The notes below the pieces were generated by a model. The model had not been told where the DNA came from, made no database searches, and saw nothing but the letters and a program-made list of their open reading frames with translations. From assembly GCA_016932595.1 (NCBI GenBank), contig JAFGCP010000309.1, forward strand, positions 1 to 39,555: a stretch of 39,555 bases of DNA, written 5' to 3'. Below are positions 1 through 39,555 of this stretch, one piece after another; positions within the stretch are counted from its first letter, which is position 1; each line of letters begins with the position of its first letter. The DNA is from Deltaproteobacteria bacterium (lineage in GTDB: Bacteria > Desulfobacterota > WTBG01 > CAIYCZ01 > CAIRTM01). Made by a program: the position numbers and the translations under genes.

Positions 1-588
1 AACGGCAGTTTTGACGAGGGCTCGGCAGGGCCGTTTGCCACCTACTACTATGATAGAGACGGCGACGGCTATGGTTCCCAGTCCTTCACAACGGTCTGCA
101 CCGGTCATGTGCCCGAACACTATGTGTCCGACAATTCCGACTGCAATGATTACAATGCCAGCACCAGGGACAACACCTATTACCACGATGAGGACGGCGA
201 CGGGTACGGTGATGCCGATACAGTGATGCTGGCCTGCGAAGCACCGGCGGGTTTTGTGACCGATAATTCTGACGTTGACGATACCGATCCTTTTTACACC
301 GACTTCATGCCGACTTGCGCAATAAAAATAATTCCCCGCATACTTGGCAGGCTCATTGGCGATAGAGAAAGGACCAGATCCCTGCTTATCATTGGTGAGA
401 GGGGCACGGAATTTGGCGAAACCCCGGCTGTAAAATGGGAATCCGATGCAATTGGCGTTTTAAGAACGCGCGTTTTTTTCAAGCGGTTCATGTTCATGCG
501 GGCGATGTTCAACGGTGAGCCCCTTGCTACACAAGAGTATCGAGTGCTTGTTGACGCTTGCGAGGGCTCGATCTCATGGGTGAAATGA
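1..588 (+). CDS. 3' part of a probably secreted protein with DxDGDG/DC acidic repeats (putative metal-binding motif, MopE-related repeat); begins upstream of the window
   Basis: Frame +1 is open from base 1 (NGSFDEG...YYYDRDGDGYG...C...DNSDCND...YYHDEDGDGYG...ACEAPAGFVTDNSDVDD), giving two repeat units; TGA ends at 588. Confidence 0.75.
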   Translation, partial: NGSFDEGSAGPFATYYYDRDGDGYGSQSFTTVCTGHVPEHYVSDNSDCNDYNASTRDNTYYHDEDGDGYGDADTVMLACEAPAGFVTDNSDVDDTDPFYTDFMPTCAIKIIPRILGRLIGDRERTRSLLIIGERGTEFGETPAVKWESDAIGVLRTRVFFKRFMFMRAMFNGEPLATQEYRVLVDACEGSISWVK

Positions 589-640
589 GTGCAGGCAGCG
601 CCTGCTGATGCATTAAGCTGCTTCCACACAAGAATATATG

Positions 641-682
641 CCCCGTTCATCTGTTGAACCATCAGGGTGAACGGGGTTTTTT
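641..682 (+). terminator. Rho-independent terminator
   Basis: Stem CCCCGTTCA (641-649)/TGAACGGGG (668-676) followed by T6, downstream of the first CDS. Confidence 0.8.
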
Positions 683-908
683 ATGCAGAGTGACATAAAA
701 AAGCAGATACCGCCGTTCTTTATATGGTAGTCAACGTGCATCAGAAAAAACCCGTAGTATGAGATGATTGTACAATAGTAACGGTGCCAAAGTCGCGCTG
801 ATATCATGGTAGTTTTTTTATAGACTGCTGTGCATGCTGCAGTTGTATTTTTTATCGCCTTTACCCTACTGACCTTTTTCTTCATGAGAGGGTCATGTAA
901 TTCAAAAT

Positions 909-944
909 AAAAAAGCACTCAGCCGGTAATGGCAGAGTGCTTTT
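909..944 (-). terminator. Terminator of tRNA-Glu (possibly bidirectional)
   Basis: AAAAGCACTC-AGCC...GGC-AGAGTGCTTTT inverted repeat with A/T tails, directly 3' of the tRNA. Confidence 0.75.
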
Positions 945-952
945 AATTTTTA

Positions 953-1025
<73 letters not shown>

Positions 1026-1045
1026 TTGTTGTTAATTATCAAAAG

Positions 1046-1074
1046 AAAATAGCATACTAATTATTGAGAGGCAA
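1046..1074 (-). promoter_or_regulatory. Putative sigma70 promoter of tRNA-Glu
   Basis: TTGCCT-N17-TATTTT with an extended -10 TG, about 20 nt upstream of the tRNA. Confidence 0.5.
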
Positions 1075-1107
1075 GGATTTTATGGGCAGTTGCGGTAAAA
1101 AATGGCA

Positions 1108-1731
1108 CTAAAAACCAGTATCTTCCGATGAGCTGTCGTGTTTGGCAGCATCAGTGGCTGCCGTATGGAAGCGGTTCATTGCGGCTGCGACGCCCTGTGT
1201 GAGCAGCATTTCCAGACACTCATGCACCTTTGCTGTGAGGAGATCCAGTTGATTGAGCTCCTGGGTGGAAAATGGTTCAAGTACATAGTCTTGGCCTAAG
1301 ATATCATCGGAGGGAGGGCGCCCTATGCCGATGCGCAGGCGTACAAAGGCGTCGGTGCAGAGCTGGTCAATAAGTGATGCGATACCGCGGTGGCCGGCGC
1401 TGCCGCCGCGGACTTTTATTTTGATGCTGCCAAATGCCACATCCATGTCATCGTGTATGACGATTATATCCTCTGCAGCAATGCAGAAGGATTCTGCGAG
1501 GGCGCTGATTGCCTCGCCGCTGCGATTCATGAATGTCTGGGGCTTGGCGATAATGACCCCCTGTTCGCACCAGGTGCCGTGACCGAGCAGGGAATGAAAT
1601 TTCATTGTGTTCAGGGCAATGCCTGTTTCCTTCGCGATGCGATCTGCCGCCATGAACCCGATATTGTGTCTGGTCAGGCTGTAGGCATCGCCGGGATTGC
1701 CAAGACCTGCTATGAGCTTCACGGGACGCAT
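1108..1731 (-). CDS. pth: Peptidyl-tRNA hydrolase
   Basis: LIAGLGNPG, TRHNIGF, KPQTFMNRSG, HDDMD, GGSAGHRG, RLRIGIGRP motifs; prs-rplY-pth synteny. Confidence 0.97.
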   Translation of the reverse strand: MRPVKLIAGLGNPGDAYSLTRHNIGFMAADRIAKETGIALNTMKFHSLLGHGTWCEQGVIIAKPQTFMNRSGEAISALAESFCIAAEDIIVIHDDMDVAFGSIKIKVRGGSAGHRGIASLIDQLCTDAFVRLRIGIGRPPSDDILGQDYVLEPFSTQELNQLDLLTAKVHECLEMLLTQGVAAAMNRFHTAATDAAKHDSSSEDTGF

Positions 1732-1792
1732 ATCATGCTTTTATGCGGCAGGCAGTTATGAGCAACAATCATTGGCTGCCTGCCGGACGGCA

Positions 1793-2497
1793 TTACTTTT
1801 TGGCAGGAGCTGCTTTGGCAGCCGCAGGCTTGGCTGCAGCCGCAGGAGCTGCTTTGGCAGCCGCGGGCTTGGCCGCCGCCGCCGCCGGAGCACCTTCACC
1901 TTCAGTCTTTTCTTCTTTGGCAACGATGGGCGCCATGATGTTGACAACGCCCGCTTCCGCATCGGTGAGAATCTGGACACTTGCCGGAACATGCAAATCT
2001 TTTACATGCACGGAATCGCCGATTTCCATTGCGGTCACATCAATATCAATATGCGGCGGTACATCAGCCGGGAGGCTCTTGACCTTGATTTCATGCAGGA
2101 GATGGCGCAGGATGCCGCCATTTTTGACGCCAATGGCCTTGCCCATGATACGCACATGCACGGGGGCTATGATCTTTTCATCCATGCGTACGGCAAAAAA
2201 GTCGATGTGCCGGATTCTATCTTTGATCGGGTCGCGCTGGATGTCTTTAATCACGACCATGGTTTCTTTTTCATCCGCTGCATTGACAATCAGTTTGTAG
2301 AGCTGGTAGTCCTGCATATCCTCGTGGCCCGGACGGAACAGTTTATCCATTTCAGTGGCATTGACGCTGAGTGAAAGGGCGTCATAATGATGACCGTACA
2401 CAACCGCCGGTATGAGTCCTTGTGCGCGCAGTTTGCGGTTAACGCCTTTGCCTGCGCCCTCGCGGGATGTTGCGGTGATGGTAATTGTCTGACTCAT
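1793..2497 (-). CDS. rplY: 50S ribosomal protein L25/Ctc (long form) with Ala/Lys/Pro-rich tail
   Basis: GKGVNRKLRAQGLIPAVVYG, QRDP..HIDF, GVKNGG, IGDSVHVKDL. Confidence 0.96.
   Translation of the reverse strand: MSQTITITATSREGAGKGVNRKLRAQGLIPAVVYGHHYDALSLSVNATEMDKLFRPGHEDMQDYQLYKLIVNAADEKETMVVIKDIQRDPIKDRIRHIDFFAVRMDEKIIAPVHVRIMGKAIGVKNGGILRHLLHEIKVKSLPADVPPHIDIDVTAMEIGDSVHVKDLHVPASVQILTDAEAGVVNIMAPIVAKEEKTEGEGAPAAAAAKPAAAKAAPAAAAKPAAAKAAPAKK
1803..1880. repeat. 39-bp tandem duplication encoding 2x AAAKPAAAKAAPA in the L25 tail
   Basis: GCAGGAGCTGCTTTGGCAGCCGCAGGCTTGGCTGCAGCC (1803-1841) is repeated with few mismatches at 1842-1880. Confidence 0.85.
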
Positions 2498-2541
2498 GGT
2501 GCCTCCTTACAACTGTTGGTATAGGGTAACTATATATGTGT

Positions 2542-3483
2542 TTATATGAAAAGCGAGCTTACCGAGTCGTTGTTATGAATGCGCTTGATGGCAACGGAAA
2601 AAAGTTCGGCAATGGACAGCACTTTTATTTTATTCGACGCCGCGCCTTCAGCGGTGAGCGGAACCGTATCGGTCACAACAATTTCTTCGAGACATGATGC
2701 ATTGATTTTTTCCAGGGCTGTACCCGAAAGCACGGGATGCGTGCAGCAGGCGGCAACCGACAGAGCCCCTCGCGAACAGACCGCGTCTGCAGCCTTAGTA
2801 AGCGTTCCTGCAGTGTCAACCATATCGTCAAGCACCAGAGCATGCTTGCCGTCTATATCGCCGATGATATTCATGACCTCGGCTTCATTTGCCCGCAGGC
2901 GCCTTTTATCGATAATGGCAATTGTTGCGCCAATGCGTTTTGCCATGCTGCGGGCCCGCTCGACCCCACCGGCATCGGGTGAAACAATGACAACTTCCTT
3001 GCCGGCGTATTTTTCCTTCAGGTACTGGTAGATAATCGGCGAAGCGAAAAGATTGTCAACAGGGATGCTGAAAAAGCCCTGTATCTGGCCGGCATGCAGG
3101 TCGATAGTCAGTACGCGGTCGGCACCTGCCGTGGTCAGCAGATCGGCAATCAGTTTTGCCGTTATCGGCACCCGGGGTGCGACCTTGCGATCCTGGCGGG
3201 CATATCCGTAGTAGGGGATAACTGCGGTAATTCTTTCAGCCGATGCCCGTTTCAAAGCATCCATCATAATCAGGAGTTCCATCAGGTGGGTGTTGACGGG
3301 ATTGCAGGTTGACTGCACAACAAAAACATCCATGCCGCGCACGTTTTCCTGCACTTCGACCATGGTCTCGCCGTCGCTGAAGGCGCCTACTTTGGCTGCC
3401 CCCAGAGGCTGATTGAAATATTTGCAGATTTCATTGGCCAGGGCCGGGTTTGCATTGCCTGAAAAGATTTTAAGATTATTCAC
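2542..3483 (-). CDS. prs: Ribose-phosphate pyrophosphokinase
   Basis: FSDGE, YYGYARQDRK, DLHAGQIQGFF, VSPDAGGVERA, DDMVDTAGT; GTG start after an AAGGAG RBS. Confidence 0.98.
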   Translation of the reverse strand: MNNLKIFSGNANPALANEICKYFNQPLGAAKVGAFSDGETMVEVQENVRGMDVFVVQSTCNPVNTHLMELLIMMDALKRASAERITAVIPYYGYARQDRKVAPRVPITAKLIADLLTTAGADRVLTIDLHAGQIQGFFSIPVDNLFASPIIYQYLKEKYAGKEVVIVSPDAGGVERARSMAKRIGATIAIIDKRRLRANEAEVMNIIGDIDGKHALVLDDMVDTAGTLTKAADAVCSRGALSVAACCTHPVLSGTALEKINASCLEEIVVTDTVPLTAEGAASNKIKVLSIAELFSVAIKRIHNNDSVSSLFI

Positions 3484-3593
3484 GAGAGACTCCTTTTGTA
3501 TGCTCCTGACACAGAAGCGCAGGACAAAGTATTATAGGACATTGCTGAGCAATGGGTTCCTGCGTTGTCTCTGTATGCGCTTGAAGCTCGATC

Positions 3594-4460
3594 TTATTCC
3601 TGGCAAAGACCCGGGGCCATGAAAATGTCGCCGCTCAGGCTTTTCGCGAGCTGCACAACAGCTTTGTCGCAGACCTCGCGGTTTTTAAAAACGCCAAAAA
3701 CCGATGAGCCGCTGCCGCTCAGCAGTGCGCCTTCGGCACCCGCCTGTATAAGACTTTTTTGTATAGCGGCAATTTCGGGATGCCTGGGTATAACCACCTG
3801 CTCAAAGTCATTATGCAGAAGCGTAAGCACCTGTGCAAGGTCATCAATAGAATTCGGTAAAATACTATTTTTTTGTTGATTTGTCAATATGATATCTTTG
3901 CTGTAGGTTGCGTACGCCCATGCCGTTGATATGCTGAAACGGGGGAAAACAATGATAAACCAGAGCTCAGTGCGCAGGTTGACCTGCTGCAGGATTTCAC
4001 CGATACCGTCGGCGCTGGCTGTTGGCCAGGGTGAAAGAAAAAAAGGCACGTCAGCTCCAAGACTGATGGCATGCTGCTGGAGATCGTGCAGTGAAAGACC
4101 CAGGTCAAACAGCCTGTTAAGGCCTTGAAGCGCAGCCGCCGCATCGCTGCTGCCGCCGCCAAGACCTGCCCCGGCAGGTATCCGTTTGTGCAGCTTGATG
4201 TTTATGCCCCAAACTCCTTCGCGGCGTCTCATCAGGAGCTCTGCTGCCCGGTACACGAGATTTGTACAATCTGATGGAACGGCCGGGTTGTTAACAGTAA
4301 GACATATACCGGGAACAGCTGATTTTTCCAGTGTCAGTTCATCGAAAAGGCCTATTTTTTGGAATATGGTGCTTATTTCATGATAGCCATCCGGCCGTTT
4401 TTTGATGATTTTCAGGCACAGATTGACCTTTGCAGGGGCTTTGATGACAAGTGATTCCAT
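3594..4460 (-). CDS. ispE: 4-diphosphocytidyl-2-C-methyl-D-erythritol kinase
   Basis: APAKVNL, KRIPAGAGLGGGSSDAA, LGADVPFF, NDFE, LSGSGS. Confidence 0.97.
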   Translation of the reverse strand: MESLVIKAPAKVNLCLKIIKKRPDGYHEISTIFQKIGLFDELTLEKSAVPGICLTVNNPAVPSDCTNLVYRAAELLMRRREGVWGINIKLHKRIPAGAGLGGGSSDAAAALQGLNRLFDLGLSLHDLQQHAISLGADVPFFLSPWPTASADGIGEILQQVNLRTELWFIIVFPRFSISTAWAYATYSKDIILTNQQKNSILPNSIDDLAQVLTLLHNDFEQVVIPRHPEIAAIQKSLIQAGAEGALLSGSGSSVFGVFKNREVCDKAVVQLAKSLSGDIFMAPGLCQE

Positions 4461-4468
4461 GGCTGAAT

Positions 4469-4870
4469 TTACTGGGCGTCTTTTTTCAGTTCTGCCACGT
4501 ACCGCATGCGCAGGTCATACAGCAGGGTTTCCAGCAGTTGGCTCTCATCCCGTGCAAGGTTTCCGACGGTTTTTTCCTTTAAAAGTCCAAGTATATCTAT
4601 CGTCTGCTTGGCAAGGGGCAGGTTGCGCTGCGTCTGGTTTGTTGCCGGATCAGGAATATCTCCCAGATGGAAAAGTGCGGATGAACTAAGGGATATGATA
4701 AAAGAGGAGAAATTAATTTCAGGCAGGTCTTTTGCGCTCATGCGATCATGAGAGGCGTTTTTTTTACTTTCGCCTGCTGTTTCCTCCTGCCCTGCTTTTT
4801 TCATTGTTTCGTCCTGCGCGCAAACCTCTTTGTCTTTAAAAGTAAAGCCATTTCCCTGTTTTTCTTCCAT
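4469..4870 (-). CDS. DUF1844 domain protein
   Basis: LPEINFSSFIISLSSSALFHLG..P..NLPLAKQTIDILGLLKEKTVGNL...E..LL..LLYDLRMRYV; ATG at 4870 follows GGAGG; this family is commonly found upstream of ispE. Confidence 0.85.
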   Translation of the reverse strand: MEEKQGNGFTFKDKEVCAQDETMKKAGQEETAGESKKNASHDRMSAKDLPEINFSSFIISLSSSALFHLGDIPDPATNQTQRNLPLAKQTIDILGLLKEKTVGNLARDESQLLETLLYDLRMRYVAELKKDAQ

Positions 4871-4910
4871 ACAGGCCTCCCTCGTCATTTCATGCATACA
4901 TGAGTTTTTA

Positions 4911-5489
4911 TTATTTCTGTGTTTGTTTCCATGTGTAATAGATCCGTTGCAGTACGGTTACATGCGTCAATATCGCAAGGGCCAGAAAAACGGGCTTCAT
5001 AAGATCGAAGTAGCAGCCGGCAACGATAAGAAGAATTCTTTCGGCGCGTTCCATGATGCCTATATTGCATATGGGGATGATTGTTTCAGCACGCGCACGC
5101 GTATAGGGGATCAGCACGCACCCCACGCAGGTGACTGCGCAGAGACTCACCATGAAGATGTCGGTATGCATTGAATAGTAAATGATAAAGGCAAGAAGTA
5201 TAGCCATGTCAGAGTACCGGTCAACAACGGAATCAATGAATCCCCCAAAGAGGGACGTTTTATTCATGGTTCTAGCGCTTGCGCCGTCAAGCATGTCGAA
5301 CAGACCGGCAACAAGAATGAGAATGGCGGCTGTTTTCCACCATCCGGGGATAATGAAACCTGTTGCTATCAAGTTGACCAGGAGCCCGGTAAGAGTGAGG
5401 GCCGTCGGGCTGATTTTTGCCAGAGGCCCCCTTTTGATGAGTCGGGAAAGCGGGCTGTCCAGTCTGTGTCCAAGCTTTTCACTGAGCAT
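4911..5489 (-). CDS. CDP-alcohol phosphatidyltransferase family membrane protein (PgsA/PIP-synthase-like)
   Basis: DMLDGASAR...GGFIDSVVDRYSD signature, YTRARAE, G.MERAER; ATG 5489 preferred because TTG 5531 lies in the dnaK terminator. Confidence 0.9.
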   Translation of the reverse strand: MLSEKLGHRLDSPLSRLIKRGPLAKISPTALTLTGLLVNLIATGFIIPGWWKTAAILILVAGLFDMLDGASARTMNKTSLFGGFIDSVVDRYSDMAILLAFIIYYSMHTDIFMVSLCAVTCVGCVLIPYTRARAETIIPICNIGIMERAERILLIVAGCYFDLMKPVFLALAILTHVTVLQRIYYTWKQTQK

Positions 5490-5529
5490 GAAAATTTTAA
5501 ATCCCTTAGAGTTTTTGTGGGCGGTACTC

Positions 5530-5566
5530 AAAAAAAGAGGATGAAACTGTATGCTTCATCCTCTTT
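5530..5566 (-). terminator. dnaK terminator
   Basis: AAAGAGGATGAA/TTCATCCTCTTT stem with a T-run on the minus strand, about 40 nt after the dnaK stop. Confidence 0.8.
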
Positions 5567-5604
5567 ATTTGATTTAGAGAGTCTTTTGTCAAGAAAAAAC
5601 CTGT

Positions 5605-7509
5605 TTATTTATCTGTTTCTTCGAATTCCGCATCAACAACATCGCTCTGCCCTGACGGGCCCGTGCTCTGGGCGCCAGGGCTGTCTGCTCCAGGCTGCGC
5701 ATCGGCCGCTGATGCCTTCTTGTACATGGCTTCGGCCAAGCGGTGAGAGGCAGTGTTCAGTGCCTCCATGCGTGCCTTGATTTCTTCCGTATTTCCCTTT
5801 TCTATGGCCTCACGCGTTGCCTTGAGCGCGTCTTCAACTGCTTTAGCGTCTGCCTCTGAGACTTTATCACGGTTATCCTTCAGGACTTTTTCTGTTGCGT
5901 AGACAAGGCTGTCTGCCTGATTGCGCACTTCAATTTCTTCTCGACGCTTTTTGTCTTCGTCTGCATGCGACTGGGCATCCTTGACCATTTTATCAATATC
6001 GTCTTTATTGAGACCGCTGGATGCCGTTATGGTTATTTTCTGTTCCTTCCCGGTTCCGAGATCTTTTGCCGATACGTTCACGATGCCGTTGGCATCAATG
6101 TCGAAGGTTACTTCAACCTGGGGAACGCCGCGCGGCGCCGGCGGAAGGCCTACAAGCTGAAACCGGCCAAGGGTGCGGTTATCGCGCGCCATATCGCGCT
6201 CACCCTGCAGCACGTGGATTTCAACGCTTGTCTGGTTGTCGGCAGCCGTTGTGAATATTTCACTCTTGCGTGTCGGTATTGTCGTATTGCGCTCGATGAG
6301 CTTGGTCGTGACGCCGCCCAGGGTTTCTATGCCGAGGGACAGGGGCGTAACGTCAAGCAGAAGCACATCTTTGACCTCGCCTGCAAGAACGCCCGCCTGT
6401 ACGGATGCTCCCAGCGCGACAACCTCATCAGGATTTACGCCCTTATGCGGCTCTTTGCCAAAAATTTTGCGCACCATTTCCTGCACTTTGGGTATGCGTG
6501 TCGAGCCGCCGACAAGTATGGCCTCGTTTATCTGGCTGGGCTGCAATCCGGCATCCTGGAGGGCCTTTTCGCAGGGAATGTGGGAGCGCTCTATGAGATC
6601 GTCGATCATCTGCTCGAATTTTGCCCGGCTCAGGCGGCAGTTGAGATGCTTTGGCCCCGATGCGTCAGCCGTAATAAACGGCAGGTTTATTTCTGTTTCA
6701 ACCGTTGAAGACAGCTCGATTTTTGCCTTCTCCGCAGCCTCTTTGAGGCGCTGCAGGCCCATTTTGTCCTGACTGAGGTCTATGCCCTGATCTTTTCTGA
6801 ATTCTGCAACAAGCCAGTCGATAATGCGCTGATCCAGGTTGTCGCCGCCAAGATGCGTGTCGCCGTTTGTTGATTTGACCTCAATGACATTGTCGCCGAC
6901 TTCGAGTATGGAAATATCAAAAGTTCCGCCGCCGAAGTCATAGACTGCAACTGTTTCCTCCTTTTGCTTATCCAGGCCATAGGCAAGGGCAGAGGCTGTC
7001 GGCTCGTTGATTATTCGCAGTACATTCAGGCCGGCTATCGTGCCTGCGTCTTTGGTTGCCTGACGCTGGCTGTCATTAAAGTAGGCCGGCACGGTGATCA
7101 CCGCATCTTTTATTTCGGTGCCGAGATATGCTTCAGCCGATTTTTTAAGCTTCTGCAGCGTTTTGGCTGAAATCTCCTGCGGTGAATATTGCTTGCCGCG
7201 CACTTCGATCCGCACATCACCATTGGCACCCTCGAGTACTTTGTAGGGCACCATTTTCATTTCTTCACTTACTTCATTGTACTTGCGTCCCATGAAGCGC
7301 TTGATTGAATAAATTGTGTTTTCAGGATTGGTGATTGCCTGCCGCTTTGCAACCTGACCAACCAGAATTTCCCCGTCTTTGGTAAATGCAACAACAGAAG
7401 GGGTTAGCCTGCTGCCTTCCTCGTTAATGATAACCGTTGGCTCCCCACCCTCCATGACTGCAACAACAGAGTTGGTGGTTCCTAAATCTATACCTATTGC
7501 TTTTGCCAT
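5605..7509 (-). CDS. dnaK: Chaperone DnaK (Hsp70)
   Basis: [43 protein letters not shown]-terminal DAEFEE. Confidence 0.99.
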
Positions 7510-7600
7510 ACTTGCCTCCTTAAATTTTTTCAGAATAGCTGATTTTTATTTTAAATATTAATATAATCTATAAACTAATATAGCTTTTTTCTTCTTGTGA

Positions 7601-7629
7601 AAGATAACCACGAACTGAGGGCGAGTCAA
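7601..7629 (-). promoter_or_regulatory. Putative sigma70 promoter of dnaK
   Basis: TTGACT-N17-TATCTT about 90 nt upstream of the dnaK ATG. Confidence 0.55.
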
Positions 7630-7786
7630 TGGCAGGACTGAAAAAATATACAATTTATTTCAAAGGGTTATGAATTCTGTAGCGCTTTTTTACAGTACAA
7701 CAGCAGTGCTGTTCCGTGATTCCAGGATAGGTGTTCGCGGGGTGACGCTTGTGTGGCTTTGAGAATATAAGCAAAGGCGGATAGAG

Positions 7787-9142
7787 CTAGATGGGCATTA
7801 TGTCTCTGTAGGAATAATTCTCAAAACGGGTATATTCATTGATGAAAGCAAGTTGTACTTCGCCGGTTGGACCATTGCGCTGCTTGCCGATAATCACCTC
7901 GGCTTTGCCCTTTGATTCCTCGGAATCGGGATGGTAGACTTCATCGCGGTATATGAACAGGATAACGTCAGCATCCTGTTCAATGGCCCCCGATTCGCGC
8001 AAATCGGCCATATGGGGGCGTTTATCAACGCGGTCCTCTACTTTGCGATTGAGCTGGGAGAGTGCGATGACCGGCACATGGAGTTCCTTTGCAAGCCCCT
8101 TAAGTGATCGGGAAATTTCGGATATTTCCTGCTCGCGGCTGTCTGAGCGGTTTTTTGATCCGGCCATGAGCTGAAGATAATCAACAATGATCATGCCCAG
8201 AGCACCCTGTTCGGCTTTGAGTTTGCGGGCTTTGGTGCGCATTTCAAAGACATTTATCCCTGGTGTATCATCGATATACATTTTTGAATCGGCAAGTCTG
8301 CCTGCTGCCATGGATAGCTTGCCCCAGTCTGTTTCTGCGATGTTGCCGGTGCGCAGTTTATGGTTGTCGACGCGGGCTTCACTGCACAGCATGCGCAGCG
8401 CAAGCTGTTCTTTTGACATTTCCAGGGAAAAGAGTGCTATGGGAATATTGGTTTCCAGCGATGCAAACTGAGCGACATTGAGGCAGAATGCTGTTTTGCC
8501 CATGCTGGGACGTCCTGCAATGATAATGAGGTCGGAGGGCTGGAAACCTGATGTTTTTGCATCGAGATCTGCAAACCCCGATGGCACGCCGGTGATAAGC
8601 TGTTTTTTTTCATACAGCCGCTCAATATCCTTGAATGTTGACTTGAGTATCGTTTTAAGGGGATAAAAAGAAGGTTTTATCTGGTATTCTGAAATCTGGA
8701 AGATGGTTTTTTCTGAAAAATCGAGAATATCCTCGACATTTTCTTCGGCCGTTGTTGCCTTTGAGACGATTTCGGTCGCAGAGTAGATAAGACTGCGCAG
8801 TATTGACTTTTGCCGGATAATTTTGGCATAGTACTCAATATTGGCGGCGGTCGGGATTTTTTCAAGCAGGTCGGCGAGATAGGAAGCCCCTCCGACTTCA
8901 TCGAGCTTATTTTTTCTTTTCAGTACTTCGGTGACGGTGATAAGATCGGCGGGCTCGTTTTTTTCATACAGATCAAGCATCGCCTGATAAATCTGGCGAT
9001 GCGACTCGCGGTAGAAATCATCGGTTTTGATTATTTCAAGAGCCTTGAACAGCGCTTCATTTTCCAGCAGGACTGAGCCTAGAAGCGATTGCTCTGCTTC
9101 CAGGTTCTGCGGGGGTACGTTCTGGAGAGAGCTGCTGCCCAT
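7787..9142 (-). CDS. dnaB: Replicative DNA helicase
   Basis: PPQNLEAEQ, AGRPSMGKT, FSLEM, IVDYLQL, LSQLNR, DLRESGAIEQDAD, KQRNGP; start 9142 (ATG) or 9175. Confidence 0.98.
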   Translation of the reverse strand: MGSSSLQNVPPQNLEAEQSLLGSVLLENEALFKALEIIKTDDFYRESHRQIYQAMLDLYEKNEPADLITVTEVLKRKNKLDEVGGASYLADLLEKIPTAANIEYYAKIIRQKSILRSLIYSATEIVSKATTAEENVEDILDFSEKTIFQISEYQIKPSFYPLKTILKSTFKDIERLYEKKQLITGVPSGFADLDAKTSGFQPSDLIIIAGRPSMGKTAFCLNVAQFASLETNIPIALFSLEMSKEQLALRMLCSEARVDNHKLRTGNIAETDWGKLSMAAGRLADSKMYIDDTPGINVFEMRTKARKLKAEQGALGMIIVDYLQLMAGSKNRSDSREQEISEISRSLKGLAKELHVPVIALSQLNRKVEDRVDKRPHMADLRESGAIEQDADVILFIYRDEVYHPDSEESKGKAEVIIGKQRNGPTGEVQLAFINEYTRFENYSYRDIMPI

Positions 9143-9161
9143 GAAGCTTCCCCGATGCTCC

Positions 9162-9605
9162 TTATTCTTTGACAACCCATACTTTCAGATTGGCTGTTAT
9201 ATCAGAATGTACTTTAATCGGCACGGTGAAAATGCCAAGGCTTTTGATCGGCTCATCAAGCAGTATTTTCTTTTTGTCGACTTCAATGCCTTCATTTTTG
9301 AGGCTGGCGTAAATGTCGGCTGAGGTGACGGAACCGAAGAGCTTATCCTCTTCGCCGGCAGCGCGAATTATCGTACAGGAGATGCCCTCGATTTTTTTTG
9401 CAACGCCTTCGGATTCTTTTTTCAGTTTGTTCAGCTTTGCCTGGATCTGGCGCTTCTGGTGCTCAAGCTGCTTGACATTTTCAGTTGTTGCAATTATTGC
9501 CATGCCGTTTGGTATCAAGAAATTTCTGGCATAGCCGTCCTTAACTTTCAGCATGTCGCCTGCGGAACCGCGATGCGCTACATCTTCAGTCAAAATAACC
9601 TTCAT
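9162..9605 (-). CDS. rplI: 50S ribosomal protein L9
   Basis: MKVILTEDV..G..G..VKDGYARNFLIP, KLFGSVT. Confidence 0.98.
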   Translation of the reverse strand: MKVILTEDVAHRGSAGDMLKVKDGYARNFLIPNGMAIIATTENVKQLEHQKRQIQAKLNKLKKESEGVAKKIEGISCTIIRAAGEEDKLFGSVTSADIYASLKNEGIEVDKKKILLDEPIKSLGIFTVPIKVHSDITANLKVWVVKE

Positions 9606-9639
9606 TGTTGAGGCCCCTTACCTGATACGTGGGTTAAAA

Positions 9640-9891
9640 TTAAAAGGATGTTACGGAAAAAGGCATGATCGAAAGCACGCGGGCGCGCTTTATTGCCCTT
9701 GCCAGTTCCCGCTGATGCTTGGCACAGTTTCCGGAAATTCTGCGGGGAATTATTTTTCCGCGTTCGGTGATGAAGTGCCGCAATGTGTTGTAGTCTTTAT
9801 AGGCTATATCAAGGTTGCTGTCCGAGCAGAATCGGCAGATTTTGCGCTTGGTATAAAATGGTTTTCTTTTTTGTGTTCTCCGTTTAATCAA
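9640..9891 (-). CDS. rpsR: 30S ribosomal protein S18 (Cys-containing, Zn-binding type)
   Basis: CRFC, YKD...[23 protein letters not shown]; TTG start. Confidence 0.97.
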
Positions 9892-9960
9892 CTTGACCTC
9901 CTACCGGTGACTGTATGTTCAAAAGGCTGTGAGCTGTTTGGTTGTATGGTTACGGCGCTT

Positions 9961-10356
9961 TTACGCTTCTGCTGTTGTTGCAGCGGGTTCGGCTGCCTCT
10001 ACAAGAGCTTCAGCAGGTATTGAGGCCTCAGCAGCAGCCAGTTCGCCTTCACTGCCGGCATGGCTGAAGTTTTTTTCGAGCTTAAGCACGGTATAGCGAA
10101 TAACCTGTTCATTGTAGCGCACCGTGCGGTCAATGTCTTTGAGCGTTTCAGCCGTACCGGTAAAGAAAAGGAAGCAGAAATTGCCTTTTGTATGCTTTTT
10201 GATGGCATATTTCAAATTGCGCTTGCCCCATTTTTCGGTTTTAAGCATAGAGCCGTTATGTTTAGCAACGACTGCTCCAAGGGCGCTGAACAATTCATCC
10301 ATGACGGAATCGCTTGACTCCGGCTGGAAGATTATGCAGAGTTCGTATCCTTTCAA
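9961..10356 (-). CDS. rpsF: 30S ribosomal protein S6
   Basis: YELCIIFQP, WGKRNLKYAIKK, VIRY; TTG start after GGAGG. Confidence 0.95.
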   Translation of the reverse strand: MKGYELCIIFQPESSDSVMDELFSALGAVVAKHNGSMLKTEKWGKRNLKYAIKKHTKGNFCFLFFTGTAETLKDIDRTVRYNEQVIRYTVLKLEKNFSHAGSEGELAAAEASIPAEALVEAAEPAATTAEA

Positions 10357-10388
10357 AATACATCCTCCTGATAAGAATGGTTTGGATA

Positions 10389-10706
10389 TTATAAGCTAAT
10401 ATCCTTTATGGTTACTTCGGTAAGCAGCTGACGGTGGCCGGTTTTTTTGCGATAGCCTTTTCGCCGTTTTGACTTGAAGATAATGACCTTCCTGCCTTTT
10501 GTCTGACGTTTGATTTCTGCTGATACTTTGGCGTTTGCAACAATCGGTGTGCCAATGTGAATGTCTTTTCCGTTTTCCGGAGCAACCATGAGCACGTCAG
10601 TGAACTCGATAGAGGAGCCCGGTTCACCTTCAAGCTTTTCAATCAATAGGCTGTCGCCAGGGGCGACCCGATACTGCTTACCACCCGTTTTCACGATGGC
10701 GTACAT
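10389..10706 (-). CDS. rplU: 50S ribosomal protein L21
   Basis: MYAIVKTGGKQYRV, FKSKRRKGYRKKTGHRQ. Confidence 0.98.
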   Translation of the reverse strand: MYAIVKTGGKQYRVAPGDSLLIEKLEGEPGSSIEFTDVLMVAPENGKDIHIGTPIVANAKVSAEIKRQTKGRKVIIFKSKRRKGYRKKTGHRQLLTEVTIKDISL

Positions 10707-10839
10707 AAATACACTCCTTGCAGGTTACGTGTTGAGCCGGTTAAGCTACTGCGCGTTAGCGCATCTGTCGCTTTGATAATTTCTCCCCGAGCCGTAGAGT
10801 TTTTGGGGATGATGTTATCTTTGATAATTAAAGAAGTGA

Positions 10840-10868
10840 TAATTAGTTCATTTTTTTCTTTTTGTCAA
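10840..10868 (-). promoter_or_regulatory. Possible sigma70 promoter of the rplU-rpsF operon
   Basis: Perfect TTGACA followed 17 nt later by an imperfect -10 (TAATTA) in an AT-rich spacer. Confidence 0.4.
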
Positions 10869-11026
10869 GCAATTAATTTTACGCTTTTAGCTCAAACCTT
10901 TACAAGGCCTTCTTTTTTTAATTCAATCTTGCACGGCGCACAGCGGTTGTGCTAGTAGTATGTCTGATCATGATTGATACCCCCTGCAGGCTGCAGGGGG
11001 CAACTCAGTGCCGCTCGCCTAAGATT

Positions 11027-12379
11027 ATGAAAAAGCAGCATATTTTATTGATTGATGATGATGAGTCGACGCTCAGCATGCTGTCGAAATTTTTTCTCAG
11101 GCAGAGTGCGTTTGTCCTGGAAGAAAGCGATGGCACGCACGCGCTGCAGATATTGCAGGAGGATGTTTTCGATGTTGTGATAACCGACCTTATGCTTGGT
11201 TCTGTAACCGGCATCGATATACTGAAAAAAGTCAAAGAAGTGGCTCCTCATACCGAGGTGATTATAATAACCGGCAACAGTTCGGTTGACTCTGCGGTGC
11301 AGGCAATGAAGCAGGGGGCCTTTGATTATATCACGAAGCCTATAGACCTGACTGAGCTCAATCTTGTGGTGCAGAAGGCCTATGAGCGGCAGCGCCTTGT
11401 CGCCGAAGTCAAGAATTTGAGAAGCCAGGTTAATGACCTGTTCAAATTCGACAATATTGTTGCAACAAGTCCGGCAATGCAGAAACTTCTCGCTATGGTA
11501 AGGCGCGTGGCCAGGTCCACCTCAACGGTGCTCATTGAGGGCGAAAGCGGCACCGGCAAAGAGGTTATCGCACATGCCATTTACAATTACAGCCTTCGAA
11601 GCGACGGCCCGTTTGTGGCAATCAATTGCGGGGCACTGCCTGAAACCCTGCTTGAAAGCGAGCTTTTCGGCTATGTCAAGGGAGCATTCACCGGCGCCAA
11701 TCTCACGAAAAAAGGTCTTTTCGAAGAGGCCCATGGAGGCACCATATTTCTAGATGAAATCGGGGAAACCAGCCCGGCTTTTCAGGTGAAGCTGCTGCGT
11801 GTTCTTCAGGAAAATGAAATTCGGCGCGTCGGGGATACCAAGGATATCGTCATCGACGTCCGCGTGCTTGCTTCAAGCAATGTGCCGATCAAGCAGCTGG
11901 TGGACGAGGGGCGCTTCCGTCAGGACCTGTATTTCAGGCTCAATGTGATTCCTCTGTATATTCCGCCTATCGCGGAGCGCCGTGAGGATATTCTGCCGCT
12001 TGCCCTTTTTTTTGTAGAGCGATACTGCAAGCGGACAAACAGGAGCTTAATCGGGCTGTCCAGAGACGCGATGCACAAGCTTGAGTTGTACGACTGGCCC
12101 GGCAATGTGCGGGAGCTTGAAAATACTATCGAGCGGGCCATGATTCTTGCGGAGACGGATGAGGTCACAGCCGATGATATATTGCTTGAAAACTATAATG
12201 GCAAAAAAGCGCAGTCGTATAATTTCTCGCACATGACTCTGCGTGACCTTGAGCGCCGCCATATAGAGGAAATGCTTATTCACTGCGGATGGAATCAGCG
12301 CGAGGCTGCCAAAAGGCTCAGCATCGGCTATAATACGCTCTGGCGTAAAATTAAAGAGTATGGCCTTGAACGCGCATAA
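11027..12379 (+). CDS. Sigma54-dependent response regulator (NtrC/AtoC/ZraR family: REC-AAA+-HTH)
   Basis: REC (LIDDD, TDLML, KP), Walker [21 protein letters not shown], Walker [23 protein letters not shown], Fis-type HTH; start at MKKQHIL. Confidence 0.95.
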
Positions 12380-12459
12380 GGCGCTTGGTTGAAGCGTCAC
12401 GCGGGGGGCAGCTTCATCTGATCGGTCCCGGTTTTTTGAGATGCCTGTCACTCCTGCAT

Positions 12460-13827
12460 TCAATTGACCAGAAAAGGCCTTAAAACTTCCGAGCAGGACG
12501 ACGCTTTTATTCTCTGCAGAGCCGTTGTTTCAATCTGACGAACGCGCTCGCGTGAAATACCGAATTTTTCACCAATTTCTTCCAGTGTATGCTCTCCGTC
12601 GACGCCAAGCCCAAACCGCATGCGAAGAATTCTTTCGTCCCGGGGGGACAGACATTTGAGCATTTCTTCGGTTTCATGCTCCAGCTGATACTTGAGTACA
12701 TGCTCAATCGGCGACTGCGGCATGGTTGCCGCTATGCATTCATGCAGGTTGCTGCCATCTTCTCCAAAGGGTGTTTCCAGGGAGAGAGGATCACGTGTAA
12801 TCTGAAGAGCAAAATGAACATTGACCGTTTCATTATCGGGACCCACCACAGCGCTTTCTGCGGGCACGCGCTGCTCATCGTTTTTTGTTTCATGCAGCAG
12901 CTTTTTGATTTTATCGTTTATATACACGGGAATTCGGATCGTTGACGACTTGTCTTCTATTGCCCTGATTATGGTCTGGCGTATCCACCAGCTTGCATAG
13001 GTGCTCAGGCGGTTGCCCAGCCGGTAATCAAATTTCTCCACGGCCCTCATAAGCCCTATATTGCCTTCCTGAATCAAATCCGAAAGGGGAAGCCCTCGGG
13101 CTGCATATTTTTTTGCTATACCAACCACAAGGCGAAGATTTGCCCCTACCAGTTCATTTTTCGCTTTTTTTGCAGCTCGGTCGGCCTTCAGATACTGGCG
13201 CAGAAGCGACAGAATATTTTTTCTAGCTTTGTTTATCTTGGCGGGATTTATAAAGGGGTAGAGCTTTTTAACAGCTCCGGATTTGTACGTGCGCAGTAAA
13301 TCAAAATGCATGCACATATCATCCGTCTCAAGTACCGCTACCGCTTTTTCCCTGCAGAGCTTTTTGCTTTTGTAGTAGGTGTGTTTTTCATTTTCAAGGG
13401 TAGCCTCTACCGCCATGACGGTGCGGTGAGCCCTTTGTATTTTTTGCAGCAGATCAAGGAATTTCGTGGTGTTTTTGTCATGCGGCCCCTGTTTTGCTGA
13501 AGCGGGCGTTTTTTTCCAGTCTATAATCGTAGAAAAATTTACAGCCCACTGCCTGATGAGAGAGCGTTTTTTTTTGTCTGCTTCAGCATAAGCAATAGCC
13601 AGATCCATCTCCTTATCGCGCGACACGACAGGCCATGTTTTAATCTCATTGAGGTAGGCAGTTATAACATTTCCATGTGAGCTTTTATCGTGCAAATCCG
13701 AACCCACGGATTCTTCCGGCGCCTCTTTCTCGGTTGCACTGCACTCCTCATTCTCCACACATTCAGTTGCATCCAGCAGCATATCTTCAAAATCTTCGCC
13801 GTGTATAGCAATCTGTTTTGTATTCAT
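12460..13827 (-). CDS. Alternative RNA polymerase sigma70 factor (RpoD/RpoS-like, non-primary)
   Basis: Region 1.2 AYLNEI, region 2 [42 protein letters not shown], region 4 [15 protein letters not shown]; start 13827 (ATG) or 13836 (GTG). Confidence 0.92.
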
Positions 13828-13865
13828 AACATACACCTTTCCTTTACTGTTCGGTCTATAAATGA

Positions 13866-13881
13866 AGCAAATAGCGTGCCG
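13866..13881 (-). promoter_or_regulatory. Sigma54 (-24/-12) promoter of the sigma factor gene
   Basis: CGGCACGCTATTTGCT = GG-N10-GC, matching YGGCAC-N5-TTGCW, 30-40 nt upstream of the start. Confidence 0.8.
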
Positions 13882-13963
13882 CTGTATTTTTTTTATAAAA
13901 AATTTTAACTATTCGTAATTGCAGTGTTTTTTTTAATTTAATGTGGGGTTTGGCAGGCACTGT

Positions 13964-13980
13964 TGTTCCAAAATGGAATA
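13964..13980. promoter_or_regulatory. Palindrome, candidate enhancer (bEBP binding site)
   Basis: TTCCA-AAA-TGGAA about 85-100 bp upstream of the sigma54 -24 box, separated from it by an AT-rich tract. Confidence 0.45.
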
Positions 13981-14194
13981 AGTGTGGCTGTATTGGAATA
14001 CTAGGATCTTTTTTTTCGAGCATTTAACTTTTTTCCCCAGCCGTATGCGTCGTGAAGCTTTTGGTTCGTTAGCCCGTGCTATATTTTTGCAGGCTACGCC
14101 GGTACTGGTGGTCCACCAAAGGCTCGAACCGCACTGGTTGCCTCACCAAAAGCTTTCAGGTCTCCGCATGGTTACAATATTTTGTTAAATGCCC

Positions 14195-14348
14195 AGCAGG
14201 CTGTTGAAAAACGCCCATCTGCTGCGTTGCACTCATCATGCTTCACTGCGGCCTACGAAAAGTACGCCTCATTTCTCATGATTTCGCGCGCCTTGCATCT
14301 GAGCATTTTTGAACAGTATGCCTTAACTGACTTTTTCAACAACCTGCT
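14195..14348. mobile_element. MITE-like non-autonomous repeat (154 bp)
   Basis: Terminal inverted repeats AGCAGGCTGTTGAAAAA / TTTTTCAACAACCTGCT (16/17 match), CCAG/CTAG at the ends, a nested internal inverted repeat, no transposase. Confidence 0.75.
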
Positions 14349-14482
14349 AGCAGAAAGTCAGCAACGTTAAAGCATAAAAACAGGTGTTTATTGTCTCAAG
14401 AAAACGATTGCCTGTGGCGATGGGTGCTGAAGCCGGCAGTTCAAATACTGCGTTTTTTTTGATTTTGTTTGCGGTGGGGCAC

Positions 14483-14516
14483 AAAAAAAACCCATCCTTA
14501 TCTGGATGGGCTTTTT
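14483..14516 (-). terminator. Terminator of the porD-like to nuoF-like operon
   Basis: CCCATCC/GGATGGG stem with A8 on the left (T8 on the minus strand) and T5 on the right, 17 nt after the stop. Confidence 0.85.
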
Positions 14517-14533
14517 CAATTGCGAGCGGTAGG

Positions 14534-16228
14534 TTATTTTATATATGCGACGTAGTCATCGCGGAAATGTTTCAGCGATGAGAGAACAGGTATGGGAGCT
14601 GTTTTTCCCAGTGCGCATGCTGAGGCGCTAATTATGGTTTCAGACATGTCCTGCAGCAGGGACAGGTCGTGAGCCGTTCCGCGGCCTGCAATAATTTCGT
14701 CGAGCATGGCGCACATTCTACATACACCTTCCCGGCAGGGGACGCATTTTCCGCATGATTCCTGAACGAAAAAGTCGGTCAGGTAGCGCGCTATTTTCAC
14801 CATATCCGTTGTTTCATCCATAATAACCATGCCGCCTGAACCAAGCATCGTTCCCGCGCTTTTGAGCGAATCATAGTCAACGGTGAGAGTTTCCAGGCTT
14901 GCTGGAATGACGCCTCCTGACGGGCCGCCGGTTTGTATGCTTTTGAGCTTTTTGCCGCCGTCGATACCGCCGCCGATTGTGTGTACAACATCTTTGAGCG
15001 AGGTGCCCATGGCCACTTCAATCATGCCTGCCCGGGTTATATTGCCCGAAAGGGACAGTACTTTGGTTCCTTTGCTTTTATCGCTTCCGATTTTTTTGTA
15101 CCATGCGCTGCCCTTGGCAATAATTACCGGCACATTGGCCCAGGTTTCAACATTGTTGATGCAGGTCGGCCTGGAAAAAAGGCCCTTTTCAACGGGGAAA
15201 GGAGGCCTCTGGCAGGGCTCGCCAATACGGCCCTCGATGCAGGCGATGAGCGCGGTTTCTTCTCCGCAGACAAAACGCCCGCCGCCTTCTTTAACTTTAA
15301 CCGCCATGCTGAAGGATGTTCCAAGAATATTGTCGCCGAGCAGTCCCAGTTCAGTGGCATCAGCTATGGCCTTTTGGAAGCGCTTCAGGGCTATGCGGTA
15401 ATTATCGCGGATGTACACATAGGCGGTACTGGCGCCGATGGCAAAGCCGCCGATAATGAGCCCTTCAAGCACAGAGTGCGGATCTGATTCAAGGTAGCTG
15501 CGATGCATGCCGATGCCGGGTTCTCCTTCACTGACATTGCAGATGAGGTATTTTTCCGGGCCGGCAGACTCGCGGCAGGCTTTCCACTTGAGGCCTGCAG
15601 GGAAGCCGCCGCCGCCGCGGCCGCGCAGCCCCGCATCAATAATATCCTTGATGATTGCTTCCGGCTTCATGGCAAGGGCCCTGGCAAGAGCTGCATAGCC
15701 ATCGCGAGCTATATATTCATAAATGTTTTCAGGATTGATGCTGCCGGCATTGCGCAGGATAACTTTGCGCTGCGCCTTCAGGAATTCGATATCATTGACT
15801 GACCTGACTGAAGCGCAGCCGCCTTCGTCAGCGCTGTACTGATACTTTATTTCACCCACAAGCGCATGGTCTTCACTGTCGACGCGCGCGAAAGCCATAT
15901 CCTCAACCACGCTGCCTGCTGCGACAGCATCAAGCAGCCGGTGTATATCCTGTTCTTTGACATTGCCATAAATGATTTTGGATTTGCCAGGCTGCTGAAT
16001 TTCAACGGTCGGCTCCATATGGCACAGGCCGGTGCAGCCGACTTTTGCTAGCTCGGCATTCATGTTCCGTGATTTCAGTCCGTACTCAAGCGCGCTGAGC
16101 ACCACGTCTGCGCCTTTTGCAATGCAGCAGGTTGACATGCCGACATTAATGCGCACTGTGCCGGGGAAGAGCGTTTTATTACCCTGTTCCTTTGCCTTTA
16201 CCAAATCTTCTGCCGTCTGTATTTTCAT
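14534..16228 (-). CDS. NuoF/HoxF/HydB-family NAD(P)H-binding FMN Fe-S flavoprotein
   Basis: N-terminal thioredoxin-like 2Fe-2S (TCC..GCTGLC), GLRGRGGGGFP, FVCGEETAL, INNVET, QTGGPSGG, ESCGKCVPCREG, CALG. Confidence 0.93.
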   Translation of the reverse strand: MKIQTAEDLVKAKEQGNKTLFPGTVRINVGMSTCCIAKGADVVLSALEYGLKSRNMNAELAKVGCTGLCHMEPTVEIQQPGKSKIIYGNVKEQDIHRLLDAVAAGSVVEDMAFARVDSEDHALVGEIKYQYSADEGGCASVRSVNDIEFLKAQRKVILRNAGSINPENIYEYIARDGYAALARALAMKPEAIIKDIIDAGLRGRGGGGFPAGLKWKACRESAGPEKYLICNVSEGEPGIGMHRSYLESDPHSVLEGLIIGGFAIGASTAYVYIRDNYRIALKRFQKAIADATELGLLGDNILGTSFSMAVKVKEGGGRFVCGEETALIACIEGRIGEPCQRPPFPVEKGLFSRPTCINNVETWANVPVIIAKGSAWYKKIGSDKSKGTKVLSLSGNITRAGMIEVAMGTSLKDVVHTIGGGIDGGKKLKSIQTGGPSGGVIPASLETLTVDYDSLKSAGTMLGSGGMVIMDETTDMVKIARYLTDFFVQESCGKCVPCREGVCRMCAMLDEIIAGRGTAHDLSLLQDMSETIISASACALGKTAPIPVLSSLKHFRDDYVAYIK

Positions 16229-16260
16229 TGTATTCCTCGTCAGTAACGCGGTTAATGCTC

Positions 16261-16920
16261 TTATGCAAGTGCCTCAATTTTGGCTTTTGCCTCGTCGCCC
16301 GTGTAGATTCTTCCGTCGATTTCAACGGCGGGGGAGCAGTCGCAGCAGCCCATGCACAGGGTTTTTTCCATGCTGACGGCCGGCGAAGCAGTCACTTTTT
16401 CTTCGATCTGCCGCGCAATGCCGTTTTTGTCATTGAGGTGGCAGGCCGTGCCGCAGCAGACTTTTACATGATGGCTTCCCGGGCGGGTGAGTCTGAAGGT
16501 TTTATAGAATGTCGCAACATTGTAGATGGTGCTCAAACTGATCCCTGTTTTGTTGCTTACGGCGCGCAGTGCTTCAACAGGCACATAGCCCACTTCATCC
16601 TGTATATCGTGCAGAATATACATGAGCTTATCCTGCGACGTGCCGTGCTTTTTGATGATCTCATCGATGACTTTTATGTCAAAATCGCCCAGTTCCTTGA
16701 ATTTTTTGAGAATGGCGGTTTTGAACGGATCAGGTACTATCTCCGCGACCACGGCTTTAACATGTTCCTCAAGAGCAGGGCCGCCCTGGGCTTTCTGTGC
16801 GATCACGGCAGACAGTTTTCCGCGGAATACTCCCCTCATCGCTTCAGGGACTTCGCCGAGCATGATTTCAAACATGGCTTCGCTTTTGCCTGACCAGGTT
16901 ATAGCTGTTGCCTCTGACAT
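16261..16920 (-). CDS. NuoE/HydC-family 2Fe-2S protein with an extra N-terminal helical domain
   Basis: ILHDIQDEVGYVP, VATFY, VCCGTACH, CMGCCDCSP; about 80-aa N-terminal extension. Confidence 0.9.
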   Translation of the reverse strand: MSEATAITWSGKSEAMFEIMLGEVPEAMRGVFRGKLSAVIAQKAQGGPALEEHVKAVVAEIVPDPFKTAILKKFKELGDFDIKVIDEIIKKHGTSQDKLMYILHDIQDEVGYVPVEALRAVSNKTGISLSTIYNVATFYKTFRLTRPGSHHVKVCCGTACHLNDKNGIARQIEEKVTASPAVSMEKTLCMGCCDCSPAVEIDGRIYTGDEAKAKIEALA

Positions 16921-16965
16921 ATGAAACTCCCTAGTAGTGAATTATTTTGTTTCCGCGCCTTTTGC

Positions 16966-17688
16966 TCAGAGCGTTTTTTGAGTTTTGCTTTTCAGAAGTT
17001 CAAGGTTTGCGTTGACTTCTTCCTTCAAGGCAATGATTTTTTTTGCGCTCCAGCCGGCAAAGCGGGTCTGCGCCTTCACATAGCCCTCAACCGGCTGCGG
17101 GTTCGGGTCTTCACAGGTGATTTTATAGTATCCCTGGGCTATTTCATAGAGCGGGAAAACACGGCTTTCAACAGCTTTTCTCCCGACCTTCACCGTGTTT
17201 TCAGCCTCGAATCCCCATCCTACCGGGCAGGGGCAGAGGATATGCACAAAGGCTGATCCGGCGCAGTCCCAGGCTTTGCGAATTTTATCCACAAGGTCAA
17301 AGGGATGGCTCGGGCATGCTGTAGCGCTATAGTCGCAACCGCTTGCGCTTGCCACTGCCGGAAGTTTTTTCAGCATAACGGCCGTGTCAACCCTGCCGCC
17401 TGTGCATTCATTGTCGAAACAGATATGAAGAGCGCCCTCTTTTTTAGCAATGCTCAGCAGCGCAGGCTGTGAGCCTGCCGCAATGGCGCCGGAGTTAACA
17501 ATGATGCTTTCCTCCCACGGTATCTGCCATTTGGCCTGCTCTATATTCGCGCCGCTGCCTTCCAGCGCTTTGTAGACCTGACGTACGGCAAGTGCTACGC
17601 CGCAGCCTTTGCAGGCATTGTGACCTTTGGGCCCGAAATGCTCCTTGAAAGGCAGAAACTGTGCTGCATAAAGCGTGTATGTATCCAT
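16966..17688 (-). CDS. 2-oxoacid:ferredoxin oxidoreductase beta-subunit (PorB)-like protein lacking the TPP-binding motif
   Basis: GHNACKGCG, ICFDNE, YSATACP, CPCPVGW, FPLYEI, YVKAQTRF match PorB; no GDG motif; only 240 aa. Confidence 0.85.
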   Translation of the reverse strand: MDTYTLYAAQFLPFKEHFGPKGHNACKGCGVALAVRQVYKALEGSGANIEQAKWQIPWEESIIVNSGAIAAGSQPALLSIAKKEGALHICFDNECTGGRVDTAVMLKKLPAVASASGCDYSATACPSHPFDLVDKIRKAWDCAGSAFVHILCPCPVGWGFEAENTVKVGRKAVESRVFPLYEIAQGYYKITCEDPNPQPVEGYVKAQTRFAGWSAKKIIALKEEVNANLELLKSKTQKTL

Positions 17689-17966
17689 TATTCAACCTCC
17701 TGCATGCTGACGGCGCCGAACCAGCACTCGCGATGACAGATGCCGCATCCTTTGCACAATTTGATATCAACATCATAAAACCCGTCTTCCTGCCGACTGA
17801 TGGCTGCGTCCGGGCAGTAAATATAGCAGAGTGCGCAACGCACGCACAATGTCTTGTCCCATACAGGGCCAAATTGCGGTTTGGTTCCCGGCGTATAAGG
17901 CTGCGCTTGCCCTGCTTCCAGCAATTGACAGCCCACTTTTTCCTGCTTGAATGTTTTGCTGATCAA
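17688..17966 (-). CDS. PorD-like 2x[4Fe-4S] ferredoxin subunit
   Basis: CVRCALCYIYCP and CKGCGICHREC; TTG at 17966 lies 7 nt after AAAGGAGA; stop overlaps the next start (TAATG). Confidence 0.9.
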   Translation of the reverse strand: MISKTFKQEKVGCQLLEAGQAQPYTPGTKPQFGPVWDKTLCVRCALCYIYCPDAAISRQEDGFYDVDIKLCKGCGICHRECWFGAVSMQEVE

Positions 17967-18053
17967 AGTTGGGTCTCCTTTGCGATTTTGATTGTAATTA
18001 TGCAAAATTATAGTTAATGAATGTGCTATGGCAAAGTATAAAATTAGATTGTA

Positions 18054-18082
18054 AGCTTATATTTTACCCCTTTAATTGTCAA
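18054..18082 (-). promoter_or_regulatory. Sigma70 promoter of the porD-like operon
   Basis: TTGACA-N17-TAAGCT. Confidence 0.65.
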
Positions 18083-18353
18083 GCCATTTTTGGGTTGTTT
18101 TATCCGGTGCAGGAGACTGTGCCGTAATTAAAATGAACGTTGATTCTGGTGCGTCGCCCGCGCTCCGCCACGGCTGAAAGAAGGTTGCTTGTTTTTTTAA
18201 ACAGCGCAGAAGCGAATGGTCATTTGCCCCTGCGCTGTATCAGAACTGCCTGGGCTCATTCAGCATGGGCAAAGATTATATACCTGCGATACAATCTCCT
18301 GTGACGGGTGTGATGGCCTTGAATAAAGAAACATTTTTCTGCCTGGGAGGTAT

Positions 18354-19277
18354 ATGAAAATAGTCATTGCAGGCGCCGGAGCCATGGGGTGTTTGTTCGC
18401 AGGCTTGCTTGCGGGATCCAGGCATGAGCTGTGGCTGCTTGAAAAGGATGCCGGGAAGGTGGATGCGATACGCTCTGCAGGGCTCAGCATAGAAATCAGC
18501 GGCGCTGAGCCGGCAGTCTCAATGCCCTCTATAACGGCATATGCGGGTGATGCAGGCATTGCTGATGTGCTCGTGCTGCTCGTGAAAGCATATGATACCG
18601 CAGCTGCAGTACAGGCAGCCCTGCCGGTAATCGGCCCACAGACAACGGTACTGACGCTGCAGAACGGCCTGGGCAATATCGAGGCAATCACGCGCGCTGT
18701 GCCGCAGACTTTGCTGCTTGCAGGAACCACGGCACAGGGGGCAACACTTCTTGGCAATGGCAGGGTGCGGCATGCAGGCAGGGGCGAAACGGTTATCGGG
18801 CCCCTTGTGCCGGAAGGGGCCGTGAGGGCCCATGCCGTGCAGGAGATTTTTCAGAGCGCAGGCATTCCCGCAACAGTGGCTGAAGATATTCAGCCGGTTC
18901 TTTGGGGGAAACTGCTGGTAAATGCCGGCATCAACGCGCTGACTGCAATCATGCGGGTAAAAAACGGCAGGGTAGGGGATATGGAGCCTCTGCAGGCTGT
19001 TATGCGGCGGGCTGTTGCCGAGGGGGCTGCTGTGGCGCAACGGCTGGGAATATCTTTGCCCTATCCCGATCCGGTCGTTCGAACGACGGAAATCTGTTGC
19101 GCCACGGCTGAAAATTTTTCTTCCATGTATCAGGATATCAGCTTGGGCCGGCGTACTGAAATCGATAGCATCAACGGCGTTATTGTGGAATACGCCAATC
19201 GTCTTGGCCTTCCAGTGCCGGTCAACTGCATGCTGACCCGCATGGTGCACGCTCTTGAATGCCCTTCTGTAAGCTGA
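18354..19277 (+). CDS. panE: 2-dehydropantoate 2-reductase
   Basis: GAGAMG, VKAY, LQNGLGN, WGKLLVNAGIN, SSMYQD..GRRTEIDSING; GGAGG RBS. Confidence 0.95.
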   Translation: MKIVIAGAGAMGCLFAGLLAGSRHELWLLEKDAGKVDAIRSAGLSIEISGAEPAVSMPSITAYAGDAGIADVLVLLVKAYDTAAAVQAALPVIGPQTTVLTLQNGLGNIEAITRAVPQTLLLAGTTAQGATLLGNGRVRHAGRGETVIGPLVPEGAVRAHAVQEIFQSAGIPATVAEDIQPVLWGKLLVNAGINALTAIMRVKNGRVGDMEPLQAVMRRAVAEGAAVAQRLGISLPYPDPVVRTTEICCATAENFSSMYQDISLGRRTEIDSINGVIVEYANRLGLPVPVNCMLTRMVHALECPSVS

Positions 19278-19499
19278 ATTTGCAGATACCCGCAACTTTT
19301 TTTCGGTGGTATGTGCCTGCCCCATAGCAGATGCAATCGGGAATTTTTCAGGAGCATTGCAGCGGGTGCTGTGGTGTGAATTGGGCAATGCATGCAGCCT
19401 TTTACGAAGGAGGTGCCGGGAGAATGTAAGGCTGCGACAGGATAGTGCGAGGCAGATATGATTGTTGTGCAGCAGGCGGCACAGGGCAGGCCCGGCGCA

Positions 19500-20882
19500 T
19501 CATTTTCCAATGCAGAAACGGCTGAAAATGACATCGAGAATATCCTCAGCAGTGGTCCTGCCGGTAATCTCTCCGAGAGCAGCAAGTGCGGCATGCAGAT
19601 CTATGGACACGAGCTCAGGGGCCCGTTCGCACAGCAAACCCGCGGCCGCCTGTCCGAGTGCCTCCCGTGTTTTTTCCAGGGCCGAGCGGTGCCGCGCATT
19701 GGCGATGAGGATATCTGAAGGGGAAATGCCGCCATGGGCGCCGACCATATGGGCAATGGCCTGTTTGAGCTGCTCGATGCCGGTATGGTTCATGGCTGAA
19801 ACGGCGACGGTGCCGGCTGAAGGCAGCAGCGAGGCGAGCTTTTCCGGCCCCCAGGCAGAGGGTAAATCTGTTTTGTTCATGACGGCGATGAAATTTTTAT
19901 GTGCAAGAAGCCCCGCCACCGCATGATCGGCTTGATCAAGGGGCAGGCTTGCATCAAGCACCAGCAGGACAATATCGGCATGCTCTATTTTTACGCGTGC
20001 CCGCTCCATGCCCGCAACCTCAATTTCCTGATCGCTGTTGTCCAGGCCGGCTGTATCGATAAGATGTATCGGCATGCCGCCGATGGTCATGGTTTCCTGA
20101 ATGATATCCCGTGTCGTGCCGGGAATGGCGGTCACGATGGCACGCTCATCACCCAGCAGCGCATTCAGGATGCTGGACTTGCCGACATTTGGCTTTCCGG
20201 TAATAACCGCCTGTACGCCGCTTGCATACAGACAGCCGTCGTGGAATGTCGCGATCAGCCTGCCTGCGGCTTCCCGGACAGCTTGTATCTGTACGGCCAG
20301 CGTCGATGACGCAGCAGCAAGAATATCATCTTCAGGGAAGTCAATGGCTGCCTCAACTTCGGCCGTAATGCTCAGAAGACTGTCGTACAGATGATCTATC
20401 CGCTGCGCGAGCTTTCCTGTCAGCTGGCGCGAGGCTATTTTGAGCCCGATCTCCGACTTTGCCTCAATGACATCAATGACCGCCTCGGCCTGTGTAAGAT
20501 CCATCCGCCCGTTGAGAAAGCCGCGGCGGGTGAACTCACCTGCCCCGGCGAGCCGTGCTCCGGCGTCTATCGTCATGCGCAATATTTTTTCAAGCAGAAC
20601 GATGCCGCTGTGGCAGTTGATTTCAACGACATCCTCTCCGGTATAGGAGCGCGGGGCCTGCATGTAGGAGATAAGGGCTTCATCAAGATCGCTTCCGTCC
20701 TGCGGGTCGATGATGGTGCCGAAGTACAGGCTGTGCGAGCGGAGCGCTTCGGGATTGAAGTTTTTTGATTTAAAAAATTTTGCGACAATGCGGCAGGCTG
20801 CAGGGCCGCTCAGGCGAATGATGCCTATGCCGCCGGCGCCAACTGGTGTTGCGATGGCTGTAATTGTGTCGTGGTGCTGCAT
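19500..20882 (-). CDS. mnmE: tRNA modification GTPase MnmE (TrmE)
   Basis: DTITAIATP, SYTGEDVVE, GKPNVGKSS, PGTTRD, DTAG, NKTD, C-terminal FCIGK. Confidence 0.98.
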   Translation of the reverse strand: MQHHDTITAIATPVGAGGIGIIRLSGPAACRIVAKFFKSKNFNPEALRSHSLYFGTIIDPQDGSDLDEALISYMQAPRSYTGEDVVEINCHSGIVLLEKILRMTIDAGARLAGAGEFTRRGFLNGRMDLTQAEAVIDVIEAKSEIGLKIASRQLTGKLAQRIDHLYDSLLSITAEVEAAIDFPEDDILAAASSTLAVQIQAVREAAGRLIATFHDGCLYASGVQAVITGKPNVGKSSILNALLGDERAIVTAIPGTTRDIIQETMTIGGMPIHLIDTAGLDNSDQEIEVAGMERARVKIEHADIVLLVLDASLPLDQADHAVAGLLAHKNFIAVMNKTDLPSAWGPEKLASLLPSAGTVAVSAMNHTGIEQLKQAIAHMVGAHGGISPSDILIANARHRSALEKTREALGQAAAGLLCERAPELVSIDLHAALAALGEITGRTTAEDILDVIFSRFCIGK

Positions 20883-20917
20883 TGTTCAACCAAAGAAGAA
20901 ATTGATTGCGGCAGGTT

Positions 20918-22441
20918 TTATGGGTATATCAGCAGAGATTTTTTAATTGTTTCATCAATTTTGCTGAACAAAGGGCCGGTTGGCTCCTGTCTGCAGTTTT
21001 CGCAGGTGATTTGGATTGAGATTATTTTTTGATGCCCGACAAGCGTATAGAAATGTGTCATGCACAGGGATGCATTTATCGTTTCCGCCGCTGTTATTTT
21101 GTACCCCTGCCCCCCGCCCATGGTTATAAGGCCATGGGACTCGATTGATGCCCAGGTCCTGTCTGATTTCCCATCCTGAAATCCGCCGATTTTTTTATAC
21201 ATTTCATCTTCGGCATTCCACTGCCCGAACCAGCGCTGAGCTTCGATTGAGACGGTAACCCGTGCCTTATATGAGGCTGTGATTTTTGATTTTCGGGGGC
21301 CGGATGTCTCCTGATGGGCAAAGCCCGCAGGCAGGTTCAGAAAAAAGAAGGCATTTTTGTCCTGCAGGGACTGTACCTCAGGCAGGGTTTTTTCAGGCTG
21401 TTTTATTTCCTCCGCCGGTTTAACTGCCGTCTGCTGTGGTACTGCAGGAGGCGTAAAGGTTGTGCGAATCAAGTCCTGCAGGGATCCTTTTTTGTAAAGG
21501 AAAAAAGCTCCGGCAGCGATGGAGCACAGGACTATGATACCAAGGGCGATACTGAAGAAACGAGTTCTTGTCCGGGGCCCTTCTCCGAGCTCAACTTCAA
21601 GAGTTTCGTTGACAGGAGGCCTTTTTTTCTGCTGCTGGCCGGATACATCAGGGACAATTTTTCCCTGAGAAATTTTCAATGAAGGATCGGCCGCAGCCGA
21701 CTGTGCCTGATCCGCAGTAAGCGACAGATCAATTTTTTCCTGAACATCTATTATGCCCGCTGACAAAAGGGTGTACAGAGCCTTGACGACGGTGAATTCA
21801 TCGTAGCCGCTCTGGTATATGATTTCTTTTATAGTGTTTATGCCGTTTACCAAACGCAGAACGGCATTTTCCTGGTGGTTGAGCGTTGTTTGCCTGTTTG
21901 CCGAAGCAGCATCGGCCGTATAGCGCAGGACCTGATTCCTTGCCGGTATTTGTTTTTCCAGCACGGACATCTCATCCACCCTGCGGGAAGCCTCCAGAAT
22001 TAATTCCATGGTTTCAAACTGCGTGTCTGCTTCGTCCGTTGCTGAAACAGCGCATTCTTCAAACCGGAATTTACCCTGTATCCAGTGAAAAAGGGTGTAG
22101 AGTATATTTTCTACCTGCATGCGGACGAATCTGTCCAGCTCGTCTTTTGAAATGAAGCATTCATCAACCAGCACTTTGCCGAGCCGCTCTTTGCGGTTTT
22201 TGGCTATCTGAAGAGTTTTTTCAAGTTCAATGGAGCCGATGACGCCTTCGCTTCGAAGCAGGTATCCCAGGTGTTTTTCATTGTCGGTGCTGGTGGCGGA
22301 AACTATGGTGCCCTCGCAGAAGTGGACGGTGACCACATCGTCGTCATGAGTAATGCGCAATTTCCCCGTCTTTTTATCATTGGACAGCAGTTGGAAAAGA
22401 CTGGAGAGATAAAAGGTTTCTAGATTGCCTTCAAGTGCCAT
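20918..22441 (-). CDS. DUF4388 (PATAN-like) domain membrane protein with a predicted extracytoplasmic C-terminal domain
   Basis: MALEGNLETFYLSSLFQLL..KKTGKL, LGYLL/RLGKVLV, W..GKFRF, LILEASRRVDE; one hydrophobic segment (FFSIALGIIVLCSIAAGAFFLY). Confidence 0.8.
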   Translation of the reverse strand: MALEGNLETFYLSSLFQLLSNDKKTGKLRITHDDDVVTVHFCEGTIVSATSTDNEKHLGYLLRSEGVIGSIELEKTLQIAKNRKERLGKVLVDECFISKDELDRFVRMQVENILYTLFHWIQGKFRFEECAVSATDEADTQFETMELILEASRRVDEMSVLEKQIPARNQVLRYTADAASANRQTTLNHQENAVLRLVNGINTIKEIIYQSGYDEFTVVKALYTLLSAGIIDVQEKIDLSLTADQAQSAAADPSLKISQGKIVPDVSGQQQKKRPPVNETLEVELGEGPRTRTRFFSIALGIIVLCSIAAGAFFLYKKGSLQDLIRTTFTPPAVPQQTAVKPAEEIKQPEKTLPEVQSLQDKNAFFFLNLPAGFAHQETSGPRKSKITASYKARVTVSIEAQRWFGQWNAEDEMYKKIGGFQDGKSDRTWASIESHGLITMGGGQGYKITAAETINASLCMTHFYTLVGHQKIISIQITCENCRQEPTGPLFSKIDETIKKSLLIYP

Positions 22442-22714
22442 AGCGGTATACGAGTAGTTTTTATTTATATTTAATCAAAAAAAAATGATTTTTACAATCA
22501 ATTCTTTTGCAGTCGCGCTGGCAATGCTTTGACCCGTGCGCCACACGGTCATCCGGCCAAATTCTGCATAAACTGCTGTGCTACGGGGTTTTCTGCTTTG
22601 ATGTGCCGGGGAGCGGTGCCGGGCACTGCTGAAATGTCATAGGAAACGGTGCGCCTGCATGTACAAAGACGGAAGGGTAATCCAGGCCTTGTGCCGTCTT
22701 TGTCAGAATCAGGC

Positions 22715-23371
22715 TTACTGCCGGGGAGCTATGATAACCTTGCGCATGATGCCGTCTCCCCTGCTCCAAGTCGTCAGTTCCGTATCCTGTTTCAGTGTCA
22801 TATGAATGATACGGCGGTCTGCAGCATTCAACGGGGGCGTGGTGACGGTACCCCCTTTTGTTTTTGCTTTTTTACTCAGGCGCATGGCCAGGCCCTCGAG
22901 GTTTTCAACATGGCGGGAGCGGTATCCCTCGGAATCAACGAGAATGTGCGGCATGTCTGCGGCCTGCCTGGCCCGTATTTTATTGAGCAGGTACTGCAGA
23001 GCCTCAAGGGTCTGCCCTTTTTTTCCGATAAAAATGCCGCTGCCGTCACCGATGATGTTAAACACAACTTCATCATGGCTGGAAGCTGTTTCGATGCGCG
23101 CCGCCGGGTCTATGCGCCGGACGATACGATCAAAGAGAGTTTTTAAAGTATCAAGAGCCTCCTGTGCCGTGCTGCACCTGGCTGCCTGCAGCGGTGCTTG
23201 TTTCAGGGCCGCGCGAATTTTTGCCTTCCTCGAGGAGAAGATGGAAAGAAATCTGCCGGGGGTCGGCTCAAGCACCTCAATGTCAAGATTGTCTTCAGTG
23301 GTATGCAGCTGCTGTCCGGCTAGCGCGACTGCTTCTTCAACTGTTTTGGCTTCGACTTCGATGGATTGCAT
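22715..23371 (-). CDS. jag: RNA-binding protein Jag/KhpB/EloR
   Basis: Jag_N (EAKTVEEA), KH (IGKKGQTLEALQYL), R3H (DRRIIH); lies next to yidC. Confidence 0.96.
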   Translation of the reverse strand: MQSIEVEAKTVEEAVALAGQQLHTTEDNLDIEVLEPTPGRFLSIFSSRKAKIRAALKQAPLQAARCSTAQEALDTLKTLFDRIVRRIDPAARIETASSHDEVVFNIIGDGSGIFIGKKGQTLEALQYLLNKIRARQAADMPHILVDSEGYRSRHVENLEGLAMRLSKKAKTKGGTVTTPPLNAADRRIIHMTLKQDTELTTWSRGDGIMRKVIIAPRQ

Positions 23372-25098
23372 TCTTTTCCTCCTGCGGAGCTGATTTTGTT
23401 GTTGATGTAGTATTGCTGAACAATGGATATGACATTATTGACAAGCCAGTAGATGACAAGCCCCGAAGGAAAACTGAGAAACATGAACGTAAATACCAGG
23501 GGCATGAAAAGCATCATTTTTGCCTGCATCGGATCCATGCTTGCCGACGGCGTCATTTTTTGCTGCAGAAACTGCGACAGGCCCATGACAATCGGTGCGA
23601 TATAGGTCGGATCCTTTGCCGAGAGGTCGTTGATCCAGAATGAAACGAAGCTTGCATGCCGCAGCTCGATGGAGTACATCAGCGCATTGTAAAGCGCAAT
23701 GAAGACAGGTATTTGAATCAATATGGGCAGACAGCCGCTCAGCGGGTTTACATTGTATTTTTTGTAGAGCGAAAGCTGCTGGCGGGCGAATTCCTCCTTG
23801 TTGTCTTTGTATTTTTCCTTAAGAGCGGTCAGCTCAGGCTGAATCTTCTGCATGCCCTTCATGGATTCAAAACTTTTATGCGTGAGGGGCCAGAAGAGAA
23901 TTTTTATGATAATGGTCAGCAGGATAATCGCAAGGCCGTAATTGCCGAGAAAACCATAGAAGAATTTGACGCACATGAGCAGCGGCTTTGCGATAATGTC
24001 GAACCAGCCGAAGTCAAGGGTCTTTTCAAGGTGGCTTCCCTGCCGAGCCAGTATGTCCATGTCTTTGGGCCCCATGTAGAGCTGCAGCGGGTACTGTGCT
24101 TCCTGTCCGGGCTGTATGGTAATGGCCGGGAAGAACACCTGATAGGTTACTGCACCATCGGCGGTTTTGCTTATGCGCACCTGTGCGGGCTTCTGATCCT
24201 GCATGAGCAGGGCCGATATGAAATATTTTTCCTCGATGGCGGTCCAGAGAATATCGCCCTCGATAGGTGTTTCTTCCTTTACCTTTTCAATATCCTGCTT
24301 GACGACCTTGTCTTTGAGAAAATAGGTGAATTGTGCCACATCTGCCGTATTGCCGCTGAAGAATCCGCCGGCCTGCTGGGCTGGAACATGAGCCTTCCAT
24401 TCAATGACCGGCGTGCCCATACGGGCGGTTGAGCCGTCATTGCGCAGGGTCAGGGTGAGGCCGAAATTGTAGTCCCTGTCAGTGAACGCGAACTGCTTCG
24501 AGAGTTTCAGCCCCTGCTGGTCATCCTGCGAAAACGTTATGGCGCCCTGTTGCCCGGAATTTCGCAGTCGAAGGCTCTCTTTATCGGCCTGCCACGGCGC
24601 AGTGCCAAGAACGGTTGAGCCGGCATCGATAAAGAGCGTGCGCAGGGGGAGTTCCTGAGCGGAACGCCCATGGAGAAGTTGCTTGTCCTGCTGGCCTGCA
24701 TCTGCCGGAAAGTCGGGCCCGATGTTGAAAAGTTTTTTCATCAGGCGTTCCGCAGCCGTCGGCGCGAGGCTTTCCTTGTACTTGTGGAGCGTGAAGCTGC
24801 CGGGCCCTCCGGTTGCCCGCACAAAAAGTGCGGTAAAAAGGCCTGTTTCGACAGTAATGTCCCGGCCTTCATCAATGATGGGCGTCTGGGGAAGCAGAGC
24901 GATTTTTGGCGCATCATGTATTGTTTGAGGCTGAGCAACTACCGCTGTGGAGGGCGTGGGGATTTGCGCTTTTTCAGCTGTCGCGACAGCCGGAGTGTCG
25001 GCCTTTTTGGCGGGGGGAGGGGTGAACAGGTACTGATAGCTGAAAAGTACGGCAATGGACAGCGCAACAGCCAGAAGAATTCTTTTTTCATTATCCAT
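23320..25098 (-). CDS. yidC: Membrane protein insertase YidC
   Basis: N-terminal TM, periplasmic domain, DFGWF, GNYGLAII, GCLPILIQIP, PSGLVIYW. Confidence 0.98.
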   Translation of the reverse strand: MDNEKRILLAVALSIAVLFSYQYLFTPPPAKKADTPAVATAEKAQIPTPSTAVVAQPQTIHDAPKIALLPQTPIIDEGRDITVETGLFTALFVRATGGPGSFTLHKYKESLAPTAAERLMKKLFNIGPDFPADAGQQDKQLLHGRSAQELPLRTLFIDAGSTVLGTAPWQADKESLRLRNSGQQGAITFSQDDQQGLKLSKQFAFTDRDYNFGLTLTLRNDGSTARMGTPVIEWKAHVPAQQAGGFFSGNTADVAQFTYFLKDKVVKQDIEKVKEETPIEGDILWTAIEEKYFISALLMQDQKPAQVRISKTADGAVTYQVFFPAITIQPGQEAQYPLQLYMGPKDMDILARQGSHLEKTLDFGWFDIIAKPLLMCVKFFYGFLGNYGLAIILLTIIIKILFWPLTHKSFESMKGMQKIQPELTALKEKYKDNKEEFARQQLSLYKKYNVNPLSGCLPILIQIPVFIALYNALMYSIELRHASFVSFWINDLSAKDPTYIAPIVMGLSQFLQQKMTPSASMDPMQAKMMLFMPLVFTFMFLSFPSGLVIYWLVNNVISIVQQYYINNKISSAGGKECNPSKSKPKQLKKQSR

Positions 25099-25193
25099 GA
25101 ACGGTTCCTTATTTAAGGATTTATTGCATGGAGTCAGCAGACATGCTGAATCCCGAGTCGCTTTTGTTGTGTCGTGTGGCAGCAGTAACAGGC

Positions 25194-25445
25194 TTAGACC
25201 GGATCATAGCCACCCGGATGAAGCGGATGGCATTTGAGCAGACGGCAGCATGTGAGTCGGCATGCTTTAAAAAAAGGGTACTTTGCAAAGGCCTCTATGG
25301 CATAATTGGAGCAGGTGGGGATAAAACGGCAGTGAGAACCCAAAACGGGGGATACCAGCACCTGATAACAGCGTATGAGAAATATGGAGAGCCTGTTAAT
25401 CCGGCTGTCGGGCTCCGATACAGAACAAAGTAATTGTTTATTCAT
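25194..25445 (-). CDS. yidD: Membrane protein insertion efficiency factor YidD
   Basis: YQVLVSP, CRFIPTCSNY, RLLKCHP..PGGYDPV. Confidence 0.96.
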   Translation of the reverse strand: MNKQLLCSVSEPDSRINRLSIFLIRCYQVLVSPVLGSHCRFIPTCSNYAIEAFAKYPFFKACRLTCCRLLKCHPLHPGGYDPV

Positions 25446-25806
25446 TCAAATGCGATTCGGGTTCGTGAGCATGTGCATCAAATAACCGGTCGATTTCGCT
25501 GGCGATGCCCGCATAGAGCAGACGGTCTGCGCCTGTTTTTGCAGTGAAAACAATATCGCTTGAAGCTGGAAGCAATGCTTTATGCAGCCTGAAATATTCC
25601 CGTATACGGCGCTTTACATGATTGCGCTGTACCGAGTTGCCGATCTTTTTGCCGACGGTTATCCCCAAACGGCTCCATGAAAGGTTGTTTCCCAAAATTG
25701 CAACCTTGAAGTGCCGCGACTCTTTCCTTGCTCCTTTTCGATATATAATTATGAATTCAGCGCTTTTTTTTATTCTTTCTGCACGCTTTAAGGAGAAGTT
25801 GGACAT
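25438..25806 (-). CDS. rnpA: Ribonuclease P protein component
   Basis: RLGITVGKKIGNSVQRNHVKRRIRE; synteny. Confidence 0.95.
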   Translation of the reverse strand: MSNFSLKRAERIKKSAEFIIIYRKGARKESRHFKVAILGNNLSWSRLGITVGKKIGNSVQRNHVKRRIREYFRLHKALLPASSDIVFTAKTGADRLLYAGIASEIDRLFDAHAHEPESHLNE

Positions 25807-25818
25807 ATGCTTTTGGCG

Positions 25819-25953
25819 CTAAGCGCTCAGTGTTTTTCTGCCTTTTCGCCGTCTTCTTTTGATGACGTTCTGTCCGGACTTTGTGCTCATGCGCTCAAGA
25901 AAACCATGAGTTCTTTTGCGTTTTAATATGCTTGGCTGGAATGTCTGTTTCAA
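25819..25953 (-). CDS. rpmH: 50S ribosomal protein L34 (not in the ORF track)
   Basis: Manual translation from TTG: [44 protein letters not shown]; GGGAG RBS. Confidence 0.97.
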
Positions 25954-26264
25954 GATAGTCTCCCTGTGTGCTTATGGCTACTGCTTTTGATTAATGTGTT
26001 TTGTACTGCTACTGGTTGAACTGTATGGACTTCCTCGAAGTTCAAGTATATAAAAAAACATAATTCAACTGCATTGTCAAGGTTATTCATATCATTTTAT
26101 ACTGCAGCAGGCGCTAAAAATTCTCATGGAACATGTTGTTTTGCCGGCAGCCCCCCCTAAATGCTGTTTGCCGCAGCCGGGATGCCTGTATTTTAAGATA
26201 TGCAACTCAAAGCCAATATGTGGTATGTTTAAACACATACAGCACTCTCAAGGATAGAGCTACC

Positions 26265-28556
26265 ATGGCTAGAGAAGATGACAGGCTCCAGCGCCAGATG
26301 CGTGAGGAGCAGAAGCGGCGCAAGCGGGAACAGAGTATTATTTTCATTGCCATACCGCTTGTCATTGCCCTTACGTCGCTGTTGATGTATGTGACCGGTC
26401 GCAGCGGCGAGGCTCTTCTGCCGCAGAATATTCTTGTATTCAGCCTCATCAATCTGAATGCTATTTTGCTGCTGCTGCTGCTTTTTCTTGTCGTGCGCAA
26501 TGTTGTGAAACTTTTTTTCGAGCGCAGAAGGGGCATTTTGGGGTCGAAGCTGCGCACAAAGCTGGTCATAGCTTTTGTGGGCCTGTCACTGGTGCCGACC
26601 ATGCTTCTTTTCTGGGTGTCCATCAGTTTCATAACCAATACGATTGAAAACTGGTTCAGCTTTAAAGTTGAGAATTCTCTGGAAGAGTCCCTCACGGTCG
26701 TTGATGCCTATTACCGGAACTCGTCCTCAAAAGCGCTTCACTACGCCCACCAGATTGCAGGAAGCATCGCAGCAAAAAAAATGCTCGGCGAGCGCGCCTC
26801 GGAGCCCTTATGGACTCTGGTTGCTGAAAAACAGTCCGAGTACGACCTTGGCGTGGTCGAGATATTTTCAGCCAGCGGAGCGCAGCTGGTCAAGGTTGCC
26901 CGTGCCGATGTGCCCGAAAAGGATTTTATAGGATCAGATGCGGCGCTTGTGCAGCTGGCTCTTGAAGGCAAGGAGGTTACCCGCATTCAGCCGGTTAACG
27001 ACGGAGATATCGTTCGGGGCGTTGTCCCGGTGCGGACTGCTGGCGGCAGGCAGGAAATAATCGGCGCCGTTATTGTAAATTTTTATAATCCCAAGAGCCT
27101 TGTCATCAAAATGGACGGGATCAACCGGGCGTATCAGGAATATAAACAGCTTAAAATATCCAAGGGACCCATCAAGGGAATTTATATTATTCTGCTGTCT
27201 GCAGTGACGCTGCTGATTATTTTTTCTGCTACGTGGTTCGGATTTCACCTTTCAAAGGTTATATCCGTTCCCATCAGTTCACTCGCGACTGCGACGCAGC
27301 AGATAGCTCAGGGGAATCTGGATGTTGTGATAGAGCCGTCGTCAGACGACGAAATCGGCAGCCTGATACAGTCGTTCAATAAAATGACCCATGACCTGAA
27401 AGCCAGCACGCAGCAGGTTGAATCAACAACCGGCAACCTGCGGGAAACCATTCGCGAGCTTGAGCACCGGCGGCTGTATATGGAGGTTTTGCTTGATAAT
27501 GTCGCCTCGGTCGTTGTTTCTACCGATCAGGACGGCGTCATAACGGCATTTAATAATTCAGCGGAGCGCATGTTCGCTACCACCTTTGCGCAGGCCGTCA
27601 ACCGCCCGTACGGTGAAGTGTTTGCCCATGAAGAGCTTGCGCCGCTGCGGGATTTTATAAGCGAGGTTCTTTCCTGCCGGCTTCGATCCGTCGAGCAGCA
27701 GATAGCCCTGTCGCTTGCCGACAGGATGGTGTTTTTGTACGTGCGCTCCAATATGTTTTTTGACGCCGACGGCACAAGCATGGGGCTTGTTCTGGTTGCC
27801 GAAGACCTCACCCAGCTGCAGCAGGCGCAGCGGGCATTTGCCTGGAAGGAAGTCGCTCGCAGGATCGCCCATGAGGTGAAGAACCCGCTGACGCCGATCA
27901 AGCTTTCAGCGCAGCGTTTGAAGAAGAAGTTTCAGCATCAGATATCCTCTGACGCGGGGGTGTTTGATGAATGCACAACGGTTATCATCAATCAGGTCGA
28001 TGAACTCAAGACCATGGTCAATGAGTTTTCAAGTTTTGCCCGCATGCCGGCAACCAATCCTCTGCCCAATGAGCTCAATGAAGTAGTTGAAGAGACCCTT
28101 GCATTGTACCGTGAAGCGCATAAAACCATTGTGTTCAGCGCCGTGCGAGAACTGGAGGCAATACGGTTTAATTTTGACCGGGACCAGATCAAGCGGGTGC
28201 TTATCAATCTGCTTGACAATGCGCTGCACTCCATGGAAAATGGCGGGACAGTAACGGTCAAGACAGCATATAATCAGGCCCTTGACGTGGTGATTATCGA
28301 GGTTGCGGACACCGGCAGCGGCATCCCGCCTGCGCTTAAAACCAAAATTTTTGATCCTTATTTTTCAACAAAAAAGGCCGGCACCGGCCTTGGCCTGGCG
28401 ATCGTCAATACGATAGTGTCAGATCACAATGGATTTATTCGCGTGCGCGACAATCATCCCAACGGCGCCTGCTTCATTATTCAGCTGCCGGTGTCACCGG
28501 TTATAAGTTTCAGAAGGGAAACATATAATGAAAAATTTAACAATACTGCTGGTTGA
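26265..28556 (+). CDS. ntrY: NtrY-like membrane sensor histidine kinase (TM-HAMP-PAS-HisKA-HATPase)
   Basis: GSKLRTKLV, HAMP DEIG..FN.M, AWKEVARRIAHEVKNPLTPI, NLLDNA, DTGSG, GTGLGL; start MAREDD. Confidence 0.92.
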   Translation: MAREDDRLQRQMREEQKRRKREQSIIFIAIPLVIALTSLLMYVTGRSGEALLPQNILVFSLINLNAILLLLLLFLVVRNVVKLFFERRRGILGSKLRTKLVIAFVGLSLVPTMLLFWVSISFITNTIENWFSFKVENSLEESLTVVDAYYRNSSSKALHYAHQIAGSIAAKKMLGERASEPLWTLVAEKQSEYDLGVVEIFSASGAQLVKVARADVPEKDFIGSDAALVQLALEGKEVTRIQPVNDGDIVRGVVPVRTAGGRQEIIGAVIVNFYNPKSLVIKMDGINRAYQEYKQLKISKGPIKGIYIILLSAVTLLIIFSATWFGFHLSKVISVPISSLATATQQIAQGNLDVVIEPSSDDEIGSLIQSFNKMTHDLKASTQQVESTTGNLRETIRELEHRRLYMEVLLDNVASVVVSTDQDGVITAFNNSAERMFATTFAQAVNRPYGEVFAHEELAPLRDFISEVLSCRLRSVEQQIALSLADRMVFLYVRSNMFFDADGTSMGLVLVAEDLTQLQQAQRAFAWKEVARRIAHEVKNPLTPIKLSAQRLKKKFQHQISSDAGVFDECTTVIINQVDELKTMVNEFSSFARMPATNPLPNELNEVVEETLALYREAHKTIVFSAVRELEAIRFNFDRDQIKRVLINLLDNALHSMENGGTVTVKTAYNQALDVVIIEVADTGSGIPPALKTKIFDPYFSTKKAGTGLGLAIVNTIVSDHNGFIRVRDNHPNGACFIIQLPVSPVISFRRETYNEKFNNTAG

Positions 28557-30690
28557 CGATGAACCTTCCATTGTGAATTCGCTTCGCGGCAGTCTTGAGG
28601 ACGAAGGGCATATACTGCTTACGGCTTCTGACGGCACCCGAGCCCTCGAGATCGTGCAATCTCATCCCGTGGACATTATTTTTCTCGATATCTGGCTTCC
28701 CGGGATGGACGGCATTCAAACCCTCAAAGCTGTCAGGGATTTTGACAGTGCTATAGAAGTTGTTATGATGACCGGTCACGGCACGGTGAACACGGCGGTT
28801 CAGGCCGTCAAGCACGGCGCCTTCGATTTTCTTGAAAAACCTTTTTCGTTTGATGCTGTTGTCGATGTAATAAGAAAAATAAAAGAAAAGCAGCAGGTGT
28901 CCGGTAAAGGCTCAGCAGGATCGAAAGCAGCGGACAGCAGCGGAGAACTGCCTGATTTGTCCGGAGAGAGCGATGCCATTTTAAGGGTTATGGACCAGAT
29001 CAAAAGCGCTGCATCCGGCACAGGGCATATTCTGCTTTTGGGAGAGATCGGGACGGGTAAGGAGCATGCGGCCCAGCTGATCCACAGCGGAGCGGGATTT
29101 AAGAAAAAAACCTTTACGAAGATCAACTGCGCTTTTTTGACGCCTGCTGAGCTCGAGGCAAAACTGTTCGGCGAAAACCAGCCCGGCAGGCAGGGCCTGC
29201 TGACCGGAGGGCTTTCAGGTGTGCTTTTCCTGCAGGCGCTTGATACTGCCCCGCCCGACATGCACAAGCGGCTTGCCGACCAGCTCGGCCAGCTGCTGCA
29301 GACGGGAGAAGGCGGGCTGCGTGTCGTCGCAGCGACGATTAAAACAGCGCCTTACGGAGTTTTGAAAAAGGCCCTTGCCGAGAGCTTTCAGCATACGATA
29401 CTGCTGCCGCCCCTGCGCGAGCGCCGCAGCGATATACCCGTTATGCTCAATTCATTTCTCGCCCGGTTTTGCAGGGAATATGGCTGCAGGGAAAAGCACT
29501 TTGCTGACGAGGCTCTTGAACTTCTGGTAAACTATGATTGGCCGGGCAATGTTAAGGAACTGAAGAACCTCACTGAAAAAATGATTGTTTCGGTGCCGAC
29601 AATAACCATTTCAGCCCAGGATTTGCCCTCGACGATACGCGAAGAGGCCCATCCTGTCTTCTCCCGCTCCTATGAGCACTTCTCAAGCATGGCAGAGGCG
29701 GAAGTTGCCTGGCGCAAAAATTATCTGCTGCATCATTTGCGCAAAAACGATCGCAATCTGTCAAGGACAGCTGCCGCAATACATATCAGGGAGAAGGAGC
29801 TGAAAAAATTAATCAAAGAATACGGCATTGCTTTTGCGAAAGAAAATCCGTCAGGTAAACGCTTTCAGAGAACGCTCAAACGGGCCATGGTGGTGAGCGG
29901 GCAGGGGCTGCATTCGGGAGACAAAACAGGGCTTATTTTAACGCCGCTGCCTCCCGGCAGCGGCATAGTATTCGGCAATATTTCAAGCGAAGATACGATT
30001 CCGGCATCCATTGAGTATGTGGTGTCGACCGACTATTCAACGTGTCTGCAGAATACCAACTCAACAGCCCGCACGATAGAGCATTGCCTCGCAACGCTGC
30101 ATTCCTATCGCATCACAAATCTTATGATCAAGATCAATAATGAAGTGCCCATCATGGACGGTTCTGCCGTTGATTTTTGTAAGATGATTGAGGATGCGGG
30201 TATTGAAGAGCAGGATGCTCCTGCCGATGACATCGTCCTTACCGAAAAATTTGTTATCGGTGACGTCGATGGCTCTAAAAAATACATGATAGTCGAGCCG
30301 GCGGAGCGATTTTCAATTCATTATATGCTGCAGTACCCAAAACCGGTCGGCCGGCAGGAATACACCTTTATCATGAACGACGAGGAATCCTTTAAGAAGG
30401 AGATTGCTCCGGCGCGCACATTCGGCTTTTTACGCGATATTGAGGCGCTTCAGGAGCGGGGGTTGGCAAGCGGCGGCAAGCTCAATAATTTTATTCTTAT
30501 CGACAATGAGAAGATTGTGAACACCGAGCTCCGGTTTCCCGATGAATTTGTGCGGCATAAAATTCTAGACATGATAGGAGACTTTTATTTGCTGGGCCGC
30601 CCCATCCGCGCACGGATAACTGCAAATATGACAGGGCATACCGACAATACAACGATGGTTCGTATGATTCGAGACCGCATGCATCTCTGA
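28528..30690 (+). CDS. lpxC: Fusion protein: NtrX-like REC + degenerate AAA+ + HTH joined to UDP-3-O-acyl-GlcNAc deacetylase LpxC
   Basis: REC (LVDDE, FLDIWLPGMDG, EKP); WPGNVKEL; from about 29866 QRTL..GQGLHSG, TIEH, EVPIMDGSA, IAPARTFGF, DEFVRHKILD, GH; single uninterrupted ORF. Confidence 0.93.
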   Translation: MKNLTILLVDDEPSIVNSLRGSLEDEGHILLTASDGTRALEIVQSHPVDIIFLDIWLPGMDGIQTLKAVRDFDSAIEVVMMTGHGTVNTAVQAVKHGAFDFLEKPFSFDAVVDVIRKIKEKQQVSGKGSAGSKAADSSGELPDLSGESDAILRVMDQIKSAASGTGHILLLGEIGTGKEHAAQLIHSGAGFKKKTFTKINCAFLTPAELEAKLFGENQPGRQGLLTGGLSGVLFLQALDTAPPDMHKRLADQLGQLLQTGEGGLRVVAATIKTAPYGVLKKALAESFQHTILLPPLRERRSDIPVMLNSFLARFCREYGCREKHFADEALELLVNYDWPGNVKELKNLTEKMIVSVPTITISAQDLPSTIREEAHPVFSRSYEHFSSMAEAEVAWRKNYLLHHLRKNDRNLSRTAAAIHIREKELKKLIKEYGIAFAKENPSGKRFQRTLKRAMVVSGQGLHSGDKTGLILTPLPPGSGIVFGNISSEDTIPASIEYVVSTDYSTCLQNTNSTARTIEHCLATLHSYRITNLMIKINNEVPIMDGSAVDFCKMIEDAGIEEQDAPADDIVLTEKFVIGDVDGSKKYMIVEPAERFSIHYMLQYPKPVGRQEYTFIMNDEESFKKEIAPARTFGFLRDIEALQERGLASGGKLNNFILIDNEKIVNTELRFPDEFVRHKILDMIGDFYLLGRPIRARITANMTGHTDNTTMVRMIRDRMHL

Positions 30691-30773
30691 TGCTGTGCCT
30701 CAGCCTGCGCGGTGCTTGTATCCGCGAGTTTGTTTGCTGTAAAACCCCCTGTTTTTTATCATACTGAGCACAC

Positions 30774-31463
30774 ATGAGCAATTCCCTGAATGTTGAGAAG
30801 AGCAGCGCAGCGGGTCCGGGTTCTTCTTCACGCCGCGAGCCTGACCAGATGGGCGCCGGCCGTACCCGCCTCTACCTTGCGCGGCATGGCGAGCTTGTCA
30901 CCTCCCATGAATGGCGGTATGTGGGCCATTTGGATGTAGCGCTCAATGATAAAGGACGGGCGCAGATAGCCCGCCTTGCCCGCAGGCTGAGCATGGAAAA
31001 AATAGATGTACTGCTGTCAAGCGACCTTATGCGCACGGTCGAGTCCGCCTGGATCATCGGCGCAGCCATCGGTCTTGAGCCGGCTGCTGAGCCTGCTTTC
31101 AGGGAGATACATCTTGGCCAGTGGGAGGGCTTGACGCGCGAGGAGATTACGGAGCGTTTTACGCAGGAGTTTGATCTTCGTTCCGCCGATATAGCCGGCT
31201 ACAGGATACAGGGCGGGGAGAGCTTTGCCGACCTGCGCGACCGCGTCATACCGCGGCTGACAGCCTGCCTTGATGAGCACCAGGGCAGGAATGTGCTGCT
31301 GGTGGCCCATGGAGGAGTGAACCGCATTATTCTGTGTCATGCCCTTGGGCTTGATTTAAACATGCTGCCCCGCATCGATCAGGCATATGGCTGCCTGAAT
31401 ATCATAGATTTTTTTGACGGCGTCCCGGTCGTTCACCTGATGAATGAAACGCCGTTTGATTGA
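30774..31463 (+). CDS. Histidine phosphatase family protein (CobC/phosphoglycerate mutase-like)
   Basis: LYLARHGE, SSDL.R, EI..G.WEG, GGES, VAHGG. Confidence 0.9.
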   Translation: MSNSLNVEKSSAAGPGSSSRREPDQMGAGRTRLYLARHGELVTSHEWRYVGHLDVALNDKGRAQIARLARRLSMEKIDVLLSSDLMRTVESAWIIGAAIGLEPAAEPAFREIHLGQWEGLTREEITERFTQEFDLRSADIAGYRIQGGESFADLRDRVIPRLTACLDEHQGRNVLLVAHGGVNRIILCHALGLDLNMLPRIDQAYGCLNIIDFFDGVPVVHLMNETPFD

Positions 31464-32358
31464 CTGGCTGCCGCCTGCGTATGCCTTGCCGCGGGGAGCG
31501 GGTTCGGCTGCCCGCGGTTCTGTAGCGGAAGATGCTCGTGGCAGCCTCTTGGGACACTGTATGGAACAGGCCGTTTATATACACTGCAGCGATCAGCTGC
31601 GCTACCTGAGTGATGATTTTACGCGGCTGTATTTCGGAGCGGAATTTTGTGAGCGCCTGATACCGCCGCGGCTTGAGCTTCAAACGGCGCTGCGCAGCGC
31701 CCGCGAAAGATCACTCGGCTTTACCTTTATGACCCCGTTTGTGACAAACCGGGGACTTGAGCAGCTCGAAGAGCTGCTGGCCGTGCTTGAGCAGAGCCTG
31801 CCTGATGCTGAAGTTGTTGTGAATGACTGGGGGGTGCTTCAGCTGCTGCGCAGCGAGCATCCCCGGCTCAGGCCCGTGCTCGGTCGGCTGCTCAACAAGA
31901 GCAAGCGCGGTCCGCGCCTTATGAATATTTTCGAGCAGCTTCCCGCCGAAACAAAGAGCTACTTTCAGGGCTCCAACCTTGACGTGCCGGCAGCCGTCCG
32001 CTTTCTGGCGCAGCAGGGCATCAGCCGCGTGGAGTTTGACAATCTTCTGCAGGGCCTGAACCTTGAGGGCACGGATGCAGGCCTTCACAAGTCGCTCTAT
32101 GTACCGTTTGCTTTTATTTCCGCAACCCGCTTCTGCCTGAGCGCCAACTGCGATGATCCGGTAAAGATGGGCTCAATCGGCATTTTTCCCTGCGGCAGAG
32201 AATGCCTGAAGTACAGCTTCAACCTGTATAATCCGGTCATGACCCTGCCGCTTATACGGCGCGGCAATGCTGTTTTTTTTATACATGAAACCATACCCGA
32301 TGCTGTTACCAGGCATCAGGTCGACCGGATTGTCGTGCAGCCGGAGCTGCCGGTCTGA
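31444..32358 (+). CDS. Divergent U32-family TIM-barrel protein (UbiV/TrhP1-like partner subunit)
   Basis: LYFGAEFCERLIP, TPFV, EVVVNDWG, LGRLL, RVEFDN, TRFC...C...PCGREC, RGN. Confidence 0.7.
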   Translation: MKRRLIDWLPPAYALPRGAGSAARGSVAEDARGSLLGHCMEQAVYIHCSDQLRYLSDDFTRLYFGAEFCERLIPPRLELQTALRSARERSLGFTFMTPFVTNRGLEQLEELLAVLEQSLPDAEVVVNDWGVLQLLRSEHPRLRPVLGRLLNKSKRGPRLMNIFEQLPAETKSYFQGSNLDVPAAVRFLAQQGISRVEFDNLLQGLNLEGTDAGLHKSLYVPFAFISATRFCLSANCDDPVKMGSIGIFPCGRECLKYSFNLYNPVMTLPLIRRGNAVFFIHETIPDAVTRHQVDRIVVQPELPV

Positions 32359-32360
32359 GC

Positions 32361-33368
32361 ATGAAGAAAATGAAGATACTCTCTCCGCTTGACAGCATCG
32401 AAGAAGTCGACAGTCTTGCAAGGGCCGGGGCAGGAGAATTTTTCTGCGGAGTCCTGGAAGACAGCTGGTATGAGAAATATCCGGTCATTTCCATCAACAG
32501 GCGGCCTGCGGGCAAAGGGCATTTCCGGCGCTTTGATGATTTGAAAGAAGCGGTCGCAAAAGCTCACGGTCTCGGCATACCCGTATATTTTACGCTCAAT
32601 GAGCATTATTACACGCAGGCGCAATACGATTTAATCAGGCGGTATCTTGACGGGGCGACAGGCGCAGGTGTCGATGCTTTTATCCTTACCGATTTCGGGC
32701 TTCTGCAGTTTATAAAAGAACAGCGCTATCCGGCGGCCATGCATATCAGCACCGGCGGAACGGTGTTCAACTGGCGCTCCGCAGCTTTTTTCAAACAGCT
32801 GGGCGCCTCCAATATTACCTTCCCGCGCCATCTCTCGATTGCGGAAATAGAGACTATTACGGCAAAGATGCCGCCTGTGGACACAACGGTTTTTGTGCTC
32901 AATTCCCGCTGCATAAACATCGACGGCTTTTGTACGTTTCAGCACGGGCTGGCGCGCAAAGAAGTGCCGCCCATGTTCAAAAACGCCTGCATGCTGCCTT
33001 TTGAGGTGCAGGTGTGCTCCAGCGATCAGAGCCTTCCTTTCATGCGGCAGGCATGCATGATAGAGCGGCAGCGCATATGGGAGCGGGTGCATGTTGATGA
33101 CCATCCCTGCGGCGCCTGCGCCCTGTGGGAATTTAAAAAGCTCGGCATCGGCAGCCTGAAAGTCGTCGGCCGCGGCAACCCCATTGAGCGCAAGCTGTGC
33201 GATGTGAATTTTTTAAAAACCCTTTTGGCCAGGCTTGATGAAAGCCCGGGGCAGGCTGAATTCCGCTCATCCGCCCGCATGCTGTATACGGCAACCTATA
33301 AGCGCGCGTGCAGAGCCGCTATGTGCTATTATCCCGAAGTGATGGCTGCACAGCAGGAGGGATCGTGA
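32361..33368 (+). CDS. U32-family Fe-S protein (UbiU/TrhP-like)
   Basis: ILSP, GAGEFFCG, YFTLN, GVDAFILTDFG, HISTG..VFN, FPRHLS, CINIDGFC..H..C, CGAC, SLKVVGR. Confidence 0.88.
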   Translation: MKKMKILSPLDSIEEVDSLARAGAGEFFCGVLEDSWYEKYPVISINRRPAGKGHFRRFDDLKEAVAKAHGLGIPVYFTLNEHYYTQAQYDLIRRYLDGATGAGVDAFILTDFGLLQFIKEQRYPAAMHISTGGTVFNWRSAAFFKQLGASNITFPRHLSIAEIETITAKMPPVDTTVFVLNSRCINIDGFCTFQHGLARKEVPPMFKNACMLPFEVQVCSSDQSLPFMRQACMIERQRIWERVHVDDHPCGACALWEFKKLGIGSLKVVGRGNPIERKLCDVNFLKTLLARLDESPGQAEFRSSARMLYTATYKRACRAAMCYYPEVMAAQQEGS

Positions 33369-34471
33369 AGCCAGATTACTACAGGGTGCTCGGCGTCGAC
33401 CGCAGGGCAAGCGCGGCCTCTATCAAGAAAGCCTACCGAAGCCTTGCCATGAACTATCACCCGGATAGAAATTTTGGCGATGAGCTGGCTGAAGAGAAAT
33501 TCAAGCTTGTGAATGAGGCCTATGCTGTCATCGGCAATGCCGGGAAGCGCAGCGATTATGATGTTTTTTTAAACCGTCAGGCTGCTGAGTCCAGGCGCCG
33601 CGAAACAACCCCACCGCCGCGCAATGATTTTTATATGCCCCGAGATGAAATGCTGCGTGATTTTTATGAGGGGTTTTATTTTCGACAGGACGTGCCCAAA
33701 AACCGGGGCAAAAAGGGGCAGGATCTGCGCCGGAATCTGAAGGTGAGCTTCAGGGATGCAGCCCTCGGAGGCGCCGCCGAGATACATATCCCCTTTTTGG
33801 GCGCCTGCCAGCAGTGCCGGGGCACAGGCATACGGGCCGGCTCGAAAACGGTTATCTGCCAGCAGTGCCGTGGCAGGGGGCAGGTGAACGACCGGCGCGG
33901 TGCGCAGCAGCAATGCCCATCCTGTAAGGGAGCGGGCAAAACAGCCACAGCGCTGTGCCCGCGGTGCACAGGCAAAGGCACTGCCTGGTCTGAGCGGCCG
34001 ATTCAGATACGCATTCCCCCTGGTGTTGAAACCGGAGCACGGCTTCAGGTCCGCGGCATGGGGTTGCAGGGCAGGGATGGCGGCGCAGCAGGGGATTTTA
34101 TGATTGTAGTGCATGTTGAAAAGCACCCTTTTTTCGAGCGTGACGGGCTGGATATTATCTGTGCTGTTCCCCTATCATTCTATCAGGCCATGCTGGGGGG
34201 ATATGTTTCTGTGCCTGCCCTGAAAGGGGTAAAAAAGATAAAGATTTCAAAAGGGTTACAGAACGGGGCTGAGATTCGGGTTCAGGGCGGGGGTGCCGTG
34301 TCGGAGGCTCACAACAGGCACGGAGATATGGTGTACCGCTTTCATATTGAAATGCCCAAAAAGATCTCTCTCATGGAAAAAAAGCTTTTGCGGCAGCTTG
34401 CAGAACTGCCGGTCCATGACGGGTACCGGCTTTTGTCCGCCTTCAGCAAAAAACTGCTGAAACATGGCTAA
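33365..34471 (+). CDS. dnaJ: DnaJ-family co-chaperone (class A-like paralogue)
   Basis: DYY.VLGV, HPD, four CxxCxGxG repeats, C-terminal DnaJ domain; GTG start after AGGAGG overlaps the upstream TGA. Confidence 0.9.
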   Translation: MKPDYYRVLGVDRRASAASIKKAYRSLAMNYHPDRNFGDELAEEKFKLVNEAYAVIGNAGKRSDYDVFLNRQAAESRRRETTPPPRNDFYMPRDEMLRDFYEGFYFRQDVPKNRGKKGQDLRRNLKVSFRDAALGGAAEIHIPFLGACQQCRGTGIRAGSKTVICQQCRGRGQVNDRRGAQQQCPSCKGAGKTATALCPRCTGKGTAWSERPIQIRIPPGVETGARLQVRGMGLQGRDGGAAGDFMIVVHVEKHPFFERDGLDIICAVPLSFYQAMLGGYVSVPALKGVKKIKISKGLQNGAEIRVQGGGAVSEAHNRHGDMVYRFHIEMPKKISLMEKKLLRQLAELPVHDGYRLLSAFSKKLLKHG

Positions 34472-35208
34472 TCAATCTCAGGTTCCTTTTTTTTCTCAAA
34501 AAAACGCACTGCAACAATACTCAGCTCGTATAAAATCAGCATTGGCACAGCCATCAGCAATTGATTGACCGCATCGGGCGTGGGAGTCAGTATTGCCGCC
34601 GCGATGAAAATACCGATAATGACCATCTTGCGGTATTTTTTCAAATGGCTGTGCTTAATGATACCCAGGCGGGCCAGGCAGATGATAAACACCGGCAGCT
34701 CGAAGACGATTCCGAATCCCAGCAGGAAAATGCAGCTGAAGGAAAGGTATTCGCCGATGGACGGCATTATTTTGACATACTGGGTATTATAGCCCATGAA
34801 AAACTTGAAGGCTTGCGGGAAGACGGCGAAATAGGCGAAAGCCGTGCCGCCGATAAAAAATAGTACCCCCAGGAGCACAAAAGGCATGATGCTCTTACGT
34901 TCCGTATCATACAGGCCAGGAGCGACAAAGGCCCAGATTTGATAAATGATAACCGGGCTTGCGACAAAAATGCCGGCAAAAAAGGCAAGCTTCAAATAGG
35001 TAAAAAAGGCTTCGGTAACGCCGGTGAAAATAAATGAGCTGCCCTCGGGCATTGCTTTGATCAGCGGCTCTGAAAGCAGCAAAAACAGCCGCTCAGAGAG
35101 ACCGTAACAGGCAATGAAACCGATGCCCGTAGCAATAAGGCTTATGACAAGGCGTCTGCGCAGCTCTTCCAGATGCGATGTCAGGGGGAGTTTTTCTTCT
35201 TCCATCAC
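34468..35208 (-). CDS. tatC: Twin-arginine translocase TatC
   Basis: HLEELRRR, YQIWAFVAPGL, FELP, AAILTPTPD, LYE. Confidence 0.97.
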   Translation of the reverse strand: MMEEEKLPLTSHLEELRRRLVISLIATGIGFIACYGLSERLFLLLSEPLIKAMPEGSSFIFTGVTEAFFTYLKLAFFAGIFVASPVIIYQIWAFVAPGLYDTERKSIMPFVLLGVLFFIGGTAFAYFAVFPQAFKFFMGYNTQYVKIMPSIGEYLSFSCIFLLGFGIVFELPVFIICLARLGIIKHSHLKKYRKMVIIGIFIAAAILTPTPDAVNQLLMAVPMLILYELSIVAVRFFEKKKEPEID

Positions 35209-35456
35209 AGGTTTTCTTTGTGATCTGGTATTTGCGCTTCGCTGTCACCTGGGGGAGTTTTTTTTGCCGGGGGAGGGGGTTCTTCCCGGGTCAGCGCATC
35301 AAGATCAAAATTCTGTTTAATGTCGTCTGTGGCATGCTTGAATTCACGAAAGGCTTTGCCCAGCGATTTTGCCAGATCAGGCAGCTTGCGGGGCCCGATA
35401 ATAAGCAGAGCAACAACCAGAATAATAATAATTTCCTGAAATCCCAAGCCGAACAT
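35205..35456 (-). CDS. tatA: Twin-arginine translocase TatA/TatB
   Basis: MFGLGFQEIIIILVVALLIIGPRKLPDLAKSLGKAFREFK; the GP..LP motif is TatB-like, so A versus B is uncertain. Confidence 0.88.
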   Translation of the reverse strand: MFGLGFQEIIIILVVALLIIGPRKLPDLAKSLGKAFREFKHATDDIKQNFDLDALTREEPPPPAKKTPPGDSEAQIPDHKENL

Positions 35457-35570
35457 GGTAATATAGCCCGTTTTTGTAGCGGAATTATATAATCTTTTTG
35501 TTGTTTGTAGCCGCTTTTTACAGTATTGTCAACCTAACATCCGGAATAAATAGTAGTACGGAGAAAAGCC

Positions 35571-36635
35571 ATGGGAAGAACGGTTGTTTTGAAGGACACA
35601 TGCTTTCTGGGCCATGTAACCCAGCATGGCCATCCGGAAAGTCCCGAGCGTCTGGAGGCAATTTATGCCATGCTTCAGAATGCTGATATGGCAGGATGTG
35701 TCGAAGAGATTTCCCCGCGCCGGGCGGCAAAAGCCGAGATTGCTCTGAATCACTCACCGGCCTATATTGATCGTATTGCCGCCACGGCAGGCAGGCCTCC
35801 CCTGAGCCTTGATCCCGATACCGGCACGTCTGAAGGTTCCTGGAATGCAGCTGCACATGCTGTGGGCGCGGTGCTGGACGGTATAGACAGGATACTTTCA
35901 GGGGCGGCTGATAATGCTTTTGCCCTGGTTCGGCCTCCGGGGCATCATGCCGAATACAGCCAAGCAATGGGCTTTTGCCTGTTTAATAATATAGCTATCG
36001 GTGCCCGCTATTTGCTTGAGAAGCACAACATGCAGCGGGTTCTGATTTTTGACTGGGATATTCATCACGGCAATGGAACGCAGCACTCTTTTTATGCCAA
36101 CCCTCAGGTACTGTATGTGTCAACTCACCAGTATCCCTACTATCCGGGAACGGGTGCTTTTGAAGAGACGGGGGACAATGCGGGCAGGGGGTTTACCGTC
36201 AATGTTCCTCTGTCGGGGGGGCAGGGCGACAGTGATTATGCCTGCATTTTACGTGAGATACTTGTGCCCCTTGCCCTTGAATACCAGCCCGAATTCGTGC
36301 TGGTGTCGGCAGGTTTCGACATTTACCAGCATGACCCGCTCGGCACTATGGAGGTAACCCCGCAGGGTTTTTATGCCATGACAGACATTATCAGAGAACT
36401 GGCCGATACGGTCTGCGGCGGCAGGCTGCTGCTTGTTCTTGAGGGCGGCTATCATGTGCTGGGCATAGCAGAAGCAGTGAAGCAGACCCTGCGTGCATTG
36501 AGCAGCACCTGCGGTTCACCGGTCAAAAAACCTGTCTGTTCGGGGGAGGATGCCCGGATTCTGCCTGCAACCCGTGCGAGCATGGATAAAGTAAAAAAAC
36601 TGCATTCGGCTGCCTGGAAGGTTTTTCGTCAGTGA
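35571..36635 (+). CDS. Histone deacetylase-family Zn-dependent deacetylase
   Basis: HPESPERL, RPPGHHA, GFC, DWDIHHGNGTQ, SAGFD, LEGGY. Confidence 0.95.
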   Translation: MGRTVVLKDTCFLGHVTQHGHPESPERLEAIYAMLQNADMAGCVEEISPRRAAKAEIALNHSPAYIDRIAATAGRPPLSLDPDTGTSEGSWNAAAHAVGAVLDGIDRILSGAADNAFALVRPPGHHAEYSQAMGFCLFNNIAIGARYLLEKHNMQRVLIFDWDIHHGNGTQHSFYANPQVLYVSTHQYPYYPGTGAFEETGDNAGRGFTVNVPLSGGQGDSDYACILREILVPLALEYQPEFVLVSAGFDIYQHDPLGTMEVTPQGFYAMTDIIRELADTVCGGRLLLVLEGGYHVLGIAEAVKQTLRALSSTCGSPVKKPVCSGEDARILPATRASMDKVKKLHSAAWKVFRQ

Positions 36636-36845
36636 AAAATGTTTGAACAAAAAGTCGTTTTTGTATCAGATGGAGCCCGAAACAAATTGTTCCGTCCCGT
36701 AAAATAAAACACTAAAAACAAATGGTTGCTATGAAATTTCAAGCTGCTGGCAAAGGTAAAAAATCCATGTTTCAGGGTTTTATGACAGCCCTTTACTGCA
36801 AAGCTTTTTTATGCTTATGGCAGGCTGATTTATCTAAGAAACAGC

Positions 36846-36874
36846 TTGACTTTTAGCATATAACCTTTTAACTT
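36846..36874 (+). promoter_or_regulatory. Putative sigma70 promoter of zapB-zapA
   Basis: TTGACT-N17-TAACTT about 40 nt upstream of the ATG. Confidence 0.55.
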
Positions 36875-36913
36875 AACTGGCAAAATATTAATTTTAATCG
36901 CTTGAGGTTATGG

Positions 36914-37141
36914 ATGGATACTCTGAATGCATTTGATACGCTTGCGCAGAAGGTGGAACTGATTATTGAAAAGTATGAAACAGTTGTAAAAGAAAAAGAG
37001 GCAATTGAGAAGCAGATAGCCGAGCGAGCGCAGGACCGCGACCAGATGATCAAAAAGATCGATGAGTTTACCAGTGAGCGCGGTGCAGTCAGTCAGCGTA
37101 TAGACGCACTGCTGGCTAAAATCGAGGAGCTCGGCATATAA
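36914..37141 (+). CDS. zapB: ZapB-like coiled-coil cell division protein
   Basis: Short all-coiled-coil protein (FDTLAQKVE...ER..V..RIDALLAKIE) directly upstream of zapA; GAGG RBS. Confidence 0.7.
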   Translation: MDTLNAFDTLAQKVELIIEKYETVVKEKEAIEKQIAERAQDRDQMIKKIDEFTSERGAVSQRIDALLAKIEELGI

Positions 37142-37158
37142 CAACAAGGCAGGCCTGG

Positions 37159-37437
37159 ATGGGGGAAAGTTTTCAAATAACGGTAATGGGGCAGACCTAT
37201 CTGCTCAAGGGCACGCATGACGCAGCGTATGTGGCGCGCGTCGAAAATTTCCTCAATGAACAGATCGAACAGGCCCGCAAAACAGGGGCAACGGCCGATA
37301 CGTTCAACCTTATGGTTCTGGTTGCTTTAAATCTTGCGGACGACTGCATTAAAAAAGATGATGCACTGAAAAAGCTGGCCGGAAGTATCGAGGCGGATTC
37401 CGAGCGGCTTGTAAAACTGATTGATTCGCGCTTGTGA
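37159..37437 (+). CDS. zapA: Cell division protein ZapA
   Basis: ITVMGQTYLL...YVARVE.F....VLVALNLADD; zapA-rny synteny. Confidence 0.9.
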   Translation: MGESFQITVMGQTYLLKGTHDAAYVARVENFLNEQIEQARKTGATADTFNLMVLVALNLADDCIKKDDALKKLAGSIEADSERLVKLIDSRL

Positions 37438-37557
37438 ATTATGTATACTCGTTTTTACCTATAAGGTTAAATTACATATTTTACATAAAATTTTTCTTGG
37501 AGGGATTTGGTTTTTTACTAGAGGGCTTTGAAAAGTCCTTATGTATAGATTGTCAGA

Positions 37558-37776
37558 CAGAACGGTGAATGAAAGCATAGCGGAGCAAAAGAAGCTAGAA
37601 AAAGGTTGCTACGGCCTTTAAACATTTATACAGAGTAACCACATGGCATATACTGTTTTTTCATTGCATGCCTGTTCATTCAGTGGGATGTGTTTGTAAC
37701 TGCTGTCATACATCCGCATACTGTTTTAGTGTAGAAAAATTTCTGTTGCCCGCCTTTCGTTTCGTTCACTGATCTG
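37558..37776 (+). ncRNA. Candidate divergent 6S RNA (ssrS) or other rod-shaped RNA
   Basis: 37558-37594 pairs imperfectly with 37740-37776; lies downstream of zapA, where ssrS usually sits; no primary-sequence match recognised. Confidence 0.4.
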
Positions 37777-37933
37777 CAAAGCCCGAGAATTTTTTCAATG
37801 CCTGTGCTGCTCAGAAGCCTCACGCTGATGAATGCAGGAGTGATGGATGTATCGGTATGCCCGTATCGATAAAACGGCCGCCGCAGAGCATGGCGGCTGT
37901 ACTATATAATAATCAGATAAAGGAGGAACAACT

Positions 37934-39496
37934 TTGGACCCGATATACATAGCGCTGGCTGGTATCTCCGGTGTCGTAGCCGGAATTGTAGCAGGATTTT
38001 TTCTTAGAAAAAAAATTATTGAAAATAAAATATCTTCCGCTGAAGAGACGGTCGGCAAGCTTATAAATGAAGCGAAAAAAGAAGCTGATACGATAGTGAA
38101 GGAGGCCCGGCTTCAGGCCAAGGAAGAGCTGTACCGCACAAAGGCCGAGTTTGAAAAGGAGTCGCGCAACAAGAAGTTTGAAATGCAAAAGCAGGAAAAG
38201 CGGCTCGCGCAGAGGGAGGAAAACCTCGAAAAAAAGGTCGGCCTGGTCGATCAGAAGGAAATTACCATTGCAAAGCGCGAAAAGACCCTTGCGGCGCAGG
38301 AAAAGGCCGTGAAGGAGATGGAGGACCAGTACACGCAGTCCCTTGAGGAGCAGAAGCGAAAGCTTGAGCGCATATCGGGCATGACCTCAGAGGAGGCAAA
38401 AAAACTTCTGATGCAGAACCTTGAAAATGAGGCCAAGCATGATTCTGCGCGAACCATACGCAGGATCGAGGAGGAAACCAAGGAGAATGCCGATAAGATT
38501 GCCCGCAATATCATTGCCATAGCCATACAGCGCTACAGCGCCGATTATGTCGCAGAGAAGACCGTATCCGTGGTGGCCCTTCCCAATGATGAGATGAAGG
38601 GGCGCATTATCGGCCGCGAAGGCCGCAACATCCGAGCCATTGAGCAGATTACCGGCGTTGACCTGATCATCGACGATACGCCTGAAACAATACTGATATC
38701 CTCCTTTGACCCGATTCGGCGGGAGGTTGCGCGCATCGCTCTGGAGAAGCTGATTACCGATGGCCGCATTCACCCCTCGCGGATCGAGGAGATTGTCGAG
38801 AAGGTCAGGGGTGAGGTTGACAACACCATTCGGGAAGCCGGAGAGCAGGTGACCTTTGATGTGGGCATTCAGAAAATAAATCCCGAGCTTCTGCGCCTGC
38901 TGGGGCGTTTGAAATTCCGCACCAGCTATGATCAGAATGTGCTCCAGCACTCTCTGGAGGTCTCCTACCTGTGCGGCATGATGGCATCCGAGCTGGGCAT
39001 CAATGTCAAGTCCGCCAAGCGCGCAGGACTTCTGCATGATATCGGCAAAGCCGTTGATCATGAAGTGGAAGGGTCCCATGCCCTGATCGGCGCCGACCTG
39101 GCAAAGAAGCATGGCGAGGCGGAAGAGATTATTCACGCCATTGCGGCCCATCATGACGATGTCAAGGCACAGACCGTGCTTGCGGTGCTTGTGCAGGCTG
39201 CGGATGCCCTGTCCGCAGCCAGGCCGGGGGCGCGGCGCGAAATGCTGATGACCTATGTCAAGCATCTGCGTGACCTTGAGGATATTGCCAATGCCTTTAA
39301 GGGTGTCAGCAAGTCCTATGCCGTCCAGGCGGGCCGCGAAATACGCGTCATGGTGGAAAGCGGCGACATAAACGATGATGGCGCGGTGGTGCTTTCAAAG
39401 GACCTTGCCAAGAAGATAGAGGAGTCCCTCACCTATCCCGGGCAGATAAAGGTGACCGTCATACGTGAAACACGCGCAATAGATTACGCAAAGTAG
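37934..39496 (+). CDS. rny: Ribonuclease Y
   Basis: N-terminal TM, coiled coil, KH ([14 protein letters not shown]), HD (LLHDIGK), [15 protein letters not shown]; TTG start after AAAGGAGG. Confidence 0.98.
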
Positions 39497-39555
39497 TGGT
39501 TTTACCCGTATAGGAGCGTTTGCATAGGGTATACTCAGGTGGACGCAGCCCAGCC

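What the first reader, a model, noticed from the sequence alone, without database searches (positions are those of the whole stretch)
14534..18082. Self-contained four-gene redox operon with no evident substrate-converting subunit (PorD-like, PorB-like, NuoE-like, NuoF-like)
Seen: the unit is bounded by a TTGACA-N17-TAAGCT promoter and a clear terminator, with short spacers and a TAATG overlap. It has no Por alpha or gamma subunit, and no hydrogenase, formate dehydrogenase or NuoG subunit. Established: NuoEF/HydBC modules normally pair with such a catalytic subunit, and Por-type enzymes need alpha and gamma. Inference: this may be an adaptor complex that couples a separately encoded 2-oxoacid oxidoreductase (or ferredoxin) to NAD(P)+. 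The PorD-like protein could supply in trans the 2x[4Fe-4S] domain missing from the NuoF-like C-terminus.
Basis: partly seen in the sequence, partly recalled or inferred. Interest (0 to 1): 0.75.

Follow-up and report, generated by a model that had tools for sequence, protein, structure and literature searches.

The report
Stripped-down pyruvate-oxidoreductase/NADH-flavoprotein electron module
This four-gene operon appears to encode an NADH-binding iron-sulfur complex made from leftovers of a pyruvate oxidoreductase joined to a trimmed electron-bifurcating core, and it is kept in every genome examined of one uncultured bacterial order without any substrate-converting subunit of its own.

Summary
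On the minus strand lie a PorD-like 2x[4Fe-4S] protein (92 aa; true start 17966), a 240-aa PorB-like protein, a NuoE-like and a NuoF-like protein. They share a conserved upstream element and a clear terminator. The rest of the window is housekeeping.

The PorB-like protein has lost the TPP-binding loop but keeps four conserved cysteines. The NuoF-like protein is closest to solved bifurcating BfuB subunits. It lacks their B2-site ligands and the C-terminal 2x[4Fe-4S] domain.

The D-B-E-F order recurs in 49 of 55 related loci, with PorA or PorC beside 0 of 55. The short PorB-like gene is in 21 of 21 genomes of the order and under purifying selection (dN/dS 0.09-0.15). Paralogous operons add a small BfuA-like protein and a geranylgeranyl-reductase-like flavoprotein. 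Chloroflexota carry the full PorCDAB-BfuCBA ('Por-Bfu') cluster.

Best reading: a Por-Bfu derivative reduced to an NAD(H)-linked Fe-S wire that serves ferredoxin or partners encoded elsewhere. It is a new variant of a known kind.

The parts
18054..18082 (-). It lies in a block of about 50 nt that is identical in two relatives.
   Evidence: Read directly. Conserved in L016 and L017. Not listed by the consensus scan, because the -10 matches TATAAT at only 3 of 6 positions.
18007..18034 (-). Alternative sigma-70-like site TTGCCA-N16-TATAAT (11 of 12 matches).
   Evidence: The TATAAT is conserved, but the -35 is not conserved in L016 or L017.
17688..17966 (-). PorD-like 2x[4Fe-4S] protein, 92 aa from TTG 17966. 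The ORF as listed runs to 18005.
   Evidence: TIGR02179 at 71.6 bits, above the cut-off of 60. Two CxxCxxCxxxC motifs are invariant against PorD. Start site.
16966..17688 (-). Short PorB-like protein (240 aa) without the TPP-binding loop. Putative single [4Fe-4S] site.
   Evidence: No PF02775 hit. The GDG..DIG loop is deleted. Cysteine conservation: C26, C90 and C154 in 39 of 39 rows, C29 in 35 of 39. AF2 model pLDDT 82, best fold matches are POR and OOR beta subunits.
16261..16920 (-). NuoE/BfuC-like [2Fe-2S] protein (219 aa) with an 84-aa helical N-terminal extension.
   Evidence: PF01257 E 3e-33. The extension is one copy of a repeat that is present twice in most relatives. It is modelled as four helices.
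14534..16228 (-). NuoF/BfuB-like flavoprotein (564 aa). It has an N-terminal 2Fe-2S domain, the FMN/NADH site and the B1 [4Fe-4S]. It has no B2-site ligands and no C-terminal ferredoxin domain.
14483..14510 (-). Intrinsic terminator: a 7-bp GC-rich stem, a 6-nt loop and T8.
   Evidence: Read directly. The scan lists the same hairpin.

Best explanation
The operon encodes a soluble four-subunit flavo-iron-sulfur complex that links NAD(H) to a low-potential iron-sulfur partner. It is a remnant of a 'Por-Bfu' enzyme, that is, pyruvate oxidoreductase PorCDAB joined to a BfuCBA electron-bifurcating core.

What was lost and kept (shown): PorA, PorC and the TPP site of PorB are gone. The PorB-like scaffold keeps four conserved cysteines, and PorD keeps its 2x[4Fe-4S] motifs. 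The BfuB-like subunit keeps its FMN/NADH motifs, the B1 cluster and the N-terminal [2Fe-2S] domain. It has lost the B2-site ligands and the C-terminal B3/B4 ferredoxin domain.

Proposed path (inferred): NADH to FMN, then the Fe-S clusters of NuoF and NuoE, then the [4Fe-4S] of the PorB-like protein, then the two clusters of the PorD-like protein. The outer PorD cluster would be the docking point for ferredoxin or another Fe-S protein, as it is in pyruvate oxidoreductase. The path could run in either direction.

Partners (inferred): paralogous operons in the same lineage extend the same core with a small BfuA-like polyferredoxin and a geranylgeranyl-reductase-like FAD enzyme. The family therefore probably feeds NADH electrons to such reductases. 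The window's copy has neither gene and probably works with partners encoded elsewhere. Candidates are ferredoxin, the conserved stand-alone BfuA-like gene (own genome contig C452), and some of the 22 reductase paralogs.
For: Domain make-up and cofactor motifs:
- Family hits as listed in the observation check.
- TPP loop deleted in the PorB-like protein. C26, C90 and C154 are conserved in 39 of 39 rows and C29 in 35 of 39.
- PorB-like fold confirmed against solved POR and OOR beta subunits (E 3e-11, TM 0.56).
- The NuoF-like protein's best solved relatives are bifurcating B subunits: 9n5u_B at E 2e-160 and 7t2r_B at E 5e-160.
- The A. mobile B2 ligands C438, C476 and H525 align to D475, I513 and Y562. 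The protein ends before C531 and C536.
- The same loss is seen in all 41 type I-III rows at the C438 position, and in 40 of 40 judgeable C-termini.
- B1 cysteines C492, C495, C498 and C538 are conserved in 39 of 39 rows.

Linkage of the four genes:
- D-B-E-F all present in 49 of 55 loci. The other 6 are cut by contig ends.
- Operon types I, II and III are each a clade in both the NuoF tree and the PorB tree, with support 99-100. The four genes therefore duplicated and stayed together as units.

Selection and spread:
- dN/dS is 0.149, 0.118 and 0.086 for PorB-like, NuoE-like and NuoF-like against L017.
- The short PorB-like gene is in 21 of 21 genomes of the order and in 13 of 401 genomes of a phylum sample, all 13 in one class.

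Related forms:
- Chloroflexota loci carry PorC-D-A-B-NuoE-NuoF plus a BfuA-like gene. This matches the predicted Por-Bfu of Schut et al. 2022 (PMC9304861; passages read).
- Partners in paralogs: a BfuA-like gene in 29 of 55 loci and a reductase-like gene in 21 of 55.
- The stand-alone BfuA-like gene has orthologs at 66-93% identity in 5 of 5 relatives searched, never beside a PorB-like gene.
Against: - No physical contact between the Por-like and Nuo-like proteins was shown.
- No expression data.
- One of the four canonical cluster cysteines of PorB is missing. That a cluster is bound at all is inferred from the conservation of C90.
- The partner is not identified. The stand-alone BfuA-like gene sits among housekeeping genes with no informative neighbours.
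- NADH to ferredoxin alone is uphill, so a simple two-substrate enzyme could only run from ferredoxin to NAD+.
- The module coexists with Rnf in 3 of 5 relatives, so it is not a replacement for Rnf.
Confidence: 0.5

Rival explanations
1. A new kind of electron-bifurcating core. The PorB-like and PorD-like clusters replace, in trans, the lost low-potential arm (B2 site, B3, B4) of BfuB and reduce ferredoxin. A BfuA-like protein carries the other electron to a high-potential acceptor such as a geranylgeranyl-reductase-like enzyme. For the window's operon, the BfuA-like protein and the acceptor would be encoded elsewhere.
For: - Loss of the B2 ligands and the C-terminal domain goes with presence of the short PorB/PorD pair in 40 of 40 judgeable rows. 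Chloroflexota Por-Bfu BfuBs keep them: the His/Cys motif in 10 of 11 rows, and the ferredoxin domain in 9 of those 10 (L076 ends just after the motif).
- Three cofactor sites are lost (the B2 site, a [2Fe-2S] cluster or Zn, plus B3 and B4) and up to three [4Fe-4S] clusters are gained.
- The parts thought to do the bifurcation chemistry (FMN, B1, B5, C1; PMC12318220 passages) are kept.
- Reduction of a C=C bond by NADH is exergonic enough to drive ferredoxin reduction. This is established for EtfAB-type enzymes and is recalled, not looked up here.
Against: - By the published definition, every true Bfu keeps B2-B5 (PMC9304861). This protein fails that test.
- The L064-type operon keeps a complete BfuB and also has a PorD/PorB-like pair, so the pair is not simply a substitute.
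- The window's operon has only one visible electron exit.
- No structural or biochemical test was done.
Confidence: 0.2
2. An adaptor that docks onto a separately encoded, complete 2-oxoacid:ferredoxin oxidoreductase and passes its electrons to NAD+.
For: - The module descends from, or is sister to, Por-linked Bfu systems.
- The genome has a canonical porCDAB without NuoEF on contig C357 and another oxidoreductase of this kind on C238.
Against: - A complete oxidoreductase already has its own beta and delta subunits, so a second, TPP-less pair has no obvious docking role.
- PorA or PorC lies within the fetched flanks in 0 of 55 loci.
- Where an enzyme gene is attached, it is a flavoprotein of the geranylgeranyl-reductase family (21 of 55 loci).
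Confidence: 0.1
3. An NADH-input module for a membrane complex-I-like enzyme that lacks NuoEFG. The three Por-type clusters would take the place of the NuoG chain.
For: One relative (G015) has a Nuo-like operon without NuoE, F or G in the 18 kb examined.
Against: - G020 has a Nuo operon with its own NuoE, NuoF and NuoG and still carries three PorB-like modules.
- G008 (98% complete) has the module but no NuoH match.
- The operon is never next to nuo genes in the 55 loci.
Confidence: 0.04
4. A decaying remnant with no function.
For: Catalytic parts of both parent enzymes are missing.
Against: - dN/dS is 0.09-0.15.
- Frames are intact, and the gene is in 21 of 21 genomes of the order.
- Cofactor cysteines are invariant.
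- The upstream element and the ribosome-binding sites are conserved.
Confidence: 0.01

Closest known systems
Por-Bfu, a predicted and uncharacterised PorCDAB + BfuCBA enzyme of Dehalococcoidia (Schut et al. 2022, PMC9304861; passages read)
   Same: - Homologous PorD, PorB, BfuC (NuoE) and BfuB (NuoF) genes in the same relative order.
- The short PorB-likes branch beside or within these PorBs.
   Different: - No PorA or PorC, and no TPP loop in PorB.
- No BfuA in this operon.
- BfuB lacks the B2-site ligands and the B3/B4 domain.
- NuoE has an extra N-terminal helical domain.
The BfuBC core of solved bifurcating enzymes (NfnABC 9n5u, A. mobile NiFe-HydABCSL 7t2r, WorABCSL 9mqx)
   Same: - These are the best sequence matches, at E about 1e-160 over residues 27-564.
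- The FMN/NADH motifs, the B1 cysteines, the N-terminal [2Fe-2S] domain and the NuoE-type [2Fe-2S] are all present.
   Different: - The protein ends where the ferredoxin-binding C-terminal domain would begin.
- B2-site residues are replaced: D475, I513 and Y562.
Beta and delta subunits of four-subunit 2-oxoacid:ferredoxin oxidoreductases (for example M. acetivorans PFOR 9bt4, M. thermoacetica oxalate oxidoreductase 5exe)
   Same: - The fold of the beta subunit (Foldseek E 3e-11).
- The CxxC and PCP cysteines.
- PorD scores above its family cut-off.
   Different: - About 60-70 residues shorter.
- The TPP-binding motif and one cluster cysteine are missing.
- No alpha or gamma partners.
Non-bifurcating NuoEF-type modules (S. 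wolfei hydrogenase, R. capsulatus formate dehydrogenase, NAD-reducing hydrogenase), as contrasted in PMC9304861
   Same: Lacks B2, B3 and B4, as these modules do.
   Different: - Keeps the N-terminal B5 domain.
- Is closer in sequence to true Bfu subunits.
- Is joined to Por-type Fe-S proteins instead of a catalytic subunit.
Type 4 (BfuA-less) Bfu enzymes such as the predicted Rub-Bfu (PMC9304861)
   Same: A BfuBC-like pair with no BfuA gene in the operon, joined to unrelated subunits.
   Different: - Those keep the full BfuB cofactor set.
- They have a recognisable catalytic partner (rubrerythrin).

Membership tests
2-oxoacid:ferredoxin oxidoreductase beta subunit (PorB) | TPP-binding domain (PF02775) with the GDG...N motif | tested here: not met
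   No Pfam hit. The loop is deleted in the window protein and in all 18 short relatives aligned. The NCBIfam PorB score is 130 bits against a cut-off of 405.
2-oxoacid:ferredoxin oxidoreductase beta subunit (PorB) | Four cysteines that bind the proximal [4Fe-4S] | tested here: inconclusive
   The CxxC pair (C26, C29) and the PCP cysteine (C154) are kept. The third canonical cysteine (the 'ATGC' position) is absent. C90 is conserved in 39 of 39 rows and could replace it.
2-oxoacid:ferredoxin oxidoreductase (holoenzyme) | Alpha and gamma subunits encoded with beta and delta | tested here: not met
   PorA in 0 of 55 loci and PorC in 0 of 55 loci. None in the window.
PorD/KorD delta subunit | Score over the family cut-off, and two CxxCxxCxxxC motifs | tested here: met
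   TIGR02179 at 71.6 bits against a cut-off of 60.05. Eight cysteines are invariant against two PorDs.
Bfu family (BfuBC core as defined by Schut et al. 2022) | FMN/NADH site, B1 [4Fe-4S], N-terminal [2Fe-2S] (B5), and BfuC [2Fe-2S] (C1) | tested here: met
   PF01512, PF10589 and PF01257 hits. B1 cysteines in 39 of 39 rows. N-terminal cysteines in 33-39 of 39 rows. NuoE cysteines in 34-38 of 39 rows.
Bfu family (BfuBC core as defined by Schut et al. 2022) | B2-site ligands (Cys/His spanning the B1 motif) | tested here: not met
   D475, I513 and Y562 stand at the aligned positions, and the protein ends before the last two cysteines. The same holds in all type I-III rows.
Bfu family (BfuBC core as defined by Schut et al. 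2022) | C-terminal 2x[4Fe-4S] domain (B3, B4) | tested here: not met
   No Fer4 hit. The protein ends at the position that aligns to residue 527 of the 597-aa A. mobile subunit.
Bfu family | Electron bifurcation between NAD(H), ferredoxin and a third substrate | not testable with these tools
   Needs biochemistry.
Respiratory complex I N-module (NuoEFG) | NuoF equivalog score, with NuoG and membrane subunits alongside | tested here: not met
   TIGR01959 at 463.7 bits against a cut-off of 558.65. No nuo genes in the window or in the neighbour clusters of the 55 loci.

The most novel reading that the evidence does not exclude
The TPP-less PorB/PorD pair is a transplanted ferredoxin arm that replaces the lost B2-B4 branch of a Bfu core. 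This would create a previously unseen architecture for flavin/Fe-S electron bifurcation. An uncultured class of Thermodesulfobacteriota would use it, in several paralogous versions, to couple NADH-driven reduction of C=C bonds by a large family of geranylgeranyl-reductase-like enzymes (22 copies in this genome) to ferredoxin reduction. The window's operon would be the shared, constitutive core.
Probability: 0.2. Interest if true: 0.8.

Novelty: new variant of a known kind. Interest (0 to 1): 0.6.

Why it matters
- The defining cofactor set of Bfu-type enzymes is held to be invariant. Here a whole lineage keeps a Bfu-like core that has shed the ferredoxin arm and acquired parts of a pyruvate oxidoreductase that no longer binds TPP. 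That offers a natural experiment on which cofactors are needed for NADH-ferredoxin coupling.
- It shows a catalytic subunit (PorB) being reduced to an Fe-S scaffold.
- The module is universal in an uncultured order and is tied to an unusually large family of FAD reductases of unknown substrate. It is therefore probably central to that lineage's energy or lipid/isoprenoid metabolism.
- It also flags genes now annotated as 'pyruvate ferredoxin oxidoreductase beta subunit' that cannot be that enzyme.

Tried and rejected
The contact question stays open.
- RNA evidence: no RNA holder was listed. Four runs hold about 0.05 of the sampled words.
- Fused PorB-like proteins longer than 420 aa: none at E <= 1e-10. 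This is weak evidence, as the tool itself notes.
- Supplements of PMC9304861: closed. Its supplementary clade tables could list this BfuB type and were not seen.
- The two unknown proteins upstream of the second module on contig C15 (291 and 196 aa): no Pfam or NCBIfam hit and no BLASTP similarity to PorA or PorC. They are not shown to be remnants.
- Neighbours of the stand-alone BfuA-like gene: housekeeping genes (amidases), so they say nothing about a partner.
- Complementarity with Rnf: Rnf was found in 3 of 5 relatives and not in the own genome (76% complete), while the module is in all of them. There is no either/or pattern.
- Identity of the NuoE N-terminal extension: Pfam gives only a sub-threshold DUF2621 match. 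The Atlas lead to PCP_red scores 0.79, below the level at which it counts. No solved relative was found.
- Earlier findings of this scan: nothing to show.
- Literature: no paper in the held library describes a TPP-less PorB/PorD pair with NuoEF. 'Por-Bfu' occurs in two papers only.

Full report
**What is in the window.** Four ORFs lie head to tail on the minus strand: 17688-18005, 16966-17688, 16261-16920 and 14534-16228.
- The last is a NuoF-type flavoprotein. It hits PF01512 (E 2e-41) and PF10589 (E 2e-29), with an N-terminal thioredoxin-like [2Fe-2S] domain and no C-terminal ferredoxin domain.
- The third is NuoE-like (PF01257, E 3e-33), with 84 extra N-terminal residues.
- The first passes the PorD/KorD model (71.6 bits against a cut-off of 60).
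- The second has no Pfam hit at all. It matches only the C-terminal part of the NCBIfam PorB model, at 130 bits against a cut-off of 405.
- The TAATG overlap, the 45-nt and 32-nt spacers with ribosome-binding sites, and the hairpin plus T8 terminator are read directly.
- TTGACA-N17-TAAGCT is present. It sits in a block that is identical in two relatives. Its -10 is weak, and a second candidate (TTGCCA-N16-TATAAT) has a non-conserved -35.
- The PorD-like gene most likely starts at TTG 17966 (92 aa), behind AAAGGAGA. Relatives start there, and a 2-nt indel breaks the longer frame in L017.
- The 27 other long ORFs of the window that were scanned are housekeeping or regulatory genes: DnaK, DnaB, L9, a sigma factor, PanE, MnmE, YidC, TatC, DnaJ, RNase Y and others.

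**The PorB-like protein is not a PorB.** I aligned it with the genome's canonical PorB (contig C357) and with 17 relatives.
- The short form lacks the stretch that holds the GDG...DIG thiamine-pyrophosphate motif. It also lacks one of the four cysteines of the proximal cluster.
- Across 39 operons, C26, C90 and C154 are invariant and C29 is kept in 35 of 39.
- A model built on that alignment (pLDDT 82, pTM 0.84) matches beta subunits of solved pyruvate and oxalate oxidoreductases best: 9bt4_C and 5exe_C, E about 3e-11, TM 0.56, about 175 aligned columns.
- I read it as a PorB fold reduced to an Fe-S scaffold. That it binds a cluster is an inference.

**The NuoF-like protein is a trimmed BfuB.**
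- Its best solved relatives are B subunits of bifurcating enzymes: NfnB 9n5u_B at E 2e-160 and A. mobile HydB 7t2r_B at E 5e-160.
- Schut et al. 2022 (PMC9304861; passages read) define the Bfu core by FMN plus clusters B1-B5 and C1. They name the A. mobile B2 ligands as C438, C476, H525, C531 and C536.
- In the printed alignment these fall on D475, I513 and Y562. The window protein ends at K564, before the last two cysteines and the whole B3/B4 domain.
- B1 (C492, C495, C498, C538; 39 of 39 rows), the N-terminal domain and the NuoE cluster cysteines are kept.
- A later structure paper (PMC12318220; passages read) treats the B2 position as a Zn site in most Bfu enzymes, and B3/B4 as the presumed ferredoxin-reducing domain.

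**Relatives and context.**
- A protein search gave 118 hits. Of these, 115 are short forms (136-267 aa) without a Pfam domain. Several are labelled 'pyruvate ferredoxin oxidoreductase beta subunit' by their source.
- A scan of one genome per species returned 80 loci. Fifty-five hold a short PorB-like gene. Among these 55:

| Gene found in the locus | Loci (of 55) |
|---|---|
| PorD-like | 54 |
| NuoE-like | 54 |
| NuoF-like | 50 |
| All four | 49 |
| PorA | 0 |
| PorC | 0 |

  The other 6 loci are cut by contig ends.
- Three main architectures appear.
  - Type I, like the window, is D-B-E-F alone. It is often flanked by the same PanE-like and sigma-factor genes.
  - Type II adds a BfuA-like protein of about 311 aa ([2Fe-2S] plus several [4Fe-4S], no catalytic domain).
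  - Type III adds that protein and a 430-460-aa FAD protein distantly related to geranylgeranyl reductases.
  - Overall, the BfuA-like gene is in 29 of 55 loci and the reductase-like gene in 21 of 55.
- A fourth, rarer form follows a MarR gene (L057, L062, L064, L066, and contig C15 of the window's genome). Where its NuoF-like gene is intact (L064), it keeps a complete BfuB C-terminus.
- The other 25 loci, mostly Chloroflexota/Dehalococcoidia MAGs by their record titles, carry canonical PorC-D-A-B. In most of those not cut by a contig end, NuoE, a NuoF of about 620 aa and a BfuA-like gene of about 242 aa follow directly. This is the 'Por-Bfu' predicted by Schut et al.
- In those BfuBs the His/Cys motif and the cysteine at the C438 position are present in 10 of 11 rows. 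The C-terminal ferredoxin domain follows in 9 of those 10; L076 ends just after the motif.
- In type I-III rows, Asp or Asn stands at the C438 position in 41 of 41. The C-terminal domain is absent in 40 of 40 judgeable rows; one row is cut by a contig end.

**Evidence that the four genes work as a unit.**
- In FastTree trees of NuoF-likes (53 rows) and PorB-likes (83 rows), types I, II and III are each a clade with support 99-100 in both trees. All short PorB-likes form one clade (support 96) next to the MarR type and the Por-Bfu PorBs. So whole modules duplicated and stayed linked.
- Deeper branching is weakly supported. I do not claim a direction of descent beyond 'consistent with derivation from a Por-Bfu-like ancestor'.
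- Against the ortholog in L017, dN/dS is 0.149 (PorB-like), 0.118 (NuoE-like) and 0.086 (NuoF-like).
- The short PorB-like gene is found in 21 of 21 genomes of the window's order (12 of 12 genera), mostly in two or three copies.
- In a sample of 401 genomes of the phylum it is found in 13. These are all 12 genomes of three families of one class plus the window's own genome, with 0 of 1 in a fourth family of that class and none elsewhere in the sample.

**The window's own genome.** It is a draft of 460 contigs, 76% complete.
- It has a canonical porCDAB on C357.
- It has a second PorD/PorB-like-NuoE-NuoF module on C15, behind six tandem reductase-like genes and a MarR gene.
- It has NuoF-BfuA-like-reductase fragments at several contig ends: C39, C263 and C326.
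- It has 22 places encoding reductase-like proteins.
- It has a stand-alone BfuA-like gene on C452. That gene has orthologs at 66-93% identity in 5 of 5 relatives searched, never near a PorB-like gene, and among housekeeping genes. Its best solved match is the 247-aa G-like subunit 9mqx_A.

**How it most likely works.**
- Shown: the cofactor motifs, the losses, the linkage, the conservation and the kinds of genes attached in paralogs.
- Inferred: the four proteins form one soluble complex. NADH reduces FMN. Electrons pass through the NuoF and NuoE clusters to the PorB-like cluster and on through the two PorD clusters, whose outer cluster is the ferredoxin-facing end in pyruvate oxidoreductases. 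The acceptor or donor there is ferredoxin or another Fe-S protein.
- Paralogs attach a BfuA-like polyferredoxin and an FAD reductase. The family's job is therefore probably to supply NADH electrons to such reductases. The window's type I copy, which is the universally conserved one, would serve partners in trans or act as a ferredoxin:NAD+ link.
- By the published criterion (B2-B5 present in all bifurcating members) it should not bifurcate in the known way.
- The bolder alternative is that the Por pair replaces the lost ferredoxin arm. This fits the strict correlation of loss and gain. It is weakened by the MarR-type operon, which has both. I give it 0.2.

**Rivals I rate low.**
- Docking onto a complete 2-oxoacid oxidoreductase. 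No such genes are nearby in any locus, and such an enzyme has its own beta and delta subunits.
- An input module for complex I. G020 has a Nuo operon with its own NuoEFG and still has three modules. G008 has the module but no NuoH match.
- Decay, which is contradicted by selection and conservation.

**Limits.**
- No test of protein contact, no expression data, and no access to supplements.
- The trees are FastTree only.
- Genomes are drafts, so absences are 'not found in those searched'.
- The genomes bear no taxon names, so I do not name the order or class.
- Literature searches found no description of this TPP-less Por pair with NuoEF in the held library. Subscription papers are not covered.

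**Verdict.** This is a real, conserved, lineage-specific variant of the Bfu / Por-Bfu theme whose partner and mode (simple wire or new bifurcating layout) remain open. Interest 0.6.

Noticed in passing
window 28528-30690 (+): One 720-aa ORF joins a response-regulator receiver, a sigma-54-type AAA domain with lid, and a full LpxC deacetylase domain (residues 447-714). It lies directly after an NtrY-like histidine kinase (26133-28556). It may be a real fusion or two genes merged by an assembly error.
   Followed up: no
own genome, contig C15 6846-15228 (L014) and 14 other contigs: There are 22 places encoding FAD proteins of 430-460 aa, distantly related to geranylgeranyl reductases (TIGR02032 at 70-88 bits, below its cut-off). 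Six are in tandem on C15, and four are cut by contig ends. The substrate is unknown. The best solved match is only to the FAD-binding N-terminus of 3oz2_A.
   Followed up: partly
own genome, contig C452 6098-7066 (L097): A stand-alone BfuA-like polyferredoxin (322 aa; Fer2_4 plus several 4Fe-4S motifs). It has orthologs at 66-93% identity in 5 of 5 relatives and always lies away from NuoEF genes.
   Followed up: partly
A6 alignment; L063, L065, L067, L070: The N-terminal extension of the NuoE-like protein is a repeat of about 80 aa ('W..G...F...VPE.MR...'). It is present once in the window and twice in most relatives. Four type III loci have lost the NuoE [2Fe-2S] cysteines, and their NuoF-like proteins are about 100 aa longer.
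   Followed up: partly
own genome, contig C447 14864-24846 (L096) and contig C263 (L099): There is a 214-aa protein made only of the NuoF C-terminal 4Fe-4S region, next to a 707-aa Fer2_4 + GltD-like + Nqo3-like protein. Further along are clusters in which two FAD_binding_4 proteins and a CCG-domain protein sit between or beside the BfuA-like and reductase-like genes.
   Followed up: no
window 18040-18095 (-): About 50 nt upstream of the operon are identical in the window, L016 and L017, which is more conserved than the coding DNA around them. This could be an operator or promoter shared with the divergent PanE-like gene (18354-19277).
   Followed up: partly
L016 9461-11157; also L037, L047, L054, L066: The NuoF-like (and sometimes the NuoE-like) genes are split into two or three overlapping ORFs in these MAG contigs. 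These are probably frameshift errors of the assemblies rather than pseudogenes.
   Followed up: no
window 18354-19277 (+) and 12460-13836 (-): The PanE-like ketopantoate-reductase-family gene recurs beside the operon in 12 loci, and the sigma-70-family gene in 8. This may be conserved gene order or a functional link to a 2-oxoacid reductase. It was not resolved.
   Followed up: no

Follow-up and report, generated by a model that had tools for sequence, protein, structure and literature searches.

Can the enzyme that commits a cell to lipid A synthesis be the direct output of a two-component system? This question is raised by a locus from a sediment bacterium in which the sole LpxC found is a 720-aa fusion protein bearing a receiver (REC) domain. 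The window, that is, the whole 39,555-nt stretch of DNA that was analyzed, contains the following features around the fusion gene.

26074..26103, + strand: promoter-like site (TTGTCA, 18 nt, TATACT) within the 460 nt that separate the divergent rnpA and ntrY; consensus scan
26265..28556, + strand: NtrY-like sensor histidine kinase gene, 763 aa from the ATG at 26265 (807 aa from the ATG at 26133); Pfam
28528..28556, + strand: 29 nt shared by the ntrY 3' end and the fusion start, an operon-type junction; ORF coordinates
28528..30690, + strand: fusion gene (REC, degenerate AAA+, lid, HTH, LpxC); ORF list, Pfam, NCBIfam, homologues
28543..28872, + strand: REC domain, residues 6-115, with phospho-acceptor D54 at nt 28687-28689; Pfam PF00072 (Response_reg), 2.2e-30
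28960..29415, + strand: degenerate AAA+ core, residues 145-296; partial Sigma54_activat
29416..29652, + strand: AAA+ lid subdomain, residues 297-375; PF25601 (AAA_lid_14), 5.2e-23
29704..29829, + strand: Fis-type HTH remnant, residues 393-434; alignment with the C-terminal HTH of Brucella NtrX 5m7n
29830..29865, + strand: 12-residue linker, the fusion junction; pLDDT, conservation
29866..30669, + strand: LpxC (UDP-3-O-acyl-GlcNAc deacetylase) domain, residues 447-714; PF03331, 4e-84, and TIGR00325
30774..31463, + strand: histidine-phosphatase-superfamily gene directly downstream of the fusion; PF00300, 1.5e-57

Domain searches and alignments bore out the layout given in the initial annotation, which had described a 720-aa frame overlapping ntrY and carrying a receiver with a phospho-acceptor aspartate (FLDIW), an AAA+-like region, an HTH-like segment, and a full LpxC domain from about nt 29866, where the PF03331 match indeed begins. 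The Sigma54_activat match is partial (residues 145-253, 3e-15, profile positions 2-117 of 168 in Pfam); the AAA+ core possesses a Walker A motif (GEIGTGKE), reads LFLQAL at Walker B, and lacks the GAFTGA loop. The HTH had no Pfam match at E<=0.01, though it aligns with the HTH of NtrX and forms three helices in the AlphaFold2 model. The LpxC part scored 265.6 bits against the NCBIfam lpxC model TIGR00325 (cut-off, 187) and aligns to solved LpxC structures at 1e-51, and the protein ends 6 residues past this domain. The motifs FLDIW (D54), EH, HKILDxIGD, and GH align with Pseudomonas aeruginosa LpxC and Brucella NtrX, confirming that the Zn and catalytic residues picked out earlier (EH, HKxxD, GH) are retained.

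The same architecture was found across genomes. Its occurrence is far beyond chance: all of the best 120 database homologues combine LpxC with AAA+/lid, and 116 of them also contain REC, the remaining 4 being fragments of 517-629 aa. The fusion is present in 31/42 genomes of the class and in 70/401 sampled genomes of the phylum (E<=1e-90). An artefact of assembly or gene calling that joins two separate genes would be in line with the fragmented source genome (460 contigs, 76% complete) and with the interrupted N-terminal frames of a few relatives: in 5 of the 31 fused class genomes the match does not run from residue 1 in a single open frame, beginning at 45 in G002 and at 91 in G036, having REC in a different frame in G003, and containing one TAG in G010 and one TAA in G040. 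However, all of these breaks lie upstream of the HTH-LpxC junction, at which no interruption was observed, and over 100 independent assemblies of several origins show the same continuous frame. Support for the junction also came from an independent contig of an unrelated study, which spans nt 29484-30032 with 28 substitutions and no gaps. The frame had been read as a true fusion, and in agreement with this, no methionine codon lies between M388 and the QRTL start of the LpxC domain at residue 447, the next being M454. The independent assemblies, the class genomes, and the gap-free junction contig effectively refute an artefact. A literature search found no earlier description of the fusion.

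No second PF03331 match besides the fusion was found, either in this genome or in the other fused genomes that were searched, and LpxB, LpxK, and the Kdo transferase (WaaA) are present alongside it. Among 114 full-length homologues, REC residues D10, D11, D54, T82, and K104 are invariant (114/114), as are nine LpxC residues (H462, E518, H519, T631, H677, K678, D681, D685, and H704), all of them catalytic or Zn residues. The AAA+ core is the least conserved domain (0.50): its Walker A glycines never vary, K178 is present in 113/114, and the position of the Walker B glutamate is S or A in 107/114 and E in 0/114. In the lid (domain conservation, 0.70), R299, D302, and N341 are invariant; in the HTH (0.65), T414 is kept in 110/114, A415 in 109/114, and L425 in 114/114. 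The HTH, lid, and Walker A are thus well conserved in the long forms and therefore under selection, and the long-form protein may have kept an ability to bind DNA or nucleotide.

Three fused forms make up a graded series, which was not part of the initial annotation: REC-AAA-HTH-LpxC (the form in the window), REC-AAA-LpxC, and minimal REC-LpxC. The unit common to every fused variant is REC plus LpxC. In f61 forms the HTH is unrecognisable, and the minimal proteins, of 420-480 aa, lack both AAA+ and HTH while keeping the phospho-acceptor residues. These minimal proteins are abundant (120/120 best matches in each of two database searches), and at loci L021, L022, and L031 ntrY lies directly upstream of them. 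The three forms make up one LpxC clade: 36/36 fused LpxC domains fall on one side of a branch with 100/100 support, opposite 8 free LpxCs, and the short fused forms nest among the long ones.

The branch on which the root of this clade falls is long (length about 1.0), and the fused domains score about 275-290 bits in Pfam versus about 360 for free LpxCs. Such divergence might be expected if information flowed in reverse, the LpxC domain mainly sensing substrate or product and tuning the regulator, or if the domain acted on a different substrate and were not a regulated housekeeping enzyme. We regard this as very improbable, as the fusion is the only LpxC found in genomes with LpxB, LpxK, and WaaA, its catalytic and Zn residues are all invariant, and the minimal forms have no DNA-binding output to tune.

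The reading we favor, and consider probable, is that the cell's only LpxC is a response-regulator output, controlled through D54 by the NtrY-like kinase. This membrane kinase, the product of the gene immediately upstream, would phosphorylate D54 of the receiver, whose phosphorylation state would set the amount of committed-step lipid A synthesis by a direct effect on the enzyme, most likely through altered REC-LpxC packing or oligomeric state; the initial annotation had suggested a possible switch of LpxC activity, oligomer state, or stability. Action of the receiver on the enzyme itself is strengthened by the minimal proteins, because they lack AAA+ and HTH. Structure modeling gave a pTM of 0.79 for a minimal form despite a 37-residue disordered linker, which points indirectly to a defined intramolecular arrangement. 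The AlphaFold2 model of the window protein had a mean pLDDT of 82.7 and a pTM of 0.46, and residues 438-443 of its poorly conserved linker (0.37) fell below a pLDDT of 50; given this pTM and the disordered linkers, no fixed REC-LpxC contact is predicted for it. In the long form, the AAA+ and HTH would probably act as a scaffold that binds nucleotide or as a module for dimerisation.

The missing contact is also what would be seen if the protein were bifunctional but uncoupled, with an N-terminal NtrX-like, sigma70-type DNA-binding regulator whose phosphorylation controls DNA binding, and a constitutive LpxC fused only for co-expression or stoichiometry. The conserved HTH, which aligns with that of NtrX, and the retained Walker A agree with this, and Brucella NtrX, the best structural match, is described as an atypical EBP that represses its own promoter in the part of the source consulted (PMC6158489). 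Nevertheless, we judge it unlikely: the HTH is lost from recognition in f61, the minimal forms keep an intact receiver with no DNA-binding module, a crude scan of the regions upstream of ntrY at 7 diverged loci revealed no common palindrome, and co-expression alone leaves the long branch and the single fused-LpxC clade unexplained.

The origin of the central module is indicated by unfused relatives of the same class, in which the gene order is lpxC, ntrY, regulator. That regulator has intact GAFTGA and Walker B and is a canonical sigma54 activator. A sigma54-type element (TGGCAT-N5-TTGC) lies upstream of lpxC in 3/4 of these loci, evidence that comes from three related genomes of one family, the fourth locus failing. 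GAFTGA was lost in 7/7 fused proteins compared. Since the unfused counterparts carry GAFTGA, "degenerated sigma54 activator" describes the module better than the "NtrX-like" regulator first proposed. The resemblance to NtrX stands: the first 434 residues of the fusion align end to end with Brucella abortus NtrX (PDB 5m7n; E, 1e-53), and both share the FLDIWL motif, Walker A, the lack of GAFTGA, and a C-terminal Fis-type HTH. However, NtrX carries no enzyme domain, its Walker B still has the DE motif (LYLDEV), and the fusion scored 246.7 bits against a cut-off of 600 for the NCBIfam NtrX model. With GAFTGA present in the unfused counterparts, the likeness probably reflects convergent decay, not orthology. 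The AAA+ and HTH would then be what remains of an ancestral sigma54 activator under whose control lpxC was once transcribed, with sigma54 activation no longer possible. We infer that direct phospho-control of the enzyme replaced an earlier control of lpxC at the level of transcription.

As precedent for the functional link, reports on other bacteria, as far as the parts consulted go, already connect such systems with lpxC. In alphaproteobacteria, NtrYX has been tied to the envelope and to the expression of lpxC, loss of ntrYX in Rhodobacter sphaeroides raising lpxC mRNA 8.8-fold (PMC7240162). In Desulfovibrio vulgaris, the single target reported for DVU2934 is lpxC, and in Syntrophobacter fumaroxidans the operon of the orthologous regulator follows immediately after lpxC (Rajeev et al. 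2011, PMC3333781), the arrangement of the split genomes here. The DVU2931/DVU2934 unit likewise serves a sulfate reducer as a two-component system dedicated to lpxC; it differs in acting by transcriptional control with separate proteins, and its operon also holds an HD-GYP regulator.

The proposed phosphotransfer from NtrY to the receiver is consistent with the gene neighborhood. The adjacent kinase was confirmed as NtrY-type, with NtrY_N (25.1 bits; cut-off, 23.2), HAMP, PAS_4, HisKA, and HATPase_c domains, and its full-length orthologues (40-57% identity) adjoin fused or split lpxC systems elsewhere. Co-occurrence with ntrY also held: the genes are adjacent in 24/34 informative loci and non-adjacent in 10/34, and 5/5 unlinked-ntrY genomes tested have exactly one NtrY orthologue, an orphan with no regulator gene beside it. 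The promoter-like site upstream of ntrY, which agrees with the consensus at 10/12 positions, is no more than a pattern match; a scan of the 450 nt that precede ntrY gave no sigma54-type -24/-12 element. The downstream histidine-phosphatase-superfamily gene is a possible operon member: at 20 loci of families f1 and f2 a homologue (55-91% identity) follows the fusion after 67-754 nt, and none does so at the f4 locus L016 or in other classes.

Phosphorylation might instead leave catalysis alone and set how much enzyme there is or where it sits, the receiver being a regulated degron or adaptor-binding module, or a recruiter to the membrane kinase, that replaces the C-terminal FtsH degron of Escherichia coli. 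The fused LpxCs do end without the C-terminal tail of 18-35 residues that free LpxCs carry, the linkers are flexible and variable, and a LapB orthologue above the model cut-off was found in 0/41 genomes. The absence of LapB is not tied to the fusion, because unfused relatives equally lack a match; moreover, neighborhood comparison found no conserved protease or adaptor gene next to the fusion, and the pTM of the minimal form argues for a defined arrangement. We therefore hold this alternative to be distinctly improbable. Under direct phospho-control, the input would be a phosphorelay, unlike the regulated proteolysis of LpxC by FtsH/LapB/YejM in E. coli.

Response regulators with enzymatic output include CheB, PleD/WspR, and RpfG, which join a receiver through a flexible linker to an enzyme and have a histidine-kinase partner; the minimal REC-LpxC layout is identical. 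The output here differs in being a housekeeping, pathway-committing biosynthetic enzyme in the sole copy found and not a signalling or chemotaxis enzyme, and in the window's form a relic AAA+ and HTH still separate the receiver from the enzyme. LpxC is also naturally fused to a second domain in the bifunctional LpxC-FabZ (NCBIfam PRK13188), but its partner there is C-terminal and metabolic (a dehydratase); the fusion here has no FabZ domain and scored 216 bits against a cut-off of 465, through the LpxC part only. With the commitment step of lipid A synthesis fused to a signalling receiver, these findings suggest a direct switch through which a sensor kinase controls the synthesis of outer-membrane lipid.

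The protein encoded directly 3' of ntrY combines a receiver, a partial AAA+ module, an HTH segment and a complete LpxC enzyme in a single reading frame. The features of this protein, the fusion, and of the neighboring kinase gene are listed below; residue numbers follow the fusion.

26265..28556, plus strand: ntrY, open reading frame most likely from 26265; Pfam matches to PF19312 NtrY_N (weak, 25.1 bits against a cut-off of 23.2), HAMP (53.8 bits), PAS_4 (39.7 bits), HisKA (36.0 bits) and HATPase_c (86.3 bits)
28528..30690, plus strand: gene of the 720-aa fusion
Residues 6-115 of the fusion, plus strand: receiver (REC), Pfam PF00072, 105.5 bits
Residues 145-253, plus strand: partial sigma54-interaction AAA+ core, Pfam
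Residues 297-375, plus strand: AAA+ lid, Pfam
Residues 447-714, plus strand: complete LpxC, Pfam PF03331, 282.7 bits (cut-off 27), profile positions 1-266 of 268

The LpxC part also passed the lpxC equivalog TIGR00325 of NCBIfam (265.6 bits against a cut-off of 187.25), and the last 280 residues aligned to solved LpxCs at 1e-51 in a structure-sequence alignment. The EH, HKILDxIGD, GH, TFGF and GLHSG motifs are in register with P. aeruginosa LpxC. In E. coli numbering, the key residues of the enzyme are the zinc ligands H79, H238 and D242 and the catalytic residues E78, H265, T191, K239, D246 and H19. The Pfam scan found no FabZ family in the fusion, and the LpxC-FabZ model NF009667 matched the LpxC part only, at 216.2 bits against a cut-off of 465.

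For the first 440 residues, the best structure match was full-length Brucella NtrX (5m7n; E 1e-53 over residues 5-434), in an alignment that takes in the FLDIWL phospho-acceptor motif, Walker A, the absence of GAFTGA and the C-terminal HTH. The hallmarks of a sigma54 enhancer-binding protein (EBP) are missing, as the fusion has neither GAFTGA nor the DE of Walker B, where the window reads LFLQAL. A REC-AAA+-HTH layout without GAFTGA, encoded 3' of ntrY, is that of the atypical EBPs as their features are listed in the text available from PMC6158489. The upstream open reading frame shows the domain order of an NtrY sensor kinase (NtrY_N, HAMP, PAS, HisKA, HATPase_c) and overlaps the start codon of the fusion by 29 nt. 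The initial annotation had called the regulator NtrX-like; the end-to-end match and the lack of GAFTGA uphold this, but the NtrX equivalog NF051870, although it covered residues 5-434 and profile positions 3-452, reached only 246.7 bits against a cut-off of 600. The system resembles NtrYX in its kinase and N-terminal module and differs in falling short of NtrX proper while being recognized as both a receiver and an LpxC.

The proposal of a true fusion beside ntrY proved right in every particular of reading frame, Pfam, NCBIfam and structure alignments, and the architecture recurs well outside this contig. Among the 120 best homologues listed (NCBI, JGI, ENA and Logan assemblies; identity down to 47%), LpxC and AAA+/lid families were present in all 120 and REC in 116, the remaining four being fragments of 517-629 aa. 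Within the window's class, 31 of 42 genomes carry the fusion: all 17 of family f1 (own genome counted), all 4 of f2, 9 of 11 in f4 and the single f6 genome, with none in the 8 genomes of f3 or the one of f5. In two of the 31 the match is cut by contig ends. Five others of the 31 lack one clean frame from residue 1 (the frame runs from residue 45 in G002 and from 91 in G036, REC lies in another frame in G003, and G010 and G040 have one TAG and one TAA, respectively), and none of these breaks falls at the HTH-LpxC junction. A REC in a separate frame or a single internal stop was seen in a few assemblies (G003:C35:42137-44288, loci L035 and L039, G010 and G040), several of them long-contig MAGs. 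The junction itself was spanned (29484-30032) by a contig from an unrelated study with 28 substitutions and no gap. No indels were reported in any run compared to the window; the run with a perfect copy of the stretch is probably its source, so it is not independent. None of the listed runs containing the stretch is recorded as RNA, and an RNA run compared to the window matched it in short conserved pieces with loose ends only. We rejected an assembly or gene-calling artefact on the strength of the frame conserved across assemblies and class genomes and the junction bridged without a gap.

The gene searches also bear on the earlier question of whether this is the only lpxC. It gave the one PF03331 match in its own genome (460 contigs, 76% complete), and every fused genome among 41 relatives searched has a single LpxC locus, the fused one; a second PF03331 match in G012 is a contig-edge fragment. 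Among the same 41 genomes, no PF03331 match was found in G028 (87% complete). LpxB, LpxK and Kdo transferase (WaaA) were found in the own genome, in which the fusion would act as the deacetylase of the Raetz pathway. A full-length fusion (58% identity) was also present on a 3163-nt contig titled Promethearchaeota archaeon (L037), which is most likely mis-binned bacterial DNA. Six loci from Anaeromyxobacteraceae and Myxococcales MAGs (L046, L048-L050, L053, L054) matched the first 432-443 query residues only, over ~2.9 kb and with no LpxC part, which suggests larger multi-domain regulator genes.

At the level of the phylum, matches at E<=1e-90 were found in 70 of 401 sampled genomes. Long-type matches over both halves made up 25 of these (families f1, f2, f4, f12, f50, f61, f75 and f86), and the other 45 covered the LpxC part only, at 47-60% identity, in open frames of ~280-520, ~700 or ~1400 aa. 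The two frames of ~1400 aa run from stop to stop across ntrY in a different frame and were discarded as artefacts. Among the representatives retrieved, the fused architectures form a graded series of three, with loci listed by number.

REC-AAA-lid-HTH-LpxC, 720-795 aa: window, L027, L028
REC-AAA-lid-LpxC, HTH not recognizable, 704-708 aa: L023, L026 (f61)
Minimal REC-linker-LpxC, 438-478 aa: L020, L024, L029, L031 by Pfam; L021, L022, L025, L030 by BLAST

Frame length alone served to assign the architecture in the other genomes with short frames. Minimal forms are abundant. For each of two different queries, PF00072 and PF03331 were the only families in all 120 best matches listed, which, where named, are called plain LpxC and carry labels that include Deltaproteobacteria, Desulfobacterales, Candidatus Binatia and Methylomirabilota. 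An exhaustive search at E<=1e-30 returned 2158 clusters (50% identity), with minimal forms down to ~32% identity. Of the key receiver residues in the minimal forms, D20, S91 and K113 are invariant and D19 and D63 are present in at least 90%; the linker between REC and LpxC varies greatly in both length and sequence.

Structure models were obtained for both ends of this series. The window's fusion was modeled with a mean pLDDT of 82.7 and a pTM of 0.46; pLDDT blocks of the LpxC segment are mostly 80-96 and the linkers 126-141, 375-379 and 438-443 fall below 50, so that the modeled domains resemble a string of beads. For the minimal relative, the pLDDT was 83.9 and the pTM 0.79, with residues 132-168 disordered; as LpxC makes up ~61% of the chain, a pTM of this size implies a confident predicted placement of REC and LpxC relative to each other. 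The LpxC fold was recognized through this second model, whose LpxC part matched solved LpxCs with a TM(target) of 0.82-0.94 and an rmsd of 1.5-2.4 A. The fold search with the minimal relative found no solved chain covering both REC and LpxC (TM(query) at most 0.58).

Conservation was assessed over 114 full-length long fusions, namely, 113 database proteins of 700-760 aa and the window's own. Residues D10, D11, D54, T82 and K104 of REC and H462, E518, H519, T631, H677, K678, D681, D685 and H704 of LpxC are invariant (114/114). The mean top-residue frequency is 0.78 in REC and 0.79 in LpxC, 0.70 in the lid, 0.65 in the HTH, 0.50 in the AAA+ core and 0.35-0.54 in the linkers. Walker A retains G172, G175 and G177 in all 114 proteins and K178 in 113; 107 have S or A at the second acidic position of Walker B and none has E there, and the GAFTGA region is variable, with the loop absent. 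Judged from these motifs, the AAA+ module probably binds nucleotide and probably neither hydrolyzes it in the usual way nor contacts sigma54.

Because the lid, Walker A and HTH are conserved, the relic may still have a role in the long form, as a scaffold, a dimerization module, a nucleotide sensor or a residual DNA-binding element. NtrX is described as repressing its own promoter in the text available from PMC6158489. In the 450 nt 5' of ntrY of seven diverged fused and four split loci, we found no shared operator beyond one close-relative pair, using a crude scan for exact 5-mer inverted repeats that is blind to degenerate sites (shuffles gave a maximum of 1-2). A protein that keeps regulator and enzyme as two uncoupled functions on one chain would be bifunctional without any control of LpxC by the receiver; the conserved relic would suit such a protein, the minimal forms retain REC with LpxC alone, and we regard this explanation as unlikely. 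Direct phospho-control of the LpxC enzyme by the receiver, the possibility raised by the initial annotation, is the reading we favor as reasonably probable. The fusion would then presumably work like an enzymatic response regulator of the CheB or PleD type.

A maximum-likelihood tree was built from 44 LpxC domains, 36 fused (20 long, 16 short) and 8 free, that is, from relatives with separate genes (4 from the window's class, 4 from elsewhere in the phylum). Fused and free LpxC lie on opposite sides of one branch, which has 100/100 support and recurs in every bootstrap tree (100%). Long forms are basal, all 16 short forms lie inside one subclade (support, 86/95), and the short state requires 2-3 changes on the tree. 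This branching order is moderately supported: a quick tree had the short forms basal, and a careful search reversed it. Because its branch is long, the fused clade cannot be rooted with certainty. Fused domains are each at least 48% identical to the window's LpxC domain and free ones each at most 40%, those of the same class included; Pfam scores are ~275-290 bits for fused LpxC versus ~360 for free.

The two groups also differ at the C-terminus. The fusion ends 6 residues past the Pfam LpxC domain; beyond the end of the window protein, free LpxCs continue for 18-35 residues and fused ones for 0-8. In E. coli-type LpxC the degron sits in the C-terminal tail. The features of FtsH/LapB-type control are thus missing from the fusion, which has no C-terminal tail and comes with no LapB match over the cut-off; the full-length LapB model NF008757 stayed below its cut-off in 41/41 genomes, fused and split alike, and does not discriminate between them. 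The alternative that phosphorylation acts on the stability or location of LpxC, rather than on the enzyme directly, appears improbable to us. The 28-position PF18073 model (Zn_ribbon_LapB) matched once in each of 37 of the 41 genomes, and these LapB calls were discarded as false: in the own genome the match (G000:C5:4894-4977; L100 1874-3244) falls on RadA (TIGR00416, 589 bits), in its N-terminal zinc ribbon, and the control search also hit Gram-positives.

Linkage to the kinase was scored in 40 fused loci, not all of them from different genomes.

ntrY directly upstream: 24 loci, including all 13 f1, f2 and f4 loci from the genome search
No ntrY within a flank of at least 3.9 kb 5' of the LpxC domain: 10 loci, L020, L024, L027, L028 (same genome as L042), L030, L036, L040, L041, L042, L044
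Uninformative or borderline: 6 loci, L023, L025, L026, L029, L037, L094

The gene is therefore adjacent in 24/34 informative loci. Each of the five unlinked genomes searched has one full-length NtrY orthologue elsewhere (44-49% identity), and no REC or AAA+ regulator gene was found near it in any of the five. By these gene contents, the orphan kinase and the orphan REC-LpxC look like a cognate pair, and the co-occurrence with ntrY asked about earlier is found in both arrangements. Neighbors of the orphan ntrY include a DUF4390 gene directly 5' in three loci (L095 7778-8458, L096 6656-7270, L099 3265-3975), RseC/MucC (G404), SmpB (G054 and G129) and a Kdo transferase gene (G369). The last, PF04413 (8.5e-50) at 4247-5608 on the minus strand of L095 (G369:C2), overlaps the 3' end of the orphan ntrY at 5539-7767 and would be a second link of the kinase to LPS synthesis. 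The DUF4390 model PF14334 matched neither the window's own genome nor any control genome.

Directly 3' of the fusion in the window lies a histidine-phosphatase-superfamily gene (PF00300, 1.5e-57; 30774-31463, plus strand). Homologues with 55-91% identity lie 67-754 nt 3' of the fusion in 20 f1/f2 loci and not in the f4 locus or other classes; the gene may belong to the system, e.g., as a phosphatase. It is followed on the plus strand (31444-33368) by a 304-aa open reading frame without a Pfam match and a U32 peptidase-family gene, and further 3' by a DnaJ-like gene, tatC (minus strand), an HDAC-type deacetylase (35571-36635) and RNase Y. Divergent from ntrY on its 5' side is a conserved cluster of mnmE, DUF4388, jag, yidC, yidD and rnpA (19500-25806, minus strand), in which the DUF4388 protein has 506 aa (20918-22441, minus strand).

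The unfused relatives in f3 and f5 have, on one strand, lpxC, a gap of 0.7-0.8 kb, ntrY and the regulator gene. Identity to the window's counterparts is 47-53% for NtrY (full-length), 32-35% for the regulator and 37-40% for LpxC. The free regulators of L012, L014 and L015 have GAFTGA and LFLDEI and that of L013 has GAFAGA and LLLDKI, and by these motifs they are canonical sigma54 activators. GAFTGA and the Walker B motif are both lost in 7/7 fused proteins compared. A TGGCAT-N5-TTGC element of the sigma54 type (background, 0.14 per kb) lies 5' of lpxC in L012, L014 and L015 at -61, -62 and -7 from the called start with 1-2 mismatches to the consensus; the L015 start is probably called ~15 codons too early, to judge from the sequence. 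Because these three genomes are kin, the element counts as one observation, not three. It is absent upstream of lpxC in L013. In 14 fused/linked loci none was found within 390 nt 5' of ntrY, where the only matches are two with 2 mismatches at -393 and -429. The split arrangement resembles that of the D. vulgaris regulator DVU2934, for which the available text of Rajeev et al. (PMC3333781) gives lpxC as the single target, and of S. fumaroxidans, where lpxC is placed directly upstream of the operon with the orthologous regulator.

The most economical reading is a four-step passage from transcriptional to enzymatic control. An ancestral NtrY-type kinase and sigma54 activator would have controlled lpxC transcription. 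The activator would then have been fused to the N-terminus of LpxC. This step would have required the locus to be rearranged, given that split genomes have lpxC on the upstream side of ntrY. With signal and enzyme on one chain, the sigma54 machinery would have decayed and been deleted in several lineages, and REC-LpxC would remain as the functional core, putatively phosphorylated by NtrY. More tentatively, and with slightly less than even confidence, we propose that REC-LpxC proteins make up a class of enzymatic response regulators not described before and that living genomes preserve its stepwise conversion, from a sigma54 activator beside lpxC, through a fused form that lost GAFTGA and ATPase activity and then the HTH, to a bare REC-enzyme.

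LpxC control is understood mainly in Enterobacteria, where it operates through FtsH/LapB/YejM proteolysis. In the text available from a 2025 review, LpxC control outside Enterobacteria is treated as largely open, and the words "fusion," "fused" and "response regulator" do not occur in it (PMC12444477). As far as the available texts go, NtrYX has been linked to lpxC expression only through an indirect transcriptional effect, in alphaproteobacteria (PMC7240162, PMC12444477). No account of a REC-LpxC or NtrX-LpxC protein turned up in the literature searched, to which censuses in subscription journals and databases of domain architectures did not belong; the latter certainly show the architecture. 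It would be an enzymatic response regulator whose output is both new and of consequence. Because databases name the fusions simply LpxC, their regulatory half is hidden in annotations. If true, a receiver on the sole LpxC would be a third logic of control, direct phospho-control, and REC-LpxC would offer a concrete, purifiable system in which to ask what envelope signal an NtrY-type kinase reads. The graded series would be a rare natural record of a regulator moving from control of a gene to control of its product, and it shows how an AAA+ activator may look while decaying into an NtrX-like atypical EBP.
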